From an uncultured Actinomycetota bacterium (GTDB taxonomy: Bacteria > Actinomycetota > Actinomycetes > JAFAQI01), in NCBI GenBank assembly GCA_963835405.1, contig CAWIFV010000010.1:15150-79149 (forward strand): DNA of 64,000 nt, in the 5' to 3' direction. The notes beneath the pieces were generated by a model. It saw only the letters and a list, made by a program, of their open reading frames with translations, searched no databases and had not been told where the DNA came from. How positions within the stretch are numbered: the stretch's first letter is position 1; every line of letters begins with the position of its first letter. Shown one piece after another: positions 1-64,000 of this stretch. The position numbers were made by a program, and so were the translations under genes.

Positions 1-319
1 CGGGCGGTTGGATGCCGCTGAGCAGCCACCACTGGGTGAGCACCTCGACCGCCGTGACGACCAGCATCACCGCGGCGGCGAGGCCCAGGGTCGCCCGCGG
101 ATAGCGGCGGATCGCGGCGAACGCACCGTCCAGCAGCTCGCCGACACCCAGCGGCCGCAGCGGCACGATCCCCGGCCGCGGCGGCGGGGGAGCGGCGTAC
201 GGCGTGCCCCAGCTCGACGCATCCGGATGCGGGGCGGGCTGCTCGGCGGACCATCCGGGTGGCGGTGTCGTCGAGCCCGGGGCGGCCCAGTCGCCGGGCC
301 GGTCGGGGTCCCCCGTCAT
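1..319 (-). CDS. hypothetical membrane protein, N-terminal part only (gene runs off left edge of window)
   Basis: Own minus-strand translation from ATG 319-317 gives MTGDPDRPGDWAAPG...PLRPLGVGELLDGAFAAIRRYPRATLGLAAAVMLVVTAVEVL: a Pro-rich head followed by a hydrophobic helix. It is not in the ORF track because no stop lies in the window. Divergent from mtrA. Confidence 0.45.
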   Translation of the reverse strand, partial: MTGDPDRPGDWAAPGSTTPPPGWSAEQPAPHPDASSWGTPYAAPPPPRPGIVPLRPLGVGELLDGAFAAIRRYPRATLGLAAAVMLVVTAVEVLTQWWLLSGIQPP

Positions 320-396
320 CGCTCGCTCCTCGGGTCGGGACGGCCCATCGTCGCAGAGTGCCCCCTGAACGGCTGTCGGAATGTCACCATGGAAGG

Positions 397-1077
397 GTGC
401 CAAAAGGTCGAGTTCTCGTGGTCGACGACGACCCCGCGCTCGCGGAGATGCTGGGCATCGTGCTCCGCACCGAGGGCTTCGAGCCCTCGTTCGTCGCCGA
501 CGGCGACCGCGCGCTGGCCGCGTTCCGGTCCACCCGCCCGGACCTGGTGCTGCTCGACCTCATGCTGCCGGGCACGGACGGCATCGATGTCTGCCGGCAG
601 ATCCGTGCCGAGAGCGGCACCCCGATCGTCATGCTCACCGCACGCGGCGACACGATCGACATCGTGCTCGGCCTCGAGGTCGGCGCGGACGACTACATCG
701 TCAAACCGTTCAAGCCGAAGGAGCTGGTCGCCCGGATGCGGGCGCGGCTGCGCAGCAACGAGGCCGGGACCAACGAGGTCATCCGCGTCGGAGACGTGAC
801 CATCGACATCGCCGGGCACGTGGTCGCCCGCGACGACGAGGCGATCCCGCTGACGCCGCTGGAGTTCGACCTCCTCGCCGCGCTGGCGCGCAAACCCGGT
901 CAGGTGTTCACCCGCGAGCAGCTCCTCGAGCAGGTCTGGGGCTACCGCCATGCCGCGGACACCCGGCTCGTCAACGTGCACGTGCAGCGGCTCCGGGCGA
1001 AGGTCGAGCGAGACCCCGAGCACCCCGAGCTCGTCCTCACGGTGAGAGGAGTCGGCTACAAGGCCGGCCCGTCGTGA
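397..1077 (+). CDS. mtrA: OmpR-family response regulator MtrA
   Basis: ORF 259..1077 has a receiver domain (VLVVDDDPALAEML, DLMLPGTDG, KPF) plus a winged-helix output domain. The likely start is GTG 397. The stop overlaps the next gene start (GTGA). Classic mtrA-mtrB-lpqB order. Confidence 0.9.
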   Translation: MPKGRVLVVDDDPALAEMLGIVLRTEGFEPSFVADGDRALAAFRSTRPDLVLLDLMLPGTDGIDVCRQIRAESGTPIVMLTARGDTIDIVLGLEVGADDYIVKPFKPKELVARMRARLRSNEAGTNEVIRVGDVTIDIAGHVVARDDEAIPLTPLEFDLLAALARKPGQVFTREQLLEQVWGYRHAADTRLVNVHVQRLRAKVERDPEHPELVLTVRGVGYKAGPS

Positions 1078-2721
1078 CGTCTGCTCCCCAGGCCTTCCTC
1101 GCCGGCGCCCTCCATCGCTGGCGCGGCTCCCTGCAGCTCCGGGTGGCGAGCACGACCCTGGTGCTCTCGGCGCTGGCCGGCGTGCTGCTCGGCGTGGTGC
1201 TGCTGCACCAGATCCGCGACGGCCTGCTCGACGCGAAGACACGCGCCTCGCTGGCCCAGCTCGACTTCGGGCTGCAGCACGCGGCGTCGCAGTTCGACGC
1301 CATGGACCGGTCCAAGCCCAACGCCGTGAGCGCGACCGCCAGCAACGTCATCGGCGACCTCGGCGGCGGTGACGCCCAGGCGTCGTACGGCGTGGTCCTG
1401 CTCGCCACCGACAGTGGTGGCGAGTCCGAGTACATCGCCCCCCTGAGCACCGCGCCCCGCGGTCTGCGCGAGGTCGTCGGCAGCATCCCGCGGGGGCTCC
1501 GCACGGCCGTCGGCAAGCAGAACCGCGAGGCCTGGACCTACGCCACGATCCCTGCCGGCGACGGCACCGAGCCCGGTTTCGTCGCGGGCGGCCCGGTCCC
1601 CACCAGCGCCGTCGGCTACCAGCTGTACTACCTCTTCCCGCTGACCCAGGAGCGGGACACCCTCGCTCTCGTCGAACGGACGATGGTGGCGGCCGGCGTG
1701 GTCATCGTGCTGCTGCTCGTCGCCATCACCCTGATCGTCACCCGGCAGGTGGTGCGGCCGGTGCGCCAGGCCGCCGCGACGGCGCAGCGCCTCGCCGCGG
1801 GGAGGTTGCGCGACCGGATGCCGGTGCGGGGCGAGGACGAGCTGTCCAGCCTCGCCACCTCGTTCAACGGCATGGCGGAGACGGTCGAGCGCCAGATCTC
1901 CCAGCTGCGGGAGCTCTCCCGCGTGCAGCGACGCTTCGTCGCCGACGTGTCCCACGAGCTGCGGACGCCGATCACCACCATCCGGATGGCGGCGGACGTG
2001 CTGCACGACGCCCGGGGCGAGCTGCCGCCCGCGCTCGCCCGGTCCGCCGAGCTCCTGCAGGCGCAGCTCGACCGGTTCGAGGCGCTGCTCGCCGACCTGC
2101 TCGAGATCAGCCGGCACGACGCCGGAGCGGTCGCCCTCGACGGCGAGCTGCTCGACCTGCGGACCCTGGTCCGGGGTGTGGTCGACGGCACCGCTCCGCT
2201 CGCCGATCAGCACGGCTGCCCGGTCCGGCTCGACCTCCCCGAGGAGCCGGTGCGTCGTCGAGGTCGACGCCCGACGCATCGAGCGCATCCTGCGCAACCT
2301 CGTCATCAACGCGCTCGAGCACGGCAGCGGCGCCCCGGTGGACGTGCGGGTGCGTACCGGCCCGGGCGGGGTCACGGTCGCCGTCCGTGACCGCGGTGTC
2401 GGGTTGCGCCCGGGCGAGGCGGCGCTCGTGTTCGGGCGGTTCTGGCGTGCGGACCCGGCGCGGGCGCGGTCGTCCGGCGGCACCGGGCTGGGGCTGTCGA
2501 TCTCGTTGGAGGACGCCCGGCTGCACGGCGGCTGGCTGCAGGCGTGGGGCAAGCCCGGCGAGGGCTCGGTCTTCCGGCTGACCCTCCCGTGGCACATCGG
2601 CGAGGAGATCACCGAGGCGCCGCTGCCGCTCGAGCCCGTGGACGAGGTGGGCCCGGTCCCGGCCGGGATGGTGTCCGACCCGCGCGCGGACGGGACCACG
2701 CCGGAGGTCACCGGTGGGTGA
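1074..2721 (+). pseudogene. mtrB: sensor histidine kinase MtrB, reading frame broken once near 2245-2260
   Basis: TM, HAMP and HisKA (SHELRTPITTI) domains lie in the frame of ORF 381..2390. The HATPase domain (NLVINALEHG, GTGLGLSIS) lies in ORF 2176..2721. The two frames join at ...RLDLPEEPV / VVEVDARRIERI. Confidence 0.85.
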
Positions 2722-4441
2722 CCGGCGCGCCCGGCTCCGGCGGACCGGCGCGGTCGTGGCGGCCGTGTTGGCGCTGGCCGGCTGCGCCGGGATCCCGGAC
2801 AGCGGCGCCATCCGCGTCGGCCGGGAGATCTCCGCCGAGGGGGGCCTCGACGACATCGACGTCCGCGTGCTCCCGCCCGCACCGCTGCCCGGCATGTCGG
2901 CGGCGGACATCGTCCACGGGTTCCTGCGCGCGATGGTCAACGGCGACGGTGACTACGAGATCGCCCGTGCCTACCTCACCGACCACGCCGCCCTCACCTG
3001 GGACGCCGGGGTCGCCGTCACGATGTACGACGACGGCGGCGTCACCCTGACCGCGACTGAGACGAGCGAGGTCCGGCAGTCGATCCGCGTGCAGGCGCCG
3101 CGCGTCGGGTCAGATCGACGACCGCGGCGACTTCACCCCGAGGTCGGGCACGATCGCCGCCACGCTGGAGCTGGTCCGGCAGAACGGACAGTGGCGGATC
3201 GACAAGCTCGCCCGACGGCGTCTTCCTGTCGGTCGCCGACGCCCCGCGCGCCTACCGCCTGGCCGACGTCTACTACCTCGACCGCACCGGCGGCACGCTG
3301 GTGCCCGAGCAGGTGCTGCTCCGGCCCGACCCGCGCGGCGTGACGACCGCGCTGGTGCGTGCCCTGCTCGGCGGCCCCGGGTCGTGGCTGCGGCCGGCGG
3401 TGAGCACCGGCTTCCCCCCGCGCACCGACCTGCTCGGCAACGTTCCCGTCGACTCGACCGGCACCGCCGAGGTGAACCTGTCCGCCACCGTCGGCCAGGC
3501 GACGCGGTCCCAGCTCGAGGGCCTGTCCGCGCAGCTGATCTGGACGCTGCGACAGGTGAGCGGTGTCAACGCCGTGCGCATCCTCGTCGACGGGTCGCCG
3601 GTGAGCCTTCCCGGTGTGCCGCGCGGAGCAGCCGCGCTCCGCGTGGCCGTCGTACGACCCGGACGCGCCGCCGTCGCTGTCCAGCGCGTTCTACGCCGGC
3701 CGCCGCGGATGGCGCGGGGTCACCGCCGACGTCACCGGGCTCGACGCGGCTCAGGGTCTGACGTCTCTCGCGGTCTCCCACGACGGGAGGCGGCTGGCCG
3801 GCGTGGCGCGCACCGGCCGCCGCGTCGAGCTGCGCAGCGGACCGCTGGGCACCGCACCCGCCCGGCGGCTCGTGGCCGACACGCTCACCCGCCCCTCGTT
3901 CGACCGGGTCGACAACCTCTTCACGGTGGCGACCCGCAACGGTCGGCGGTGGGTGGCGCAGGTCACCGCTGCCGGTGAGCTCCGCTCCGTGCCGACCGAG
4001 AGCGCGGTGATCGACCGTCCGGTGCAGGAGCTGCGACTGTCCCGCGACGGGACGCGCGTCGCCGTCGTCGTGGGCGCCGCCGGCGCCGGCCGGCTCGTCG
4101 TCGGGCGGGTCACCTCCGCGCACGGCGCGCTGCGGTTCACCGGTTTCCGTGACGTCCTGCCACGCGTCGACGACGTGCGCGGGGTGGCCTGGGACGGCGC
4201 CGACCAGCTCGTGGTCACGGCCGCCAACGCGCCCGGGGGTCGTGAGCTCGTCGCGGTGGACGTCGACGGCTACAGCACGCGCACCGTGTCGACGGTCGGG
4301 CTGGGCGGCGAGCCGACGGACGTGGCGGCGGCGCCGGACGAACCGCTCGTGGTGACCGCGGGCGATGCCGTCTGGCTCGACGACCCGGTCGGCGGCTGGC
4401 GCCGGATCGGCGCCGGCTCGCTTCCCGCGTACGCCGGCTGA
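2714..4441 (+). pseudogene. lpqB: lipoprotein LpqB, at least 3 frame breaks (about 3100, 3300, 3610)
   Basis: Lipobox LALAGCAG at the N-terminus (ORF 2714..3343). The protein continues in ORFs 3301..3978 and 3614..4441 (GerMN-like and beta-propeller-like C-terminal regions). Sits downstream of mtrB with a start/stop overlap. Confidence 0.8.
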
Positions 4442-4506
4442 CCCGGCATCCACAGAACCGCCCGGGGAGGTGCCGGTGAGCGCCCGTCCCGGCGCAGGCT
4501 CGGCCG

Positions 4507-5235
4507 GTGCGCGCGCTCCTCGATCTCGTCCTCCCACAGTCCTGTGCCGGGTGTGGCACCCCCGGGCCGGCGGTCTGCGGCGGGTGCGTCGTCCCGCTGC
4601 TGGCGGTACCGCGTCCGGCCTGGCCGGAGCCGGCGCCGGCCGGGCTGCCGCCGCCCTACGCCGTCGCCGCCTACGCGGGTGTGGTGCGCGACCTGCTGCT
4701 CGCGTACAAGGAGCGCGGCGTCCTCGGGCTCGCCCGGCCGCTCGCCGGCGCTCTCGCCCGCTCGGTGACGGCGGGCGTCGAGGCGGCGCAGGTCGCCGCG
4801 CCGGTCGTGCTCGTCCCGGTGCCGTCGTCGGCGCGCGCCCGGCGCGTCCGCGGTGACGACGTCGTGGCCCGGCTCGCCCGCCGGGCCGCCCGGGAACTCA
4901 CCGCCGCCGGCCGGCCCGTCGCAACGCTGGGGGCGCTGGTGCACCGCCGCGCCGTCGTCGACTCCGCCGGGCTCGGTGCGGCGGCGCGGGCGGAGAACCT
5001 CGCCGGCGCCTTCCGGCTGCGGGTGGGGGCGCGGGCCGCCCTCGCCGGCTCGGTCGTGGTGCTCGTCGACGACCTCGTCACCACCGGTGCCACGCTGGCG
5101 GAGTGCGCGCGCACGCTTCGGGCCGCGGGAGCAGTGGTCGCCGCGGCGGCGACGGTGGCCGCCACCCGGCGTAACCACGGCGTAGTCCGCCCGGGTCTGC
5201 ACAACGTGGCCGCCGCGCACTACGGTGCTCGGTAG
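4507..5235 (+). CDS. ComF-family phosphoribosyltransferase-domain protein
   Basis: ORF 4507..5235 has an N-terminal CxxC...CxxC (QSCAGCG...VCGGC) and a PRTase motif VVLVDDLVTTGATL. Conserved position between lpqB and hpf. Confidence 0.8.
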   Translation: MRALLDLVLPQSCAGCGTPGPAVCGGCVVPLLAVPRPAWPEPAPAGLPPPYAVAAYAGVVRDLLLAYKERGVLGLARPLAGALARSVTAGVEAAQVAAPVVLVPVPSSARARRVRGDDVVARLARRAARELTAAGRPVATLGALVHRRAVVDSAGLGAAARAENLAGAFRLRVGARAALAGSVVVLVDDLVTTGATLAECARTLRAAGAVVAAAATVAATRRNHGVVRPGLHNVAAAHYGAR

Positions 5236-5262
5236 GTGCAGGACGTCGACGGAGGTAGCCGC

Positions 5263-5929
5263 GTGGACATCGTCGTCAAGGGCCGGCACACGGAGATCGG
5301 CGAACGGTTCCGGAGTCAGGCCGAGGCCAAGCTCGGCAAGCTCGGCAAGCTCGACGGCAAGGTCAACCGCATCGACGTCGAGGTCTGCGACGAGCACAAC
5401 CCGCGCCTCGCCGACCAGCGGGCCCGGGTCGAGCTGACCTGTCTGACGCGCGGGTCCGGTCGTCCGCGCCGAGGCCGCGGCCAGCGACCCGTTCGCCGCC
5501 CTCGACCTCGCCGTCGGCAAGCTCGAGATGCGGCTGCGCCGCGCTGCCGACCGGCGCCGGGTCCACCACGGCAACCGCACCCCCGTCTCGGTCGCGGCGG
5601 CGACCGCCGCCGCCCGCGCCGACGCCGAGGCGACCCGACCCCCGGCGGGAGCGAACGGCTCCGGCCCCGCCGTGGCGGCCGAGGTCGACGAGGTGATGGC
5701 GATCGGCACCGCCATCGACTCCACCGGTGGACCCGTGCTGGTGCGGGAGAAGGTGCACACCGCCGCTCCCATGACGCTGGACCAGGCGTTGTTCGAGATG
5801 GAGCTCGTCGGGCACGACTTCTACCTGTTCGTCGACGCCGACCGGGGCTGCCCGAGCGTGGTCTACCGCCGGCGGGGCTACGACTACGGCGTGATCCGGC
5901 TGGTCAGCACGGACGGCGCCACCGCCTGA
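5263..5929 (+). pseudogene. hpf: ribosome hibernation promoting factor (long HPF), one frame break near 5455
   Basis: N-terminal VDIVVKGRHTEIGERFRSQAEAKLGKL...RVELTCLTRG lies in ORF 5236..6033. The C-terminal dimerisation domain VLVREKVHTAAPMTLDQALFEMELVGHDFYLFVD lies in ORF 5528..5929. Confidence 0.85.
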
Positions 5930-6046
5930 CCCGATTGATGCGTTTGGGCGGGTTTTCACGCGCGGACGTGCCATCATGGGCCGCAACTGCGGGCTATACG
6001 ACCCATGGAGGCAACGTGAGCGAGACGCCGTGACGGCGTACCGAGC

Positions 6047-6724
6047 GTGCCGCCTGGCACGGGGGACCCGATCCGCGTCCTGGTCGTCGACGACCACGCT
6101 CTGTTCCGCCGCGGCCTCGAGATGGTGCTCGAGCAGGAGCCCGACATCGACGTCGTGGGCGAGGCCGAGGACGGCGCCGCCGCGGTCCAGAAGGCGATCG
6201 AGACCACGCCGGACATCGTGCTCATGGACGTCCGGATGCCGAAGCGCGGCGGCATCGACGCCTGCACCGCCATCAAGGACGCCGTCCCGTCCACCAAGAT
6301 CATCATGCTGACGATCAGCGACGAGGAGGCCGACCTCTACGACGCGATCAAGGCCGGCGCGATGGGCTACCTGCTCAAGGAGATCTCCATCGAGGAGGTC
6401 GCCTCGGCGATCCGCGCCGTGCACGGCGGCCAGTCGCTGATCTCGCCGTCGATGGCGTCGAAGCTGCTCAACGAGTTCGCCTCGATGATCAAGCGTGGCG
6501 ACGACCGGCAGCAGGTGCCCGCGCCGCGGCTGACCGAGCGCGAGATGGAGGTGCTGCGGCTGGTCGCCAAGGGCCTCAACAACCGCGACATCGCCAAGCA
6601 GCTGTTCATCAGCGAGAACACGGTCAAGAACCACATCCGCAACATCCTCGAGAAGCTGCAGCTGCACTCGCGCATGGAGGCCGTGGTCTACGCCGTCCGC
6701 GAGAAGCTGCTCGAGATCACCTAG
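6047..6724 (+). CDS. NarL/LuxR-family two-component response regulator
   Basis: ORF 6047..6724 has a receiver domain (IRVLVVDDHALFRRGL, DIVLMDVRMP) plus a LuxR HTH (LTEREMEVLRLVAKGLNNRDIAKQLFISENTVKNH). Confidence 0.9.
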   Translation: MPPGTGDPIRVLVVDDHALFRRGLEMVLEQEPDIDVVGEAEDGAAAVQKAIETTPDIVLMDVRMPKRGGIDACTAIKDAVPSTKIIMLTISDEEADLYDAIKAGAMGYLLKEISIEEVASAIRAVHGGQSLISPSMASKLLNEFASMIKRGDDRQQVPAPRLTEREMEVLRLVAKGLNNRDIAKQLFISENTVKNHIRNILEKLQLHSRMEAVVYAVREKLLEIT

Positions 6725-6735
6725 CCTCTTCGGGC

Positions 6736-7960
6736 ATGGTCGATGCGGCGACGCTGGACATCCCGGAGTTCGATCCGGCCGACGTCGAGCTGCATGGTCA
6801 GCGATTCCACGACGTGCTCGGCGGCCTCGCCTCGTCGTCGTGGCTGGCGCGCATCCCGATGGGCTATCTGACGCTGGACCGTGAGGCGGGCGAGTTCTTC
6901 CTGCGCACGAAGCTCGGCAACGTTTCCCGGCCAGATGATCGCCGAGCTGTTCGCCGTCGGGCCGGGTCCGTTGCGCGAGGAGATCGACCACAACATCCTG
7001 CATCTCGACGGTGACCAGCACCGGCGCCTGCGCAACGTGCTCAACCCGTTCTTCACGCCCCGCGCCTCCCAGCGGTGGCGCAGCACCATGCGCGACGTCA
7101 TCACCGGCATCTGCGCCGATGTCGTCCCCACGGGTCGGTGCGAGTTCGTCTCCGCCGTTGCCCGGCGCTACCCCGCGGAGGTCATCGCCAGGGTCATGGG
7201 GGCCCCGCCGGAGGACGCACCCCGGCTGCACGAGTGGTCGCACTGGATGCAAAGCCAGTTCGACGGGCCGGCGCTGCTCAACGACCGCCGGCGCATCGAG
7301 CAGGCCGTCGCGGAGTTCTACGACTGGTGTGACGCTCTCATCGCGCGCCGGAGGTCCGACCCGGGTGACGATCTCATCTCGCTGCTCATCGAAGCCGAGG
7401 CGGCGGCCCGGCTGAGCCACGTCGAGCTCCGAAACCTGGTGCTCGACGTGGTGGCCGGCGGCGTGGACACGACGCATGCGCAGCTCGCGCACGCGCTGCT
7501 GCTGTTCGCTCGGCACCCGGGGCAATGGGCGGTGCTCGCCGACCGGCCCGAACTGGCGACGCAGGCGGTCGAGGAGGTGCTGCGACACGAGCCGGTGACC
7601 CCGTTCTCGGCTCGCGTCCTCACTCACGACGTCACCTACCGCGACGTGGACTTCCCCGCAGGGGCGGTCGTCCTCATCAGCGCCGCGACCGGGAACCGCG
7701 AGGGTCTGGTGCCGGCCGAGTTCGACATCACCGTCCGGCGCGACGGCGCGCGCATCCTGACGTTCGGCGCCGGCATCCACTTCTGCGTCGGCCACAACCT
7801 CGCCCGGGCCGAGCTGGAGGAGGCGTTGCTGTTCCTCGCGCCCCGGCTGCGGGACCTGCGGCTCGACGGCGTACCGGCGTTCGGCACGGTCCAGGGCATC
7901 TACGGTCTGGGGGCGCTCCCGCTCGCCTGGCGCACCGGGCAACCCGAACACGAACAATGA
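6736..7960 (+). pseudogene. cytochrome P450, one frame break near 6920
   Basis: ORF 6881..7960 carries an EXXR motif (EEVLRHE) and the heme loop FGAGIHFCVGHNLAR. The N-terminal about 60 aa lie in ORF 6736..7014. Confidence 0.8.
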
Positions 7961-8039
7961 CGGGCGAGCGCCGGCTGGGCGTGGCCAGGTGTTCGCCGGC
8001 TCCGCCGGCCGCCGGTTGAGGTGTTGGCATGATGCGCGG

Positions 8040-9110
8040 ATGCTCGCCACCCTGTCCCGCTCGGACCGCTGGATCGTCGCGGCCTGCCTGCTGCTGACGA
8101 CCGCGGCCGCACTCACCCGGTACGTCGGGGGTGGCCATGTCGCCGCGTTCGTCGTCGCCGGTCTCGCCATCGCCGCGCTGGCGACGCTGGTCGGCCGCAG
8201 CGTCGACCAGATCGGCGAGCGGCTGGGCGCCGGCGCGACCGGGGTCCTTCAGAGCGCACTCGGCAACCTGCCCGAGCTGTTCATCGCCGTCTTCGCATTG
8301 CGGGCCGGGCTCACCGAGGTCGTCGAGGCCGCTGTGATCGGTTCGATCCTCGGCAACGTGCTCCTCGTCCTCGGCCTCGCGTTCCTCGTCGGCGGGCTGC
8401 GCAACGGAGTCCAGCGCTTCGACAGCCAACGGGCGCGCGTCATCACCGCGATGATGCTGCTGGCCGTCGCCGCGATGCTGATTCCGTCGCTGGCGGCGAC
8501 GCTCCACACGCCGGCCGCCGCCCACGAGCGGACCCTGTCGGTCATCGCGTCGGTCGTCCTGCTCGCCGTCTTCGTGTGCTCGGTGCCGTCCGCGGTCCGG
8601 CGTACCGCGCAGGAGGAGGCAGCGGCTGCGGACCCCGCCGCGGACGGACGTTGGCCCATGCCGTTGGCGATCGGGTCCTTGGCGGTGACCGCGGTGCTGG
8701 CGGCGCTGGTGTCGGACTGGTTCATCCACGCGCTCGAACCGGCCATCGAGACGCTGCACATCAGCCAGGCGTTCGCCGGTCTCGTCATCGTCGCCATCGC
8801 CGGGAACGCGGTCGAGAACGTCGTCGGCATCCAGCTCGCCGCGCGAGGCCAGTCCGATCACGCGCTGTCGGTGATCCTCAACAGCCCGCTGCAGATCGCG
8901 CTGGTGCTCGCGCCCGCCCTCGTCCTGCTGTCGTTCGTCGTGGGCGGCGCGGCGTTCGTGCTCGTGTTCCCGCCGCTGCTCGTGACGACCGTGGTGGCGT
9001 CGGTGCTGGCCGTCAGCTTCATCATCGTCGACGGCGAGTCGGTCTGGCTGGAAGGCGCCGCGCTGCTCGGTCTCTACGCCGTCATCGCCGCCGCGTTCTG
9101 GTGGGGCTGA
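8040..9110 (+). CDS. Ca2+/H+ (CaCA/ChaA-type) cation antiporter
   Basis: ORF 7989..9110 is polytopic and has duplicated alpha-repeat motifs (GNLPELFIAVFAL and GNAVENVVGIQLA). The likely start is ATG 8040. Confidence 0.75.
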   Translation: MLATLSRSDRWIVAACLLLTTAAALTRYVGGGHVAAFVVAGLAIAALATLVGRSVDQIGERLGAGATGVLQSALGNLPELFIAVFALRAGLTEVVEAAVIGSILGNVLLVLGLAFLVGGLRNGVQRFDSQRARVITAMMLLAVAAMLIPSLAATLHTPAAAHERTLSVIASVVLLAVFVCSVPSAVRRTAQEEAAAADPAADGRWPMPLAIGSLAVTAVLAALVSDWFIHALEPAIETLHISQAFAGLVIVAIAGNAVENVVGIQLAARGQSDHALSVILNSPLQIALVLAPALVLLSFVVGGAAFVLVFPPLLVTTVVASVLAVSFIIVDGESVWLEGAALLGLYAVIAAAFWWG

Positions 9111-9113
9111 CCG

Positions 9114-10604
9114 TCACACCTCACCGCGGTCGCCGTAGAACCGCGCCAGCCGGCCGCTGCGGCTGACCGCGCGCAGCCGTCGCTCGACGTCGTCCCGCAC
9201 CGCCCGCGGCACCACGAGCATGAGGTCGTCGCCCTCGTTGAGCATCGTCGTCACCTCCGGGACGAGGCCGTGCCCGCCGCGGTTGATGAACACCACCGCC
9301 ACGTCCTCCGGCAGGTCGAGCTCCCACACCGTGACGCGGTGCAGCTTCGAACCCTCCGGCACCCGGACGGTCAGCAGGTCGGCCTCCATCCGGTCCAGCG
9401 GCGCCGCATCGACGTCGAGGTCGCGCCCGGCATCGTCGCGCTGGAGGCGGAGCCGCCGGGCGAGTGGCGCGAGCAGCGGCGACTGGACGAGCGTCGACAG
9501 CGCCACGAGCACGAAGACGACGTCGAAGACCCGGCGGGCGCCGGGTGCCTGGGTCGTCAGCGGGATCGTCGAGAGCACGATCGGCACCGCGCCGCGAAGG
9601 CCGGCGGCGGACAGCAGCAGCTGCTCGCGCCAGCCCAGCCGGAACGGCGCGGTCGCCGTGAGCACCGCGAGCGGTCGGGCGACGAGCGTGAGGACCGCGC
9701 CGATGGCGAGTGCCGGCAGCGCCGCCTCGCCGAGCTGGTCCGGCTCGACCAGGAGGCCGAGCATCACGAACAGTCCCATCTGCGCCAGCCAGGCCATGCC
9801 GTCGGCGAAACCGACCGTCGTCCGGCGGTGGGGGAGATGGGCGTTGCCCAGCCACAGCGCGGTGAGGTAGACGGCGAGGAAGCCGCTGGCCCCCGCCGAG
9901 GCGGCCGCGGCGTACGACGCCATGGCGAGCGACATCGTCGCGATCGGGTAGAGCCCGGCCGCGGGCAGCGCCGCGCGCCGCAGGGTCGCCGCCCCGACCG
10001 CGCCGAGGGCGAGGCCGATGCCGGCGCCCGCGGCCAGCTCCCAGCTGAGCGACGCCGCCGCGTGGCCGAGGCTTCCGGGGTGCCGGCTCGCCAGCAGCGA
10101 CACGATGATGACCGCCGGCGCGTCGTTGAGCCCGGACTCGGCTTCGAGCACGGCCACGACGCGCCGCGGCAGGCGCAGGGACCGCAGGGTCGCGAACACC
10201 GCGGCGGCGTCGGTCGAGGCGAGGACGGCGGCGGCCATGCCGGCGGTCCGCCAGCTCGTGTCGAGGACGAGCTTCGCCGCGACGCAGGTGACCCCGATGC
10301 TCACCGCCACACCGACGGTGGCCAGGGCCGCCGCCGCGGGCAGCTGCGGTCGGACCTCGATCCAGCGCGTCGTGAGCCCGCCCTCGGCGAGGATCACGGC
10401 CAGCGCGATGAGGCCCAGGTTGCGCGCGAGCGTGGTGTCGTCGAACGACAGGCCGATCGCGCCCCGGCCGAGCACGAGCCCGATCGCCAGGTAGAGCAGC
10501 AGGCTCGGCACGCCGAGCCGGGTGGACAGGCGCACCGCGGCGACGGCGACCAGCAGGACGCCCGCGCCGGCGAGCAGCGCGAGCTCGAAGTCGCCGCTCG
10601 CCAC
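9114..10604 (-). CDS. K+/H+ antiporter (CPA1/NhaP2-type) with C-terminal RCK_C/TrkA-C domain
   Basis: ORF 9114..10604 (496 aa) has about 12 TM segments and a soluble C-terminal domain (LHRVTVWELDLPEDVAVVFINRGGHGLVPE...GDDLMLV). Confidence 0.8.
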   Translation of the reverse strand: MASGDFELALLAGAGVLLVAVAAVRLSTRLGVPSLLLYLAIGLVLGRGAIGLSFDDTTLARNLGLIALAVILAEGGLTTRWIEVRPQLPAAAALATVGVAVSIGVTCVAAKLVLDTSWRTAGMAAAVLASTDAAAVFATLRSLRLPRRVVAVLEAESGLNDAPAVIIVSLLASRHPGSLGHAAASLSWELAAGAGIGLALGAVGAATLRRAALPAAGLYPIATMSLAMASYAAAASAGASGFLAVYLTALWLGNAHLPHRRTTVGFADGMAWLAQMGLFVMLGLLVEPDQLGEAALPALAIGAVLTLVARPLAVLTATAPFRLGWREQLLLSAAGLRGAVPIVLSTIPLTTQAPGARRVFDVVFVLVALSTLVQSPLLAPLARRLRLQRDDAGRDLDVDAAPLDRMEADLLTVRVPEGSKLHRVTVWELDLPEDVAVVFINRGGHGLVPEVTTMLNEGDDLMLVVPRAVRDDVERRLRAVSRSGRLARFYGDRGEV

Positions 10605-10620
10605 GTCGTCCCGGCGCCCG

Positions 10621-10839
10621 CTACCTCGGTCGCGCCGGGCGCAGCACGAGCCCGTCCAGCAGCTTGCGGGTGGCGGCCGTCACCTCGGCGACGGCGTCGG
10701 CGAACACCTCGGCGTTGGCCTGGGAGGGCGCGCGCATCCCCGCCACCTTGCGGACGTACTGCAGCGCTGCCGCCTCGATGTCGGGCGCCGTCGGCTCCTC
10801 GACGTACGGGGGACGCAGCGTCTTGATGCTCCTGCACAC
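10621..10839 (-). CDS. DUF2277-like small protein
   Basis: ORF 10621..10839 reads MCRSIKTLRPPYVEEPTAPDIEAAALQYVRKVAGMRAPSQANAEVF. This matches the pattern I recall for DUF2277 proteins; the call is from memory only. Confidence 0.55.
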   Translation of the reverse strand: MCRSIKTLRPPYVEEPTAPDIEAAALQYVRKVAGMRAPSQANAEVFADAVAEVTAATRKLLDGLVLRPARPR

Positions 10840-10979
10840 GTCGCAGACGGTAGCGGCTCGGCGGCCGCCGGCACGAGGCCGTCGGCGGTGATCCGGGGTG
10901 CGGCCGCCGCCTCGGCCTACGATGGCGGGACGGCGGAACCGCCGCCGTGACGTCTGTCCACGTCAGGAGATCGGCAACC

Positions 10980-13907
<2,928 letters not shown>

Positions 13908-13917
13908 CGCCAGGACG

Positions 13918-14444
13918 CTAACCGATCTGGACCGCGGTGCACTGCCAGCGTCCGGCGCGGTCCTCGATCCGCATCGCGATGGCCCGGCGCCGGTCGCCGG
14001 TGTCGACCACGGCGCTCACCTCCGCGACGCCGCCGGCGTGGCAGGCACAGATGCACGGAGGTGAGGCGCGGCTGCCGGCGCGTCGAGCCGGCCGGACCGC
14101 GCAACCGGCCGGCTCCCCGCTCGAGCTGATGGAGCACCTCCAGCGACGCGAAGCCGCTGAGCTGCGCCGCTCCGCGCGCGCCGGCGAGCACCTCGACGAC
14201 CGCCTCGGCGATCCGCCGGCTCCAGGCCCGCGGGTCCGGCAGCGGCGCGCCGCCGTCGCGGGGGACGCGGCACCGCCGGCGGCACCAGGCGCAGCGGCAT
14301 CCCGCCGTCGGCGTCCGGGGGGAAGGCCAGGGCGAGCGAGCCGCGGACGACGGGTGCCCGGTCGAGCGCCTCGTCGTCGTACGGCGGGTCGCTCGCGGGT
14401 GGCGGCAGCAGCCGCAGTCGCGGCGCGGTGGGGGCGGGCGTCAT
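13918..14444 (-). pseudogene. Rv3235-family protein, frame broken at least once
   Basis: The N-terminus MTPAPTAPRLRLLPPPASDPPYDDE starts at ATG 14444. The middle VVEVLAGARGAAQLSGFASLEVLHQLER lies in ORF 13904..14191. By own translation the C-terminus GGVAEVSAVVDTGDRRRAIAMRIEDRAGRWQCTAVQIG ends at TAG 13920-13918. Typical neighbour of secA in actinobacteria. Confidence 0.7.
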
Positions 14445-15089
14445 CGTGGTCTCCTCGGGTCGGGAGCCGGCGGCACCAGCCGCTGGCCGGGACGGATCAG
14501 GTCGGGGTCGGCGCCGATCACCGCACGGTTGGCCGCCCACCAGCGCGGCCAGGCGAGCGCGACGCGAGCCTCGGTGCCGGTCGGTCCCAGGGACCGGGCC
14601 GCGATGCCCACAGCGAGTCGCCGGCCCGGACCACCAGCGGGGTCGGCGACCGGCGATCGGCGGGTTCCCCACCCCGGGCCAGTCCAGCGAGGACACGTGC
14701 GGCCGGGGCCGGCCGGGTCCGTCGGCGGTGGCCGGTGCCGCGGTCGCGGTGACGACGGCGGTCGCGACGCCCACGCCCAGCGCGAGGCGTAACCGCCTGT
14801 GCAGGCCGGGCGGCAGCGGGGCGGCGACGACGCGGGCGGTCCGGCGGAGCCGGCCGCCGGCGCCGGCGAGGGCGACCGTGGCCACCACCGTCGCCAGGTA
14901 GCCGGCGAGCAGCCAGCCGGCCCACGCCGCGGCCGCGACGACCGCGGCGTCGGCCGCCCCGCCGTCCCAGCCGGCGGCCGGGTGGTGTTGGGCCAGCATC
15001 GCGAGGACGGCGAGCGAGGCCACGAGCGCTGCCGGGCGGCGGCATGCCGGCCGGCCGCCGGCGCGGACATTCGGTGGGGGTTCGGCCAC
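14441..15089 (-). pseudogene. membrane protein with C-terminal LysM domain, at least 2 frame breaks
   Basis: The TM-rich N-terminus lies in the frame of ORF 14016..15215. The LysM-like C-terminus (VVRAGDSLWA / IAARSLGPTGTEARVALAWPRWWAANRAVIGADPDLIRPGQRLVPP) is spread over ORFs 14518..15045 and 14441..15115. The start is uncertain. Confidence 0.5.
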
Positions 15090-15227
15090 AGGTGCCTGCC
15101 TACACTTTCCGGCATTTGGGGTCAATACTATGCGTTTGCCTGTGTTTACCTCGGTTAGCGCGGCGCAGGCGATCCGGTCGGTGCGGCGCCCTCGGTGGGC
15201 AGAGAAGATCGCCATCCCGTAGAAATA

Positions 15228-15262
15228 TCTACTCTCCGTAGGAATATTTGACAGAGAGTAGA
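15228..15262. promoter_or_regulatory. 9-bp inverted repeat (TCTACTCTC N17 GAGAGTAGA) in an AT-rich promoter region, candidate operator
   Basis: Read directly: arms at 15228-15236 and 15254-15262. The spacer contains a perfect TTGACA (15248-15253). It sits immediately upstream of the wHTH-nucleotidyltransferase gene. Confidence 0.4.
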
Positions 15263-15274
15263 GAGAGTTTCACC

Positions 15275-15922
15275 ATGACGGTCATGGACCTCGCCTCGCC
15301 GCTGCGCAGCATCGCGCCCGGGCTGGACTCGGCCGTCCTGCAGGTGCTGGCGGGTACTGAGTCAGGACTCGGTGCCTCACAGATCGCGCGGCTGGCACCG
15401 CGCGGCACTCGAGTCGGGCAACTGCCGGTTCTGAACAGACTGGTCGAGCACGGCCTGGTCATCGCCGATCCGTCCAACCGCGGCTTCCTGTATCGGCTGA
15501 ACCGGGATCACGTACTCGCCGAAGCTGTGCTGGTCGCGGCGCGCGCTCGTGCCACGCTGCTGCAGCGGATGGCCGAGCGCGCGGCGGCGTTGCAGCCCGA
15601 AGCGGTTCACGCGTCGGTCTTCGGATCGTTCGCACGCGGCGACGCCGGACCGGACAGCGACATCGACGTACTGATCATCACCCGGCCCGGGGCCGCCCGG
15701 GACGACGAGTGGGCGGAGCGGGTGCGAACGCTCGCGGACGACGTCTTGGCCTGGACGGGCAATCGGATGGAGCACGTGACTGTCACACTCCAGCGACTGC
15801 ACGACATCGCTGCGGCCGGCGAACCGATCGTCGCTGCCTGGCTGGACGAGGCCTATGTCCTGCACGGACCAAGCCTGGACGCGCTGATTCGCCCGCTCGC
15901 CACGACCGGCTCCACGAAGTGA
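15275..15922 (+). CDS. wHTH + minimal nucleotidyltransferase (MNT/MntA-like antitoxin-type protein)
   Basis: ORF 15248..15922 has the NTase motif GSFARGDAGPDSDIDVLI and an N-terminal winged-helix-like segment. ATG 15275 with an upstream GAGAGAG is preferred over TTG 15248. There is a 1-nt stop/start overlap with the next gene. Confidence 0.7.
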   Translation: MTVMDLASPLRSIAPGLDSAVLQVLAGTESGLGASQIARLAPRGTRVGQLPVLNRLVEHGLVIADPSNRGFLYRLNRDHVLAEAVLVAARARATLLQRMAERAAALQPEAVHASVFGSFARGDAGPDSDIDVLIITRPGAARDDEWAERVRTLADDVLAWTGNRMEHVTVTLQRLHDIAAAGEPIVAAWLDEAYVLHGPSLDALIRPLATTGSTK

Positions 15923-16320
15923 TGAGCCCGAGGAAACTGGTCACGCGGCGGGCCGACTCCGGGCAGGCTCGGGCTCGTCGCACGATTGCGCAGAAGTATC
16001 TCGAGGTCGCCGATCTGGTTGCCACCGAGGACGGCACGGCCATCAACGTCTGCGTCGGTTTGGCGGTACTCGCCGGCATCGCGGCCGGAGACGCAATCTG
16101 TATCAGCGCGACGGGAGAACGCTACGCCGGGCAGGACCACATGGCCGCCGCGGAGTTGCTCGAAAGGGTCGACAGCGCACTTGGTAGCCGGCTGCGTCAG
16201 CTGGTCGAGCTCAAACCGGGCAGCCACTACGGTGAGCAGCTGCTCGACGCTGATGACCGGAAGACCGCGTTGCGAGCCACCCAAGCTCTCGTTCGCGCGG
16301 CCACTGAGCGCACCTTCTGA
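15922..16320 (+). CDS. small all-helical HEPN-like protein (putative HepT-type partner of the MNT)
   Basis: In-frame ATG 15922 within ORF 15709..16320, 132 aa. Helical, with AQKYLEVADLV...LAVLAGIAAGDAICI...LRQLVELKPGSHYG. The pairing and order (MNT then HEPN) are typical. A canonical Rx4-6H motif is not obvious. Confidence 0.5.
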   Translation: MSPRKLVTRRADSGQARARRTIAQKYLEVADLVATEDGTAINVCVGLAVLAGIAAGDAICISATGERYAGQDHMAAAELLERVDSALGSRLRQLVELKPGSHYGEQLLDADDRKTALRATQALVRAATERTF

Positions 16321-16437
16321 GCCGTGATCGGGCTGACGCACCCTGCCGACGTCCGGGCAGCCCCTCCGCAACTCGAAGAATCCGGCGACTGCGCACACAG
16401 ACCGGGTGCGACCCATGCCGGGTGCGAGACTCCCGCT

Positions 16438-16986
16438 GTGCGCTGGCAGGCCCTCTTCGCCGACCTCGAGGCCCAGCTCGCCTCGGCCCGGCAGGCCGAG
16501 CTCGAGGGCGAGGTCGCCGACCGCAGCCGGCGTGAGGTGGCGGCGCTGCGGTTGGCCGACCGGTTGCGCGCCGCGCGCGGGGTCCCGCTCACGTTCGGGG
16601 TGCCCGGGCTGGGAAGCCTGCCCGGGCGGGTGGCCGCGGTGGGTGCCGACTGGCTGCTCGTCGGCGCGGCACCCGCAGACGTGCTCGTGCCCCTCGCGGC
16701 CGTGGCGTGGGTCGGCGGGCTGCCCGCCGATGCGGCGCCGGGGGCGGCACCGGCGGTGATGAGCCGGCTCGGCCTCGGCTATGCCCTGCGCGGCATCTCC
16801 CGCGACCGTTCGGCGGTGACCCTCGTCCTGCGCGACGGCGCCCGGCTGGCGGGCACGATCGACCGGGTCGGCGCCGACTTCCTCGACCTGGCCGAGCACC
16901 CGCCCGACGAGCCACGCCGCCATGACGTGGTGGTCGCGGTGCGGACCGTGCCCTTCGCCGGGCTGGCGGCCGTCCGGCCGGCCTGA
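16438..16986 (+). CDS. conserved hypothetical protein
   Basis: GTG 16438 within ORF 16324..16986 gives VRWQALFADLEAQLASARQAELEGEVADRSRRE... Coding-like composition; no domain recognised. Confidence 0.5.
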   Translation: MRWQALFADLEAQLASARQAELEGEVADRSRREVAALRLADRLRAARGVPLTFGVPGLGSLPGRVAAVGADWLLVGAAPADVLVPLAAVAWVGGLPADAAPGAAPAVMSRLGLGYALRGISRDRSAVTLVLRDGARLAGTIDRVGADFLDLAEHPPDEPRRHDVVVAVRTVPFAGLAAVRPA

Positions 16987-16995
16987 CCGGGGTCG

Positions 16996-17250
16996 CTACT
17001 CCTCGTCCTCGCCGCGGCCGTAGGGGTGGCTCGCGACGAACTGCTTCGTCTCGTCGTACGCCCGCTGGATGTAGGCCTCGAGCTGGTCCGCCTCGACCCG
17101 CCACTGCCCGCGGCCGCCGACCTTGATCGCGGGCAGCGAGCCGTTGCGCACCAGGGCGTAGGCCTGCGCCGCCGAGATGTTGAGGATCTCCGCGACGTCG
17201 GCGAGCTGCAGGAAGCGCGGGCGCCGCGCCGCCGGGTCGGACTCGGTCAT
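16996..17250 (-). CDS. excisionase/MerR-like helix-turn-helix DNA-binding protein
   Basis: ORF 16996..17340. The likely start is ATG 17250 (MTESDPAARRPRFLQLADVAEILNISAAQAYALVRNGSLPAIKVGGRGQWRV). Divergent from the SAF/CpaB-like gene. Confidence 0.7.
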   Translation of the reverse strand: MTESDPAARRPRFLQLADVAEILNISAAQAYALVRNGSLPAIKVGGRGQWRVEADQLEAYIQRAYDETKQFVASHPYGRGEDEE

Positions 17251-17384
17251 CACCGCCCAGTGTGGCATCGGCCGCGGCGCCGTGGTCGGACCGGCGGCAC
17301 CTGTGGACAACCGCCGCGCGGCAGGAATCCGGTCGGCCACGATGAACTCCCTTCCCCGCCGTACCGGATCACGAGGAGGCGTAC

Positions 17385-18056
17385 GTGACGGACCTCGCCT
17401 CGCCGCGCGCGGTGCGGCTGAGCACCCCCCGCTGGCTCGACGCCCGGCTCGCCGTCGGCGTGCTGCTCGTGCTCGTCGCCGTCGTCGCCGGAGCCCGGGT
17501 GTTCGCCGCCGCCGACGACTACACCCGGGTCTACGTCGCGGCCCACGACCTGGCGCCCGGCCACCACGTCACCGCCGACGACCTCGCCGTCGGGCGGGTC
17601 CGGCTGACCGGCGGGCTGAGCCGTTACGTCGCCGCCGGGCCGGCCCTGCCGGTCGGTTACGTCGTCACCCGGTTCGTCGGCGCGCACGAGCTGCTGCCCG
17701 CGGCCGCGCTCGCCGGCGGGCAGGCGCCGGCCCGGACCCGGCTCGTCACCGTCCCGGTCCAGGCCGGGCATCTGGCCGACGCGCTGGTGCCGGGCGACCT
17801 CGTCGACGTCTACCTCACGCCCAAGGTGGGCGCGGGTGAGCCGGTCCCGGCGCCGACGCTCGTCGTCGCCGGCGTACCGGTCGAGTCGCGGTCGGGCGGG
17901 CAGCGTGGTCTCGGCGGCGCGGCCACGACGGCGGTGGTGCTCTCGGTGCCCGTCGCCGAGGTCGTCACCCTCGTCCATGCCGTCGAGAGCGGCAGCCTCG
18001 ACCTCGTGTCGGTGCCGGCGGCGGTCGCCGCGGCCGAGCCGGCGGCGCAGCCGTGA
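17385..18056 (+). CDS. SAF-domain / CpaB-like Flp pilus assembly protein
   Basis: ORF 17385..18056 has an N-terminal TM segment and a SAF-like region (VYVAAHDLAPGHHVTADDLAVGRV). Followed by a CpaE-like ATPase with a start/stop overlap. Confidence 0.65.
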   Translation: MTDLASPRAVRLSTPRWLDARLAVGVLLVLVAVVAGARVFAAADDYTRVYVAAHDLAPGHHVTADDLAVGRVRLTGGLSRYVAAGPALPVGYVVTRFVGAHELLPAAALAGGQAPARTRLVTVPVQAGHLADALVPGDLVDVYLTPKVGAGEPVPAPTLVVAGVPVESRSGGQRGLGGAATTAVVLSVPVAEVVTLVHAVESGSLDLVSVPAAVAAAEPAAQP

Positions 18057-19366
18057 GCGTCCCCGTGCTGACCGCGGTCGGCGACCCGCGCCGGGAGTCC
18101 GATCTCATGGCCGCCCTCGGCCGCCCGGTCGAGGGCGTCGAGGTCGTCCGCCGCTGCGTCGACCTCGCCGACCTGCTCGCGGCGGCCGCCGCCGGGCTCG
18201 GCCGCGCGGCGCTGCTCTCGGCCGACCTGCGGCAGCTCGACCGCGAGGCGCTGACCCGGCTGGCCGTCGCGGGCGTCGCCGTCGTCGGGCTGGTGCCGGG
18301 TGGCGACGAGCAGGCGGAGCGGCGGCTGCGGCAGCTCGGCGTCGTCCATCTCGTACGCGACGACGTGGAGCCGGGCGAGCTCGGCGCAGCGGTGCGGGTG
18401 GCGGTCGGCTCGACCCCGGTCCCGGCCGGGTTCGCGGTCGGTGACCCGCGGTCGGCCCTGCCCCGGCCACCGGCACCCGCCGACGGCCGCATCGACGGTC
18501 CTGGCGGTGACGTCGCGGCGGCGGCCGGTCGCGTCGTCGCCGTGTGGGGGCCGACCGGTGCGCCCGGCCGCACGTCGGTCGCCATCGGGCTGGCCGCCGA
18601 GCTCGCCGCCGCCGGCGTGCCGGCGTTGCTCGTCGACGCCGACACCTACGGCGGGTCGGTGGCGCAGCTCCTGGGGCTGCTCGACGAGGCGCCCGGGGTT
18701 GCGGCCGCCTGCCGGCTGGCGAACAACGGCTCCCTCGACGCGACCGGCCTGGCCGAGCTCGCCCTGCAGGTGCGGCCGGGCCTGCGCGTGCTCACCGGCA
18801 TCACCCGCCCGGACCGCTGGCCCGAGCTGCGGCCCAGCGGGCTCGATGTCGTCCTCGGCCTGGCGCGCTCGCTCGCCGCAGTGACCGTCGTCGACTGCGG
18901 CTTCTGTCTCGAGCGCGACGAGGAGCTGTCCTTCGACACGGCGGCGCCGCGCCGCAACGGAGCCACCCTCACGGCGATCGCGGCCGCCGACACCGTCGTC
19001 GCCGTCGCGGCCGCCGACCCGGTGGGGCTGCAGCGGTTCGTCCGCGCCCTGGGCGACCTCGCCGACGCCGTCCCGGGCGTCTCGCCGCTGCCCGTGGTCA
19101 ACCGGGTCCGGCCGGCCGTCGTCGGCGGGGGTGACGCCGAGCGCGAGATCGCCGCCGCCCTGTCGCGCTACGCCGGCCTCGATCCCCTCCACTTCGTCCC
19201 GCTCGACGTGACCGCGTTCGACGCGGCGGTGGCCGCCGGCCGCACCCTGCCCGAGATCGCGCCGTCCTCATCCGCCCGCCTGGCCCTGCGGGCGCTGGCC
19301 GCCGCGGTCACCGGCGACCCCGTCCCGGACCGGCCGCGCCGCCGGCTGCTGCCCCTCCGCCGCTGA
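18053..19366 (+). CDS. CpaE/TadZ-like ParA/MinD-family ATPase (Ssd-like)
   Basis: ORF 18053..19366 has a receiver-like N-terminal region and a deviant Walker A ([25 protein letters not shown]). Confidence 0.75.
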
Positions 19367-19432
19367 CCCGAGGGAGGTCGCGCAGCGGGTGGTTCCCGCG
19401 GCGCCCGGCCCCACCACGCTTCGGAAGGGTTG

Positions 19433-20645
19433 CTACTGCTGCACGTACCGACCGAGCTCCATGCGCGCCACCGACCGCAGGTGCACCGCGTCCGGTCCGT
19501 CGGCGATCCGCAGCGTGCGCGCGTGGGCGTACATGCTGGCGAGCGGGAAGTCGTCGGACACCCCGGCGCCGCCGTGCACCTGGATCGCCCGGTCGAGCAC
19601 CTCGCAGCAGACCCGCGGCGCGACGACCTTGATCGCGGCGATCTCCGAGCGCGCGCCCTTCGCGCCGACGTTGTCGATGAGCCACGCGGTCTTGAGCGTC
19701 AGCAGCCGGGCCTGCTCGATCTCCATGCGTGACTCGGCGATCTGCTCGCGCACGACGCCCTGCTCCGCGAGCGTGCGACCGAACGCCACCCGGGAGACGG
19801 CGCGGCGGCACATCAGCTCGAGTGCGCGCTCGGCGACGCCGATGGCGCGCATGCAGTGGTGGATGCGGCCGGGCCCCAGCCGGGCCTGGGCGATGGCGAA
19901 CCCGCCGCCCTCCTCGCCGATGAGGTTGGTGGCGGGCACGCGGACGTCGTCGAAGCGCACCTCGCAGTGACCGTGCTGGTCGAGGTAGCCGAACACGGGC
20001 AGGTTGCGGACGACGGTCACCCCCGGGGTGTCCCGCGGCACCGAGGATCTGGGACTGCTGGCGGTGCACCGGGGCGTCCGGGTCCGTCTTGCCCATGAGG
20101 ATGAAGACCTTGCAGCGGGGGTCGGCGGCCCCGCTGGTCCACCACTTTCGGCCGTTGATGACGTAGTCGTCACCGTCCCGGGTGATCTGCGTCGAGATGT
20201 TGGTGGCGTCCGACGACGCGACGTCGGGCTCGGTCATCGCGAATGCGGACCGGATCTCGCCGTCGAGCAGCGGCTGCAGCCACCGCTCCTTCTGCTCGGC
20301 GGTGCCGAACATGTGCAGCACTTCCATGTTCCCGGTGTCGGGTGCGGCGCAGTTCGTCGCCTCCGGCGCGAGGTTGGCCGACCGGCCCATGATCTCGGCC
20401 AGGTGGGCGTAGTCGACGTTGGACAGCCCGGAGACCGCCGGGAGGAACAGGTTCCACAGCCCGCGGCTGCGCGCCTCGGCCTTCAGCTCCTGGACGACCG
20501 GCGGGACCTCGTCGCCGCGCCCGGAGGCGAGCATCTCCCGACGCTGCTCGGCGTAGACGCGCTCGCCGGGGTAGACGTGCGCGTCCATGAAGTCCTCGAG
20601 CCGCTTGATGTAGTCCTGCGCGGTCGCGGACGGGGCGAAGTCCAC
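19433..20645 (-). pseudogene. acyl-CoA dehydrogenase, one frame break near 20045
   Basis: The N-terminal half lies in ORF 19308..20645 ([28 protein letters not shown]). The C-terminal half lies in ORF 19433..20173 ([36 protein letters not shown]). Confidence 0.85.
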
Positions 20646-20760
20646 GGCGTACCTCCCGGATCTCGGTCGCGGCTCGACGGAGCCCTGGCGTCACAGTCTT
20701 CACCTTCGCCCCGGCCCGGTGCGCACAGACCTCGGCGCCCGGTCGCTATCGTCGCCAGCC

Positions 20761-21315
20761 GTGACGATTCCCGGGCGCGGCGACCTGGCCCCGGCGCGCC
20801 GCCAGCACCGGCGCCGCCGGTGGCCGCGGGTCCTGGCGCTGCTCCTCGTGCTCGGCGTCCTCGGCGCCGCCGGGTGGGAGGCCTACCGGCTCTGGGTCGA
20901 GGACACCTCGCAGTCTCGCGTCGCGGCACCGTGCGTCACGCCGACACCCCCGCCGGTCCCCGCGGCCGCCGACGAGGTCCGGGTGCGGGTCCTCAACGGG
21001 ACCCGGCGGCCGGGTCTGGCCCACGACGTCGCGACCCGGCTCCGGCACCGGGGGTTCGCCGTCCGCAAGGTCGGCAACAACCCGCAGCGGACGGCGCGGA
21101 CGACCGTCACCTACCCCGCCGGCGTGCTCGCGGCGGGGCTCGCCGTGGCCGAGCAGCTGCCGGCGGCCGAGCTCACCGCCGGGTCGGGCCGGCTCGTCGA
21201 CCTGGTGCTCGGCCGCGACTTCCACCGGCTGGCCACCCGCAAGGAGGCCGCCGCCCGGCGGGCGCAGGACGAACGCGCGGCCTCGCCGTCACCCCCGGCG
21301 TGCGCGGCTTCGTAG
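20761..21315 (+). CDS. LytR C-terminal domain-containing membrane protein
   Basis: ORF 20719..21315 has a TM segment (VLALLLVLGVLGAAGW) followed by VRVRVLNGTRRPGLAHDVATRLRHRGFAV. The likely start is GTG 20761. Confidence 0.6.
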   Translation: MTIPGRGDLAPARRQHRRRRWPRVLALLLVLGVLGAAGWEAYRLWVEDTSQSRVAAPCVTPTPPPVPAAADEVRVRVLNGTRRPGLAHDVATRLRHRGFAVRKVGNNPQRTARTTVTYPAGVLAAGLAVAEQLPAAELTAGSGRLVDLVLGRDFHRLATRKEAAARRAQDERAASPSPPACAAS

Positions 21316-21325
21316 GCTGGCGGTC

Positions 21326-21988
21326 GTGTCCGACCTCCGCGCGCTGGTCATCGACTACGGCGGCGTGCTCACCAGTCCGCTGCAGGACGCGATGGCGTCG
21401 TGGTGCGAGGACGACGAGATCGATCTCGCGGCGTTCCGCCGGGTGATGCGGGAGTGGCTGGGGCCGTCGTACGGCGCGGAGGCCGGCGTCAACCCGGCCC
21501 ACGCGCTCGAGCGGGGAGAGATCGCGATCCCCGACTTCGAGCGGGAGCTCGCCGCCCGGCTCACCACCCACGACGGCCGCCCGGTCGAGCCGGAGGGGCT
21601 GCTCCAGCGCATGTTCGCGGGGTTCCGGCGCGAGCAGCCCATGTTCGACGTGGTCCGCCGGGCGAGGCAGCAGGGGCTGCGGACCGCCCTGCTGTCCAAC
21701 TCCTGGGGCATGGACTACCCCCGGCACGAGTGGGACGAGGTGTTCGACGCGGTCGTCATCTCCGGCGAGGTCGGCATGCGCAAGCCCGAGCCGGCGATCT
21801 ACCGGCACGCCGCCCGGCTGGTCGACGTCGAACCCGAGGGGTGCGTGTTCGTCGACGACCTCGGGCCCAACGTCGAGGGCGCGGTCGCCGTCGGCATGGT
21901 CGGGGTCCGGTTCGTGAGCCCGGTGCAGGCCACCGACGAGCTCGAGACGCTGTTCGGCCTCCCGCTGCGCGCGGCGGCCGACGTATGA
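21326..21988 (+). CDS. HAD-superfamily hydrolase (subfamily IA-like)
   Basis: ORF 21326..21988 has motif I LVIDYGGVL and a motif IV-like VFVDDLGPNVEGA. Confidence 0.75.
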   Translation: MSDLRALVIDYGGVLTSPLQDAMASWCEDDEIDLAAFRRVMREWLGPSYGAEAGVNPAHALERGEIAIPDFERELAARLTTHDGRPVEPEGLLQRMFAGFRREQPMFDVVRRARQQGLRTALLSNSWGMDYPRHEWDEVFDAVVISGEVGMRKPEPAIYRHAARLVDVEPEGCVFVDDLGPNVEGAVAVGMVGVRFVSPVQATDELETLFGLPLRAAADV

Positions 21989-21998
21989 GGAGGTGGGC

Positions 21999-23414
21999 GT
22001 GAGCGACCGGCTGTCCGCGCTCGACGTCTCGTTCCTCTACCTGGAGAGCCCGACCACGGCCATGCACGTGGGCAGCGTGGCCATCTGCGAACCGTCCGCC
22101 GGGACCGCCACGGAGGGCTTCGACTACGAGGCGCTGTGCGAGCTGGTCGCGCGGCGCATCGCCCTGGTGCCGCGCTACCGGCAGAAGGTGCGCTGGGTTC
22201 CGGGCCGGCTCGCGAACCCGGTCTGGGTCGACGACGAGGACTTCGACATCTCCTACCACGTCCGGCGCAGCGCGCTGCCCCGGCCGGGCAGCGTCGACCA
22301 GCTCCGCGAGCTGGTCGGCCGGATGCAGTCGCGGCGGCTGGACCGCGACCGGCCGCTGTGGGAGATCTACCTCGTCGAGGGACTCGACGACGGGCGGTTC
22401 GCGATCCTCACGAAGACCCACCACGCGATGGTCGACGGCGATCGCCGCGATCGACATCGGCACGCTGATCCTCGACCCGAGCGCCGACGCCGCGCGAGAT
22501 CGCCGGACGACGGCTGGGTCCCGCGGGCCGAGCCGTCGGCCGCCCGAGCTCGTGCGGGCGCGGTGAAGGACAACCTCACCGCGCCCGACCCAGGTCGCTC
22601 GACACCGTCCGGGCCGAGGTCGCCGACGTCCGCGCCATCGGCGAGCGCGTCGCCGGTGCGGTCGGCGGGCCTGCTCGCCGCGGCCCGGACCTCGCTGCGC
22701 CCGGCGCCGGAGAGCCCGCTCAACGCCCGCGATCGGCGAGCAGCGCCGCTACGGGATGGCCGCGCACCGAGCTCGACGACTACAAGCGGGTGCGCAAGGC
22801 GCACGGCGGCACCGTCAACGACGTCGTGCTCGCCACCGTCGCCGGCGCGCTGCGCGTGTGGCTGCTGACCCGGGGCGAGTCGGTCACGCCGACGTCGATG
22901 GTCCGGGCGATGGTGCCGGTGAGCGTGCGCACCGAGGAGCGACGTCGGGAGCGCTCGGCAACCGGGTGTCGTCGTAGTTCGTCGACCTGCCGGTCGGCGA
23001 GGCCAGCCCGGTGGTGCGGCTGCACCGGGTCTCCTACGCCATGAAGGCGCACAAGGAGTCCGGCCAGTCGGTCGCGGCGGACGCGTTGGCCGCCTTGTCC
23101 GGGTTCGCGCCGCCGACGATCCACTCCGCTGCGGCGCGGCTGGCCTCCGGGTTCAGCCGGCGGCTGTTCAATGTGGTGGTGACCAACGTGCCGGGACCGC
23201 AGTTCCCGCTCTACGCCGCGGGCGCGCAGATGCTCGAGTGCTATCCCGGTCGTCCCGCTCGGCAAGGGGCAGGCGGTGTCGATCGGGCTGACGTCGTACG
23301 ACGGCGGGGTCTACTACGGCCTCAACGCCGACCGGGACGCGATGCCCGACGTCGATGTGCTCGCCCAGTGTCTCGAGGAGTCCCTCGCCGAGCTCGTCGG
23401 GACGTTGGCGATGA
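21999..23414 (+). pseudogene. wax ester synthase/diacylglycerol acyltransferase (WS/DGAT), multiple frame breaks plus an in-frame TAG at 22975-22977
   Basis: The N-terminus has the catalytic HHAMVDG motif (ORF 21993..22868). Later parts lie in ORFs 22756..22977, 22790..23044, 23011.. and 23276..23491 (NDVVLATVAGALR, NVVVTNVPGPQFPLY, SIGLTSYDGGVYYGLNADRD). ...GNRVSS-TAG-FVDLPVGEA is contiguous in one frame. Confidence 0.8.
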
Positions 23415-24403
23415 GCCGGGACGCCGGAGCGCCGGCCGCGCCGCGGCGCTCGTCCTCGGTGGCGGCGGGGTGCTCGGCGCCGCCTGGATGATCGGCGCGC
23501 TGCGCCGCGGTGGAGGAGGTCCTCGACTGGGACCCCCGCGAGGCGGACGTGCTGGTCGGGACCTCCGCCGGCTCGGTGCTGGCCGGCCTGCTGGGCTGCG
23601 GCATCGGCGTGGAGACGCTCGTCAGACCACCAGCGCGGCGTGCCGGGTCCCGGGCGACCCGCGGATCGACTTCGACCACGACACCGCCAGCGGCGGTCCG
23701 CTGCCGCCCCGGCCGCGGCTGCGGCTCGGCTCGACCGCGCTGCTCGCCCGGGCGGCGCGCAACCCCCGCAGGCTGCCGCCGCTGGCGGCGCTGTCCGGCC
23801 TGCTGCCGCGCGGGCGCGGACCGGCTGGACGCCGGTCGGGCGCTGGTCGACGGCGGTCAACCCGGCGCGGCGGCTGGGCCCCGCACCCGGCGACCTGGAT
23901 CGTGACGATGGACTACGAGAGCGGGCAGGCGGGTGGCGTTCGGCCGCGACGAGGCGCCGCGAGGCCTCCCTGGCCGACGCGGTGCGTCGCGTCCTGCGCG
24001 ATCCCGGGGTGGTACGCCCCGGTCGTCATCGGCGGCCGGCGCTACGTCGACGGCGGGGACGTGCTCGCCGACCTCGCTCGACCTGGTCGCGGCGCTGGGC
24101 TCGGACGAGGTCGTCGTGCTCGCGCCGATGGCGTCGTTCGAGCTACGACGACGCCGCCGACGGTGGTCGGCCGGCTCGAGCGGCGGTTCCGCCGGGCGAT
24201 CGACGCGGCGCATGCTGCACGAGGCGGGCAAGGTCCGCCGCAGCGGGACGACGGTGACGATCCTCGGCCCGGGCCGGGAGGACCTCGCCGCCATCGGGGT
24301 CAACCTCATGGACCACCGCCGCCGGCCAGGACGTGCTTCGAGACCTCGCTGCGGACCTCGGCGGTGGCGCTGGCGCGCCGCCGAGCAGCTCCCCGCCGCC
24401 TGA
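23411..24403 (+). pseudogene. patatin-like phospholipase, many frame breaks
   Basis: The glycine loop LVLGGGGVLGAAW and the nucleophile elbow GTSAGS (ORF 23510..23905), plus a DGG-type motif (YVDGGD), are scattered over three frames. Confidence 0.7.
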
Positions 24404-24417
24404 GCCGACGGTTGCCG

Positions 24418-24913
24418 GTGCGCGTCTACGTCCCCGCCACCGTGCCGCTGCTGCGCGGCTGGCTCGCCGCCGGGCAGGCGCCGCCCGGGTCCGGCGTACG
24501 CGGTGACCCCGGCCCTGCGCGAGTGGTACCGCGAGGGGTCGCAGGAGGAGATGGAGTACGTCGCCCAGGCTCGCCGCCGGCCGGCGGCGCGCTGGCGCTG
24601 CTCGCCGCGGACCCCGACGCCCCCCGGCGCCGGGTGGTGGTCGCCGCCGACGTGCCGGACGCGGACGTCGCCCGGTCGGACGACCCCGAGCGGTCGGCGG
24701 TCGCCGTCGGCAGCCGGCGTGCCGGTGTCGGCGTGGGCGTCGGCGCTGCTCGACGACGAGGACGCGGAGGCGACCGTGAGCGCGGCCGTGACCGCGCTCG
24801 GCGCGGCGGCGGCCGGCGACGACGACGCGGCGTTCCTGCTCGACGAGGCCGATGCCACCGAGCTCGCGTGGTTCGGCGTCCAGGAGCTGCGGCACCTGCT
24901 CGCCATCGAGTGA
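24418..24913 (+). pseudogene. conserved hypothetical protein, about 3 frame breaks
   Basis: GTG 24418 gives VRVYVPATVPLLRGWLAAGQAPPG. It continues as VTPALREWYREGSQEEMEYVA and ...DEADATELAWFGVQELRHLLAIE (ORF 24503..24913). Confidence 0.45.
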
Positions 24914-24998
24914 CGGGTCAGGTCGGGGCGGGTCCGACGCGTGACAGGATGGCCGCAACCCGCCGATGACGCCGGGGAGCCCTGTCCGGGAGGCCGTC

Positions 24999-26642
<1,644 letters not shown>

Positions 26643-26684
26643 GTAGCCCACCCGGCCCGCTCGGGCAGCGGAGCCGGTCCGCGG

Positions 26685-27068
26685 TCAGCCCTGGGGGCTG
26701 CCGGCCTGCTCGAGGGCCTCCTTCACGTACGGCGCGAACCGCTGCTGCGCGGCCTGCTTGGTCACCCCGAGAGCAGCGCCGATGCCCTGCCAGGACACAC
26801 CCTGGGTGCGGGCCTCGCCGACGAGCGACAGCAGCGCCCAGTCGATGCGCTCGCCGATCATGGCGAGCTGGGTCATCGCGTCGAGGAGCGCCTCGCGATC
26901 GCCCCCGGGGCGCCCGCCGGACTCGGTGACCAGGCCGCGCAGTGCCCGGACGACCGCTGCCAGCGCCCGGTCCGCCCCCCGCTCCCCGCCGAGCCACAGC
27001 CGGTCGGCGTACGACGGGTAGGGCCAGGCCCCGGCCGCCGGTCGGGCACCCTCGTCGACGTCGGTCAT
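26685..27068 (-). CDS. hypothetical protein with C-terminal HTH-like segment
   Basis: ORF 26685..27068 contains GVSWQGIGAALGVTKQAAQQRF near the C-terminus. Divergent from the giant repeat-protein gene, so a local regulator role is possible but unproven. Confidence 0.5.
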   Translation of the reverse strand: MTDVDEGARPAAGAWPYPSYADRLWLGGERGADRALAAVVRALRGLVTESGGRPGGDREALLDAMTQLAMIGERIDWALLSLVGEARTQGVSWQGIGAALGVTKQAAQQRFAPYVKEALEQAGSPQG

Positions 27069-27226
27069 GACTCACCCCTCATTCGTTCGGGCAACCGCCC
27101 TTGACGCGGTTGTCCGGGTGACTCTTGCGCCGTCAATCGGGCTTGTCAAGGCGCCGTTCCGGTGATTGTCGAAAATTGGCTGTCGCGTTGGCTCAAGTTC
27201 CGCGCCGGAGTGACCGATAGGGGGTT

Positions 27227-30200
27227 GTGGCGGGGGGTTTCTCACGGGGCGGGCTGGTCTCACCGGGCTGGCTGGGCGGATCGCGCACGCGCGCGCTGTC
27301 CCGGTGGCTGCTGCCGGCGGGTGGCGCCGCCGCCGCCGTCGTCCTCGCCGCCGGCAGTGCCCACGCCGCCACCGCCTCGGGTGCCTACACCGGGCCGGCG
27401 AACCCCACCACCGCCGACACGCTCACCTGGGCCGTCACGACCGACGACCCCACGACGACGAGCTGCGAGCTCGACCGGGACGCCACCACGCTGGCGGGGC
27501 CCGAGGCCTGCTCGACGTCGTACAGCTACGACGTGGCCGGCGGCCAGCCGGGCACGTACACGCTCGTCGTCTACGGCGTCGCTGCCGCGGACGTCGTGCC
27601 CGGCACCACCACCGGCAGCGCGTCGGGTGTCACCGTCGCGCCGCCCGCCCCCACGCCGAGCGCGCCCCCCGCCTCGGCGAGCACCACCCCGAGCTGGACG
27701 CTCGGGCTGCCCACCGGTTACCCCTCCGGCACCTGCACCGTGACCGACGCCTCCAGCGCGGTCGTGGTCGGTCCCGAGGCCTGCACCAGCCCGTACCCGA
27801 GCGACCTCGGCGCCACCGCGGCGACCGGGGACTACACGCTCCACGTCACGGTCTCGGCCAACGGCGTCACCAGCGCCGAGGGCACCGCGACCTACACGCT
27901 CACGCCCCCGGCGCCCACCACGCCCACGATCAGCCGGGCCGCGGCCGTGGACAGCAACCCCACCCCGTCGTTCACGGTCACCGAGCCGGACGCGGACGCG
28001 ACGCTCACCTGCGCCGTCTCCGGCACGAGTGCCACGGTCTCCGCCTGCGGGGCCACCACCACGCTCGACCTGACCGCGGCGGCGGACGGCGTCTACACGC
28101 TCACCGTCACGGCCACCAACACAGCCGGGGGGACCTCCTCGGCCACCTTCGACTACACGCTCGACCGCTCCGCCCCCTCGACCGTGACCGTCACCGCACC
28201 ACCCTCGCCCGCCCAAGGCACCCAGCCGGTCTTCACCGTCGCCGAGAGCGACACCGGCGTCACCTTCACCTGCGTGCTGACCCGACCGGACAGCTCGACC
28301 CGGTCGGTCAGCGGATGTGGCGCGGGCCAGGTGAGCGTCACCCTCGGCGCCGGGGACGGGCTCTACACGCTCACCGTCACCGTGACCGACGCCGCCGGAA
28401 ACAGCACCGGCGGCAGCGCCTCCTACACGCTCGACAGCGCCGCGCCGACGACGCCCACGATCAGCCGGCTGAAGTCCGTCGACCGCAACCGCACCCCGTC
28501 GTTCACCGTCACCGAGCCCGATTCGGACGCCACCCTCTCCTGCACCGTCACCGCGCCCGCCACCGTGACGCTGTGCGGGTCGACCACGACGATCGACCTG
28601 AGCGGGCTGGTCGACGGCGTCTACACGCTGACCGTCACCGCCACGGACCCGGCCGGCAACACCTCGTCCGCCACGTTCGCCTACACCCTCGACACCGGCG
28701 CCCCCACGACCCCGACCATCACCCGCTCGAAGTCGGTGGACAAGACGCGCACCCCGTCGTTCACGGTCACCGAGCCGGACAGCAACGCCACACTGTCCTG
28801 CACCGTGACCGGGGCCGGGGCGTCCGTGACGACGTGCGGGCCGACCACGACGCTGAGCCTGACCGGCGCCGACGGCGACTACGTGCTGACCGTGACGGCG
28901 ACCGACCCGGCCGGCAACAGCTCGGCCGCCAGCTTCACCTACACGCTGGACACCGTCGCCCCCTCCACCCCGACCGTCAGCCGGTCGCCGTCGGTGGACC
29001 GGACGCGGACCCCGTCGTTCACGGTGACCGGCGTCGACGCGGACGCCACGCTGTCCTGCACCGTGACCGGCGCCGGGGCGTCCGTGACGACGTGCGGGCC
29101 GACCACGACGCTGAGCCTCACCGGCGCCGACGGCGACTACGTGCTGACCGTCACGGCCACCGACCCCGCGGGCAACACCGCGTCCGCGACCTTCACCTAC
29201 ACCCTCGACGCCACCCCGCCGACCAAGCCGACGGTCAGCCGGGCGACGTCCGTGGACAACGACCCGAACCCGTCGTTCACGGTCACCGAGCCGGACCCGG
29301 ACGCCACCCTGTCGTGCACCGTGAGCGGGGGCGCCGTTCTCACCCTCTGCGGCCCGACAACGACCCTTGACCTGTCCGGGCTGCCCGACGGCAGCTACGT
29401 GCTGACGGTCACGGCGACGGACGCGGTCGGCAACAGCATCTCGACGACCTTCACCTACACGTTCGACACCACCCCCCCGACCAAGCCGACCATCAGCCGG
29501 TCGAAGTCGGTGGACAAGAACCGGACCCCGTCGTTCTCGGTGACCGGCGTCGACGCGGACGCCACGCTGTCCTGCACCGTGACCGGGACGGGCGCGGGCG
29601 TGACGCTCTGCGGGCCGACCACGACGCTGAGCCTGACCGGCGCGGACGGCGACTACGTGCTGACCGTCACCGCCACCGACCCGGCCGGCAACACGACCTC
29701 GGCCACCTTCACCTACACGCTCGACACCACGCCGCCGCCCCCGCCCGCGATCGCCCCCGTCCCCGCCCGACTCGCCACGAAGCAGGTCACGGTGGGCATC
29801 AGCGACAGCGAGGCAGGAGTCGCCCTCACCTGCCTGCTCCGGGCGCCCGGCGGCGGGACGGTGTTCACCGGCACCTGCCCCGGCAGCGGCGGGTTCGACA
29901 CCACCGGCTTCGGCGACGGCATCTACACGCTGACCGTGACCGCCACCGACCCGGCCGGCAACTCCTCGAGCAGCCAGGTGAGCTGGGAGCGGGACACGAC
30001 CCCGCCGCCGCCGCCGGTGATCACGGGCCCGGGTGCGTTCACCAACGACACGACCCCCACGCTCGGCCTCAGCGACACCGAGACCACGGCGACGCTGACC
30101 TGCGAGCTGACGGGCCCGTCGGGGGCGAGCGTCTTCTCCGGCGGCTGCCCGGCCGACGGCACCTTCACGACGGACGACGGCGACGGCACCTACTCGCTGG

Positions 30201-32596
30201 TCGTCACCGCGACCGACGAGCTGGGCAACGCCTCGTCGAGCCAGACCACATGGGTGCTCGACACGGTGCCACCACCGGCGCCCGCGGTCGTCAAGCCGCG
30301 GGACCCGAGCAACCTCACCCAGCCGGCCGTCGGGATCAGCGACACCGAGAGCGGTGTCGTCCTCAGCTGTGTCCTGACCGAGCCGGGTGGCGGCACCGTC
30401 ACCTACGCCGCCTGCCCGGCCACCTTCGACACCCGCCCGTACGGCGACGGGCTCTACACCCTCGCCGTGACCGCGACCGACGCCGCCAGCAACACCACGA
30501 CGACGACCGTCACCTGGATCCGCGACACCCTGCCGCCGCCGGCGCCGACGGTGTCTCCTCCCGCACCGCTGACGAAGTCGCGCACGGTCACCCTCACGAT
30601 CAGCGACAGCGAGCCCGGCGTCGTCCTCACGTGCGTGCTGCGGGCACCGGACGGGTCGACCGTCTTCTCCGGCGCGTGCCCCGCCGACGGCCTCTTCGAC
30701 ACGACCGGGCACGGGGACGGCGTCTACACCCTCGTCGTGACCGCGACCGACGCGGCGACGAACTTCTCGACGACGACCGTCACCTGGACCCGCGACACCA
30801 TCCCGCCGCCGGTGCCTTCGGTCACCGGGCCGGCCAGGCAGCCGGCGCAGGACCGCGCGCCGGCGTTCACCGTCTCCGACACCGAGGCGGGCGTGACCTA
30901 CACCTGCACGGTCACCGGACCGGGAAGCGCCCGCGTGAGCGCGTGCGGGTCCACCTCCCGGCTCGACCTGACCGGCTCGCCGGACGGCACTTACACGCTG
31001 ACCGTCACCGCGACCGACCCGGCCGGCAACGTCAGCGGGTCGGCCTCCGCCGGCTTCACCCTCGACACCACGCCGCCGGTCACCCCCGCGGTCACGCCCA
31101 CCCCATCGCCCTCCCAGGGCCGGACCGTCACCTACACCAGCACCGGGGTGGAGCCGGGCGGCGTCCTCGCCTGCGCGCTCACGGGGCCCGCCGGGTCGAC
31201 GGTCACCGTCGCGTCGGCGTGCACCGCCACCGTCACGATCAACCTGGCCGGCCAGCCCGACGGCACCTACACCCTGTCCGTCACGGTCACCGACGCGGCG
31301 GGCAACGTCAGCAGCGCCGGGACCGCCAGCTACCGCCTCGACACCACGCCGCCGGCCGCGCCCGGCGTGCTGGTGCCGCCGAGCCCCGGCAACGACACCA
31401 CCCCGACGTTGACCATCGCCGCCGAGCCGGGCGCGACGGTCACCTGCACCATCGCCCGCTTCTTCAAGGTGGTCGGCGCGGTGACGTGCACGACCGACGG
31501 CACCCTCGACCTCGGTGCCTACCAGGACGGCGAGTTCGAGATCACCGTCACCGTCACCGACGCCGCGGGCAACGTCAGCCCGGCGACCACCGTCACCTAT
31601 CTCCTGGACACGCTCGCGCCGGTCACCCCGGAGCTCACCGAACCGGCGAGCCCGTCACCCATCGAGCGTCCGGAGTGGCTGTTCACCGCCGAGCCGGACG
31701 CCATCGCCACCTGCACGGTCACCGACGCCGCCGGCACCGTCGTCCAGGGTCCGGTCGCCTGTGCGGGGACGTTCACCGGAGCGTTCCGCCTGCTGCCGGA
31801 CGGCACCTACACGCTCAGCGTCGTCGTGACCGACGCCGCCGGGAACGCCTCGGTGCCCGCCCTGTCGGTGTTCGTGCTCGACCGGACCGCGCCGGTCCCG
31901 CCGACCGTGACGCCGCCACCGCCCTCCGGCAGCGACAAGACGCCGACCTGGAAGATCCGCGCCCCACGTGGTGCGGTGCTGACCTGCACGCTGCTGGGCG
32001 GCCGGTCCGTCCTGTACGCCGGGGAATGCCCGAGCGACGGCGTCTTCAGCCTCCGCCACCAGCCGGACGGCACCTACACGCTGCGGGTCACGGCGACGGA
32101 CAGCGCCGGCAACGTGAGCGCCGCGTCGGTGTCGGAATACGTCCTCGACACCGTCTCTCCGGCCGTGCCGCGCCTCGACTACGCGTCGCCGTCGCCGTCG
32201 ACCAACACCAACCCCTACTGGGGCTTCACCCTGCCGGCCGGCGCTGCCGGTCGCTGCCAGCTCACCCGCGACGGGACCGTGCTGGCCACCAAGACCTGTT
32301 CCGAGGCGGTCTCGTTCGACCTGTCCGGCCGCAGCCCGGGCACCTACGTGGTGGTCATCACCGCGGTGGACGCCGCGGGCAACACCAGCCGGTCGCTGCA
32401 GGTCAGCTACATCCTGGGCGCGCCGTCGTCGCCTCCGCCCCCGGCGTCCGGCGGTAGCGCTCCGCCGCCGCCAGCCTCGGCGGTGACGGCGGCCCGACCA
32501 CAGGTGGCGGCCACCACCGGTCCCACTCACCGGGCCCGGATGTCCTGCCGACGCCCGCCGCGGTCGAGCAGGCGATCGCCCGCATCGGGCAGCTGA
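27227..32596 (+). CDS. giant secreted tandem Ig-like-domain repeat protein (about 20 repeats of about 85 aa)
   Basis: Uninterrupted 1789-aa ORF. Signal-peptide-like N-terminus (RTRALSRWLLPAGGAAAAVVLAAGSAHA/ATASG). Repeats follow the pattern TPSFTVTEPD.DATLSCTVTG...CG.TTTL.L.G..DG.Y.LTVTATD.AGN....TF.YTLDT..P, each with two Cys. The C-terminus is Pro-rich. See the findings for a probable frameshift into ORF 32659..32904. Confidence 0.85.
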   Translation: MAGGFSRGGLVSPGWLGGSRTRALSRWLLPAGGAAAAVVLAAGSAHAATASGAYTGPANPTTADTLTWAVTTDDPTTTSCELDRDATTLAGPEACSTSYSYDVAGGQPGTYTLVVYGVAAADVVPGTTTGSASGVTVAPPAPTPSAPPASASTTPSWTLGLPTGYPSGTCTVTDASSAVVVGPEACTSPYPSDLGATAATGDYTLHVTVSANGVTSAEGTATYTLTPPAPTTPTISRAAAVDSNPTPSFTVTEPDADATLTCAVSGTSATVSACGATTTLDLTAAADGVYTLTVTATNTAGGTSSATFDYTLDRSAPSTVTVTAPPSPAQGTQPVFTVAESDTGVTFTCVLTRPDSSTRSVSGCGAGQVSVTLGAGDGLYTLTVTVTDAAGNSTGGSASYTLDSAAPTTPTISRLKSVDRNRTPSFTVTEPDSDATLSCTVTAPATVTLCGSTTTIDLSGLVDGVYTLTVTATDPAGNTSSATFAYTLDTGAPTTPTITRSKSVDKTRTPSFTVTEPDSNATLSCTVTGAGASVTTCGPTTTLSLTGADGDYVLTVTATDPAGNSSAASFTYTLDTVAPSTPTVSRSPSVDRTRTPSFTVTGVDADATLSCTVTGAGASVTTCGPTTTLSLTGADGDYVLTVTATDPAGNTASATFTYTLDATPPTKPTVSRATSVDNDPNPSFTVTEPDPDATLSCTVSGGAVLTLCGPTTTLDLSGLPDGSYVLTVTATDAVGNSISTTFTYTFDTTPPTKPTISRSKSVDKNRTPSFSVTGVDADATLSCTVTGTGAGVTLCGPTTTLSLTGADGDYVLTVTATDPAGNTTSATFTYTLDTTPPPPPAIAPVPARLATKQVTVGISDSEAGVALTCLLRAPGGGTVFTGTCPGSGGFDTTGFGDGIYTLTVTATDPAGNSSSSQVSWERDTTPPPPPVITGPGAFTNDTTPTLGLSDTETTATLTCELTGPSGASVFSGGCPADGTFTTDDGDGTYSLVVTATDELGNASSSQTTWVLDTVPPPAPAVVKPRDPSNLTQPAVGISDTESGVVLSCVLTEPGGGTVTYAACPATFDTRPYGDGLYTLAVTATDAASNTTTTTVTWIRDTLPPPAPTVSPPAPLTKSRTVTLTISDSEPGVVLTCVLRAPDGSTVFSGACPADGLFDTTGHGDGVYTLVVTATDAATNFSTTTVTWTRDTIPPPVPSVTGPARQPAQDRAPAFTVSDTEAGVTYTCTVTGPGSARVSACGSTSRLDLTGSPDGTYTLTVTATDPAGNVSGSASAGFTLDTTPPVTPAVTPTPSPSQGRTVTYTSTGVEPGGVLACALTGPAGSTVTVASACTATVTINLAGQPDGTYTLSVTVTDAAGNVSSAGTASYRLDTTPPAAPGVLVPPSPGNDTTPTLTIAAEPGATVTCTIARFFKVVGAVTCTTDGTLDLGAYQDGEFEITVTVTDAAGNVSPATTVTYLLDTLAPVTPELTEPASPSPIERPEWLFTAEPDAIATCTVTDAAGTVVQGPVACAGTFTGAFRLLPDGTYTLSVVVTDAAGNASVPALSVFVLDRTAPVPPTVTPPPPSGSDKTPTWKIRAPRGAVLTCTLLGGRSVLYAGECPSDGVFSLRHQPDGTYTLRVTATDSAGNVSAASVSEYVLDTVSPAVPRLDYASPSPSTNTNPYWGFTLPAGAAGRCQLTRDGTVLATKTCSEAVSFDLSGRSPGTYVVVITAVDAAGNTSRSLQVSYILGAPSSPPPPASGGSAPPPPASAVTAARPQVAATTGPTHRARMSCRRPPRSSRRSPASGS
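28793..29691 (+). repeat. three near-identical ~125-bp segments inside the giant gene (about 28793-28917, 29051-29175, 29567-29691)
   Basis: Read directly: ctgtcctgcaccgtgaccgg.gccggggcgtccgtgacgacgtgcgggccgaccacgacgctgagcct.accggcgccgacggcgactacgtgctgaccgt. recurs with only a few substitutions. The first two copies are 258 bp (86 codons) apart. Confidence 0.8.
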
Positions 32597-32658
32597 CCGA
32601 AACCGTCCGCCAGGCCGGTCACAAGGCCGCGCACGCCGCCGTCGACACGGCGCAGCAC

Positions 32659-32900
32659 GTGCTGCCGGCCATGCGCGACCAGTTCACCCGCCACGTCTCG
32701 TCGGCCGTGCAGGGCGTCGTCGACGCGGTCAGCCACGGCGCCGGCGGGGCCGGGTTCCCTTTGATGCTGCTATTTGTCGTCATCGCCTTCCTCGTCATGC
32801 AAAACCGGATAGACAGGCGGGATCCGAAACTTGCCTTGGCATCGGTTGCTGCCGATGACAATGTGCAGTTCCTCCCGCCACCCAGTCGAGGAGCAATGCC

Positions 32901-32904
<4 letters not shown>
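32659..32904 (+). CDS. TM-helix-containing ORF, probably the frameshifted C-terminal tail of the giant repeat protein
   Basis: The frame is open from 32458 (own translation ...PGPDVLPTPAAVEQAIARIGQLTETVRQAGHKAAHAAVDTAQHVLPAMRD...). It contains the hydrophobic helix FPLMLLFVVIAFLVM. Its TGA overlaps the ATG of the cyclase gene (ATGA at 32901-32904). Confidence 0.5.
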
Positions 32905-34462
<1,558 letters not shown>

Positions 34463-34466
<4 letters not shown>

Positions 34467-35395
34467 GTGTTGCTCGGCCCCAACGGTCGCATCGCGAACG
34501 CGAGAAGTGTCACCGCGTCGAAGGGGACCGGAGCGTTCGCCGCGTAGCCCGCGACGTAGTCGGCGGGAACGGGATGGTCGAAGCCCTCACCGGCAACGAC
34601 TTGTCGCGGGCCACTGGGCCCGCCGGACTCGTAGGTCGTACCGACGTAGCTGAGGTTGTTGTCACTTCCGCAGCTCACCCCGCCGTTCTTCGAAGCGGAG
34701 GGGCACGCATCTGCGGTGGTGGCGTCCAGCTCGGAGGGGGACGACGTCCAGTCGATGGCCACCGCGGTCGAGACGAGTGGCTTTCTGCCGAGCCGGTCAG
34801 GCATCGAGCCGAGCGCTGCGCCGCTCGCGGGTCCCAGCAGCGAGACCGGCGTCGATGAGGCATTCGCGGGGAACGGGGCGTGGCGCACCTTGACGATGTC
34901 CATCGGGAAGGGCATGCGCACTGTCGTTGAGCGATCTGTGGCGACCAGGACGGTGTAGCGGCGGCCGGGTTTCAACTGCATGAACCTGAAGTCGTAGCCG
35001 AAGGGCAGTATGGCCGGCCATCCGCGGGTTGATCCCGGGTCGGGCATCAGTGCCCAACCCTGGCGGAGCCGCGGAAAGTAGAAAGCCAGGTACCGGCTTG
35101 CCCTGCGCGGGAGCTCGCTCTGAAACGGCAGCGCCCAGGTCGTGCGCGGGACCGTGAAGACGACCCGGCTTCGGCGGGGCAGGGCCACCTGGGGGCCTGC
35201 CCCGCTCGATGGTGTCGTCGACGACGCGGTGTCCAGCGTCACTGCCTGCGAGCCCGGAGCGGACCCCTGTGTCCACGAACGCTCGACGGTGCGGCTGCCC
35301 GGGCCAGCTGATGGCGGGGTCGCGAACGTCGGCGCCGCGAGAACGAGCGCGCCGAACAGCGAGAGGGCGCACACTGGCCCTCGACGCCGAGCCAC
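34463..35395 (-). CDS. hypothetical secreted protein
   Basis: ORF 34463..35581. The likely start is GTG 35395, giving the signal peptide VARRRGPVCALSLFGALVLAAPTFA. Third positions are visibly more A/T-rich than in neighbouring genes. The stop overlaps the cyclase stop in the palindrome CCTAGG (34462-34467). No domain recognised. Confidence 0.55.
34530..34557 (+). repeat. direct repeat B, copy 1
   Basis: ggagcgttcgccgcgtagcccgcgacgt is identical to 39387-39414. It extends with 2-3 mismatches over about 11 more nt. Confidence 0.9.
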
Positions 35396-35472
35396 CCCTG
35401 TCTGCACGGCATCTCCAATTCGCGCGCGACGACCCGACTCCTGCCAGCGGCTCTCATCTCTCGCAGAGCGGG

Positions 35473-35502
35473 GCAGGCGCGAGCGGTCACGGCGCTCTCG
35501 TC
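35473..35502 (+). repeat. direct repeat A, copy 2 (relic of the cyclase gene 3' end)
   Basis: Identical 30-mer that would still read QARAVTALSS-stop in frame. Followed by the palindrome at 35509-35524. Confidence 0.9.
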
Positions 35503-35508
35503 GTAGGC

Positions 35509-35524
35509 GTTGAGGCGCCTCAAC
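35509..35524. terminator. perfect 16-nt palindrome GTTGAGGCGCCTCAAC, possible ancestral terminator hairpin of the cyclase gene
   Basis: Read directly. It lies 3 nt after the relic stop codon of repeat A copy 2. The equivalent position after copy 1 is degenerate (gttgctcggccccaac). No U-tract is present. Confidence 0.3.
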
Positions 35525-35706
35525 ACGAGGACTAGTCGGGTCGGTGCGGGTGTCCTGACCCGTTGTCGTCAGCCTCATCATCCGTTCGGCTAATTCTTCC
35601 GTGCATTCGGGTGTATCTGCGTCATATCGACACGGGATGCTTTGACTCGCCGGAGATATCGCGTGACGGTGCAGTCACCGTCGGCCGTCGGCTGGCGGAG
35701 TGCGCA

Positions 35707-35796
35707 CCCGGGGAGGCGTCGACACCGCGACCGAGCAGTCGGTCACCTTGGCTCGGGGGAGCCGCGGTCGCGGCGAGCCACTGGTGGGACCGGCCC
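35707..35796 (+). promoter_or_regulatory. conserved structured 5' leader element, copy 3 (diverged)
   Basis: CCGCGACC (35725-35732) pairs with GGTCGCGG (35766-35773). The enclosed hairpins are ACCGA-gcag-TCGGT and GGCTC-gggg-GAGCC. The tail is GGCGAGCCACTGGTGGGACCGGCCC (35772-35796). It ends 32 nt before ATG 35829. Confidence 0.6.
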
Positions 35797-35828
35797 CGGC
35801 ACCGCGTCGGACGACAGGGGTGCCCGGG

Positions 35829-38800
35829 ATGATCGCAAACTCACATCGGCTCCGGAGGCTGTTCGCCGGGGCCGTGAGCCTCGCCGTGCTCGCCAGCACC
35901 GCGGTCGCTTTCAGCCCGTTCGGCAGTTCGGCCGGCGCCGCCATCACGGTGATCCCATCCAACTACTTCACGGTGCAGGACGGGACGGCGAACGACGAGC
36001 CCGGGCAGAAGGACCTCACCCAGATGGGCCGGGACGACACCAGCGCCTCCCGGCTGCTGGTCTTCTGGAGCTGGGACGACACCGACTTCTCGGGCCAGGC
36101 CGGCGATGCCTGCGCGCTGTTCAGCGCCACGTCCGACGGACATGTGACCTTCGCCATCTGCGGCGAGGTCGTCAACGGCGCCACGCCCGGCACGGTCGTG
36201 CTGAACGCCGGGTTCCCGACCGGCTACACCTGCACCCCCACGGTGCACCCGCTGGACCGCTGCGACTCGGGGTTGGCGGCGTCCATCGGTACGACGACGG
36301 CGGGGCCCATCAGCGGCGGCGGCACCGACCTCGTGACCCAGACCGACCCCTTCAACAAGCCGTCGGGGACCAACACCACGCTCGCTCTCGACATCCAGCG
36401 CAGCGCTCTTCCGTCCGGGGTCAACCTGGTGAACGTCTGCTCCTACCCGTCGATCGCCAACGGCGCCAACAACGACCCGTCGGACTGCATCGTCACCCCC
36501 GGTGGTGGCTTCCTGCAGATCGTCAAGAACGCGACCGGCGGCGACCGCACGTTCGACTTCACGATCAACCCGCTCGCCGTGGCCCGGTCGGTGACGACGT
36601 CCGGGGGCACCGGCACGAGCGCGCCGTACACCGCCGCGGCCGGGACGGGCTTCGAGGTCACGGAGTCCGTGCCCAGCAACTGGGACCTGGACTCGGCGTC
36701 GTGCCTGTTGCAGGACGGCACCACCTCGACCGGGACGTTCCACTCCGCGACGGACAAGGTCGACGGCATCACGGTCGAAGTCGGGCGGCTCACCACGTGC
36801 ACCTTCGCCGACGTCAAGGCCGACCCGAAGCTCCATCTCGTGAAGTCGACGACCACGGCCAACTTCAGCGCCGTCGGCGACACCATCGACTACACCTACA
36901 CGCTGACCAACACCGGCAATGTGCCGCTGACACCGCCCTACTCGGTCAGTGACGACAAGACGACGGTCTCGTGTGACCAGACACCCGACCCTCTGCCCGC
37001 TGGCGGGGTCACCGAAGTCAAGTGCACGGCCAGTTACACGGTCGATCAGGCCGATCTCGACGCCGGTTCGGTGACGAACGAGGCCACGGCGAAGGCGAAG
37101 TACAACGGCAACGACGTGCCGTCCAACCAGGCCAAGCTGACCGTCAACGCAATGCGGAGCCCTGCTCTCGGTCTCGACAAGGACAGCACCGACAAGGCGA
37201 ACGGCTACTCCAGCGTCGGCGACGTTCTGAACTACACCTACGACCTCACGAACATCGGCAACGTCACCCTCGACGCGCCGACTCGGTCGAGGACAAGGTC
37301 GAGAACACGACCCCGCTGACGGTCACTTGCCCGGTGGTGCCACTGCACCTGGCGCCAGGTGACCCCGCCGTCCAGTGCACTGCGACCTATGTGGTCACTC
37401 AGGACGACCTCGACCGCGGCTCGGTGACCAATGTTGCGAAGGGCCACGCCAAGTTCCTGGGGAAAGACGTGGCGTCGGCGACCGACTCGGTCACGATCGA
37501 CGCCAGCCAGAGCAAGTCGGTCATGCTGGAGAAGAAGGTCACGGAGCCGACCTACGATCACCTGGGTGAGGTCATCCAATACACCTACACGCTGACCAAC
37601 ACCGGGAACGTCACCCTGCATTCGCCATACAGCGTGGACGACGACAAGGTAGACGTCCTCGGGTCGGTCGATTGCTCGAACGGCCCGACCGACCTCGCTC
37701 CTGGGGGGCACTTCGACTGCTCGGCCACATACAAGATCACGCAGGCCGACCTCGACGCCGGCTCGCTGACCAACAATGCTCTCGGCCACGCCACGTTCGG
37801 CGGCAAGACCGTCGACTCCAACCCCGCCCAGAAGACGATCACGGCAATCCTGATGCCTGCCGTCTCGTTGGCGAAGTCGGCGGCCGAGCCCAGCTATAGC
37901 ACCCCCGGTACGGTGCTGCACTACACATACATTCTGACCAACACTGGAAATGTCACCTTGTCGGCTCCGTTTGCCGTGACGGATGACCACATCGCGACCG
38001 TCACCTGCGGCCAGCTTCCAGCGAGTCTCGCCCCGAGTGACCATGTCACCTGCACCGGGGCATACTCGGTCACGCAGTCGGACATCGATGCGGGGTCCGT
38101 GACGAACCACGCCACGGGATCGGCGGTCTTCGGGGTCACCACGATCACGTCGCAACCAGCCCAGGCCACGGTCCCGGCAGTGCGGGCCCCCGCCCTGACG
38201 CTCGTGAAGACCGCGCTCACCGCGGACTACGCGGCGGTGGGCGACGTCCTCGACTACACCTACACGCTGACCAACACCGGCAACGTGTCGCTGAGCGCGC
38301 CGTACGCCGTGGGCGACGATCTGATCGCCTCGGTCGACTGCTCGTCCGGGCCGGCGTCGCTGCCGCCGGGCGCGAGCTTCGACTGCACCGGCAGCTACGC
38401 CGTGACGCAGGCAGACCTGGACGCGGGCGCGGTCGTGAACCACGCGACCGCGACGGCCCACCAGCGTGGCGGGGTCGTCACGTCCAACCCGGGCGAGGCC
38501 ACCGTGCCGGCGGTCCAGGGGCCGGCGCTGAGCCTGGTCAAGAACGCGGCCGAAGCGTCGTACAGCGGCGCCGGGGACCAGCTGCACTACACCTACACGC
38601 TGACCAACTCCGGCAACGTGTCGCTGAGCGCGCCGTACGCGGTCGCCGACGACTGATCGCTACCGTCGCCTGCCCGGACACGCCCGCGAGCCTCGCGCCG
38701 GGGGAGCGGTCGCATGCACCGGGACCTACGACGTGACGCAGGACGACGTCAACGCGGGCAGTGTCATCAACCACGCGACGGCGTCGGCGACGTTCGGCGG

Positions 38801-39404
38801 CAATGCCGTCGGGTCCAACGAGGCCCAGGCCACCGTGCCCGCCATCCAGGACCCGCTCCTGACGCTGTCGAAGTCGGCGGACAAGGACTCGGTCACCTAC
38901 GGTGAGGAGCTCACCTACACGGTCTCGGCGACCAACACCGGCAACATCGACCTGACCGGTGTCGTGGTCAGCGATGCGATCCCGGACGGCACGACCTACG
39001 TGAAGGGCTCCGCGACTCCGGCCGCGATCGCGTCGTACGACGCCGGCACCGACGCGGTGAGCTGGACGGTCGGCGATCTCGCGGTCGGCGAGTCGGTCCG
39101 TGGGCTGACGTTCACGGTGACGGTCGACACGCCGGACTTCGACCCGACGGTGGGGTTGCCGGTCAGCACGATCGACAACGTCGCACTCGTCGAGGCGGAC
39201 TCCGTCGAGCCGGCGCCGTCGAACCACGTGAAGACGCCGGTCGTCGCCGTCCTCGGCATCAAGGAGGAGCGTCCGGAGCTGCCGTTCACCGGCTCCGCGC
39301 TGCCCATCCCACTCGCCTCCGGGCTGGCGGTGCTCATGATCCTGGCCGGTGCGCTGCTGACCGGATCCGTTCGCCGCCGCCGGTCTGGAGCGTTCGCCGC
39401 GTAG
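35829..39404 (+). pseudogene. LPXTG-anchored surface protein with prealbumin-like domain and about 8 DUF11/DUF7507-type repeats, 3 frame breaks (about 37270, 38652, 38712)
   Basis: Signal peptide MIANSHRLRRLFAGAVSLAVLASTAVA. Repeats follow Y.YTLTNTGNV.L....V.DD...V.C........L.PG....C...Y.VTQ.DLDAGSV.N across ORFs 35700..37319, 37022..38656 and 38733..39404. The C-terminal sorting signal is LPFTGS + TM + RRRR. Confidence 0.8.
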
Positions 39405-39414
39405 CCCGCGACGT
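39387..39414 (+). repeat. direct repeat B, copy 2 (last codons and stop of the LPXTG repeat-protein gene)
   Basis: Identical 28-mer to 34530-34557; it includes GAFAA-TAG. Confidence 0.9.
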
Positions 39415-39468
39415 GGGCGGCGGGACGACAGGTGGCGGCGACCCGTCGCGGCCGCCGTGCCGGTGGCG

Positions 39469-39648
39469 CTACTTGCCAGGTGCGCCGGGCTGCCCGAGGT
39501 CGACGCACTGAGTCGTCAGGTCGGACACGGTGACGCAGATGCCGTTGTTGGCCTCGCCGCTGACCTTGACCAGCCCCCCGGCGAGTGCCGGCACGGCGGC
39601 ACCGACGGCGATCCCGACGGCGATGGTTGCGATCAACATGCGACGCAC
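39469..39648 (-). CDS. small secreted two-cysteine peptide (56-59 aa), unannotated in ORF track
   Basis: Own translation: (VRR)MLIATIAVGIAVGAAVPALAGGLVKVSGEANNGICVTVSDLTTQCVDLGQPGAPGK, stop TAG at 39471-39469. GGAG lies 5 nt upstream of GTG 39648. ATG 39639 is also possible. It falls below the ORF-track size cutoff. Confidence 0.4.
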   Translation of the reverse strand: MRRMLIATIAVGIAVGAAVPALAGGLVKVSGEANNGICVTVSDLTTQCVDLGQPGAPGK

Positions 39649-39956
39649 GGCAACTCCAGGTGTTCGACGCGGGGGAGACGTTGGGCAGTTGCAGTCTGCT
39701 CACCGGACCGGCGATGGCTCAAGGGAGGTACGCCGGGAGGTGCCACCAACGCGGGTCGACCGGAAGTCGGGCGCTGCGCAGCGGACGCCGCCGACCGGCG
39801 CGACGGCTGATGCGGCTGTCAAGCTGTGTCTGGATCGTCGTCCACAGATGCGGTGTTGGGTTCGGATCCTCCATTGATGCCCTGACTTCGGCTGGTTAGT
39901 GTGCCGCCACCCGGAGGGTCGTGGGCCCCCGGTTGCGTGCACTCGGGGAGCCGGCG

Positions 39957-41222
39957 ATGGACTCGACAGCGGTCGTGGAGGAGGAGGTCCGCGAGCTCGT
40001 CCGCCGCCGCGGGCTCGACCCGGCCGCCGACGCCGCGGCGATCCGCCGGCTGGTCGAGGAGGTCATCGCCGACTACGACGAGCGGTCGCTGACCAGCTCG
40101 CTGCCGCCGCTGGCCGACCCGCCGCCGGCGGCCCGCGCAGGTCTACGACGCGGTCGCCGGGTTCGGGCCGCTGCAGCCCTACCTCGACGATCCCGAGGTC
40201 GAGGAGATCTGGCTGAACGAGCCCGGCCGGGTGTTCGTCGCCCGTCGCGGCCGGAGCGAGCTGACCACGACGATCCTCACCGCGGGCGAGGTCCGGGACC
40301 TCGTCGAGCGGATGCTGAAGTCCTCCGGCCGTCGGGTCGACCTGTCGAGCCCCTTCGTGGACGCGATGCTCGCCGGACGGGTCCCGGCTGCACGTCGTGA
40401 TCCCCGACATCACCCGGCTGCACTGGGCGTGAACATCCGGAAGTTCGTCGTCCCGGCCCATGCCCTCGACCAGCTCGTCGAGCCTCGGCACGCTACCCGC
40501 GCAGGCGGCGCGGTTCCTCGAGGCTGCCGTCGCCGCCGGGCTCAACATCGTCGTCGCCGGCGGCACGCAGGCGGGCAAGACGACGATGCTCAACTGCCTT
40601 GCCAACGCGATCCCGCCGCGGGAGCGGGTCATCACCTGCGAGGAGGTCTTCGAGCTTCGAATCGCCGCTGCCCGGACGTCGGTCGCGATGCAGACCCGGC
40701 AGCCGAGCCTGGAGGGCACCGGCGAGATGCGGCTGCGCCGGCTGGTCAAGGAGGCGCTGCGGATGCGTCCCGAGCGGATCATCGTCGGCGAGGTCCGGCA
40801 GGAGGAGGCGCTCGACCTGCTCATCGCCCTCAACTCCGGGATCCCGGGCATGGCACGATCCACGCCAACTCCGCTCGGGAGGCGTGACGAAGCTGTGCAC
40901 GCTGCCGCTGCTCGCCGGCGAGAACGTCAGCCACGCGTTCGTCGTACCGACCGTTGCCGCGAGCATCGACCTCGTCGTTCACATCGCGTGCGCGATGCGT
41001 CCGGGCAGCGCCGGGTGCGCGAGATCGTCGCGGTGCCCGGCCGGGTCGAAGGGCGACGTCATCGAGACGGCCGACATGTTCACGACCCGAGACGACCGGC
41101 TGGTCCGGGCAGAGGGCTGGCCGCCGCACCTCGACCGGTTCGCGCGCGCCGGCTGTGACGTGGCCGCCCTGCTGAACGACGCCTCGCGCACACCGGCTCG
41201 CGGGTCGATGGTGGCCGGCTGA
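39957..41222 (+). pseudogene. CpaF/TadA-type pilus assembly ATPase, at least 5 frame breaks
   Basis: Fragments in three frames: MDSTAVVEEEVRELVRRRGLDP, EIWLNEPGRVFVARRGRSELT, NIRKFVV, Walker A GGTQAGKTTMLN, RIIVGEVRQEEALDLL, HANSAREA. Ends at TGA 41220-41222. Confidence 0.8.
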
Positions 41223-42086
41223 TGGGCTCGGTCATCGGGCTGCGTCTTCGGCGTCGGGCTGCTGCTGATCTGGCGCAGCGGCCCGCGCAAGCCGCCGCCC
41301 CGCCGGACATCCGCCGCTCGCGCACCGAGCGCACCGCCGAGCTTCTCGCCCAGGCCGGGTACGCCGCGATCCGGCCCGAGCAGCTCTACGCGCGTGTGCG
41401 CCGGCACCGCGCTGGCGGCCGGCGGCCGTCGTCGGTGTGGCCACCCGGTCCGCCAGCATCGCCGTGGCGTTCGGCACGTTCGCCGCCTACGCGCCGGTCG
41501 CCCTGGTCAGGGCGCGGCGCCGGCGCCGCGCCGTCGAGCTGCGGGAGCTGTGGCCGGAGGTCGTCGACAACCTCGCGTCCGCGGTCCGTGCCGGGTTGTC
41601 GCTGCCGGAGGCCGTCGCGCAGCTCGGCGTCCGCGGGCCGGAGTCGCTGCGGGAGCCGTTCCAACGCTTCGGCGCGGACTACCGCGCCACCGGCCGTTTC
41701 GGCGCGTGCCTGGACCGGTTGAAGACGAGCCTCGCCGACCCGGTGGCCGACCGGATCGTCGAGTCGCTGCGGGTCGCGCGCGACGTCGGCGGCAGTGACC
41801 TCGGCCGGCTGTTGCGCACGCTCTCGCCAGTTCCTGCGCGAGGACGACCGGACCCGTGCCGAGCTCGAGACCCGGCAGGGCTGGACGGTGAACGCGGCCC
41901 GGCTCGCGCTCACGGCTCCCTGGGCGGTGCTGGCTCTGCTCGCGATGCGGCCCGAGACCGTCGCGGCCTACGACACCGCGGCCGGCGTGCTGGTGCTGCT
42001 CGTCGGCGGCGGCGTGTCGCGTCGTCGCCTACCGGCTCATGATGCGCATCGCCCGGTTGCCCGAGCAGGAGCGGGTGCTGCGATGA
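41222..42086 (+). pseudogene. TadB-like type II secretion system F-family membrane protein, about 3 frame breaks
   Basis: ORFs 41222..41722, 41437..42042 and 41795.. carry LRELWPEVVDNLASAVRAGLSLPEAVAQLG...ADRIVESLRVARDVGGSDLGRLL. Ends with an ATGA overlap onto the next gene. Confidence 0.7.
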
Positions 42087-43026
42087 CCCCGGTCGCCACC
42101 GGTGCGCTGTTCGGCCTCCTCGCGTCGGGTCGGGGTCGTGCTGGCGGTCGCCTCCAGCCCGCCGCTGCGCCGCCCGCGACTGGCCGACCGGCTCGCGCCC
42201 TACCTCCGCGACGCACCTCGCCCGTCCCGGCTGCTCGACCGGGCGCACGCCTCGACCCCGTTCCCGACCGTCGAGCGGCTGCTCGGTCCGGTGCTGCGCG
42301 ACGCCGCGCGCGTCGTCGACCGCGCCGTCGGAGGCACCGCGTCGGTACGTCGACGGCTGGACCAGGCGGGCCGGAACATGACCGTCGAGCAGTTCCGGAT
42401 CGAGCAGGTTCTGTGCGGCGCGGCCGGGCTGCTCGTCGGGCTGCTCGGTGCCCTCGCCGCGACCGTGCACGGGGGGCCGGCGAGCCCGGTCCTGTTCCTC
42501 GTCCTGTGCGCCGGGCTCGTCACCGCCGGCGTCCTCGGCCGCGACCGGCTGCTCTCCGCCGAGGTCGCCCGGCGCGAGCGGCGGATGCTGGTCGAGTTCC
42601 CGACCGTGGCCGAGCTGCTGGCGCTGGCCGTCGCCGCCGGCGAGGGCGCGGTCGGTGCGCTGGAGCGGGTCGCCCGGCTCTCGACCGGCGAGCTGGCGCG
42701 GCGAGCTCGGCCGGGCGCTGGCCGACGCCCGCGCCGGCGCCTCCCTCGTCGCCGCCCTGGAGGGGATGGCCGCGCGGACCTCGCTACCGGCTCTGGCCCG
42801 GTTCGTCGACGGGCTCGCGATCGCCATCGAGCGCGGCACGCCGTTGGCCGAGGTGCTGCGCGCACAGGCCGTCGACGCGAGCGAGGAGCAGCGCCGGGCG
42901 TTGCTCGAGGTCGGTGGACGCAAGGAGATCGCGATGCTCGTCCCGGTCGTCTTCCTCGTGCTGCCGGTCACCGTCGTCTTCGCCCTGTTCCCGGGCTTCT
43001 ACAGCCTCTCGCTCTCCGTTCCCTGA
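42083..43026 (+). pseudogene. TadC-like type II secretion system F-family membrane protein, 2 frame breaks (about 42125, 42700)
   Basis: ORF 42102..43172 (EFPTVAELLALAVAAGEGAVGALERVA) joins ORF 42448..43026 (LARFVDGLAIAIERGTPLAEVLRAQA...IAMLVPVVFLVLPVTVVF). Confidence 0.7.
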
Positions 43027-43063
43027 ACGTCCCCTCGTCCCGACGTACCGGAAAGGAACCCGC

Positions 43064-43273
43064 ATGCTCCCCTCCGTCCTGGTCGCGGTGTGGCACTTCG
43101 TGGGCCGGCGGCTGCCGGTTCTTCGCTCGGACCGAGGTGACGTCCCGGGGTGGGTGCTCATCACGCTCATGACCGCCGGCATCGTCACGGCGCTCTGGAT
43201 CGTGGCCGAGCCCAAGATGGCCAGCATCCTGGACGGCGCGCTCAGCATCTCCGGTGACCCGAACGCCAAGTGA
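43064..43273 (+). CDS. small hydrophobic Flp/DUF4244-like putative pilin
   Basis: In-frame ATG 43064 within ORF 41795..43273, 69 aa: MLPSVLVAVWHFVGRRLPVLRSDRGDVPGWVLITLMTAGIVTALWIVAEPKMASIL... It occupies the position of the pilin gene in actinobacterial tad loci. The canonical G/xxxxEY motif is absent. Confidence 0.5.
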   Translation: MLPSVLVAVWHFVGRRLPVLRSDRGDVPGWVLITLMTAGIVTALWIVAEPKMASILDGALSISGDPNAK

Positions 43274-43689
43274 GCCCCGGGCCGACGGGGGACCTCGGCG
43301 GCGGGGGCGTGACCGGCGACCGGGGCTCGGCCGCCGTCGACTTCGTCCTCGTCGGGTCGCTCGTCACGCTGATGTTCCTCGCCGTGCTCCAGCTCGGTGT
43401 CGACTACCACGTGCGCAACGTCCTGGCCGCGTGCGTGGCCGAGGGGGCGCGGTACGCCGCCAACGCCGACGTGGCCGACCCCCAGGCCGGGGCCGACAAG
43501 GCCAACGAGCTGATCCGCGCGTCGCTGGGGGAGTCGTTCGCGCGTGCCGAGGCGCCGGACGCGGCCGAGACGGTCGCCGGTGCACCGGTCGTCACCGTCA
43601 CGGTCCGGGCCCGGCTGCCGTTGCTCGCGTGGTTCCTGCCGGTCGGGCCGACGGTCACCGCGACCGGGCATGCGCTGGTCGAGCCATGA
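43270..43689 (+). CDS. TadE-like pseudopilin
   Basis: ORF 43270..43689 has GSAAVDFVLVGSLVTLMFLAVLQLG (TadE N-terminal pattern). Start/stop overlaps occur on both sides. Confidence 0.65.
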   Translation: MSPGPTGDLGGGGVTGDRGSAAVDFVLVGSLVTLMFLAVLQLGVDYHVRNVLAACVAEGARYAANADVADPQAGADKANELIRASLGESFARAEAPDAAETVAGAPVVTVTVRARLPLLAWFLPVGPTVTATGHALVEP

Positions 43690-44168
43690 CGGTCGCGAGA
43701 GTCGCGAACGCCGTGACCCGCCGGCGGGGCGATGCGGGCAGCGCCATCGTGGAGTTCGTCTGGCTCGCCGTGCTGTTGATGATCCCGCTCGTCTACGTCG
43801 TCCTCGCCGCGGTGTCGGTGCAGCGGACCGCGTTCGCGGAGTCGGCGGCGGCCAGGGAGGCGGCGCGGGCCTACGCGACGGCCGGGTCGGACGCCGAGGG
43901 GGAGCGGCGCGCCGAGGCGGCCGTCGCGCTGGCCATGCACGACCAGGGCGTCGACTGGCAGCCGACCGGGCGGGTCGTCGCCTGCGGTGCCTGCGGCTAT
44001 GAGCCGGGGTCGACGTTCACGGTCGACCTGCGCACGGTCGTGGCGCTGCCGTTCGTGCCCCGCTGGATGTGCGGGGATCGCTGCGCCGCGGGCATCCCGG
44101 TGAGCGCGCACCACCGGGAGCGGCTCGACTGCTACGCCGGCACCGGCATAGCGGGCACCTCGTGCTGA
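43686..44168 (+). CDS. TadE-like pseudopilin
   Basis: In-frame ATG 43686 within ORF 43254..44168, with RGDAGSAIVEFVWLAVLLMIPLVYVVLA. Confidence 0.6.
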   Translation: MTVARVANAVTRRRGDAGSAIVEFVWLAVLLMIPLVYVVLAAVSVQRTAFAESAAAREAARAYATAGSDAEGERRAEAAVALAMHDQGVDWQPTGRVVACGACGYEPGSTFTVDLRTVVALPFVPRWMCGDRCAAGIPVSAHHRERLDCYAGTGIAGTSC

Positions 44169-44647
44169 AGCCGGGCCGGGACGACGGGCAGCTCACGCTG
44201 CTCGTCATCGGTTTCTGCCTGGTCGCGGCGACGCTCGTCGTCGTCGCGGTCGACGTCTCGAAGGTGTTTCTCGCCCGGCGCGCGCTGTCGTCGGTCGCGG
44301 ACTCGGCGGCACTGCAGGCCGCGCAGGCACTCGACCGCGAGGCGATCTACGCGGGCCGGGCCGGGGGCTGCGGCTCGCTGCTGCCGTTGGACCCGGCGGC
44401 GGTCCGGCAGTCCGTCTGGTCGGCCGTCGACGACGACCTCGCCGACCTCCGGCAGACGTTCGCCGCCGTCGAGCCCCCGGCGGTGGACGTGGCCGCCGGC
44501 ACCGTGACCGTGCGGCTGACCGGGCAGGTGGCTGTGCCGTTCGGCCGCGTCCTCGCGCTCCTGCTGCCCGGGCACCCGGACGGCCGGGTGGCCGTCGGGG
44601 TCACGGCGTCGGCGCAGTCACCCCTGACGACCCCGGGCGGCTGCTGA
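44162..44647 (+). CDS. TadG-like/pilus-assembly membrane protein
   Basis: GTG 44162 within ORF 44069..44647, with DDGQLTLLVIGFCLVAATLVVVAVDVSKVFLARRAL. Last gene of the tad cluster. Confidence 0.55.
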   Translation: MLKPGRDDGQLTLLVIGFCLVAATLVVVAVDVSKVFLARRALSSVADSAALQAAQALDREAIYAGRAGGCGSLLPLDPAAVRQSVWSAVDDDLADLRQTFAAVEPPAVDVAAGTVTVRLTGQVAVPFGRVLALLLPGHPDGRVAVGVTASAQSPLTTPGGC

Positions 44648-44669
44648 GCGACGTCAAGCGGGCAGGCGC

Positions 44670-45050
44670 TCACTGATGTTGCGGCTGGTGCAGGAGCAGG
44701 CAGAAGACATTGCCGTCCGGGTCGAACGCCTGCCGCCACACCGACCCGACCTCCTCGTGCCGGTCGCCGAGCCGGCCACCGAGCCGCTCCACCTCCGCGC
44801 CGGCCGCATCGATGTCGGCGACGTGCAGGTCGAGGTGCACGGCGGGCGCCGGATCACCCGACACCCGCTGGAACGCCAGCCGCACCGGCGGGGGTGTCGC
44901 CTGCCCGCCGATGACCGTGTAGGCGTCCTCGTGGAAGACGACGTCGAGGGCGAGCAGCGCGGTCCAGAACTCGACCAGGCGCTCCGGGCGGTTGCTGCTG
45001 ATCGTGACGTACGCCGGCACGGGGACGCGGGCGTGGTCGGAGGTGTTCAT
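44670..45050 (-). CDS. VOC/glyoxalase-family protein
   Basis: ORF 44670..45050, 126 aa, with a VOC-like pattern ([18 protein letters not shown]...[10 protein letters not shown]). Confidence 0.65.
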
Positions 45051-45123
45051 GGCAACTCCAGCCTCGGTGGTCGGTCCCCGCCAGCATCCCGGATGGCCCG
45101 GCCCGCCCGCCTACCATGGCGTC

Positions 45124-46227
45124 ATGGCCACCGACGTCCGCGAGCAGCTCGCCGCGCTGTCCGCGACCCTCGGGTCGATCGAGGCGGTGCTCGACCTGCC
45201 CAAGATGCGCAAGGAGCTCGAGGAGCTCGAGCGCGACGCGACCGACCCCGACCTGTGGAACGACCAGGAGCGGGCGCAGAAGGTCACCAGCACCATGTCC
45301 TACCTCCGCGGCGACATCACCCGGGTCGAGGAGCTGCGGGCGCGGATCGACGACGTCGCCGCCGCCCTCGACCTCGACGATGCCGACCTCATCGAGGAGG
45401 CGGCCGCCGCCCTGCCGGCCCTCACCGCCGAGGTCGAGGCGCTGGAGGTCCGCACCCTGCTGTCCGGCGAGTACGACCAGCGCGAGGCCCTGGTCACCAT
45501 CAACGCCGGCACCGGCGGCACCGACGCCGCCGACTGGGCCGAGATGCTGCTGCGGATGTACCTGCGCTGGGCCGAGCGGCACGGCTACGCGACCGAGGTG
45601 TTCGACACGTCGTACGCCGAGGAGGCGGGCATCAAGTCGGCCACCTTCGTCGTCCACACGCCGTTCGCCTACGGGACGCTCGCCGGCGAGCACGGGGTGC
45701 ACCGGCTCGTGCGCATCTCGCCGTTCGACAACCAGGCCCGCCGGCAGACCTCCTTCGCCGGCGTCGACATCACCCCCGTCGTCGAGGCCACCGACCACGT
45801 GGAGATCCCCGACGAGGACATCCGGGTCGACGTCTACCGCTCCAGCGGCCCCGGCGGGCAGGGCGTCAACACGACCGACTCGGCGGTGCGCATCACCCAC
45901 CTCCCGACCGGCATCGTCGTCACCTGCCAGAACGAGCGGAGCCAGATCCAGAACCGCGCCCGCGCCATGGAGGTGCTGCAGGCCAAGCTGCTCGACGTAC
46001 GCCGGCAGGAGGAGGCCGACGAGATGGGCAGGCTCAAGGGCTCCCGCAACACCGTCGGGTTCGGCAGCGACGACATCATCCGCCACTACGTGCTGCACCC
46101 CTACCAGATGGTCAAGGACGCGCGCACCGAGGTCGAGGTGGGCAACACCGGCGCCGTTCTCGACGGCGACATCGACGCCTTCATCGAGGCCGAGATCCGG
46201 TGGCGCCGCCACCAGGCGGAGGACTAG
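45124..46227 (+). CDS. prfB: peptide chain release factor 2
   Basis: ORF 44992..46227 has SPF and GGQ motifs ([25 protein letters not shown]). The likely start is ATG 45124. Single frame, no programmed frameshift site. Confidence 0.9.
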
Positions 46228-46343
46228 CAGCGGCGCCTCAGCCGTTCGACGACTGGATCGTCCAAACGGGTGATTTCGCTAGGGACAATAAGGTCATTCG
46301 CGACGTTCGGCTTGACCGGTGTTGATCGCGAACCCACGCTGGC

Positions 46344-46436
46344 GTGACCGGGGGGCTACGAACCGCGACCGGGACACGGTCACCCTTCCCCGATCCCAGG
46401 GGAACGGTCGCGGGGAGCCAGTGGTGAGACCGACCC
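46344..46436 (+). promoter_or_regulatory. conserved structured 5' leader element, copy 1
   Basis: CCGCGACC (46363-46370) pairs with GGTCGCGG (46406-46413). The enclosed hairpins are ACCG-ggaca-CGGT and TTCCCC-gatccca-GGGGAA. The 25-nt tail GGGGAGCCAGTGGTGAGACCGACCC (46412-46436) is identical to 48484-48508. It ends 27 nt before ATG 46464. Confidence 0.65.
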
Positions 46437-46463
46437 ATAGACGGTAAGAGGGGTTGGTCGGTC

Positions 46464-48250
46464 ATGGCAGGCATCTCCCGGTGTCGCCGCTGGTTCTTCT
46501 CGCGGCAGACCGCACGCATCGGTGCGGCGGGGCTGCTCATCGCGTCGGTGACTCTCGGTGCCGCCACCATGGCGAGCGCCGCCCCCCCGGCCAACGGCAA
46601 CAACGGCACGGTCCAGATCGGGACGGGTAACGGCAACGACCCGCACCTGACCTGCCCCATCGCCATCAAATGGTCCGGCTTCGACGCCGGCGTGACCAAG
46701 GACTACGACGTCGCCTTCGGCGGCATCAGCCCCACTGGCGGAAGCCCGGCCGCGGTCGCCCCGTCGGACCCGACCAGCGGTTCCTTCACGACCACGGCCC
46801 AGACGCTCAACTACTGGCTGCAGATCACGGGCGGCACGCCGAAGAAGAACGGCGAGTACCACGTCAACATCACCGTCACGACGCAGCTTGCCGCCAACAC
46901 GGACACCAAGTCCAAGACCGTGTGGTTGAAGAACTGCGTGGGCAGCGGCACGGTCAGCGTCGCCGGCGCCTGCAACACCAACAAGGACGGCTACGACTGG
47001 ACCGTCACCGCCACCCCCGCCGTCGGTTCGCCGCCGGTCACCGGCAGCTGGACGAGCACCACGACCAACGGGACCTACGCCACCGACGCCGCCGGCGACG
47101 GGACGTTCTCCACCACCGGTGTGGGCGAGAACACGGTGACGCTCACCGTCAACGAGGCGGGCTGGACGGTCTCCCCGTCCGGCACACCGACCGCCACGGC
47201 GGTGGCGTGCGCAAGCGGCAACACCCCTTCCGATCTGAGCCTGTCGGCGGCGTGCTCGCCGACGACGGCCGGCCAGGTGGACTGGACCATCACCAACCCG
47301 GCCGGCAACCCGACCGTCGACGTCGTTGGCGTGAGCCCGACCGGCGCGGTCACCACCTCCGTCGCGCCCACCACGCTCGCCGCCGGCGCATCGGCCACGT
47401 TCACCACCGATGCTCCGCTGTCGACCGGCAACCTGACCGCGAGCGGGACGACCAACCCGGGCGGGGTCACCCTCACGTCCAACACGCTCGGCTTCGCCGG
47501 CACCTGCACCACGGGCTCGGCCGAGACTCCCGCGACGGTGACCTTCAGTGACACCTGCACGGTCGTCCACGTGGTGTTCACCAGCGCCGGACCAGCACAC
47601 GACCCGGTTCGACGTCACCGAGCCGGACGGCAGCACCGACACCGTCGTCGGCAGCGGCACCGCCGACTACCCGGCCGACGCCACGGACAAGCACATTCAG
47701 GTGAAGTACGACGGCCAGAGCGCCAACCACACGTGGACGGCGCCGGCCGGCTGCGGCAACGGCAACCCGGGCGTCGCGGACCCGAAGGTCTCGTCCAGCA
47801 AGGCCTGCAAGACCGGGATCACCGTCGTGCTGAGCAACATGGCCGGCACCGCCGACGTGGTGTTCACGGTCACGGGCGTCAACGGCAAGAGCCACGACGT
47901 CGCGGTCCGCGCCGGGCAGATCGTGCGGAAGAGCTACTTCGTGACGGAGGACAGCACCGGTGAGGTCACCGTGTCCGCCCCGGGCCTGGCGACGAGGACC
48001 ATCACCTACGCCAAGGACTGCGCCACCGTCCTCGCCGAGAAGACAGACGAAGACACCGAAGACGACGAAGACACCGACGGTGAAGCCGGTCGTGCAGGGC
48101 GAGAAGGTGACCCAGCTGCCGTTCACCGGTGACTCGACCAAGAGCGAGGGGATGGTCGCGGCCGCACTGCTCTTCCTCGGCTCGGTCCTCTGCTGGGTCG
48201 GCAGCCGTCGGCGCCGACCGGCGCGAGCCGGTGCCTGGCGCGAGGGCTGA
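46464..48250 (+). pseudogene. LPXTG-anchored surface protein, 2 frame breaks (about 47585, 48065)
   Basis: Signal peptide (IGAAGLLIASVTLGAATMASA). The body is Thr/Gly-rich and lies in ORFs 46464..47963 and 47548..48132. The sorting signal LPFTGD + TM + RRRR lies in ORF 47960..48250. Confidence 0.7.
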
Positions 48251-48423
48251 CCGACAGGCGACGCAGCGGGCGGTCCCGAGACATCGGGGCCGTCCTCTTC
48301 GCTGTGTCCGGGCGGGTAGCCAGGCAGGGGTCTGCGGCCGCCGGTCCGAATACGGACATATCCGGCTACCTCCCTTGACGTACGGTTACCGACCGGCAAC
48401 CGTGTGAGCGCGCCCTGCCCGGG

Positions 48424-48508
48424 CGTGGGGGGCATGGATCCGCGGCCGGTACGCCGGTCACCGTTCCGCGAGGAGACGGCCGCGGGGAGCCAGTGGTGAG
48501 ACCGACCC
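48424..48508 (+). promoter_or_regulatory. conserved structured 5' leader element, copy 2
   Basis: CCGCGGCC (48440-48447) pairs with GGCCGCGG (48478-48485), a compensatory A:T to G:C change relative to copies 1 and 3. The second hairpin is TTCC-GCGA-GGAG. The 25-nt tail is identical to copy 1. It ends 24 nt before ATG 48533. Confidence 0.65.
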
Positions 48509-48532
48509 GTCGCGCAGCACGGGAGGGTCGCC

Positions 48533-49483
48533 ATGGGCCGCACGTCACGAGTCGCCGCCGGATGCATCGCCGCGGTGGCGATCGCGCCCTGGATCGGCGC
48601 GGCGGTCGCCGTCGGTGAGGTCAACCCGACGACGTACGACGGCAACGCGACCAGCTGCGCCGACGTCGACCTTGCCGGCGACAGCCAGGTCGGCGTCGGA
48701 GGCTCCGGCGGCCTCGACCAGGACGGCTTCACCGTCACCAGCGACGGCCAGTACCTCAACGTCACCGACACGCCGGACGGCACCGATATCGACGCCGTCG
48801 TGGTCAAGGCCGGCGACGCCTACAACGTCTACGCGTCGGCGATCGACGACATGCGGGGCCCCGGCGTCGGCAAGAACGGCAACGTCCCCACCATCAGCCA
48901 CTGGTTCCTCTGCTACCCCCCGGCCGACGAGGACACCGGCGGCGGGGGCGCGGGCGGCGGCGACCAAGGTGCCGGCGGCGGCGACCAAGGTGCCGGCGGC
49001 GGCGACCAAGGTGCCGGCGGCGGCGACCAGGACACCGGTGGGGACCAGGACACCGGTGGGGACCAGGGCGCGGGCGGCGGCGACCAGGGTGCCGGCGGCG
49101 GCGACCAGGACACCGGCGGGGACCAGGGCGCCGGGAACAACACCGACGGGGATCAGCCGGGCGGTGGCGGCGGCGACACGGCCGGCGGTGAGGTGGCCGG
49201 CAACGGGGCGGACAAGGCCTCGAGCGATGACGGCACCCAGGTGCTCGGCACCAAGATCACCCGGCACCCGCACCGCTCCCAGCAGACCGGCGGCGGGCGG
49301 ACGGTGCAGACACCCTCGGTGAGTGCGACGGGGGCCGAGGTAGCGGGGGGCGAGGTGGCGGCGCTGCCGTTCACGGGCGCCGCGAGCGCGCGGCTCCTGA
49401 GCTTCGCGCTGGCGCTGCTCGCGTTCGGGTCCGGGCTCGTGCTGGTGAGCCGCCGGCCGGCAACCGGCCGGCGCCGCGCCTGA
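48533..49483 (+). CDS. LPXTG-anchored surface protein with GGDQGAG/GGDQDT tandem repeats
   Basis: ORF 48533..49483 has a signal peptide, a globular N-terminal domain, low-complexity repeats, and LPFTGA + TM + RRPATGRRRA. Confidence 0.8.
   Translation: MGRTSRVAAGCIAAVAIAPWIGAAVAVGEVNPTTYDGNATSCADVDLAGDSQVGVGGSGGLDQDGFTVTSDGQYLNVTDTPDGTDIDAVVVKAGDAYNVYASAIDDMRGPGVGKNGNVPTISHWFLCYPPADEDTGGGGAGGGDQGAGGGDQGAGGGDQGAGGGDQDTGGDQDTGGDQGAGGGDQGAGGGDQDTGGDQGAGNNTDGDQPGGGGGDTAGGEVAGNGADKASSDDGTQVLGTKITRHPHRSQQTGGGRTVQTPSVSATGAEVAGGEVAALPFTGAASARLLSFALALLAFGSGLVLVSRRPATGRRRA
48944..49136 (+). repeat. in-frame tandem repeats, 21-nt (GGDQGAG) and 18-nt (GGDQDT) units
   Basis: Read directly: ggcggcgaccaaggtgccggc occurs 3 times, then ggggaccaggacaccggt units, then further 21-nt units. 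Confidence 0.85.
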
Positions 49484-49540
49484 GCCGAGGACACCGGGCC
49501 GGCGCGCCGCGAACGGGGAGCCGCTGGATCGGCGTACCGC

Positions 49541-49726
49541 TCAGCGGGTGAGGTGCGCGCTCAGCAGGGTGGCGAGCGCGAGCAGGGCCACCAGCCAGAC
49601 GAGGGTGGGCCCGGACAGCACGGCCTGCCGTGGGTGCATCCGGTCGCGGGTCGCCCGGCAGCTCGGGCAGCGGGCGTCCGCCACCGGGTTGGCGCAGCGC
49701 GCGCAGACGAGGTGCTCGCAGCACAT
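49541..49726 (-). CDS. small zinc-ribbon (CxxC...CxxC) membrane protein
   Basis: ORF 49541..49726: MCCEHLVCARCANPVADARCPSCRATRDRMH... followed by the TM helix LVWLVALLALATLL. Confidence 0.4.
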   Translation of the reverse strand: MCCEHLVCARCANPVADARCPSCRATRDRMHPRQAVLSGPTLVWLVALLALATLLSAHLTR

Positions 49727-49887
49727 GGGCGGCCCCTTCCGACGCGGCTTGCCTCCAGGATGCCCGAGGAATCCTGGTTCGCAACCAAGGTCGGCTGATC
49801 CGGGCGGGGGGTTGAGGCCGGTCCGGTCGGCAGCCGCCTGCGCGCTGACCCCCTGATCGGCACCGAATCGGCCTACACTCGCCGTTC

Positions 49888-50577
49888 GTGATCCGCTTCC
49901 AGGGCGTGACGAAGCTCTACCCGACGAGCACCCGGCCCGCCCTCGACAACGCCTCGGTCGACATCGGCAAGGGCGAGTTCGTCTTTCTCGTGGGCCAGTC
50001 CGGCTCGGGGAAGTCGACCTTCCTGCGGCTGGTCCTCAAGGAGGAGAAGCCGACGAGCGGGCAGATCTGGGTGGCCGGGAAGGAGCTGTCCCGGTTGTCC
50101 CACTGGAAGGTGCCGGCGCTGCGCCGCCAGATCGGCACCGTCTTCCAGGACTTCCGCCTGCTGCCCAACAAGACCGTGCGTGAGAACGTCGCGTTCGCGC
50201 TGGAGGTCATCGGCAAGCCGCGGCACACGGTCGCCAAGATCGTCCCGGAGGTCCTCGACCTGGTCGGCCTGTCCGGCAAGGAGAACCGCATGCCCGACGA
50301 GCTCAGCGGTGGCGAGCAGCAGCGGGTGGCGATCGCGCGCGCGTTCGTGAACCGGCCGATGGTCCTGCTCGCCGACGAGCCGACCGGGAACCTCGACCCG
50401 ACGACCAGCGTCGGGATCATGCGGCTGCTCGACCGGATCAACCGCACCGGGACCACGGTGGTCATGGCCACCCACGACTCGCACATCGTCGACTCGATGC
50501 GCCGCCGGGTGATCGAGCTCGACCAGGGTCACGTCACCCGGGACCAGTCCCGCGGCGTCTACGGCTACGCCCGCTGA
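49888..50577 (+). CDS. ftsE: cell division ATP-binding protein FtsE
   Basis: ORF 49888..50577 has Walker [10 protein letters not shown], the signature LSGGEQQRV and Walker [12 protein letters not shown]. Followed by ftsX. Confidence 0.92.
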
Positions 50578-50587
50578 GAGGACGATC

Positions 50588-51469
50588 GTGCGCCTTCGCT
50601 TCCTGCTGTCCGAGATGGGCATCGGCCTGCGCCGCAACCTGAGCATGACCATCGCGGTCATCCTCACCGTCGCCATCTCGCTGGCCGGCCTCGGCGTCGC
50701 CTGGCTGATGCGCGAGCAGGTCAACACGATGAAGGACTTCTGGTACGGCAAGATCGAGGTGTCGGTCTTCCTCACGAACGACGTGACGCAGCCGCAGCGC
50801 GACGCCATCAATGCCGAGCTCAAGCAGCTGCCACAGGTCGAGACCGTCTACTACGAGTCCAAGGACCAGGCGTTCGAGCGGTTCAAGCGGCAGTTCGCCT
50901 CCGAGCCGCAGCTCGTCAAGAACACCAGCCGGGACGCGCTGCCCGAGTCCTACCGGGTGAAGCTCTACGACCCCAAGAAGTACGGCATCGTCGCCAGCGC
51001 CGTCGCGCAGATGCCCGGCGTCGATCAAGTGGCCGACGTCAACGCCGCGCTGAAACGGGTCTTCCGCTTCTTCGACGGCATCCAACGGGCGGCACTCGTC
51101 GTCGCGGTGGTCGTGCTGATCGTGGCGATCCTGCTGATCTTCAACACGGTGCGGCTGGCCGCGTTCAGCCGACGGCGGGAGACGGGCATCATGCGCCTGG
51201 TCGGCGCGTCGGACCTGTTCATCCAGGGGCCGTTCGTGCTCGAGGGCGCCCTCGCCGGCCTCGTCGGCGCCGGGCTGGCGCTCGGGCTGCTGGCGCTGTT
51301 CAAGATCGTCCTCATCGACCACGGGCTCAAGAGCGCCTTCGGGCTCAACATCACCCGCTACATCGGCTGGGACACGGTCATCCTCACCTATCCCTGGCTG
51401 ACCCTGCTCGGTGTCGTCATCGCCGGGTTCATCTCGGCCGCGACCCTGCAGCGATACCTTCGGGTCTAA
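50588..51469 (+). CDS. ftsX: cell division permease-like protein FtsX
   Basis: ORF 50588..51469 has a four-TM FtsX topology with an extracellular domain after TM1. Sits downstream of ftsE. Confidence 0.9.
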   Translation: MRLRFLLSEMGIGLRRNLSMTIAVILTVAISLAGLGVAWLMREQVNTMKDFWYGKIEVSVFLTNDVTQPQRDAINAELKQLPQVETVYYESKDQAFERFKRQFASEPQLVKNTSRDALPESYRVKLYDPKKYGIVASAVAQMPGVDQVADVNAALKRVFRFFDGIQRAALVVAVVVLIVAILLIFNTVRLAAFSRRRETGIMRLVGASDLFIQGPFVLEGALAGLVGAGLALGLLALFKIVLIDHGLKSAFGLNITRYIGWDTVILTYPWLTLLGVVIAGFISAATLQRYLRV

Positions 51470-51950
51470 ACTGAATCCGTGGAACGACGGCGGCGCAGGC
51501 GGTTGTGCGTGATGTGAGTCGGTGCGTTGCGTCGAGACAGCGTTGATCTGCTGGTCTGCCCAGCTTTCCCACGTGGTGTTTCGGTCGTGGCCGTTGTGGC
51601 CGGTGGACGGTGGGTTGGTGTTAGCCGGGAGCGACGACCGGCACGGGCATGACGTGGTTCCACAGTGCAGTCCAGGCGTTCGCCCATGGCCAGTGCTCGG
51701 GCAGGTGCAGCCATGGTTTGCGTTGTGGGCGGGCCAGCCGGCCGGGCAGGTTGACGATCTGCCGGCGCACGGTGGCGCCGCGGGCGACCGCATGCGTGGC
51801 GTCGGCGAGGGTGCCGGCGGCACGCAGCAGGTTGTGGGTGATCGCGGCGCAGACGGCCCAGGCGGCGTTGGCGGCGAACGCCCCGGACGGCTGGTGCGCG
51901 AGTGGCCCGTCGATCAGGTCGGCGAACACGGTCTCGATGACCGCGTGCTG
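51470..51950 (-). mobile_element. 5'-truncated IS remnant: C-terminal about 109 aa of an IS1380-like DDE transposase plus its terminal region
   Basis: The C-terminus of minus ORF 51621..52673 reads QHAVIETVFADLIDGPLAHQPSGAFAANAAWAVCAAITHNLLRAAGTLA...LHLPEHWPWANAWTALW, which I recognise as a transposase C-terminus (family assignment from memory). No N-terminal part is present. The lower-GC segment 51470-51620 sits between it and the ftsX stop. Confidence 0.55.
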
Positions 51951-51992
51951 AGGCCCTCGGCGCCCCGCCGCCGCTCCACCTATCCTGAGCAC

Positions 51993-53161
51993 GTGCTCCC
52001 CCGCCGCCCGCTCAAGATCGCTGCCGCGGTGACCGCCGTGCTCACGGCGTACGGCGCGGGGGCGGTGACCGTGCTGGTGACCTCCTCGGGGCCCCGGCAG
52101 TCGGCCCGGCCGAGCATCCTCGACCAGGCTGAGCGGCGGATCGCGAGCCAGGCGGCGAAGCCGGTCTCCTCGGCGCAGCTGCAACGCGCCGCGGTCGAGG
52201 GGATGCTCCGGGCCCTGGACGACCGCTGGTCGGCGTACTACGGCCCCGGCGACTTCGAACGGTTCGAGCAGGTGCTGGCCGGCCGCTACACGGGGGTCGG
52301 CGTCTGGGTGCGGCGCGGCCGGCAAGGCGCGTTGCAGGTGATGTCGGTGCAGCCGGGGTCGCCCGCCGACCGGGCCGGCCTGCGGACCGGCGACGTGCTG
52401 GTGAGCGTCTCCGGCGTACCGGTCGGTCAGCCGCTCGGTGGCCGACGTCGTGGCCGGGCTGCGTGGCGACGTCGGCAGCAGCGTGACGGTGCAGGTCCGC
52501 CGCGACGCGAGCGTCCTGACCGTGCGGCTGCGCCGGGCGTCTGTCAGCGACGACGACGTCAGCGCGACGATGATCGGGCGCGGCGTGGAGCGGCTGCGGA
52601 TCGCGGCGTTCACGCGCGGCGTCGGACGCTGGGTGCGCAACCAGGTGGCGCTCGCGCGCGAGCGGCGGCTCAACGGGCTGGTGCTCGACCTGCGCGACGA
52701 CCCCGGCGGGCTGCTCGACGAGGCGGTGGAGACGGCCTCCGCGTTCCTGGCCGGCGGTCCCGTCGTCTCCTACGAGCAGCGGGGCACCGAGCCACGCGTC
52801 CTCGAGGCGCTCGGCCACGGCGACACCGGGGTGCCGCTGGTCGTGCTCGTCGACGGCGGCACCGCCAGCGCGGCCGAGATCGTCGCGGCGGCGCTGCAGG
52901 AGCGCGGGCGGGCGGTCCTGCTCGGGTCACGCACCTTCGGCAAGGGCAGCGTGCAGGCCCCGAGCCGGCTGTCCGACGGCTCGGCGCTCGAGCTGACGGT
53001 GGGGCACTACCTGACGCCGTCCGGCCGCATCACTCGACGGGGTGGGCGTGGAGCCCGACGTCGTCGTACCGGCGGGCAGCAACGACGCCGTCTTCGATCA
53101 GCGTGCCGTCGAGGTGCTCTCCGGGCTGACGGCTGACGCCGGCAGCAGCGGCCGCGGCTGA
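51993..53161 (+). pseudogene. S41-family C-terminal processing peptidase, 2 frame breaks (about 52430, 53025)
   Basis: GTG 51993 within ORF 51522..53129 (TM, then a PDZ-like domain GVGVWV...VMSVQPGSPADRAGLRTGDVL). The catalytic region lies in ORF 52438..53136 (LVLDLRDDPGGLL, GGTASAAEIVAAAL, FGKGSVQ). The tail ends at TGA 53159-53161. Confidence 0.75.
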
Positions 53162-53175
53162 CCGGGACGGCTCTC

Positions 53176-53652
53176 ATGGCCAAGGAGCGCGGGCGCAAGC
53201 TCGTCGCGCAGAACAAGAAGGCGCGGCACGACTACCACCTCGACGACTTCTACGAGGCCGGGCTCGTGCTCACCGGCACCGAGGTGAAGTCGCTGCGGGC
53301 CGGCCGGGCCTCGCTCGTCGACGCCTACGCCCACATCAAGGACGGCGAGGTGTGGCTGGAGAACGCGCACATCCCGGAGTACGACCAGGGGTCGTGGACC
53401 AACCACGAGCCGCGGCGGTCGCGCAAGCTGCTGCTGCACCGCGAGGAGATCGGCCGCCTGATCGGCAAGACCAAGGAGAGCGGCATCACGCTGGTGCCGC
53501 TGTCGCTGTACTTCAAGGACGGCAAGGCGAAGGTCGAGATCGCGCTGGCGCGCGGCAAGAAGTCCTACGACAAGCGGCAGGCACTGGCGGCGCGGGACGC
53601 GGCGCGGGAGATCGACCGCGCGGTGGGGCGGCGCGCGAAGGGCCACGTGTGA
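53176..53652 (+). CDS. smpB: SsrA-binding protein SmpB
   Basis: ORF 53176..53652 contains [29 protein letters not shown]...[10 protein letters not shown]. Confidence 0.92.
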
Positions 53653-53671
53653 CGAGGGTGCGGCACCGGTC

Positions 53672-54580
53672 GTGAACGACGCGGACGTGCCCGCCTTCTG
53701 GCGCGGGCTGGGGCTGCCGGGTCTGCTCGACCTGCACGTGCACTTCATGCCCGAGCGCGTGCAGGCGAAGGTGTGGGCCTACTTCGACGCGGTCGGGCCG
53801 CTCACCGGCCGGGCGTGGCCGATCCGCTACCGGTGGCCCGAGCAGCAGCGGCTGGACCATCTGCGGACGCTGGGGGTGCGGGCGTTCCCGTCCCTGCTCT
53901 ACCCGCACAAGCCGGGGATGGCGGAGTGGCTGAACGGCTGGGCGGCGTCGTTCGCGGCTGCCCATGGCGACGTGGTGCCGACCGCCACCTTCTTCCCCGA
54001 GCCCGAGGCGCCGGCGTACGTCTCCCGCGCCCTCGACGGTGGCGCGCGGATCTTCAAGGCCCACGTGCAGGTCGGCGGTTACGACCCGCGGGACCCGCTG
54101 CTGGACGGGGTGTGGGGGCTGCTCGCCGAGGCGGCGGTGCCCGTGGTCGTGCACGCGGGGAGCGGCCCGGCGCCGGGGCCGTTCACCGGCCCGGGCCCGT
54201 TCGGCGAGGTGCTGCGGCGGCACCCGGCGCTCGCCGCGGTCGTCGCGCACCTCGGGATGCCGGAGTACGACGAGTTCCTCGGCTTCGCCGACTCCTTCGC
54301 CAACGTGCACCTCGACACGACGATGTGCTTCACCGACTCCTTCGGCGACGGGTCGGCGCTGGGGCGCGAGCTCGCGCCCCGGCTCGCGGCGCTGCAGGAC
54401 CGCATCGTGCTCGGCACCGACTTCCCGAACATCCCGCACGACTACGCCCACCAACTGGAGGTGCTGGCCCGCCTCGACCTGGGCGACGACTGGCTGCGCG
54501 CCGTCTGCTGGCACAACGGCCGCCGGCTTGTCGGGCGAAATTTCTCGGCGGCGCAAGGCGTTGCCAACGGCGTACGATGA
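53672..54580 (+). CDS. amidohydrolase-family (metal-dependent TIM-barrel) protein
   Basis: ORF 53672..54580 has an LDLHVHF metal-binding start and an ...VVHAG...HLG...GTDFP pattern. Confidence 0.65.
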   Translation: MNDADVPAFWRGLGLPGLLDLHVHFMPERVQAKVWAYFDAVGPLTGRAWPIRYRWPEQQRLDHLRTLGVRAFPSLLYPHKPGMAEWLNGWAASFAAAHGDVVPTATFFPEPEAPAYVSRALDGGARIFKAHVQVGGYDPRDPLLDGVWGLLAEAAVPVVVHAGSGPAPGPFTGPGPFGEVLRRHPALAAVVAHLGMPEYDEFLGFADSFANVHLDTTMCFTDSFGDGSALGRELAPRLAALQDRIVLGTDFPNIPHDYAHQLEVLARLDLGDDWLRAVCWHNGRRLVGRNFSAAQGVANGVR

Positions 54581-54614
54581 CAACTCACAACTGAACAGTG
54601 GTCCACCCTTTCCA

Positions 54615-54971
54615 GGGGGTGAACGGTTTCGACTTCGGACGTCGACTCAAGGGAAGCGGGTCGAGGATGTCGCGTGATCTCGTAAATCCATCGCGGCAAC
54701 TTCAATAAGTGCCGATAACAGCGCACTCGCCAAAGCTGCTTGATTAAGTAGCTGGCTGTCAGCCCAGGGATGCCCTCGCTCTGGGACCTGGCATCGATAG
54801 AGGGCTCCACCGATCGGCCCGGTCACGGGGCCGGTCGGGAAATCAAACAGTGACTGAGCCCGCAGCGACTTGCCTGCGAGATCGCTGGGGCTGAGAAAAC
54901 TGCAGCAGGCTGCACCCGGAGAAGCCTTGACGAGCCGCCGAAGGACCCGGGTTCGATTCCCGGCACCTCCA
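54615..54971 (+). ncRNA. ssrA: tmRNA (ssrA)
   Basis: The 5' GGGGGTGAACGGTTTCGAC pairs with the 3' ...GGTTCGATTCCCGGCACCTCC-A (T-arm plus acceptor stem). The tag reading frame resumes at GCC 54711: ADNSALAKAA, stop TGA 54741-54743. It directly follows the smpB region. The 3' CCA is not encoded (actca). Confidence 0.88.
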
Positions 54972-55030
54972 CTCACCGCGTGATCTTCGCCGCTGTGACC
55001 AGTTTTCGGCGCGACACGCCGTTCAAGTGG

Positions 55031-55546
55031 TCACGACGGCGAAGATCTGTGTGTCGCGCAGGGCGCGGGCCGGGCGACGCGGCCGCCCTCGCGATAGGCG
55101 AGGTAGACGCGGAGCCGTCCGTCGGACTCGGCGGCCAGCCGGCAGTCGGTCGACCATCCGTGAACCGCGTAGATCGGCGTGCCGGCAGGAAGGAAGGCCG
55201 TGTCGCCGTCCCTGGGCTCGCCGGGAGAGCGGTGGGTCCGGTCGTTGAACGCGGAGAACGAGCAACGTGAGTGCAGGACGACCTCGCCGAGGTCGGACCG
55301 GCTGATCGGCGGCGGGTGCCGGACCAGGCCGGCGACGTACTGCCGCCCGAACGCCTGGACGAAGTCGACGTAGTCGATCATCGCCATCCCCGACCCCGAC
55401 CCCTTCGCCTCGGGGCACCCGGCGGCCGGTTCCGACGTCCGCTGCGCCGGTGGTGTGGTCCCCGGCGGCTCCGCGACAGGTGTCGAGCCGGCGGTGCAGG
55501 CGGTCACCAGGCCGCACCCGGCCACAGCGAGGACGAGTCGTCTCAT
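55031..55546 (-). CDS. putative lipoprotein
   Basis: In-frame ATG 55546 within ORF 55031..55762: MRRLVLAVAGCGLVTAC (lipobox), then a Cys-containing soluble domain. Confidence 0.55.
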   Translation of the reverse strand: MRRLVLAVAGCGLVTACTAGSTPVAEPPGTTPPAQRTSEPAAGCPEAKGSGSGMAMIDYVDFVQAFGRQYVAGLVRHPPPISRSDLGEVVLHSRCSFSAFNDRTHRSPGEPRDGDTAFLPAGTPIYAVHGWSTDCRLAAESDGRLRVYLAYREGGRVARPAPCATHRSSPS

Positions 55547-55616
55547 CGGGCAACCTCCGCAAGGTACGACGCGGCGCGGGCCCGACCGGTTCGCCCGGGA
55601 CCAAAGTCCCTTCCGG

Positions 55617-55640
55617 TATATACAGTAGGGGGGTATGGTA
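55617..55640. promoter_or_regulatory. CsoR-operator-like GC-cored pseudo-palindrome upstream of csoR
   Basis: TATATACAGTAGGGGGGTATGGTA lies 25 nt before the csoR ATG. It resembles the ATACC...GGGGTAT-type CsoR boxes known from other Gram-positives, but the left arm is imperfect. Confidence 0.35.
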
Positions 55641-55664
55641 GGCGGCAACCGACGGGAGGGCCCG

Positions 55665-55947
55665 ATGCCCGGATACGCCGCGGACAAGGAGTCGCTGCAG
55701 AAGCGCCTGCGCCGCATCGAGGGCCAGGTCCGCGGCCTGCAGCGGATGGTCGACGAGGACACCTACTGCATCGACGTCCTGACCCAGATCTCCGCCGCGA
55801 CGAGGGCGTTGGAGGCCGTCGCGCTCCACCTGCTCGAGGAGCACATGCGCCACTGCGTGCAGGAGGCGCTCGCTAGCAGGCGGCCCGGAGGCCGACGCGA
55901 AGATCAACGAGGCGACGGAGGCGGTTCGCCGCCTCGTCCGCTCATGA
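55665..55947 (+). pseudogene. csoR: copper-sensing repressor CsoR, one frame break near 55876
   Basis: ORF 55635..56165 begins MPGYAADKESLQKRLRRIEGQVRGLQRMVDEDTYCIDVLTQISAATRALEAVALHLLEEHMRHCV (C-H-C ligands). The tail GGPEADAKINEATEAVRRLVRS-TGA lies in the +1 frame. Confidence 0.8.
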
Positions 55948-55961
55948 CGGAAGGAGACGCC

Positions 55962-56165
55962 GTGACCACGCACACCTACACCGTCGAGGGTATGAGCTGC
56001 CAGCACTGTGTGGACGCGATCACCGGTGAGGTCACCAAGCTCGACGGCGTCTCGGCGGTCGACGTCGATCTCGACGCCAAGACCGTCGCCGTCTCCGGCG
56101 ACCCGCTGGACGACGACGCCGTCGCGGCCGCCATCGACGAGGCGGGCTACACAGTCGTCCACTGA
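55962..56165 (+). CDS. copZ: heavy-metal-associated copper chaperone CopZ
   Basis: GTG 55962 follows GAAGGAG and gives [23 protein letters not shown] (MxCxxC). Confidence 0.8.
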
Positions 56166-56181
56166 CGTGAAGGGACCGGCC

Positions 56182-58467
<2,286 letters not shown>

Positions 58468-58491
58468 CCCGCAGTCTCTTCGCGGCCCGCG

Positions 58492-60681
58492 TCAGCCGCG
58501 CCGGGTGAGCTCCTCGGTGAGCAACGTGACGAGGGCCTCGAGCTGGACGTCGACCGACACGGGCAGCTCCTCGTCGGACCCGTCCAGCGCCCGCGCCGCG
58601 AGCCCGGCCTTGCTGTCGATCAGCTCGGCGACCCGGGCGTCGATGGTCTGGGCCGCGATGATGCGCCAGGCGGTGACCGGCTGGTCCTGACCGATCCGGT
58701 GCACCCGGTCGATCGCCTGCGTCTGCTCGGCCGCGGTCCAGGAGAGCTCGGCGAGAACGACGTTGGAGGCGACCTGCAGGTTGATCCCGACGCCTGCGGC
58801 CATGAGCGAGCAGACCGCGACCGCCACGTCGTCGTCGTTCACGAAGGCATCGACGTTGGTCTGCCGCACCTTGGCGGTCTGGTCGCCACGGATCGACGAG
58901 TAGCCGATGCCACGACGCGCGAAGGTCTGCTCCGCCGCGTCCATCACGTCGACGTGCTTGGCGAAGAAGACGACCTTGCCGACGTTGTGCGACAGCTGGG
59001 CCGCGTAGTCCGCGGCGAGGAGGGCCTTCGCCTGCCCGATGCGCCGCATCAGCTTGAAGACGTTGTCCTCGCCGCTCGCCTCCTTCGCGTCCTGACGCTC
59101 GCGGGTGGCGACCTGCCGGACCAGCGCGTGGTCGATGCCGGATGGGATGACGCCGTCGTTCCGGGCGGCGAGGGCGCTGTCGTAGCGCTTGACGAGGCGA
59201 CGGGCCAGCGCGCGCTCGGCGTCGCGGATCGACTGCCCCATCGCGTCGTCGAGCTCGACGGGCATGTCGGCGATGCGCCGGGCCGGGATGTCCGCGGCGA
59301 CGTCGACCTTGCGGCGGCGGACGATGCCGAGGTCGATGACCGCCGACCGGGCGGTCGGGTAGAAGGCGGGGTCGGCCGGCGTCGTGCCGTGCTGCTCGAG
59401 TGCCTCCGTGAGCTCGGGACCGGGTTCGGACTCCCCGATCCAGCCCAGGAACTGCCAGATGGCCAGGAAGTCCTCGATGTCGTTGATGAGCGGCGTGCCG
59501 GTGAGGGCCATCAGCAGCGGGCGCACCGTTCGCATCCGGATCTTCCGGGACAGCTCGAGCACGTTGCGCGAGCGCAGCGAGGTCTTGTTCTTGATGAAGT
59601 GCGCCTCGTCGACGACCATGCCGCGGAACCCGTGGTTGCCCAGCCAGCCGACATGGCGGTCGAGCACGTCGTAGTTGACGACGACGATGTCGCAGAAGGC
59701 GTCGACCGTCTCTCCGTCGCTGTGGATGACCGTGACGGGATGGTTCGGCGTCCAGATGCCCGCCTCACGTGCCCAGCTGGTCTTGACGACGTTCGGTACG
59801 ACGGCGAGCAGCGGGTAGGCGTTGGCCGCCTCGGCGGCGAGCAGGGCCTCGGCCGTCTTGCCCAGGCCCGGCTCGTCGGCCAGCAGGAACGACCGGTGGC
59901 CGGCTGCGGCCGCCGCCACGACCTGTGCCTGGTGCGGCATGAGCGCCGGGCCCGACCGTCCCTGCAGCCTGGACGGCTCGGGCAGGTTCATGCACGACGG
60001 TGCGCCGCCACTTGCCTGCTCGAACGACCGCAGCAGCGGGCCCAGCAGCTCCCAGCCGGCCAGGAGGCGTGGCCTGGTCCGTGGTGGCGGCGGGGCGGAG
60101 TAGTCCGGTGCGAGGAAGGGGTTGGCCAGCTGCCGCGAGATGACGGACTGCGGGACGACGCGGCGTTCCTCCGCCGGCGAGGCCGGCTGCGGTTCGGTCG
60201 CCGCCGGCTCCGGGGGAGCCTCCATGCCCGCAGCGGCTCGCAGCTCGCGCAGCGCCGGACGCGTCCCGTCGAGGACGGGGGCGTCCTCGGTGAGCAACGT
60301 CAGCAGGGAGGCGTGGCCGGCGGCCGTCCTCGCCAAGGCGGTCGCGACGCCCTCGATCCGCTTCAGCTGCGCGTTGCGCTGCGCCTCGCCCACCTCGGCG
60401 TTCTTCACCTGGTCGCGCAGCTCGCGGACGAGAAGGGCGGCCGCCTGGAAGGTGGCACGCGTCGTCGGGCTCACCCGCCCTCGCTGCACCGCCAGCTCGA
60501 CGCCGCGCACGGCCTTCGCGAGTGCCGGGATCGGGCCGTCGTCCTGGCGGTTGCTGCGCTGCCGCTGGGGCGCGCGGCGGCCGCCACCGGAAGGCTGTCG
60601 GCCTCGTGTGACCACGTCGCTCCCCTCGAAGCACCGGCCCGACGACTCGGCGCAGCCGGACTCTTGCCTGTCCTGCCGCAC
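58492..60681 (-). CDS. SNF2-family DEAD/DEAH-box helicase with about 250-aa unique N-terminal region
   Basis: ORF 58492..60681 has LMPHQAQVV, ADEPGLGKT, DEAH (VVDEAHFIKN) and a helicase C domain (QAIDRVHRIGQ). The likely real start is GTG 60615, after GAGGGGAG. Confidence 0.8.
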   Translation of the reverse strand: MRQDRQESGCAESSGRCFEGSDVVTRGRQPSGGGRRAPQRQRSNRQDDGPIPALAKAVRGVELAVQRGRVSPTTRATFQAAALLVRELRDQVKNAEVGEAQRNAQLKRIEGVATALARTAAGHASLLTLLTEDAPVLDGTRPALRELRAAAGMEAPPEPAATEPQPASPAEERRVVPQSVISRQLANPFLAPDYSAPPPPRTRPRLLAGWELLGPLLRSFEQASGGAPSCMNLPEPSRLQGRSGPALMPHQAQVVAAAAAGHRSFLLADEPGLGKTAEALLAAEAANAYPLLAVVPNVVKTSWAREAGIWTPNHPVTVIHSDGETVDAFCDIVVVNYDVLDRHVGWLGNHGFRGMVVDEAHFIKNKTSLRSRNVLELSRKIRMRTVRPLLMALTGTPLINDIEDFLAIWQFLGWIGESEPGPELTEALEQHGTTPADPAFYPTARSAVIDLGIVRRRKVDVAADIPARRIADMPVELDDAMGQSIRDAERALARRLVKRYDSALAARNDGVIPSGIDHALVRQVATRERQDAKEASGEDNVFKLMRRIGQAKALLAADYAAQLSHNVGKVVFFAKHVDVMDAAEQTFARRGIGYSSIRGDQTAKVRQTNVDAFVNDDDVAVAVCSLMAAGVGINLQVASNVVLAELSWTAAEQTQAIDRVHRIGQDQPVTAWRIIAAQTIDARVAELIDSKAGLAARALDGSDEELPVSVDVQLEALVTLLTEELTRRG

Positions 60682-60953
60682 CGCGTCGCCGCCCCTGACG
60701 CGTCGCTCCCGCGCTTCCCCGGCGGGGGCTCACGGGGGCACCCGGCCATCTCGTGTCCAACGCCGATGCCGGGGCGGAATCAGAACCGGTGAGCGGTTGC
60801 GGTCCTACCGGGGATCGCGATGCGCGGCGCACAACTGATGGCGGATGCCTCAGAACGCCTTCACTCTACCGCTGACCGGGCGGTGCGCGGGCCTGCAGTC
60901 CGGTTCACCGTCAACGTCGGCCCGGTACGCCGGCATGAGTAGCATCCCGGCGT

Positions 60954-61751
60954 ATGACTGAGGGGCCGTCCGCGCCCGGCGACTACACGACCATCACCTA
61001 CGAGCTGTCCGACCACGTGGCCACGGTCACGCTCAACCGGCCGGACCGGCTCAACGCCTTCAACCAGACGATGTGCGACGAGTTCGAGCATCTGTGGGCG
61101 TGGGTGCAGGCCGACGACGACGTCCGGGTGGTGGTGCTGCAGGCCGCGGGTGACCGCGCGTTCTGCACCGGTGTCGACGTCCAGGAGGGCGTCACGACGT
61201 CGGACAACATCTGGGGCCAGCGCGATCCGGGGGCGCAGCTGGGGCCCAAGCAGAACCAGGTGTGGAAGCCACTCGTCGTCGCGCTGCACGGCATGGTCGC
61301 CGGCGGCGCCTTCTACTGGGTCAACGAGGCCGACATCGTCATCTGCTCCGACGACGCCATGTTCTTCGATCCTCATGTCAGCTACGGGATGACCGCGGCG
61401 CTCGAGCCCATCGGTCTCGCCCGGCGGATCCCGCTGGGCGAGGCGCTCCGGATCGCGCTCCTGGGCCTGGACGAGCGGATGTCGGCGGCGCGGGCGCGCG
61501 AGATCGGGCTCGTCTCCGAGGTGGTCGGCCGGGAGGAGCTTCGCGCGCGGGTCGCCGAGATCGGCCGGGTCGTCGCGCAGAAACCGCCCGCGGCCGTCCA
61601 GGGCACCGTCAAGGCGGTGTGGCAGTCGCTCGACATGACCCGCAGCGGCGCCCTCGACGTGGGCATCACCTACGCCCAGCTGGGCAACCCGGTCGGTCAG
61701 GCCGAGGTCGACCGGTCCACGTTCGAGAAACCGCAGTGGCGGCTGCGCTGA
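60954..61751 (+). CDS. enoyl-CoA hydratase/isomerase-family protein
   Basis: ORF 60954..61751 shows the crotonase fold pattern (VTLNRPDRLNAF...AAGDRAFCTGVD...ALHGMVAGGAF). Confidence 0.8.
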   Translation: MTEGPSAPGDYTTITYELSDHVATVTLNRPDRLNAFNQTMCDEFEHLWAWVQADDDVRVVVLQAAGDRAFCTGVDVQEGVTTSDNIWGQRDPGAQLGPKQNQVWKPLVVALHGMVAGGAFYWVNEADIVICSDDAMFFDPHVSYGMTAALEPIGLARRIPLGEALRIALLGLDERMSAARAREIGLVSEVVGREELRARVAEIGRVVAQKPPAAVQGTVKAVWQSLDMTRSGALDVGITYAQLGNPVGQAEVDRSTFEKPQWRLR

Positions 61752-61759
61752 GCGGCGAC

Positions 61760-62677
61760 ATGCGCTTCACCGTCGACTACCCGATCGGCTCGGCCGGCTT
61801 CGCGCCGGCGTTCTGCGAACCGGACACCGTCACCCGGTTCGCGCGGGCGGTCGAGGCGGCAGGTTTCGACGCGATTGCCTTCACCGAGCACCCGGCGCCG
61901 TCCAAGAAGTGGCTCGACAGCGGTGGGCACGAGAGCTTCGACCCGCTGACCGCGCTCGCGTTCTGTGCCGCGTCGACGTCCCGGCTGCGCCTGATGACCT
62001 ACCTGCTCGTGCTGCCCTACCGCACCCCGCTGCTGGCCGCGAAACAGATCGCCACGGCCGATGTCCTTTCCGGCGGGCGCACCGTGATCACCGTCGGGGC
62101 GGGCTACCTCCGGTCGGAGTTCGCCGCCCTTGGCGTCGACTTCGAGGAGCGCAACCACCTCCTCGACGAGGCCCTCGAGGTGCTGACCACGCTGTGGTCC
62201 GGCGCGGAGTTCGCGTTCGAGGGGCGCCACTTCGTGGCGCCGGGGCAGGTCAGCCGCCCCGCTCCGACGCAGCAGCCGCACCCGCCGATCTGGATCGGCG
62301 GCGACAGCCGCCGGGCCAGGCGGCGCGTGGCGGCGTACGGCCAGGGTTGGGCGCCGATGCTCCTCGACGAGGCCATGTCCGCCTCGACGCGGACGGCGCC
62401 GCTCGGCTCGGTCGGCGCGCTGCGGGACGCCGTCGCCGACCTGCGCGGCCTGGTGGCGGACGCCGGGCGCGACCCTTCCGGCATCGACGTGCAGGTGCAG
62501 TGGCGGCCGGCCAGCACCATCGACGGTGATCCGGCCGCCGCCCTGGAGCGGATCGACGAGCTCGCCGGCGCGGGCGTCACCTGGCTGGCGCTCAACCCTC
62601 CCGTCGACGACGTGTCGCGCTGCCTCGACCTCCTCGCCTCCTACGGCGAGGATGTCATCCGTCCGCTGCGCGGCTGA
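61760..62677 (+). CDS. LLM-class (luciferase-like) flavin/F420-dependent oxidoreductase
   Basis: ATG 61760 within ORF 61262..62677 gives MRFTVDYPIG...FDAIAFTEHP...PPIWIGGDS. Confidence 0.7.
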   Translation: MRFTVDYPIGSAGFAPAFCEPDTVTRFARAVEAAGFDAIAFTEHPAPSKKWLDSGGHESFDPLTALAFCAASTSRLRLMTYLLVLPYRTPLLAAKQIATADVLSGGRTVITVGAGYLRSEFAALGVDFEERNHLLDEALEVLTTLWSGAEFAFEGRHFVAPGQVSRPAPTQQPHPPIWIGGDSRRARRRVAAYGQGWAPMLLDEAMSASTRTAPLGSVGALRDAVADLRGLVADAGRDPSGIDVQVQWRPASTIDGDPAAALERIDELAGAGVTWLALNPPVDDVSRCLDLLASYGEDVIRPLRG

Positions 62678-62759
62678 CCGCCTCCTGGTGCTGTCCGCAC
62701 GCGTCGGTTCGGCGTTCGCGCCGGTGGGATAGTTGGGCGGAGACGAGGGGAGCGCGGTG

Positions 62760-64000
62760 ATGGATGCGGTGATCTGCGAGCCGGTGCGAACGCCGGTCGG
62801 TCGGTTCGGCGGGATGCTCCGTGAGGTGCCCGCGGCAGACCTGGGTACGACGGTCGTCCGCGCGCTGCTCGACCGGACCGGCCTGCCGGGCGACGAGGTC
62901 GACGACGTGATCTTCGGTCACTGCTATCCCACGAGCGAGGCGCCCGCCATCGGCCGGGTCATCGCCCTCGACGCGGGCCTGCCGATCGAGGTCGGCGGCA
63001 TGCAGATCGACCGTCGTTGCGGTTCCGGGCTGCAGTCGGTCGTCAACGCCGTCATGCAGGTGGCGACCGGCGCGAGCCGGGTCGTGATCGCCGGCGGCGC
63101 GGAGAGCATGAGCACGGTGCCGTTCTACACGAACGAGATGCGGTGGGGTGCCCGGCAGGGGAGCGTCACGCTGCACGACCCGCTGTCACGCGGGCGGACG
63201 ACACCGGGCGGCAGGCACTACCCGGTCGAGGGCGGCATGCTCGAGACGGCCGAGAACCTGCGCCGCGACTACGCCATCCCCCGAGCCGAGCAGGACGCGT
63301 TCGCGCTGCGTTCGCACCAGCGGGCCGTCGACGCGCAGCGGACGGGGCGCTTTCGCCGCTGAGATCGTGCCGGTGACCGTGTCCGGCCGCAAGGGCGACG
63401 TCGTCGTCGACACGGACGAGCACCCGCGCGCCGACACCACGCCTCGACTCACTGGCGGCACTGCGGCCGGTCCGGCTGAAGCTGGATGCCGAGGCCACCG
63501 TCACCGCCGGCAACTCCAGCGGTCAGAACGACGGCGCGGCCGCCTGTGTCGTGACGTCTCGCGACCATGCCGAGCGGTTGGGGCTGCGACCGCTCGCCCG
63601 GCTCGTCTCCTGGGCGGTCGCCGGCGTGCCACCCGGCACGGATGGGTCTCGGTCCGGTGCCGGCGACCGCTGCCGCACTCGACCGGGCCGGGCTGAAGCT
63701 CGACGAGATCGACCTCATCGAGCTCAACGAGGCGTTCGCCGCGCAGGTGCTCGCCTGCACCCGCGAGTGGGGTCTCGGCACCGGGGACCTCGACCGGCTC
63801 AACGTCAACGGTTCGGGCATCTCGCTGGGTCACCCTGTCGGCGCGACGGGCAGCCGCATCCTCGCCACGATGCTGCACGAGATGCAGCGGCGCGAGGCGC
63901 GCTACGGGCTGGAGACGATGTGCATCGGCGGCGGCCAGGGCATCGCCGCGGTCTTCGAGCGCGCTGTCCTGACTCACCGGCGCGGCCGGGGTCACCGCAG
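62760..64000 (+). pseudogene. acetyl-CoA C-acyltransferase (thiolase), several frame breaks, 3' end not resolved in window
   Basis: ATG 62760 within ORF 62733..63362 (VICEPVRTPVGRFGG, active-site region QIDRRCGSGLQSV). Later parts are in other frames ([43 protein letters not shown]). Confidence 0.75.

What the first reader, a model, noticed from the sequence alone, without database searches (positions are those of the whole stretch)
35707..35828. Leader element copy 3 (diverged) in front of the DUF11-repeat LPXTG gene, 10.5 kb from the other two copies
About 28 of 32 positions of the core cggtcgcggNgagccaNtggtgNgaccgNccc are retained. The closing helix is identical to copy 1, and both inner hairpins are sequence-different but intact (ACCGA-gcag-TCGGT; GGCTC-gggg-GAGCC). 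The element therefore survives on a gene unrelated in sequence to the other two and in a different locus. That argues for selection on the element itself. The start-proximal pairing is less clear here (GGCCCC with GGGG.GCC, with a bulge).
Basis: seen in the sequence. Interest (0 to 1): 0.75.

Follow-up and report, generated by a model that had tools for sequence, protein, structure and literature searches.

The report
c-di-GMP-II-type riboswitch before adhesin gene
The "leader element" is a member of a catalogued riboswitch family (Rfam RF03169, a variant of the class II cyclic-di-GMP riboswitch) in the 5' leader of a cell-wall-anchored surface protein gene, so it is a real regulatory RNA of a known kind.

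Summary
Window 35703-35804 (+) matches Rfam RF03169, the c-di-GMP-II-GAG riboswitch aptamer, at 51.8 bits (curated threshold 40). The two other copies, 46342-46444 and 48419-48517, match the same family. The 32-nt core occurs three times in the window and never in 100 shuffles.

Copy 3 has every helix of the family: P1, P2, a GA-containing internal loop, P3, an optional hairpin and the pseudoknot. It ends 24 nt before the ATG (35829) of a SpaA_4/DUF7507/DUF11 gene that ends in LPFTG.

The closest ortholog, 64% identical in a Frankiaceae MAG, carries the same aptamer 23 nt before its start. Across 66 family members, 85% of pair cells are paired, against 33-41% in slid controls.

The most likely mechanism is a translational ON switch: the 3' strand of P1 and the adjacent GGCACC can pair with the ribosome-binding region instead. 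That step is inferred.

The ligand is unvalidated as far as I could find; c-di-GMP or a related dinucleotide is the best guess. Supporting context is a GGDEF cyclase gene 1.2 kb upstream, an adjacent tad pilus locus, and the sortase-anchored targets.

Copy 3 has GGG where 91% of members have GAG. This is rare but recurrent.

The kind is known; interest is low to moderate.

The parts
35642..35670 (+). Putative promoter: -35 TTGACT (35642-35647), 17-nt spacer, -10-like GACGGT (35665-35670). The predicted transcription start is near 35677.
   Evidence: TTGAC and the A..GT of the second hexamer are invariant in an alignment of five orthologous leaders whose flanks have diverged. Coordinates were checked. 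The generic sigma-70 scan found nothing, so this is inferred from conservation only.
35703..35804 (+). Aptamer domain, Rfam RF03169 c-di-GMP-II-GAG.
   Evidence: 51.8 bits against a gathering score of 40, E=2.6e-7, model positions 1-86 of 86. It scores 74.1 bits with my own model R1, but copy 3 was one of R1's 8 training sequences, so that score is circular.
35708..35713 (+). P1 5' strand CCGGGG, which pairs with 35794-35799 (CCCCGG).
   Evidence: Pairs verified base by base. P1 covaries across the family. L121 has CCUUGG here, which gives G-U pairs.
35715..35717 (+). P2 5' strand GGC, which pairs with GCC 35777-35779. A35714 is the bulged A between P1 and P2.
   Evidence: P2 is 96.9% paired across the family.
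35718..35724 (+). Internal loop GUCGACA, opposite CGA at 35774-35776. It carries the conserved GA dinucleotides on both sides. A35724 is an extra base absent from the 7 relatives aligned.
   Evidence: Resemblance to a kink-turn is from my recollection of the class II structure and was not tested.
35725..35773 (+). P3: CCGCGACC (35725-35732) pairs with GGUCGCGG (35766-35773). It encloses the pseudoknot strand and the P4 hairpin.
   Evidence: All 8 P3 pairs show changes on both sides across the family, and the helix is 92.1% paired.
35740..35747 (+). Pseudoknot 5' strand CGGUCACC.
   Evidence: It pairs with 35783-35786 (GGUG) and 35789-35792 (ACCG). The family pseudoknot is 93.7% paired, and one pair is AU:33 / GC:23 with none unpaired.
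35750..35763 (+). Optional hairpin P4, GGCUC-GGGG-GAGCC.
   Evidence: Every one of the 8 close relatives has a hairpin here with an unrelated sequence. It is absent from the ~85-nt Chloroflexi-type members.
35783..35793 (+). 3' tail GGUG-GG-ACCG-G. It holds the pseudoknot 3' strand and the unpaired dinucleotide G35787-G35788, the predicted pocket. The family consensus is GGYG-AG-ACCG-A.
   Evidence: In the survey of 125 members, the position of G35787 is A in 114, C in 7 and G in 4. The position of G35793 is A in 77, G in 45 and U in 3. Mapping to C68/A69/A74 of PDB 3Q3Z is my own inference from the contact list in PMC7288161.
35794..35831 (+). Expression platform. The P1 3' strand plus GGCACC (35794-35803) can pair with GGUGCC-C-GGG (19-24, 26-28 of 358xx). 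This occludes part of the ribosome-binding site AGGGGUG (35816-35822) and abuts the ATG at 35829-35831.
   Evidence: Predicted in the minimum-energy folds. GGCACC, GACAGGGGUG(U/C)C and GAUG are conserved in five orthologous leaders. Family-wide complementarity has p=3.5e-5. No terminator was found. The function is inferred.
35829..39404 (+). Regulated gene: signal peptide, SpaA_4 domain, repeated DUF7507 domains, a DUF11 domain, and a C-terminal LPFTG sortase signal. As assembled it is read in four pieces because of apparent single-base indels near 37280, 38655 and 38706.
   Evidence: The homolog starts agree with ATG 35829.
46342..46444 (+). Copy 1 of the same family, 19 nt before a secreted-protein gene (ATG 46464).
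   Evidence: RF03169 at 62.4 bits. GACCGACC pairs with GGUCGGUC next to the ATG, z=-2.4.
48419..48517 (+). Copy 2 of the same family, 15 nt before an LPFTG-anchored Gly/Asp-repeat protein gene (48533-49483).
   Evidence: RF03169 at 60.3 bits; ORF.
32901..34466 (+). Context, not part of the element: a membrane GGDEF diguanylate cyclase gene with an intact GGEEF motif and an RxxD site.
   Evidence: Pfam GGDEF, E=2.9e-46; motifs read.

Best explanation
Window 35703-35804 is the ligand-binding (aptamer) domain of a c-di-GMP-II-GAG-class riboswitch (Rfam RF03169). It sits in the 5' untranslated leader of a sortase-anchored SpaA_4/DUF7507/DUF11 surface protein gene.

Transcription probably starts near 35677, from a conserved TTGACT-17 nt-GACGGT promoter.

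The RNA folds into P1, P2, a GA-containing internal loop, P3 with an inserted hairpin, and a pseudoknot between CGGUCACC and the 3' tail GGUG-GG-ACCG.

Without ligand, the 3' strand of P1 and the adjacent GGCACC pair with the ribosome-binding region (AGGGGUGCC-GGG, directly before the ATG) and block initiation. With ligand, P1 and the pseudoknot are locked, the ribosome-binding site is released and the adhesin is translated. This makes it an ON switch.

The most likely ligand is c-di-GMP or a close cyclic or linear dinucleotide relative. Together with copies 1 and 2, the switch would put three surface proteins that flank a tad pilus locus under one second-messenger signal.

Shown: family membership, the structure, the position relative to the gene, and conservation with the ortholog.
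Inferred: the promoter, the ON logic and the ligand.
For: - Family membership: the Rfam RF03169 match is above the curated threshold for all three copies, with 0 matches of the core in 100 shuffles.
- Structure: all helices and the pseudoknot were verified base by base in copy 3.
- Family-wide support on 66 sequences: 85.2% of cells paired against 33-41% when the partners are slid; covariation score 0.344 against 0.05-0.08; 0 of 500 shuffles reach the observed values.
- Conservation with the gene: the closest ortholog of the downstream gene (P0002, 64% identity, Frankiaceae MAG) has an RF03169 aptamer 23 nt before its start. Two further relatives have it before the DUF5979-DUF7507 gene pair.
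- Orthologous leaders: five share the -35 and -10 boxes, the aptamer, GGCACC, GACAGGGGUG(U/C)C and GAUG. P3 shows A-U / G-C / G-U exchanges and P4 is different in every one.
- Translational control: the median distance from aptamer end to start codon is 23 nt over 127 leaders, and there is no terminator.
- Anti-ribosome-binding-site role of the 3' strand: the 3' 22 nt of the aptamers pair with the ribosome-binding/start region at a mean of -13.8 kcal/mol. Shuffled partners give -11.9 (p=3.5e-5) and the 5' strand gives -9.3 (p=4e-10), n=90.
- Energy balance in copy 3: the aptamer state is -64.9 kcal/mol plus about -9 for the pseudoknot; the sequestered state is -75.4. The two are roughly balanced.
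- Gene targets: 71 of 104 downstream proteins look secreted, and 25 of 89 complete ones end in a sortase motif.
- Local context: an apparently active GGDEF cyclase gene at 32901-34466 and a tad pilus locus at 40373-44644.
- Precedent: canonical c-di-GMP-II riboswitches of C. difficile turn on the adhesins CD2831 and CD3246 and type IV pili at high c-di-GMP (PMC11477304).
Against: - Ligand: no ligand is validated for the GAG variant in anything I could read. The defining paper (Weinberg et al. 2017, PNAS, PMC5358364) is not held. From memory, its abstract says these variants 'might recognize different bacterial signaling molecules'.
- Pocket position: copy 3 has G35787 where 114 of 125 members have A. 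It also has an extra A35724 and the lowest Rfam score of the three copies.
- Thermodynamics: these are uninformative for copy 3 on its own. The aptamer has z=-0.11 and the sequester hairpin z=-0.62. The ribosome-binding region pairs about as well with the 5' strand (-18.9) as with the 3' strand (-19.2).
- Promoter: it fails the generic consensus scan.
- GGDEF genes: they are not generally found near family members (2 of 123 loci).
- Sequence quality: the window has many single-base indels, so individual bases of the element could be wrong.
- Expression: no expression data were available.
Confidence: 0.6

Rival explanations
1. Copy 3 has the same fold but a different ligand. The GGG pocket dinucleotide context, instead of GAG, gives it a specificity different from copies 1 and 2, so one genome would use one scaffold to read two signals.
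For: - The changed base lies between the two pseudoknot helices. By my mapping onto PDB 3Q3Z, this is where ligand-contacting nucleotides C68 to A70 sit.
- The same position separates canonical members (C-A) from GAG members (A-G). The C-A members score as RF01786.
- GGG recurs independently in three Chloroflexi genomes: L012, L025 and L111.
Against: - In two independent cases a GGG aptamer and a GAG aptamer sit before orthologous genes: copy 3 against L121, and L012 against L027. This is what a neutral purine exchange looks like.
- Only 4 of 125 members have it.
- The base could be a sequencing error in an error-rich assembly.
Confidence: 0.1
2. Copy 3 is a decaying relic: an aptamer that no longer binds anything, in front of a gene that is itself a pseudogene.
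For: - It has the lowest score of the three copies (51.8 bits).
- It carries a substitution at a 91%-conserved position and a 1-nt insertion in the internal loop.
- The downstream gene is broken into four reading-frame pieces.
Against: - The frameshifts are not specific to this gene. The housekeeping S41 protease is split over three frames at 69-83% identity to its ortholog. The tad ATPase and membrane genes and the copy-1 gene are also split. This points to assembly indels.
- GC3 stays at 0.85-0.98 in every piece of the gene.
- All five helices of the aptamer are intact, and changes relative to orthologs are compensatory.
Confidence: 0.1
3. It is the same aptamer but with different regulatory logic. 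It could be an OFF switch, act on transcription or mRNA stability, or be a binding site for a protein rather than a small molecule.
For: - The ON logic is inferred only. For copy 3 the pairing with the ribosome-binding site is not distinguishable from chance.
- The 5' strand of P1 (GCACCC) is also complementary to GGGUGC in the ribosome-binding region (-18.9 kcal/mol).
Against: - Only 24 nt separate the aptamer from the ATG, and there is no terminator.
- Family-wide, the 3' strand rather than the 5' strand is the preferred partner of the ribosome-binding region.
- The fold is that of a small-molecule aptamer whose canonical class has a solved ligand complex (3Q3Z).
Confidence: 0.12
4. The match is chance G+C-rich similarity or a repeated DNA element with no RNA function.
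For: The region is 78% G+C, and its folding energy is no better than that of shuffles.
Against: - None of 100 shuffles matches the core.
- The match to an independent curated covariance model has E=2.6e-7.
- It is always on the sense strand, immediately before a start codon.
- Covariation includes the pseudoknot.
- It is conserved in front of the ortholog in another genome.
Confidence: 0.02

Closest known systems
Rfam RF03169, c-di-GMP-II-GAG riboswitch aptamer (clan CL00127). From memory, it was defined by Weinberg, Nelson, Lunse, Sherlock and Breaker, PNAS 2017, 114:E2077.
   Same: - Copy 3 gives a full-length match above the curated threshold.
- The helices, internal loop, pseudoknot and conserved 3' tail are the same.
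- It has the same position, sense strand just upstream of a start codon.
- It has the same taxonomic setting; my survey hits are mostly Actinomycetota and Chloroflexota MAGs.
   Different: - The tail reads GGUG-GG-ACCG-G instead of GGYG-AG-ACCG-A. The first difference is seen in only 4 of 125 members.
- It belongs to a longer subtype (about 100 nt) with an extra hairpin inside P3; 30 of 131 hits are at least 98 nt long.
- There is one extra base, A35724, in the internal loop.
Canonical c-di-GMP-II riboswitch, Rfam RF01786 (Lee et al. 2010, Science, from memory; crystal structure PDB 3Q3Z).
   Same: - They belong to the same clan with the same overall architecture, including the pseudoknot formed by the ...ACCGNCC 3' tail.
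- In my survey, members with C-A in the tail score as RF01786 while sharing the rest of the sequence pattern.
   Different: - The dinucleotide between the two pseudoknot helices is C-A in the canonical class, A-G in the GAG class and G-G here.
- The pseudoknot loop strand changes with it (UGGGCACC against CGGUCACC).
- Ligand binding is proven for the canonical class only.
C. difficile c-di-GMP-II ON switches upstream of CD2831, CD3246 and the type IV pilus operon.
   Same: A class II-type aptamer controls sortase-anchored adhesins and pili, with expression turned on at high signal (PMC11477304). Here the targets are LPFTG proteins that flank a tad pilus locus.
   Different: - The organisms are Firmicutes, and the aptamers are of the canonical class.
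- Regulation there is established experimentally. Here the logic is inferred, and it is probably translational rather than transcriptional.
Bc2 c-di-GMP-I riboswitch upstream of the collagen adhesion protein gene cap in Bacillus thuringiensis (PMC4933901, listed).
   Same: A second-messenger riboswitch sits in the 5' UTR of an adhesin gene.
   Different: The fold is unrelated (GEMM-I). I read only the abstract as listed.

Membership tests
Rfam RF03169 c-di-GMP-II-GAG | Covariance-model score at or above the curated gathering score (40 bits), with a full-length match. | tested here: met
   51.8 bits, model positions 1-86 of 86, E=2.6e-7.
Rfam RF03169 c-di-GMP-II-GAG | P1, P2 and P3 helices with the GA-containing internal loop between P2 and P3. 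| tested here: met
   P1 has 6 bp, P2 3 bp and P3 8 bp, all Watson-Crick. GA is present on both sides of the loop. The helices covary across the family.
Rfam RF03169 c-di-GMP-II-GAG | Pseudoknot between the P3 loop strand and the conserved 3' tail. | tested here: met
   CGGUCACC (35740-35747) pairs with GGUG (35783-35786) and ACCG (35789-35792), 8 pairs. Across the family the pseudoknot is 93.7% paired, with an AU/GC exchange.
Rfam RF03169 c-di-GMP-II-GAG | The variant nucleotides that give the family its name ('GAG'), as against the canonical class. | tested here: inconclusive
   I could not read the defining paper. If GAG is the G-A-G in GGYG-AG-ACCG, which is my inference, then copy 3 has G-G-G and fails at the middle base. 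That base is A in 114 of 125 members, C in 7 and G in 4. Members with C-G there still score best as RF03169, so the mapping is unproven.
Rfam RF03169 c-di-GMP-II-GAG | Cis-regulatory position: sense strand, in the 5' leader of the regulated gene. | tested here: met
   The aptamer ends 24 nt before ATG 35829, on the same strand. The family median is 23 nt.
Riboswitch (functional definition) | Direct, selective binding of a small molecule that changes gene expression. | not testable with these tools
   This needs in-line probing or ITC plus reporter assays. No ligand for RF03169 was found in the searchable literature.
Canonical c-di-GMP-II, RF01786 | Best-scoring clan member is RF01786, and the tail carries the C-A-A pocket nucleotides (C68, A69, A70 of 3Q3Z). 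| tested here: not met
   The best clan match for copy 3 is RF03169. The tail has G-G-A, not C-A-A. Genuine C-A-A members in L034 and L107 do score as RF01786.

The most novel reading that the evidence does not exclude
The GAG-class aptamers may not sense c-di-GMP but a different, still unidentified signalling nucleotide. In addition, the rare GGG pocket of copy 3 may tune or switch that specificity. One actinomycete would then read two related signals with one RNA scaffold to choose which surface adhesin to display beside its tad pili.
Probability: 0.1. Interest if true: 0.7.

Novelty: new member of a known kind. Interest (0 to 1): 0.3.

Why it matters
The main value is annotation. The three "leader elements" in this window are riboswitches of a catalogued family, so any standard Rfam scan would flag them.

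The locus does offer a useful natural test bed for a class whose ligand, to my knowledge, has not been validated. It holds three aptamers, two with the GAG pocket and one with GGG, in front of three secreted or sortase-anchored proteins. They surround a tad pilus locus, and an apparently active diguanylate cyclase gene lies 1.2 kb away. If c-di-GMP is the ligand, this would be a compact RNA-controlled adhesion regulon in a Frankiales/Mycobacteriales-like actinomycete.

The family survey adds three points:
- Sortase-anchored and secreted proteins are the dominant targets in Actinomycetota.
- The expression platforms are short translational ones.
- A-to-G exchange at the pocket position occurs in front of orthologous genes.

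Tried and rejected
1. Pseudogene or decay reading. The downstream gene is split into four frame pieces. However, the S41 protease, the tadA/B/C homologs and the copy-1 gene are split in the same way, at high identity to their orthologs. The breaks are single missing bases outside long homopolymers. I therefore treat them as assembly errors.

2. Family-wide it is only 64.8% paired, and 54 of 500 shuffles do as well. The pseudoknot explains the same bases better.

3. Transcription termination. No terminator-like site was found in 35450-35950.

4. Generic promoter scan. It found nothing. The promoter was instead inferred from conservation.

5. Folding-energy z-scores. They are uninformative at 78% G+C.

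6. General linkage of the family to GGDEF genes. Only 2 of 123 loci have one.

7. Pfam survey of 104 downstream proteins. Most have no family. The few recurring families (polyketide-cyclase/SRPBCC-like and SnoaL, 3-5 members each) say little about the ligand.

8. Literature. The defining PNAS 2017 paper and the 3Q3Z structure paper are not held. Only two held papers mention the family name, and both do so in lists.

9. Exact look-up of the window's own protein, to identify the organism, found nothing on record.

10. Test of my mapping of the name 'GAG'. Members with C-A do score as canonical. Members with C-G scored as RF03169 or RF01786 rather than as the GCG family. The mapping remains unproven.

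Full report
**Observation.**
- The 32-nt core matches at 35765-35796 with no mismatch in its 28 specified positions. It matches again at 46405-46436 and 48477-48508. None of 100 dinucleotide-preserving shuffles of the window gave a match.

**Identity.** A gathering-threshold scan of the window against Rfam 15 assigns all three elements to RF03169, the c-di-GMP-II-GAG riboswitch aptamer (clan CL00127).
- Copy 1 (46342-46444) scores 62.4 bits, copy 2 (48419-48517) 60.3 bits and copy 3 (35703-35804) 51.8 bits. The curated threshold is 40. Each match is full length.

**Anatomy of copy 3** (pairs verified).
- P1: CCGGGG 35708-35713 pairs with CCCCGG 35794-35799.
- Bulged A35714.
- P2: GGC 35715-35717 pairs with GCC 35777-35779.
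- Internal loop: GUCGACA opposite CGA, carrying the conserved GA dinucleotides.
- P3: 35725-35732 pairs with 35766-35773.
- Inside P3 lie the strand CGGUCACC (35740-35747) and a hairpin GGCUC-GGGG-GAGCC (35750-35763).
- 3' tail: GGUG-GG-ACCG-G (35783-35793). Its GGUG and ACCG pair with CGGUCACC to form a pseudoknot.

**Family-level test of the structure.** I scanned one genome per species for the tail pattern GAGCNANTGGYGNGACCGNCC.
- I built covariance model R1 from eight close relatives and found 131 aptamers in the window plus 123 loci. Of the 120 pattern loci, 99 contain one.
- On 66 of these aptamers, the structure including the pseudoknot is 85.2% paired, against 33-41% when partners are slid by 1-3 columns. 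The covariation score is 0.344 against 0.05-0.08. None of 500 shuffles reaches the observed values.
- One pseudoknot pair is A-U in 33 sequences and G-C in 23, and never unpaired. The pseudoknot was not part of the model that made the alignment.
- The local hairpin is only 64.8% paired, no better than shuffles. The pseudoknot is therefore the supported reading.

**The regulated gene.**
- The ATG at 35829 opens a gene encoding a signal peptide, a SpaA_4 prealbumin-like domain, repeated DUF7507 domains and a DUF11 domain. It ends in LPFTG, a hydrophobic segment and an Arg-rich tail, which is a sortase signal, at 39404.
- As assembled it is read in four frame pieces. I do not take this as pseudogenisation.
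- The housekeeping S41 protease is split over three frames at 69-83% identity to its ortholog. The tad ATPase and membrane protein genes and the copy-1 gene are also split.
- The breaks look like single missing bases. The window therefore has a high indel error rate, which also limits trust in any single base of the element.

**Conservation with the gene.**
- The closest homolog of the N-terminal 486 residues is P0002, 64% identical, from a Frankiaceae MAG. Its contig has an RF03169 aptamer (54 bits) ending 23 nt before its start.
- In two further relatives the aptamer precedes a DUF5979 gene, which is followed by the DUF7507 ortholog. A second aptamer there precedes a 393-residue LPFTG protein.
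- In those genomes the genes lie between prfB and ftsE. That is where copies 1 and 2 lie in this window. Here the DUF7507 gene and its leader lie on the other side of the tad pilus locus.
- Aligning five orthologous leaders shows invariant blocks in otherwise diverged sequence: TTGAC, a second hexamer nACnGT 17-18 nt later, the aptamer, GGCACC, GACAGGGGUG(U/C)C and GAUG.
- P3 shows A-U, G-C and G-U at the same pair, and the inserted hairpin is different in every leader.
- Copy 3 is thus the ortholog of a distinct leader lineage kept under structural constraint. It is not a decaying duplicate of copies 1 and 2.

**Mechanism (inferred).**
- Only 24 nt separate the aptamer from the ATG. No terminator is present. 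The family median spacing is 23 nt. Control of translation initiation is therefore the likely output.
- Minimum-energy folds of the copy 3, copy 1 and L121 leaders pair the 3' part of the aptamer with the region just before the start codon. The short-fragment fold of copy 2 shows the same.
- In copy 3 the pairs are GGCACC 35798-35803 with GGUGCC 35819-35824, plus CCC 35794-35796 with GGG 35826-35828. This overlaps the P1 3' strand and covers part of AGGGGUG (35816-35822).
- With P1 to P4 enforced, the leader folds at -64.9 kcal/mol, plus roughly -9 for the pseudoknot. The sequestered form is -75.4 kcal/mol. The two states are roughly balanced.
- Over 90 leaders, the 3' 22 nt of the aptamer pair with the ribosome-binding/start region better than with shuffled versions (-13.8 against -11.9 kcal/mol, p=3.5e-5). 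They also pair better than the 5' 22 nt do (-9.3, p=4e-10).
- For copy 3 alone the pairing is not distinguishable from chance (z=-0.27 and -0.62).
- The simplest logic is an ON switch: ligand locks P1 and the pseudoknot and frees the ribosome-binding site.

**Ligand.** I found no validated ligand for RF03169.
- Only two held papers mention the name, both in lists. The defining paper is not held.
- From memory, its abstract says the c-di-GMP-I and -II variants might recognise different signalling molecules.
- Arguments for c-di-GMP or a close relative:
  - The fold is shared with the canonical class.
  - The targets fit: 71 of 104 downstream proteins look secreted, and 25 of 89 complete ones carry a sortase motif. 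Pfam recognises few of them.
  - There is a precedent in C. difficile, where c-di-GMP-II switches turn on the adhesins CD2831 and CD3246 and type IV pili (PMC11477304).
  - In this window, a GGDEF cyclase gene with intact GGEEF and RxxD motifs lies 1.2 kb upstream, next to a tad pilus locus.
- Against generalising the last point: only 2 of 123 family loci have a GGDEF gene in the fetched block.

**What is unusual about copy 3.**
- In the tail GGYG-x-G-ACCG-y-CC, x is A in 114 of 125 members, C in 7 and G in 4. y is A in 77, G in 45 and U in 3. Copy 3 has x=G and y=G, so only x is rare.
- PMC7288161 lists the nucleotides of PDB 3Q3Z that contact c-di-GMP as A13, A14, U37, G39, U60, A61 and C68 to A74. 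I aligned the tails to these. By that alignment x corresponds to C68 and the next G to A69, which places x next to the pocket. This mapping is my inference.
- It is partly supported, because members with C-A at these positions score as canonical RF01786. It is not proven, because members with C-G did not score as the GCG family.
- The three other GGG members are Chloroflexi.
- In two independent cases a GGG aptamer and a GAG aptamer precede orthologous genes: copy 3 against L121, and L012 against L027. This favours a tolerated purine exchange over a new specificity. A changed specificity or a sequencing error cannot be excluded.

**Verdict.** The element belongs to a kind that is already catalogued and detectable by a routine Rfam scan. 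The residual interest lies in the unvalidated ligand of the GAG class, the rare GGG pocket of this copy, and a compact locus that would make both testable.

Noticed in passing
window 32901-34466 (+): A membrane protein with a C-terminal GGDEF domain (Pfam E=2.9e-46), an intact GGEEF active-site motif and an RxxD inhibition site. It lies 1.2 kb upstream of riboswitch copy 3, separated by one minus-strand gene of unknown function (34463-35581).
   Followed up: partly
window 51993-53158, 40373-43020, 46464-48200, 35829-39404: Conserved genes are each split over two to four reading frames at high identity to their orthologs. They are the S41 protease, the tad ATPase, both tad membrane proteins, the copy-1 gene and the DUF7507 gene. 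The breaks look like single missing bases outside long homopolymers. The assembly appears to have roughly one indel per 500-700 bases in this region.
   Followed up: partly
window 40373-44644 (+): A tad/flp pilus locus (ATPase, two membrane proteins, a 68-residue pilin-like gene, TadE and TadG-like genes) lies between the DUF7507 gene and prfB. In the relatives L121 to L123 the DUF7507 ortholog lies after prfB instead, so the gene and its leader have moved across the tad locus.
   Followed up: partly
window 27227-32596 (+): A 1789-residue protein made of about 13 Big_13 Ig-like repeats lies directly upstream of the GGDEF gene. No riboswitch hit precedes it.
   Followed up: no
window 54615-54974 (+): A tmRNA gene (Rfam RF00023, 165 bits) lies downstream of smpB, completing the conserved prfB ... 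ftsE-ftsX-S41-smpB-ssrA neighbourhood.
   Followed up: no
L034 3601-3685 (-) and 3870-3958 (+); L107 690-774 (-) and 961-1049 (+): A canonical c-di-GMP-II aptamer (RF01786) and an RF03169-type aptamer sit back to back on opposite strands about 185 nt apart. Each faces its own small secreted-protein gene. This occurs in two unrelated genomes, one of them Oceanithermus. A natural pairing of the two classes at one divergent promoter region could help decide whether they sense the same ligand.
   Followed up: no
L122 5814-6001 and L123 5810-6001: In these relatives the DUF7507 ortholog has no aptamer of its own. It follows a riboswitch-preceded DUF5979 gene after a gap of about 185 nt, so it may be co-transcribed with it.
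   Followed up: no
window 46311-46339 and 48375-48403: Copies 1 and 2 also have a TTGAC(C/G) box followed 17 nt later by an nAnnnT hexamer (CACGCT, AACCGT) just upstream of the aptamer. Each of the three genes therefore seems to have its own promoter-riboswitch unit.
   Followed up: partly
24 of the fetched loci, e.g. L038, L103, L115 (3 aptamers each): Family members often occur two or three times within 8 kb, each before its own gene. The three-copy arrangement in this window is therefore typical of the family.
   Followed up: partly
window 48533-49483 (+): The protein after copy 2 contains a run of GGDQGA/GGDQDT repeats between its signal peptide and its LPFTG anchor. It has no Pfam match.
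   Followed up: no

Follow-up and report, generated by a model that had tools for sequence, protein, structure and literature searches.

The three leader elements of about 90 nt that we found on the + strand of the window, by which we mean the entire 64-kb stretch of DNA analyzed here, represent a known, catalogued riboswitch variant and not a new RNA class, and their membership in the Rfam family RF03169, the c-di-GMP-II-GAG riboswitch aptamer, is close to certain. Taken as a whole, the explanation that we favor, with a probability of roughly 55%, is that this RF03169 aptamer acts as a translational ON switch of sortase substrates, the ligand being c-di-GMP or a close relative. What is new is the three-copy arrangement before sortase substrates, the prfB-ftsEX location, a hairpin in the P3 loop, and a GGG sub-variant.

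Three copies of a catalogued aptamer

With the boundaries given by RF03169, the elements lie at 46342-46444 (copy 1, conserved core 46350-46436), 48419-48517 (copy 2, core 48427-48508), and 35703-35804 (copy 3, core 35711-35796), and gaps of 27, 24, and 32 nt, respectively, separate them from the start codons of the genes that follow. Reading the sites bore out much of what the original prediction had described, namely three copies at 46344-46436, 48424-48508, and 35707-35796, a spacing of 24-32 nt to the start codons, a 25-nt 3′ block identical in copies 1 and 2 and present in its own version in copy 3, and a helix CCGCGRCC/GGYCGCGG in all three. The window contains the degenerate form of the 3′ block, GAGCCNNTGGYGRGACCGNCC, at three places, compared with an expectation of 0.10 from shuffles. 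A covariance model of the kind proposed at the outset, built from the three window copies and run over the 64-kb window with filters off, returned exactly these three, at 92-97 bits (96.5 for copy 1, 97.5 for copy 2, and 92.2 for copy 3), with a runner-up at 19.8 bits, as well as about 105 copies in other genomes. A 15-bit match to the model at 17224-17297, upstream of a cpaB-like gene, was rejected, as the conserved block is missing there. Likeness among the three loci at the DNA level is confined to the aptamer, in its 3′ block, and ends at the aptamer borders; comparison of the upstream regions of the three copies gave no alignable block in common, and the three downstream proteins have no significant mutual similarity (E >= 0.09). 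The element is discrete, as had been claimed, and non-random.

To assign the element to a family, we ran Rfam cmscan at gathering thresholds. All three copies match RF03169, a member of clan CL00127, over its full length (model positions 1-86 of 86), with scores of 62.4, 60.3, and 51.8 bits for copies 1, 2, and 3, against a cut-off of 40, and E values from 5e-10 to 3e-7. Other CL00127 families overlap the three sites with lower scores and are displaced by RF03169, and the canonical c-di-GMP-II family, RF01786, is not the best-scoring clan member on any of the three copies. Because the match lies above the gathering score, the family is known and not novel. The original prediction had implied novelty, while naming a confident hit to a described Rfam family as the outcome that would make the element a known one, and a hit at 52-62 bits against 40 is what we found. 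Its wider proposal, a riboswitch or protein-binding leader RNA, stands insofar as we are dealing with a discrete 5′ leader that is structured, acts in cis, and belongs to the riboswitch type, and falls insofar as the family had already been described. In 2017 Weinberg et al. (PNAS 114:E2077) reportedly set the c-di-GMP-II-GAG RNA apart as a variant class; they are said to have singled out such variants for their differing ligand-contacting nucleotides, and their abstract reportedly states that these “might recognize different bacterial signaling molecules.”

The architecture can be followed along copy 1, on the + strand. According to the Rfam structure line, the 5′ strand of P1 is GGG at 46350-46352 and that of P2 is GGC at 46354-46356. 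Between P2 and P3, a kink-turn-like bulge of 3 nt, UAC, then GA (46357-46361), faces the GA (46415-46416) of GGA-GCC, and the corresponding signature, with GGC-NNN-GA in the 5′ strand and GA-GCC in the 3′ strand, recurs in the three copies and nearly all relatives, the kink-turn being read here at the level of sequence. The 5′ strand of P3, CCGCGACC (46363-46370), pairs with GGUCGCGG at 46406-46413. Within the P3 loop, the strand CGGUCACC (46377-46384) is complementary at 8/8 positions to the 3′ tail at 46423-46432, and 8/8 complementary positions between loop and tail are likewise found in each of the three copies. An extra hairpin, UUCCCC-GAUCCCA-GGGGAA (46386-46404), forms an insertion relative to the Rfam model. 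After the 3′ strand of P3 (46406-46413) follow GGA, the 3′ strand of P2 (GCC, 46417-46419), the pseudoknot 3′ strand GGUGAGACCG (46423-46432), which holds the presumed GAG signature, and the 3′ strand of P1 (CCC, 46434-46436). The published consensus of c-di-GMP-II includes a kink-turn (PMC12564702).

This architecture changes the reading of two parts of the RNA. The conserved 3′ block had been taken for an invariant unpaired block; it is in fact paired, contributing the 3′ strand to each of P2, the pseudoknot, and P1, so that a role as an unpaired ligand-binding block was rejected. The first of the hairpins proposed earlier, GACCG/CGGUC, appears only in pseudoknot-free folds and competes with P3 and the pseudoknot. 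The other variable, self-complementary hairpin is real: it is the extra, lineage-specific P3-loop hairpin, situated just 3′ of the pseudoknot strand in the window copies and in about a dozen Actinomycetes relatives. In 14 Actinomycetes-type copies it occupies the same place with an unrelated sequence each time, and is always foldable. The window copies deviate from the Rfam model in further ways. P1 comprises its inner 3 bp only, the outer part of Rfam's P1 being mismatched, and, where copies 1 and 2 read UGGUG-A-GACCG, copy 3 reads UGGUG-G-GACCG, at the positions that presumably give the variant its name. GGG in place of GAG in the pseudoknot 3′ strand is shared by copy 3 and six Chloroflexota copies.

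Conservation and genomic context of the relatives

To find relatives, we scanned species-representative genomes with the 3′ block, which yielded 120 loci; 84 of these hold the full-length copies, about 105 in number, that our covariance model identified. Alphaproteobacteria and Streptomyces also gave pattern matches, which have no covariance-model match and were set aside as chance. The hosts are mostly Chloroflexota (Limnocylindria and others), Thermoleophilia, Acidimicrobiia, and Actinomycetes MAGs. When 18 of the loci were re-checked against Rfam, their 29 copies were likewise assigned to RF03169. Conservation of the 3′ block among these relatives is partly due to the search pattern.

We then examined the helices in an alignment of 88 copies, which was fitted to the covariance model and to that extent favors the structure. 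In this alignment the nested helices are paired in 93.4% of cells, compared with 80.6% after shuffling and at most 54% when the partners are slid, and P1 and P2 each reach 98%. Changes on both sides of a pair occur in 11/14 pairs, including 8/8 in P3, and the observed values were reached by 0/500 shuffles. The pseudoknot, which is not encoded in the search model, also covaries: at its position 6, where an A or G in the loop meets a U or C in the tail, we counted 52 G:C, 31 A:U, 1 G:U, and 2 other combinations. A loop U or C stands mismatched opposite A in 49/86 copies. The changes in the eight P3 pairs are compensatory. The elements are also strongly oriented with respect to genes: in 82/98 copies an ORF begins no more than 60 nt downstream (median 28 nt), compared with 29/98 in an antisense control.

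In the Actinomycetota relatives, the proteins encoded downstream carry a signal peptide and an LPFTG, LAHTG, LPATG, LPRTG, or LADTG motif, and they are not orthologous to the regulated proteins of the window. We found no close counterparts of the window proteins downstream of other aptamers beyond shared DUF7507 repeats, from which we infer that the cargo is variable. The location is more constant: the order prfB, one or two units of aptamer and surface-protein gene, and then ftsE-ftsX is found at loci L114, L102, L100, L023, and L011, which come from MAGs labelled Frankiales and Mycobacteriales and across which PrfB is 65-83% identical; on this basis the source of the window is an Actinomycetes relative of those MAGs. 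The Chloroflexota cargo differs and comprises small secreted proteins, SRPBCC, SnoaL, and Kelch proteins. Such heterogeneous, non-metabolic cargo fits a riboswitch for a signalling molecule.

Regulated genes and the proposed switch

All three genes of the window lie on the + strand and end in a sorting signal made of LPFTG, a hydrophobic stretch, and an RRRR-type tail, and their N termini resemble signal peptides. Gene 1 (46464-48250) encodes a signal peptide and the C-terminal LPFTG, hydrophobic, and basic segments (LPFTG at 48116), without a Pfam domain; it contains two frame changes, its open frames being 46428-47963, 47542-48132, and 47945-48250. Gene 2 (48533-49483) is intact and encodes 316 aa, with a signal peptide, an N-terminal domain of about 130 aa, a repeat linker rich in Gly, Asp, and Gln, and an LPFTG sorting signal at 49364, again without a Pfam domain; exact look-up found no record of an identical product in public assemblies. 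Gene 3 (35829-39404) encodes a large surface protein that combines a signal peptide, a SpaA_4 prealbumin-like domain, many DUF7507 repeats, and DUF11, with LPFTG at 39279 and frame changes near 37285 and 38628-38656. The prediction that each product ends in LPFTG, a transmembrane segment, and a basic tail is therefore right for the three signals, with the qualification that only gene 2 is intact, while genes 1 and 3 are each read across two frame changes. By the features of the encoded proteins, all three regulated genes qualify as coding for putative sortase substrates, genes 1 and 3 after two frame corrections each. In the Tad pilus locus that lies between them, cpaF is split over three frames, whereas its orthologue at L102 is a single ORF; several long genes of the window run uninterrupted. 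The interruptions of cpaF and of the two surface-protein genes may be sequencing or assembly indels or may mark real pseudogenes. A search of the window for a sortase-like TLxTC motif gave none in any plausible frame, in line with the earlier statement that a sortase gene is absent from it.

Between the aptamers and these genes lie short expression platforms on the + strand. In copy 1 the platform (46446-46466) consists of the Shine-Dalgarno sequence AAGAGGGG (46446-46453), a spacer, and the ATG at 46464, and, in folds that do not impose the aptamer structure, 13/21 nt are paired to the aptamer 3′ tail. In copy 2 (48521-48535), with the Shine-Dalgarno sequence GGGAGGG at 48521-48527 and the ATG at 48533, 16/21 nt are paired, for the most part with nt 67-87 of the aptamer. 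For copy 1, the minimum-free-energy fold, computed free of pseudoknots, pairs the stretch 46423-46436 with 46451-46463 and the ribosome-binding site with aptamer nt 75-87, and this fold includes the CCGACC/GGTCGG pairing that had been proposed to occlude the initiation region. Copy 3 gives a less clear picture, as its ribosome-binding site is mostly paired with sequence just 3′ of the aptamer, P1 contributing only 3 nt. Comparable anti-Shine-Dalgarno pairing is found in relatives, for example, of CCUGUCCC with GGGAUAGG. The z-scores of the platform hairpins are modest, ranging from +0.4 to -3.0 and mostly from -0.9 to -2.8, and the complementarity of the C-rich P1 strands to the G-rich Shine-Dalgarno sequences is partly compositional. 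A search for sigma-70 consensus promoters found none; a TTGAC hexamer, a candidate promoter element, is located 25-55 nt upstream of each copy.

No terminator was found between aptamer and start codon, and because of this, and of a spacer of only 24-32 nt, we place the control at translation. We propose that each aptamer is transcribed as the 5′ leader of the mRNA for a sortase-substrate surface protein. Without ligand, the 3′ tail of the aptamer, which comprises the 3′ strands of the pseudoknot and P1, would pair with the Shine-Dalgarno sequence and start codon, so that initiation would be blocked; ligand would lock the 3′ tail into the pseudoknot and P1 and leave the ribosome-binding site free. 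It is because the ligand-stabilized fold would free this site that the model predicts an ON switch. If the ligand is c-di-GMP or a cyclic dinucleotide very close to it, more messenger would lead to more wall-anchored, adhesin-like protein. The different parts of this proposal are not equally firm: that the leader acts in cis and responds to a ligand is very likely, the translational ON logic, which comes from predicted folds, is probable, and c-di-GMP itself has about an even chance of being the ligand.

Ligand, rival explanations, and known systems

We favor c-di-GMP or a near relative because of the parallel with the canonical regulon, the shared scaffold, and the neighboring cyclase and Tad genes. 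The cyclase, a predicted membrane-associated diguanylate cyclase with a GGDEF domain, a GGEEF active site, and an RxxD I-site (32901-34466, + strand), is encoded 1.2 kb upstream of copy 3 and indicates, to judge from these motifs, that the organism makes c-di-GMP; Tad pilus genes are found in the same window. We searched the related loci with tblastn (GGDEF domain of the window, E <= 1, within 8 kb of an aptamer, 584 kb in all) and found a GGDEF gene near the aptamers in 0/84 of them, and rejected it as a conserved partner of the aptamer. The earlier suggestion of a second messenger, drawn from this gene and the adhesins of the window, was thus right about the scaffold, which is that of a c-di-GMP-II variant, while its GGDEF neighbor is not conserved.

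The same RNA family and the same cis-acting switch could operate with a changed specificity and sense another nucleotide-derived signal, for example, 3′3′-cGAMP, c-di-AMP, linear pGpG, or a dinucleotide that is yet to be described. Several observations point in this direction: Rfam separates RF03169 from RF01786 within CL00127, with the window copies scoring best on the variant model; the ligand-contacting nucleotides reportedly differ in the variants of Weinberg et al. 2017; the 84 related loci are without a nearby GGDEF gene; the SRPBCC, SnoaL, Kelch, and small secreted proteins of Chloroflexota are unlike the classic c-di-GMP regulon; and variants of c-di-GMP-I that sense c-AMP-GMP provide a precedent (PMC9295807). 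In addition, a GAG aptamer and a canonical aptamer of c-di-GMP-I lie 4 kb apart in the L104 genome, which would accord with two signals, but C. difficile has class I and class II for one ligand, so that co-occurrence is not diagnostic. Moreover, the genes associated with the aptamer in Actinomycetota, for sortase-anchored proteins and beside Tad pilus genes, are those of canonical c-di-GMP-II, and the window showed no candidate for a synthase of any other messenger. We regard a changed specificity as rather unlikely, and hold with the same reserve the claim that the GAG variant is the receptor of a different, possibly undescribed nucleotide messenger and not a c-di-GMP sensor. Were that claim true, this other messenger would control the sortase-dependent surface proteome of soil Actinomycetota and, in Chloroflexota, a different set made up of secreted and SRPBCC/SnoaL proteins, and the multi-copy prfB-ftsEX locus would be a ready regulon for identifying the signal.

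Two further explanations dispense with a small-molecule ligand. The leader could be a protein-binding, RNA-stability, or thermosensing element built on the c-di-GMP-II fold, as suggested by a literature search that found no ligand validated for the c-di-GMP-II-GAG variant and by variation at the presumed pocket nucleotides (GGG in copy 3 and six others, and the 49/86 loop mismatches). This is improbable, given that the strict conservation of pseudoknot and junction across two phyla and diverse cargo is the usual signature of a metabolite aptamer, that no conserved neighboring regulator gene was seen, and that ligand binding is proven for this scaffold (PMC7583470). The copies could also be DNA-level elements, whether transcription-factor operators, dispersed repeats, or remnants of a mobile element, being repeated, GC-rich, partly palindromic, upstream of functionally related genes, and, with TTGAC hexamers 25-55 nt away, near likely promoters. 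DNA binding, however, does not explain the compensatory changes that keep the RNA helices and pseudoknot, nor do the strand bias toward a downstream ORF (82/98 vs. 29/98), the end of copy similarity at the aptamer borders, and the fact that neither terminal repeats nor a transposase were seen speak for it. An operator, which the original prediction had named as a possible refutation, is disfavored by these changes and this bias, and we consider any DNA-level reading highly improbable.

Under the preferred explanation, a translational ON switch responding to c-di-GMP or a close relative, c-di-GMP as the ligand would mean RNA-level c-di-GMP control of the wall-anchored surface proteome in Actinomycetota; to our knowledge, c-di-GMP riboswitches have been described mainly from Clostridia and Proteobacteria and not from high-GC Actinomycetota. 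With another ligand, the locus would give access to a new signal. The window provides three natural RNAs for testing, including one GGG sub-variant, with clear targets, a simple translational platform, and a conserved position. The canonical c-di-GMP-II riboswitch was reportedly described by Lee et al. in 2010, and its structure is 3Q3Z; using a pattern based on that structure, we also sought the canonical class in viral contigs and obtained an Rfam match in 0/6 loci.

Compared with the family description of RF03169, the window copies have the same P1, P2, kink-turn, P3, loop-to-tail pseudoknot, 5′-UTR position, and conserved 3′ block (GAGCCNNUGGYGAGACCGNCC). They differ from it in the P3-loop hairpin of variable sequence, which they and about a dozen Actinomycetes relatives add, in the GGG that replaces GAG in copy 3, and in the outer half of the model's P1, which is unformed. 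The c-AMP-GMP riboswitches (GEMM-Ib) provide an analogy only: in both cases a cyclic-dinucleotide scaffold would have been re-tuned by few pocket substitutions (PMC9295807), whereas GEMM-Ib has the unrelated GEMM-I fold, occurs in other taxa (Geobacter and relatives), and controls another regulon. The closest parallel is with canonical c-di-GMP-II (RF01786), one of only two validated c-di-GMP riboswitch classes according to a 2025 review (PMC12564702), whose members bind c-di-GMP with affinities of 200 pM to 2 nM and are ON switches (PMC7583470). Canonical members control the sortase substrates CD2831 and CD3246 as well as type IV pili in C. difficile (PMC11477304), and COG4932 surface anchors are under canonical c-di-GMP-II riboswitches in Paraclostridium (PMC9481103). 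The variant shares with them the clan, the overall fold, with its kink-turn, pseudoknot, and triple-helix pocket, the predicted ON logic, and the probable control of sortase-anchored adhesins, to which canonical members add pili. It differs in its pocket nucleotides, going by Rfam's split of the families, and in its hosts, the canonical class being found mainly in Clostridia (PMC12564702) and the variant in high-GC Actinomycetota and Chloroflexota.

Aptamer and surface-protein units between prfB and ftsEX

The window carries a tmRNA gene (54615-54974, + strand; RF00023, 165 bits) with ftsE and ftsX upstream of it. This gene fills out the usual prfB-ftsEX-smpB-ssrA neighbourhood, in which copies 1 and 2 of the GAG aptamer (c-di-GMP-II-GAG riboswitch; 46342-46444 and 48419-48517), together with their LPFTG surface-protein genes, are insertions. 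Among the loci collected from other genomes, whole loci L114, L102, L100, L023 and L011 conserve the order prfB, one or two units each made of a GAG aptamer and a sortase-substrate gene, then ftsE-ftsX, and their PrfB proteins are 65-83% identical to that of the window. Across these genomes, the aptamer and its position are constant, while the surface-protein cargo varies.

Pilus, surface-protein and GGDEF genes of the window

Between aptamer copies 3 and 1 lie Tad/Flp pilus genes (T2SSE/CpaF, T2SSF/TadBC, TadE-like and TadG-like; 39900-44650, +), and a second Tad/Flp piece encoding RcpC/CpaB and a ParA-like ATPase is found at 17346-19366 (+); the tad-prfB-aptamer order is common to the window and L102. 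We found that cpaF (40297-41186) is spread over three frames in the window, its L102 orthologue being a single ORF. Single-base frame changes also break gene 1, downstream of aptamer copy 1 (46464-48250), twice, and gene 3, downstream of copy 3 (35829-39404), near 37285 and near 38628-38656. Long genes of the window, such as 27221-32596, prfB, ftsEX and the GGDEF gene, show no interruption. The frame changes in gene 1, gene 3 and cpaF may be indel errors of the assembly, or the surface and pilus genes may truly be decaying.

The uninterrupted gene at 27221-32596 (+) encodes a 1791-aa protein composed of about 13 Big_13 Ig-like repeats, likely a further surface protein, and has no aptamer upstream. 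The GGDEF gene (32901-34466, +) precedes aptamer copy 3 by 1.2 kb; its product spans the membrane several times and carries at its C-terminus a GGDEF domain harboring a GGEEF active site and an RxxD I-site. A search for GGDEF domains in the 84 related aptamer-bearing loci found none.

Sequence variation in and upstream of the aptamer

In copy 3 (35783-35792), as well as in L015, L095, L024, L038, L006 and L051, the 3′ strand of the pseudoknot (UGGYGGGACCG) has GGG where the family has GAG, a sub-variant that might change ligand affinity or specificity. In this lineage, the 5′ strand of P3 ends in GACCG (46367-46371 in copy 1, likewise in copies 2 and 3), the same sequence as the 3′ strand of the pseudoknot, so that the loop CGGUC (46377-46381) is able to pair locally in place of the pseudoknot. 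Such pairing may represent an alternative (apo) conformation built into the RNA, or be a mere coincidence.

Upstream of copies 1, 2 and 3, at a distance of 25-55 nt, a TTGAC(C/G/T) hexamer is present (46312-46317, 48375-48380 and 35642-35647, respectively), a putative -35 element that could set the transcription start at the 5′ edge of the aptamer. No accompanying -10 consensus was found, and a promoter scan reported nothing.

Comparison with viral sequences and other structured RNAs

Using a pattern modelled on the canonical c-di-GMP-II sequence of 3Q3Z, we matched GGCAC-N-GTGCAACCGAC in many viral contigs, with a 39-nt span throughout (L123, L129, L149, L150, L152, L156 and others). The six viral loci tested gave no Rfam match, indicating some other conserved sequence, probably coding, which has no relation to the GAG aptamers of the window.

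Among relatives, L045 carries a divergent pair of GAG aptamers (3491-3590, -, and 4726-4821, +) flanking the RNase P RNA gene (4103-4482, -), each followed by a small LPATG or LAHTG protein. In L104, an Actinomycetota MAG, a GAG-variant aptamer (1203-1289) lies about 4 kb from a match to the canonical c-di-GMP-I riboswitch (RF01051; 5523-5615, -), which scores 41.7 bits where the cut-off is 35.

Follow-up and report, generated by a model that had tools for sequence, protein, structure and literature searches.

Leader RNAs of the c-di-GMP-II-GAG riboswitch class precede three LPFTG surface-protein genes in an uncultured Actinomycetota bacterium

The locus and its genes

The window, by which we mean the whole stretch of 64,000 nucleotides analysed here, has a GC content of 72.8% and contains three plus-strand genes that lie downstream of closely similar leader elements. 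These genes and the neighbouring features that are referred to below are the following:

35829–39404, plus strand: gene 1, a large surface protein with a SpaA-like prealbumin domain, DUF7507 and DUF11 repeats, and LPFTG at 39279
46464–48250, plus strand: gene 2, with a signal peptide and LPFTG at 48116
48533–49483, plus strand: gene 3, whose secreted product has a signal peptide, repeats of the GGDQ type and, at its C-terminus, an LPFTG sortase signal (49364)
32901–34466, plus strand: a membrane-bound GGDEF diguanylate cyclase with GGEEF, an RxxD I-site and a canonical GHVVGD
53176–53652, plus strand: smpB
54615–54974, plus strand: tmRNA gene (165 bits)

All three downstream genes encode signal-peptide proteins, and the only three LPFTG signals of the window are those that end them. 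Genes 1 and 2 are each split over three reading frames, which reflects either assembly indels or pseudogenes; the gene 2 ortholog on a syntenic metagenome contig (L121, positions 1–1309) is a single intact frame ending in ELPFTG. No Pfam domain was found in gene 3, the homologs of which are small proteins, two of them labelled by their sources as LPXTG cell-wall-anchored. A run of GAGGGDQ and DTGGDQ repeats, encoded at 48930–49170, lies between the N-terminal domain of its product and the LPFTG anchor. The conserved prfB-ftsE-ftsX-smpB-ssrA block is interrupted between prfB and ftsE by genes 2 and 3. Tad/Flp pilus genes (a T2SSE-type ATPase fragment, TadE, a TadG-like protein and RcpC/CpaB), found at 40460–44647 and 17346–18056, sit between and upstream of the riboswitch genes, and several open reading frames in the 39.4–43.2 kb region gave no Pfam match. 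The window also carries LpqB and SecA, which together with this block and the GC content point to Actinomycetota.

Assignment to a catalogued riboswitch family

When the whole window was scanned against Rfam at the gathering thresholds, RF03169, the c-di-GMP-II-GAG riboswitch aptamer, was matched three times over its full length on the plus strand, each time above the curated gathering score of 40 bits:

48419–48517, plus strand: aptamer copy 2, upstream of gene 3; 60.3 bits, E-value 1.7e-9, model positions 1–86 of 86
46342–46444, plus strand: paralogous aptamer upstream of gene 2; 62.4 bits, E-value 5.1e-10, model positions 1–86 of 86
35703–35804, plus strand: paralogous aptamer upstream of gene 1; 51.8 bits (the lowest of the three copies), E-value 2.6e-7, model positions 1–86 of 86

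No fourth copy was detected in a permissive Rfam scan of the window. Against a covariance model that we derived from the three copies, copy 2 scored 97.4 bits. The window contains the 21-nt core GAGCNANTGGYGRGACCGNCC three times where 0.06 occurrences would be expected, a repetition far beyond chance. Within the clan CL00127, for which only the best-scoring match is reported and weaker ones are suppressed, the best model was RF03169 and not the canonical RF01786 for all three window copies, as well as for 28 of 28 aptamers from 18 related loci. Neither c-di-GMP-I (GEMM-I) nor its c-AMP-GMP variant, the fold of which is unrelated, gave an Rfam match in the window in the gathering or the permissive scan.

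The element at 48419–48517 therefore belongs, with very little doubt, to the c-di-GMP-II-GAG riboswitches, a catalogued variant class of the class II c-di-GMP riboswitch, and the RF03169 matches make the finding copy 2 of a catalogued family. The helix of the leader RNA is real; the element itself is an already-known family and not a new one. A preliminary description of this DNA had proposed a structured cis-regulatory leader RNA without recognising its family. The proposal is supported, all of its sequence statements were found to be correct when the window was re-read at 48200–48800, 35560–35920 and 46200–46560, and the covariance-model analysis that it suggested gave Rfam matches to all three copies. 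The window copies share with RF03169 the full-length model match, P1, the kink-turn, P2, the pseudoknot and the position in the 5′ leader, and their relatives were likewise found in Actinomycetota and Chloroflexota; copy 2 also carries a GAG triplet, putatively the name-giving one. They differ in that they fall into a subgroup whose P2 loop carries an additional hairpin and whose P1 has just 3–7 bp, and in that the copy at 35703 has GGG, not GAG.

A core-pattern scan of species-representative genomes, the pattern of which fixed most of the pseudoknot 3′ strand and allowed GRG at the GAG triplet, gave at least 120 loci, mostly from metagenome-assembled genomes (MAGs) of Chloroflexota and Actinomycetota. 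Using the covariance model from the three window copies, 116 aptamers from the window and 99 of the loci listed were assembled into the family alignment, and the remaining listed loci contained 23 further aptamers. Among the matches listed there are thus more than 130 relatives in two phyla, and several of the listed loci contain two or three aptamer copies, as the window does. Clusters of three to six tRNA genes were seen within a few kilobases of GAG riboswitches in four loci (L076, L099, L014 and L002) from MAGs of Acidimicrobiia and Acidobacteriota. A syntenic counterpart of the copy 2 region is the metagenome contig L121 (ENA ERZ27293244 k141_4844578, 1–2013), on which the gene 2 ortholog, a riboswitch (71.8 bits) and a gene 3 ortholog follow one another in the same order. 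The product of gene 3 is 48% identical to that of its ortholog there, and the riboswitch differs from copy 2 by two more compensatory changes in P2. Among the contigs with gene 3 homologs (L121–L125) only L121 has the riboswitch, which is absent near the more distant homologs in L122–L125.

Fold of the aptamer

The elements of copy 2 are arranged as follows:

48419–48429, plus strand: P1 5′ strand, paired with 48506–48517 in the Rfam alignment
48431–48439, plus strand: 5′ side of the kink-turn, with the C-stem GGC, the bulge AUG and G-A-U; its partner is G-GA-GCC at 48486–48491
48440–48447, plus strand: P2 5′ strand CCGCGGCC, paired with 48478–48485
48455–48462, plus strand: pseudoknot 5′ strand CGGUCACC, in the P2 loop, paired with GGU at 48495–48497 and GACCG at 48500–48504
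48464–48475, plus strand: optional insert hairpin UUCC-GCGA-GGAG, in the P2 loop
48478–48485, plus strand: P2 3′ strand GGCCGCGG
48495–48504, plus strand: pseudoknot 3′ strand GGUGAGACCG, which contains the GAG triplet at 48498–48500

Copy 2 is able to form every pair of P1, the kink-turn stem and P2. In the 116-sequence alignment, 80.7% of the cells of P1, the kink-turn stem, P2 and the pseudoknot are standard pairs, against 29–43% when the partners are slid by one to three columns, and covariation scores 0.284, compared with no more than 0.08 for slid partners. The outer part of P1 is variable among the 116 relatives; its inner four pairs are kept (GC in 113; GC in 108; GC in 86 and GU in 19; CG in 53 and others). 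The GA/GA of the kink-turn is near-invariant, with G in 109 and A in 113 of the 116 on the 5′ side and G in 113 and A in 115 on the 3′ side, and its GGC/GCC stem is 95% paired. P2 corresponds to the closing helix that had been proposed from a compensatory change of A:U to G:C between copy 2 and the other copies, in which the strands are CCGCGACC and GGTCGCGG (35725–35732 with 35766–35773, and 46363–46370 with 46406–46413). This helix is borne out by the family: P2 is 92% paired in the 116 relatives, double changes occur at all eight of its pairs, and the pair that differs between the window copies is GC in 83 sequences and AU in 23.

An H-type pseudoknot joins CGGUCACC of the P2 loop to GGUGAGACCG of the 3′ tail. 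Its pair A48460:U48497 covaries (AU in 47, GC in 45, other in 2) and is the only informative one, the rest of the 3′ strand having been fixed by the search pattern. Both the pseudoknot and the kink-turn with its near-invariant GA/GA were overlooked in the preliminary description. In the copy at 35703, the segment 35786–35793 has, beside the GGG that replaces GAG, a G for A at the joining base 35793.

Two hairpins had instead been placed inside P2. The first, GCCGG-tacg-CCGGT in copy 2 and ACCG-ggaca-CGGT in the other copies, is present in the sequence as described, and RNAalifold, which had been suggested as a check, does return the nested hairpins when it is run on the three window copies alone. 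This is because the inner half of P2 (GACCG/CGGUC) repeats both strands of the pseudoknot there (46366–46381 and 46406–46432, and the same in copy 35703), which gives an alternative nested fold. The larger alignment does not conserve this hairpin: its pairs are 32–93% paired among the 116 relatives, and overall pairing is 71.3% against 69.8% in shuffles. We therefore reject it as a conserved fold. We regard it as an artefact of nested folding, in competition with P2 and the pseudoknot strand CGGUC, to which its bases belong across the family. It may still form in the ligand-free RNA, since the family alignment splits P2 position 27 and pseudoknot position 39 between GC (36), GU (35) and AU (21); this split could equally reflect a base triple, strand exchange or a clade effect. 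The second inner hairpin, the stem capped by GCGA, is genuine, though it is a variable and optional insert. An insert of at least 14 nt stands in the P2 loop of 34 relatives. About 25 of these inserts form a single clean hairpin, their sequences being unrelated (mean z −1.9), and the insert of copy 2, with 4 bp and a GNRA loop, is the weakest of these stems.

Ligand

The ligand would most likely be c-di-GMP or a closely related cyclic dinucleotide, and we put c-di-GMP itself at about even chances. The class was reportedly defined by Weinberg et al. (PNAS, 2017) through altered ligand-contact bases, a different messenger being proposed and the ligand left open. We presume the GAG at 48498–48500 to be the name-giving positions; by comparison with the 3Q3Z sequence, GAG would replace the GCA that stands, in the canonical class, immediately 5′ of the intercalating A. 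We know of no validation of a ligand for the GAG variant class, and a literature search for a later one found none.

A messenger other than c-di-GMP, that is, a different cyclic or linear dinucleotide or second messenger sensed by the GAG variant with the same fold and the same expression platform, is in our view a real if lesser possibility. It would agree with the fact that the best clan match is the variant model and not canonical c-di-GMP-II, and with the retention of GAG in 111 of the 116 relatives although GRG was permitted by the search. The comparison of c-di-GMP-I with its c-AMP-GMP variant provides a precedent, as one or two altered contact bases can retarget a cyclic-dinucleotide aptamer (PMC5473149). 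The high diversity of the downstream genes would be expected of a second messenger in general, and there is no enrichment of GGDEF genes near the relatives. Against this reading, a canonical diguanylate cyclase does lie adjacent in the window, 1.2 kb upstream of the copy at 35703. Because no GGDEF gene was found in 125 other riboswitch loci (860 kb), however, this adjacency is not a family trait and may be a coincidence. The regulon also speaks for c-di-GMP, as it resembles the classic output of this messenger, with sortase-anchored surface proteins and Tad pilus genes nearby, a pattern shared by canonical class II switches of Clostridia (PMC9481103, PMC6366702), and the class II aptamer is reportedly rather unselective (PMC11477304). 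That the GAG variant is altogether an orphan riboswitch for a non-c-di-GMP messenger, spread over Actinomycetota and Chloroflexota and governing a large, fast-evolving regulon of surface and secreted (sortase-anchored) proteins, seems to us less likely than not.

Downstream of the aptamers of the family at large, 76 of 113 open reading frames have signal-peptide-like N-termini, 24 of the 98 complete ones have LPXTG-like ends, and their Pfam content is very diverse. A signal-peptide motif, A(I/V)(A/V)PW(I/L/V)G, was observed to be common to otherwise unrelated downstream proteins (48533–48620 of the window and L029, L098, L084 and L016).

Expression platform and direction of control

The elements that flank the aptamer of copy 2 are the following:

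48375–48380, plus strand: putative −35 box TTGACG, aligned with TTGACG in L121 and L117
48398–48403, plus strand: putative −10 box AACCGT (nAnnnT), inferred from its position 17 nt after the −35 box
48503–48508, plus strand: anti-RBS segment CGACCC, composed of the pseudoknot end, the joining A and the P1 3′ CCC; its partner is GGGUCG at 48525–48530
48521–48535, plus strand: Shine-Dalgarno GGGAGGG (48521–48527), spacer and ATG (48533–48535)

The TTGAC hexamers, which had been put forward as possible −35 boxes for all three copies (TTGACC at 46312–46317 and TTGACT at 35642–35647 in the others), are probable ones. An nAnnnT follows at a 17-nt spacing in each case (AACCGT in copy 2, CACGCT at 46335–46340 and GACGGT at 35665–35670), and the TTGACG of copy 2 is conserved in L121 and L117. 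A strict scan of the three leaders found no full sigma-70 consensus promoter. Transcription of copy 2 is predicted to start near 48410.

Between aptamer and open reading frame, a terminator scan found no terminator-like site at any of the three copies, and transcription termination was rejected as the mode of control. The aptamers at 48419, 46342 and 35703 are followed by start codons after 15, 19 and 24 nt, respectively; in the family, a start codon is found 10–30 nt past the aptamer in 66 of 103 members, and an open reading frame on the same strand was called downstream of 113 of the 116 aligned aptamers. The absence of terminators, together with the nearby starts, makes it likely that control acts on the initiation of translation.

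A pairing of the invariant tail GACCC (48504–48508) with GGGTC (48525–48529) at the ribosome-binding site had been noticed before; it can be extended by one pair to CGACCC/GGGUCG, and equivalents are found in L121 (CCGACCC:GGGUCGG) and in the copy at 46342 (GACCGACC:GGUCGGUC). This pairing is plausible. In copy 48419 the duplex has −12.2 kcal/mol against −8.1 kcal/mol for dinucleotide shuffles (p 0.01), it also exceeds shuffles in copy 46342 (p 0.03) and in L121 (p 0.01), and in the long-aptamer subgroup as a whole the values are −9.7 and −8.1 kcal/mol (p 0.005). The same shuffles gave no signal in copy 35703 (p 0.60) or in the short Chloroflexota members. The difference between own and cross tail-RBS duplexes across the family is small, but this control is unsuitable since the tail is invariant, and dinucleotide shuffles were used in its place. 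The aptamer tail is paired with the ribosome-binding site when the 3′ half of each of the three copies is folded to its minimum free energy.

Since CGACCC is part of both the pseudoknot and P1, the helix at the ribosome-binding site and the folded aptamer are mutually exclusive, and ligand should therefore free the site. Without ligand, CGACCC would pair with GGGUCG over the 3′ half of the Shine-Dalgarno sequence and mask the ribosome-binding site; with ligand bound, it would be locked in P1 and the pseudoknot, releasing the site, so that the element would work as an ON switch. Constrained folding of 83 relatives points the same way, as the Shine-Dalgarno sequence is freed in the bound state in 29 and hidden in 2, or freed in 24 and hidden in 7 when 30 nt of upstream flank are included. 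The start codon of L121 goes from an unpaired probability of 0.42 to one of 0.66 in the folding calculations. In C. difficile, the four class II switches are ON switches, two of which control sortase-anchored adhesins (PMC6366702, PMC11477304). The ON direction is, in our view, somewhat more likely than not.

The same riboswitch could also act in the OFF direction, if P1 were extended in the bound state by pairing of the leader 48410–48421 with 48520–48531, so that the ribosome-binding site would be occluded. In copy 2, and assuming the start at 48410, the leader GCGCCCUGCCCG indeed forms 10 of 12 pairs with CGGGAGGGUCGC (−26.1 kcal/mol), and in constrained folding from this position the Shine-Dalgarno sequence is unpaired with a probability of 0.29, which falls to 0.03 in the bound state. 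Given 30 nt of flank, binding reduces accessibility in the copy at 48419 and in that at 46342, and in the Rfam consensus P1 is rich in C at its 5′ end and in G at its 3′ end. The pairing is, however, not conserved in the syntenic L121, the leader of which folds on itself, and in 83 relatives the upstream flank shows no signal of pairing with the ribosome-binding site (own −12.1, cross −12.3 kcal/mol). In addition, the predicted start of copy 46342 (about 46346) excludes the C-rich stretch upstream, and the known class II switches are ON (PMC6366702). We regard an OFF switch as unlikely.

That the leader senses no ligand at all, being either a constitutive nested-hairpin leader (for mRNA stability or as a protein-binding site) or a dispersed repeat, would be in keeping with the RNAalifold result on the three copies and with unremarkable minimum-free-energy z-scores of whole leaders (−0.6 and −0.1), but it is very improbable given what the family shows. 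More than 130 relatives, spread over two phyla, retain the pseudoknot, the kink-turn and the invariant joining bases; a same-strand open reading frame follows 113 of the 116 aligned aptamers; and the nested hairpin is not conserved (71.3% against 69.8% in shuffles).

Comparison with class II switches and significance

The explanation as a whole, namely a member of the c-di-GMP-II-GAG class that acts as a translational ON switch, responds to c-di-GMP or a close cyclic dinucleotide and has surface proteins as its output, is one that we hold to be probable. High levels of the messenger would then lead to more surface or adhesion protein from all three switches. Canonical c-di-GMP-II riboswitches, such as Cdi-2-3 upstream of CD2831 in C. 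difficile, belong to the same clan, CL00127, and have the same overall architecture. The window copies have the extra P2-loop hairpin, and copy 2 has GAG beside the pseudoknot, where canonical class II (PDB 3Q3Z) reportedly has GCA. The C. difficile examples work by transcription antitermination, in contrast to the window copies, which are terminator-less and apparently have a translational platform. In the type of regulon the two are alike: canonical class II switches are often found in front of surface-anchor genes (PMC9481103) and control sortase-anchored surface proteins and pili in the ON direction (PMC6366702, PMC11477304, PMC9481103).

The RNA itself is a rediscovery that any Rfam scan would annotate, and the known picture of the family is unchanged by it. 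The residual value lies in the context, where three switches within 13 kb each precede one LPFTG cell-wall-anchored protein, with diguanylate cyclase and Tad pilus genes alongside and a platform that is probably translational and not terminator-based. The locus, along with the syntenic L121, would be well suited for testing both the ligand and the direction of control. If the GAG variant did turn out to be an orphan riboswitch, the window, with its three switches, three LPFTG genes and cyclase, would be a compact system for identifying the ligand. As predicted here, the locus would document the control of surface proteins by a second messenger in high-GC Gram-positive bacteria.
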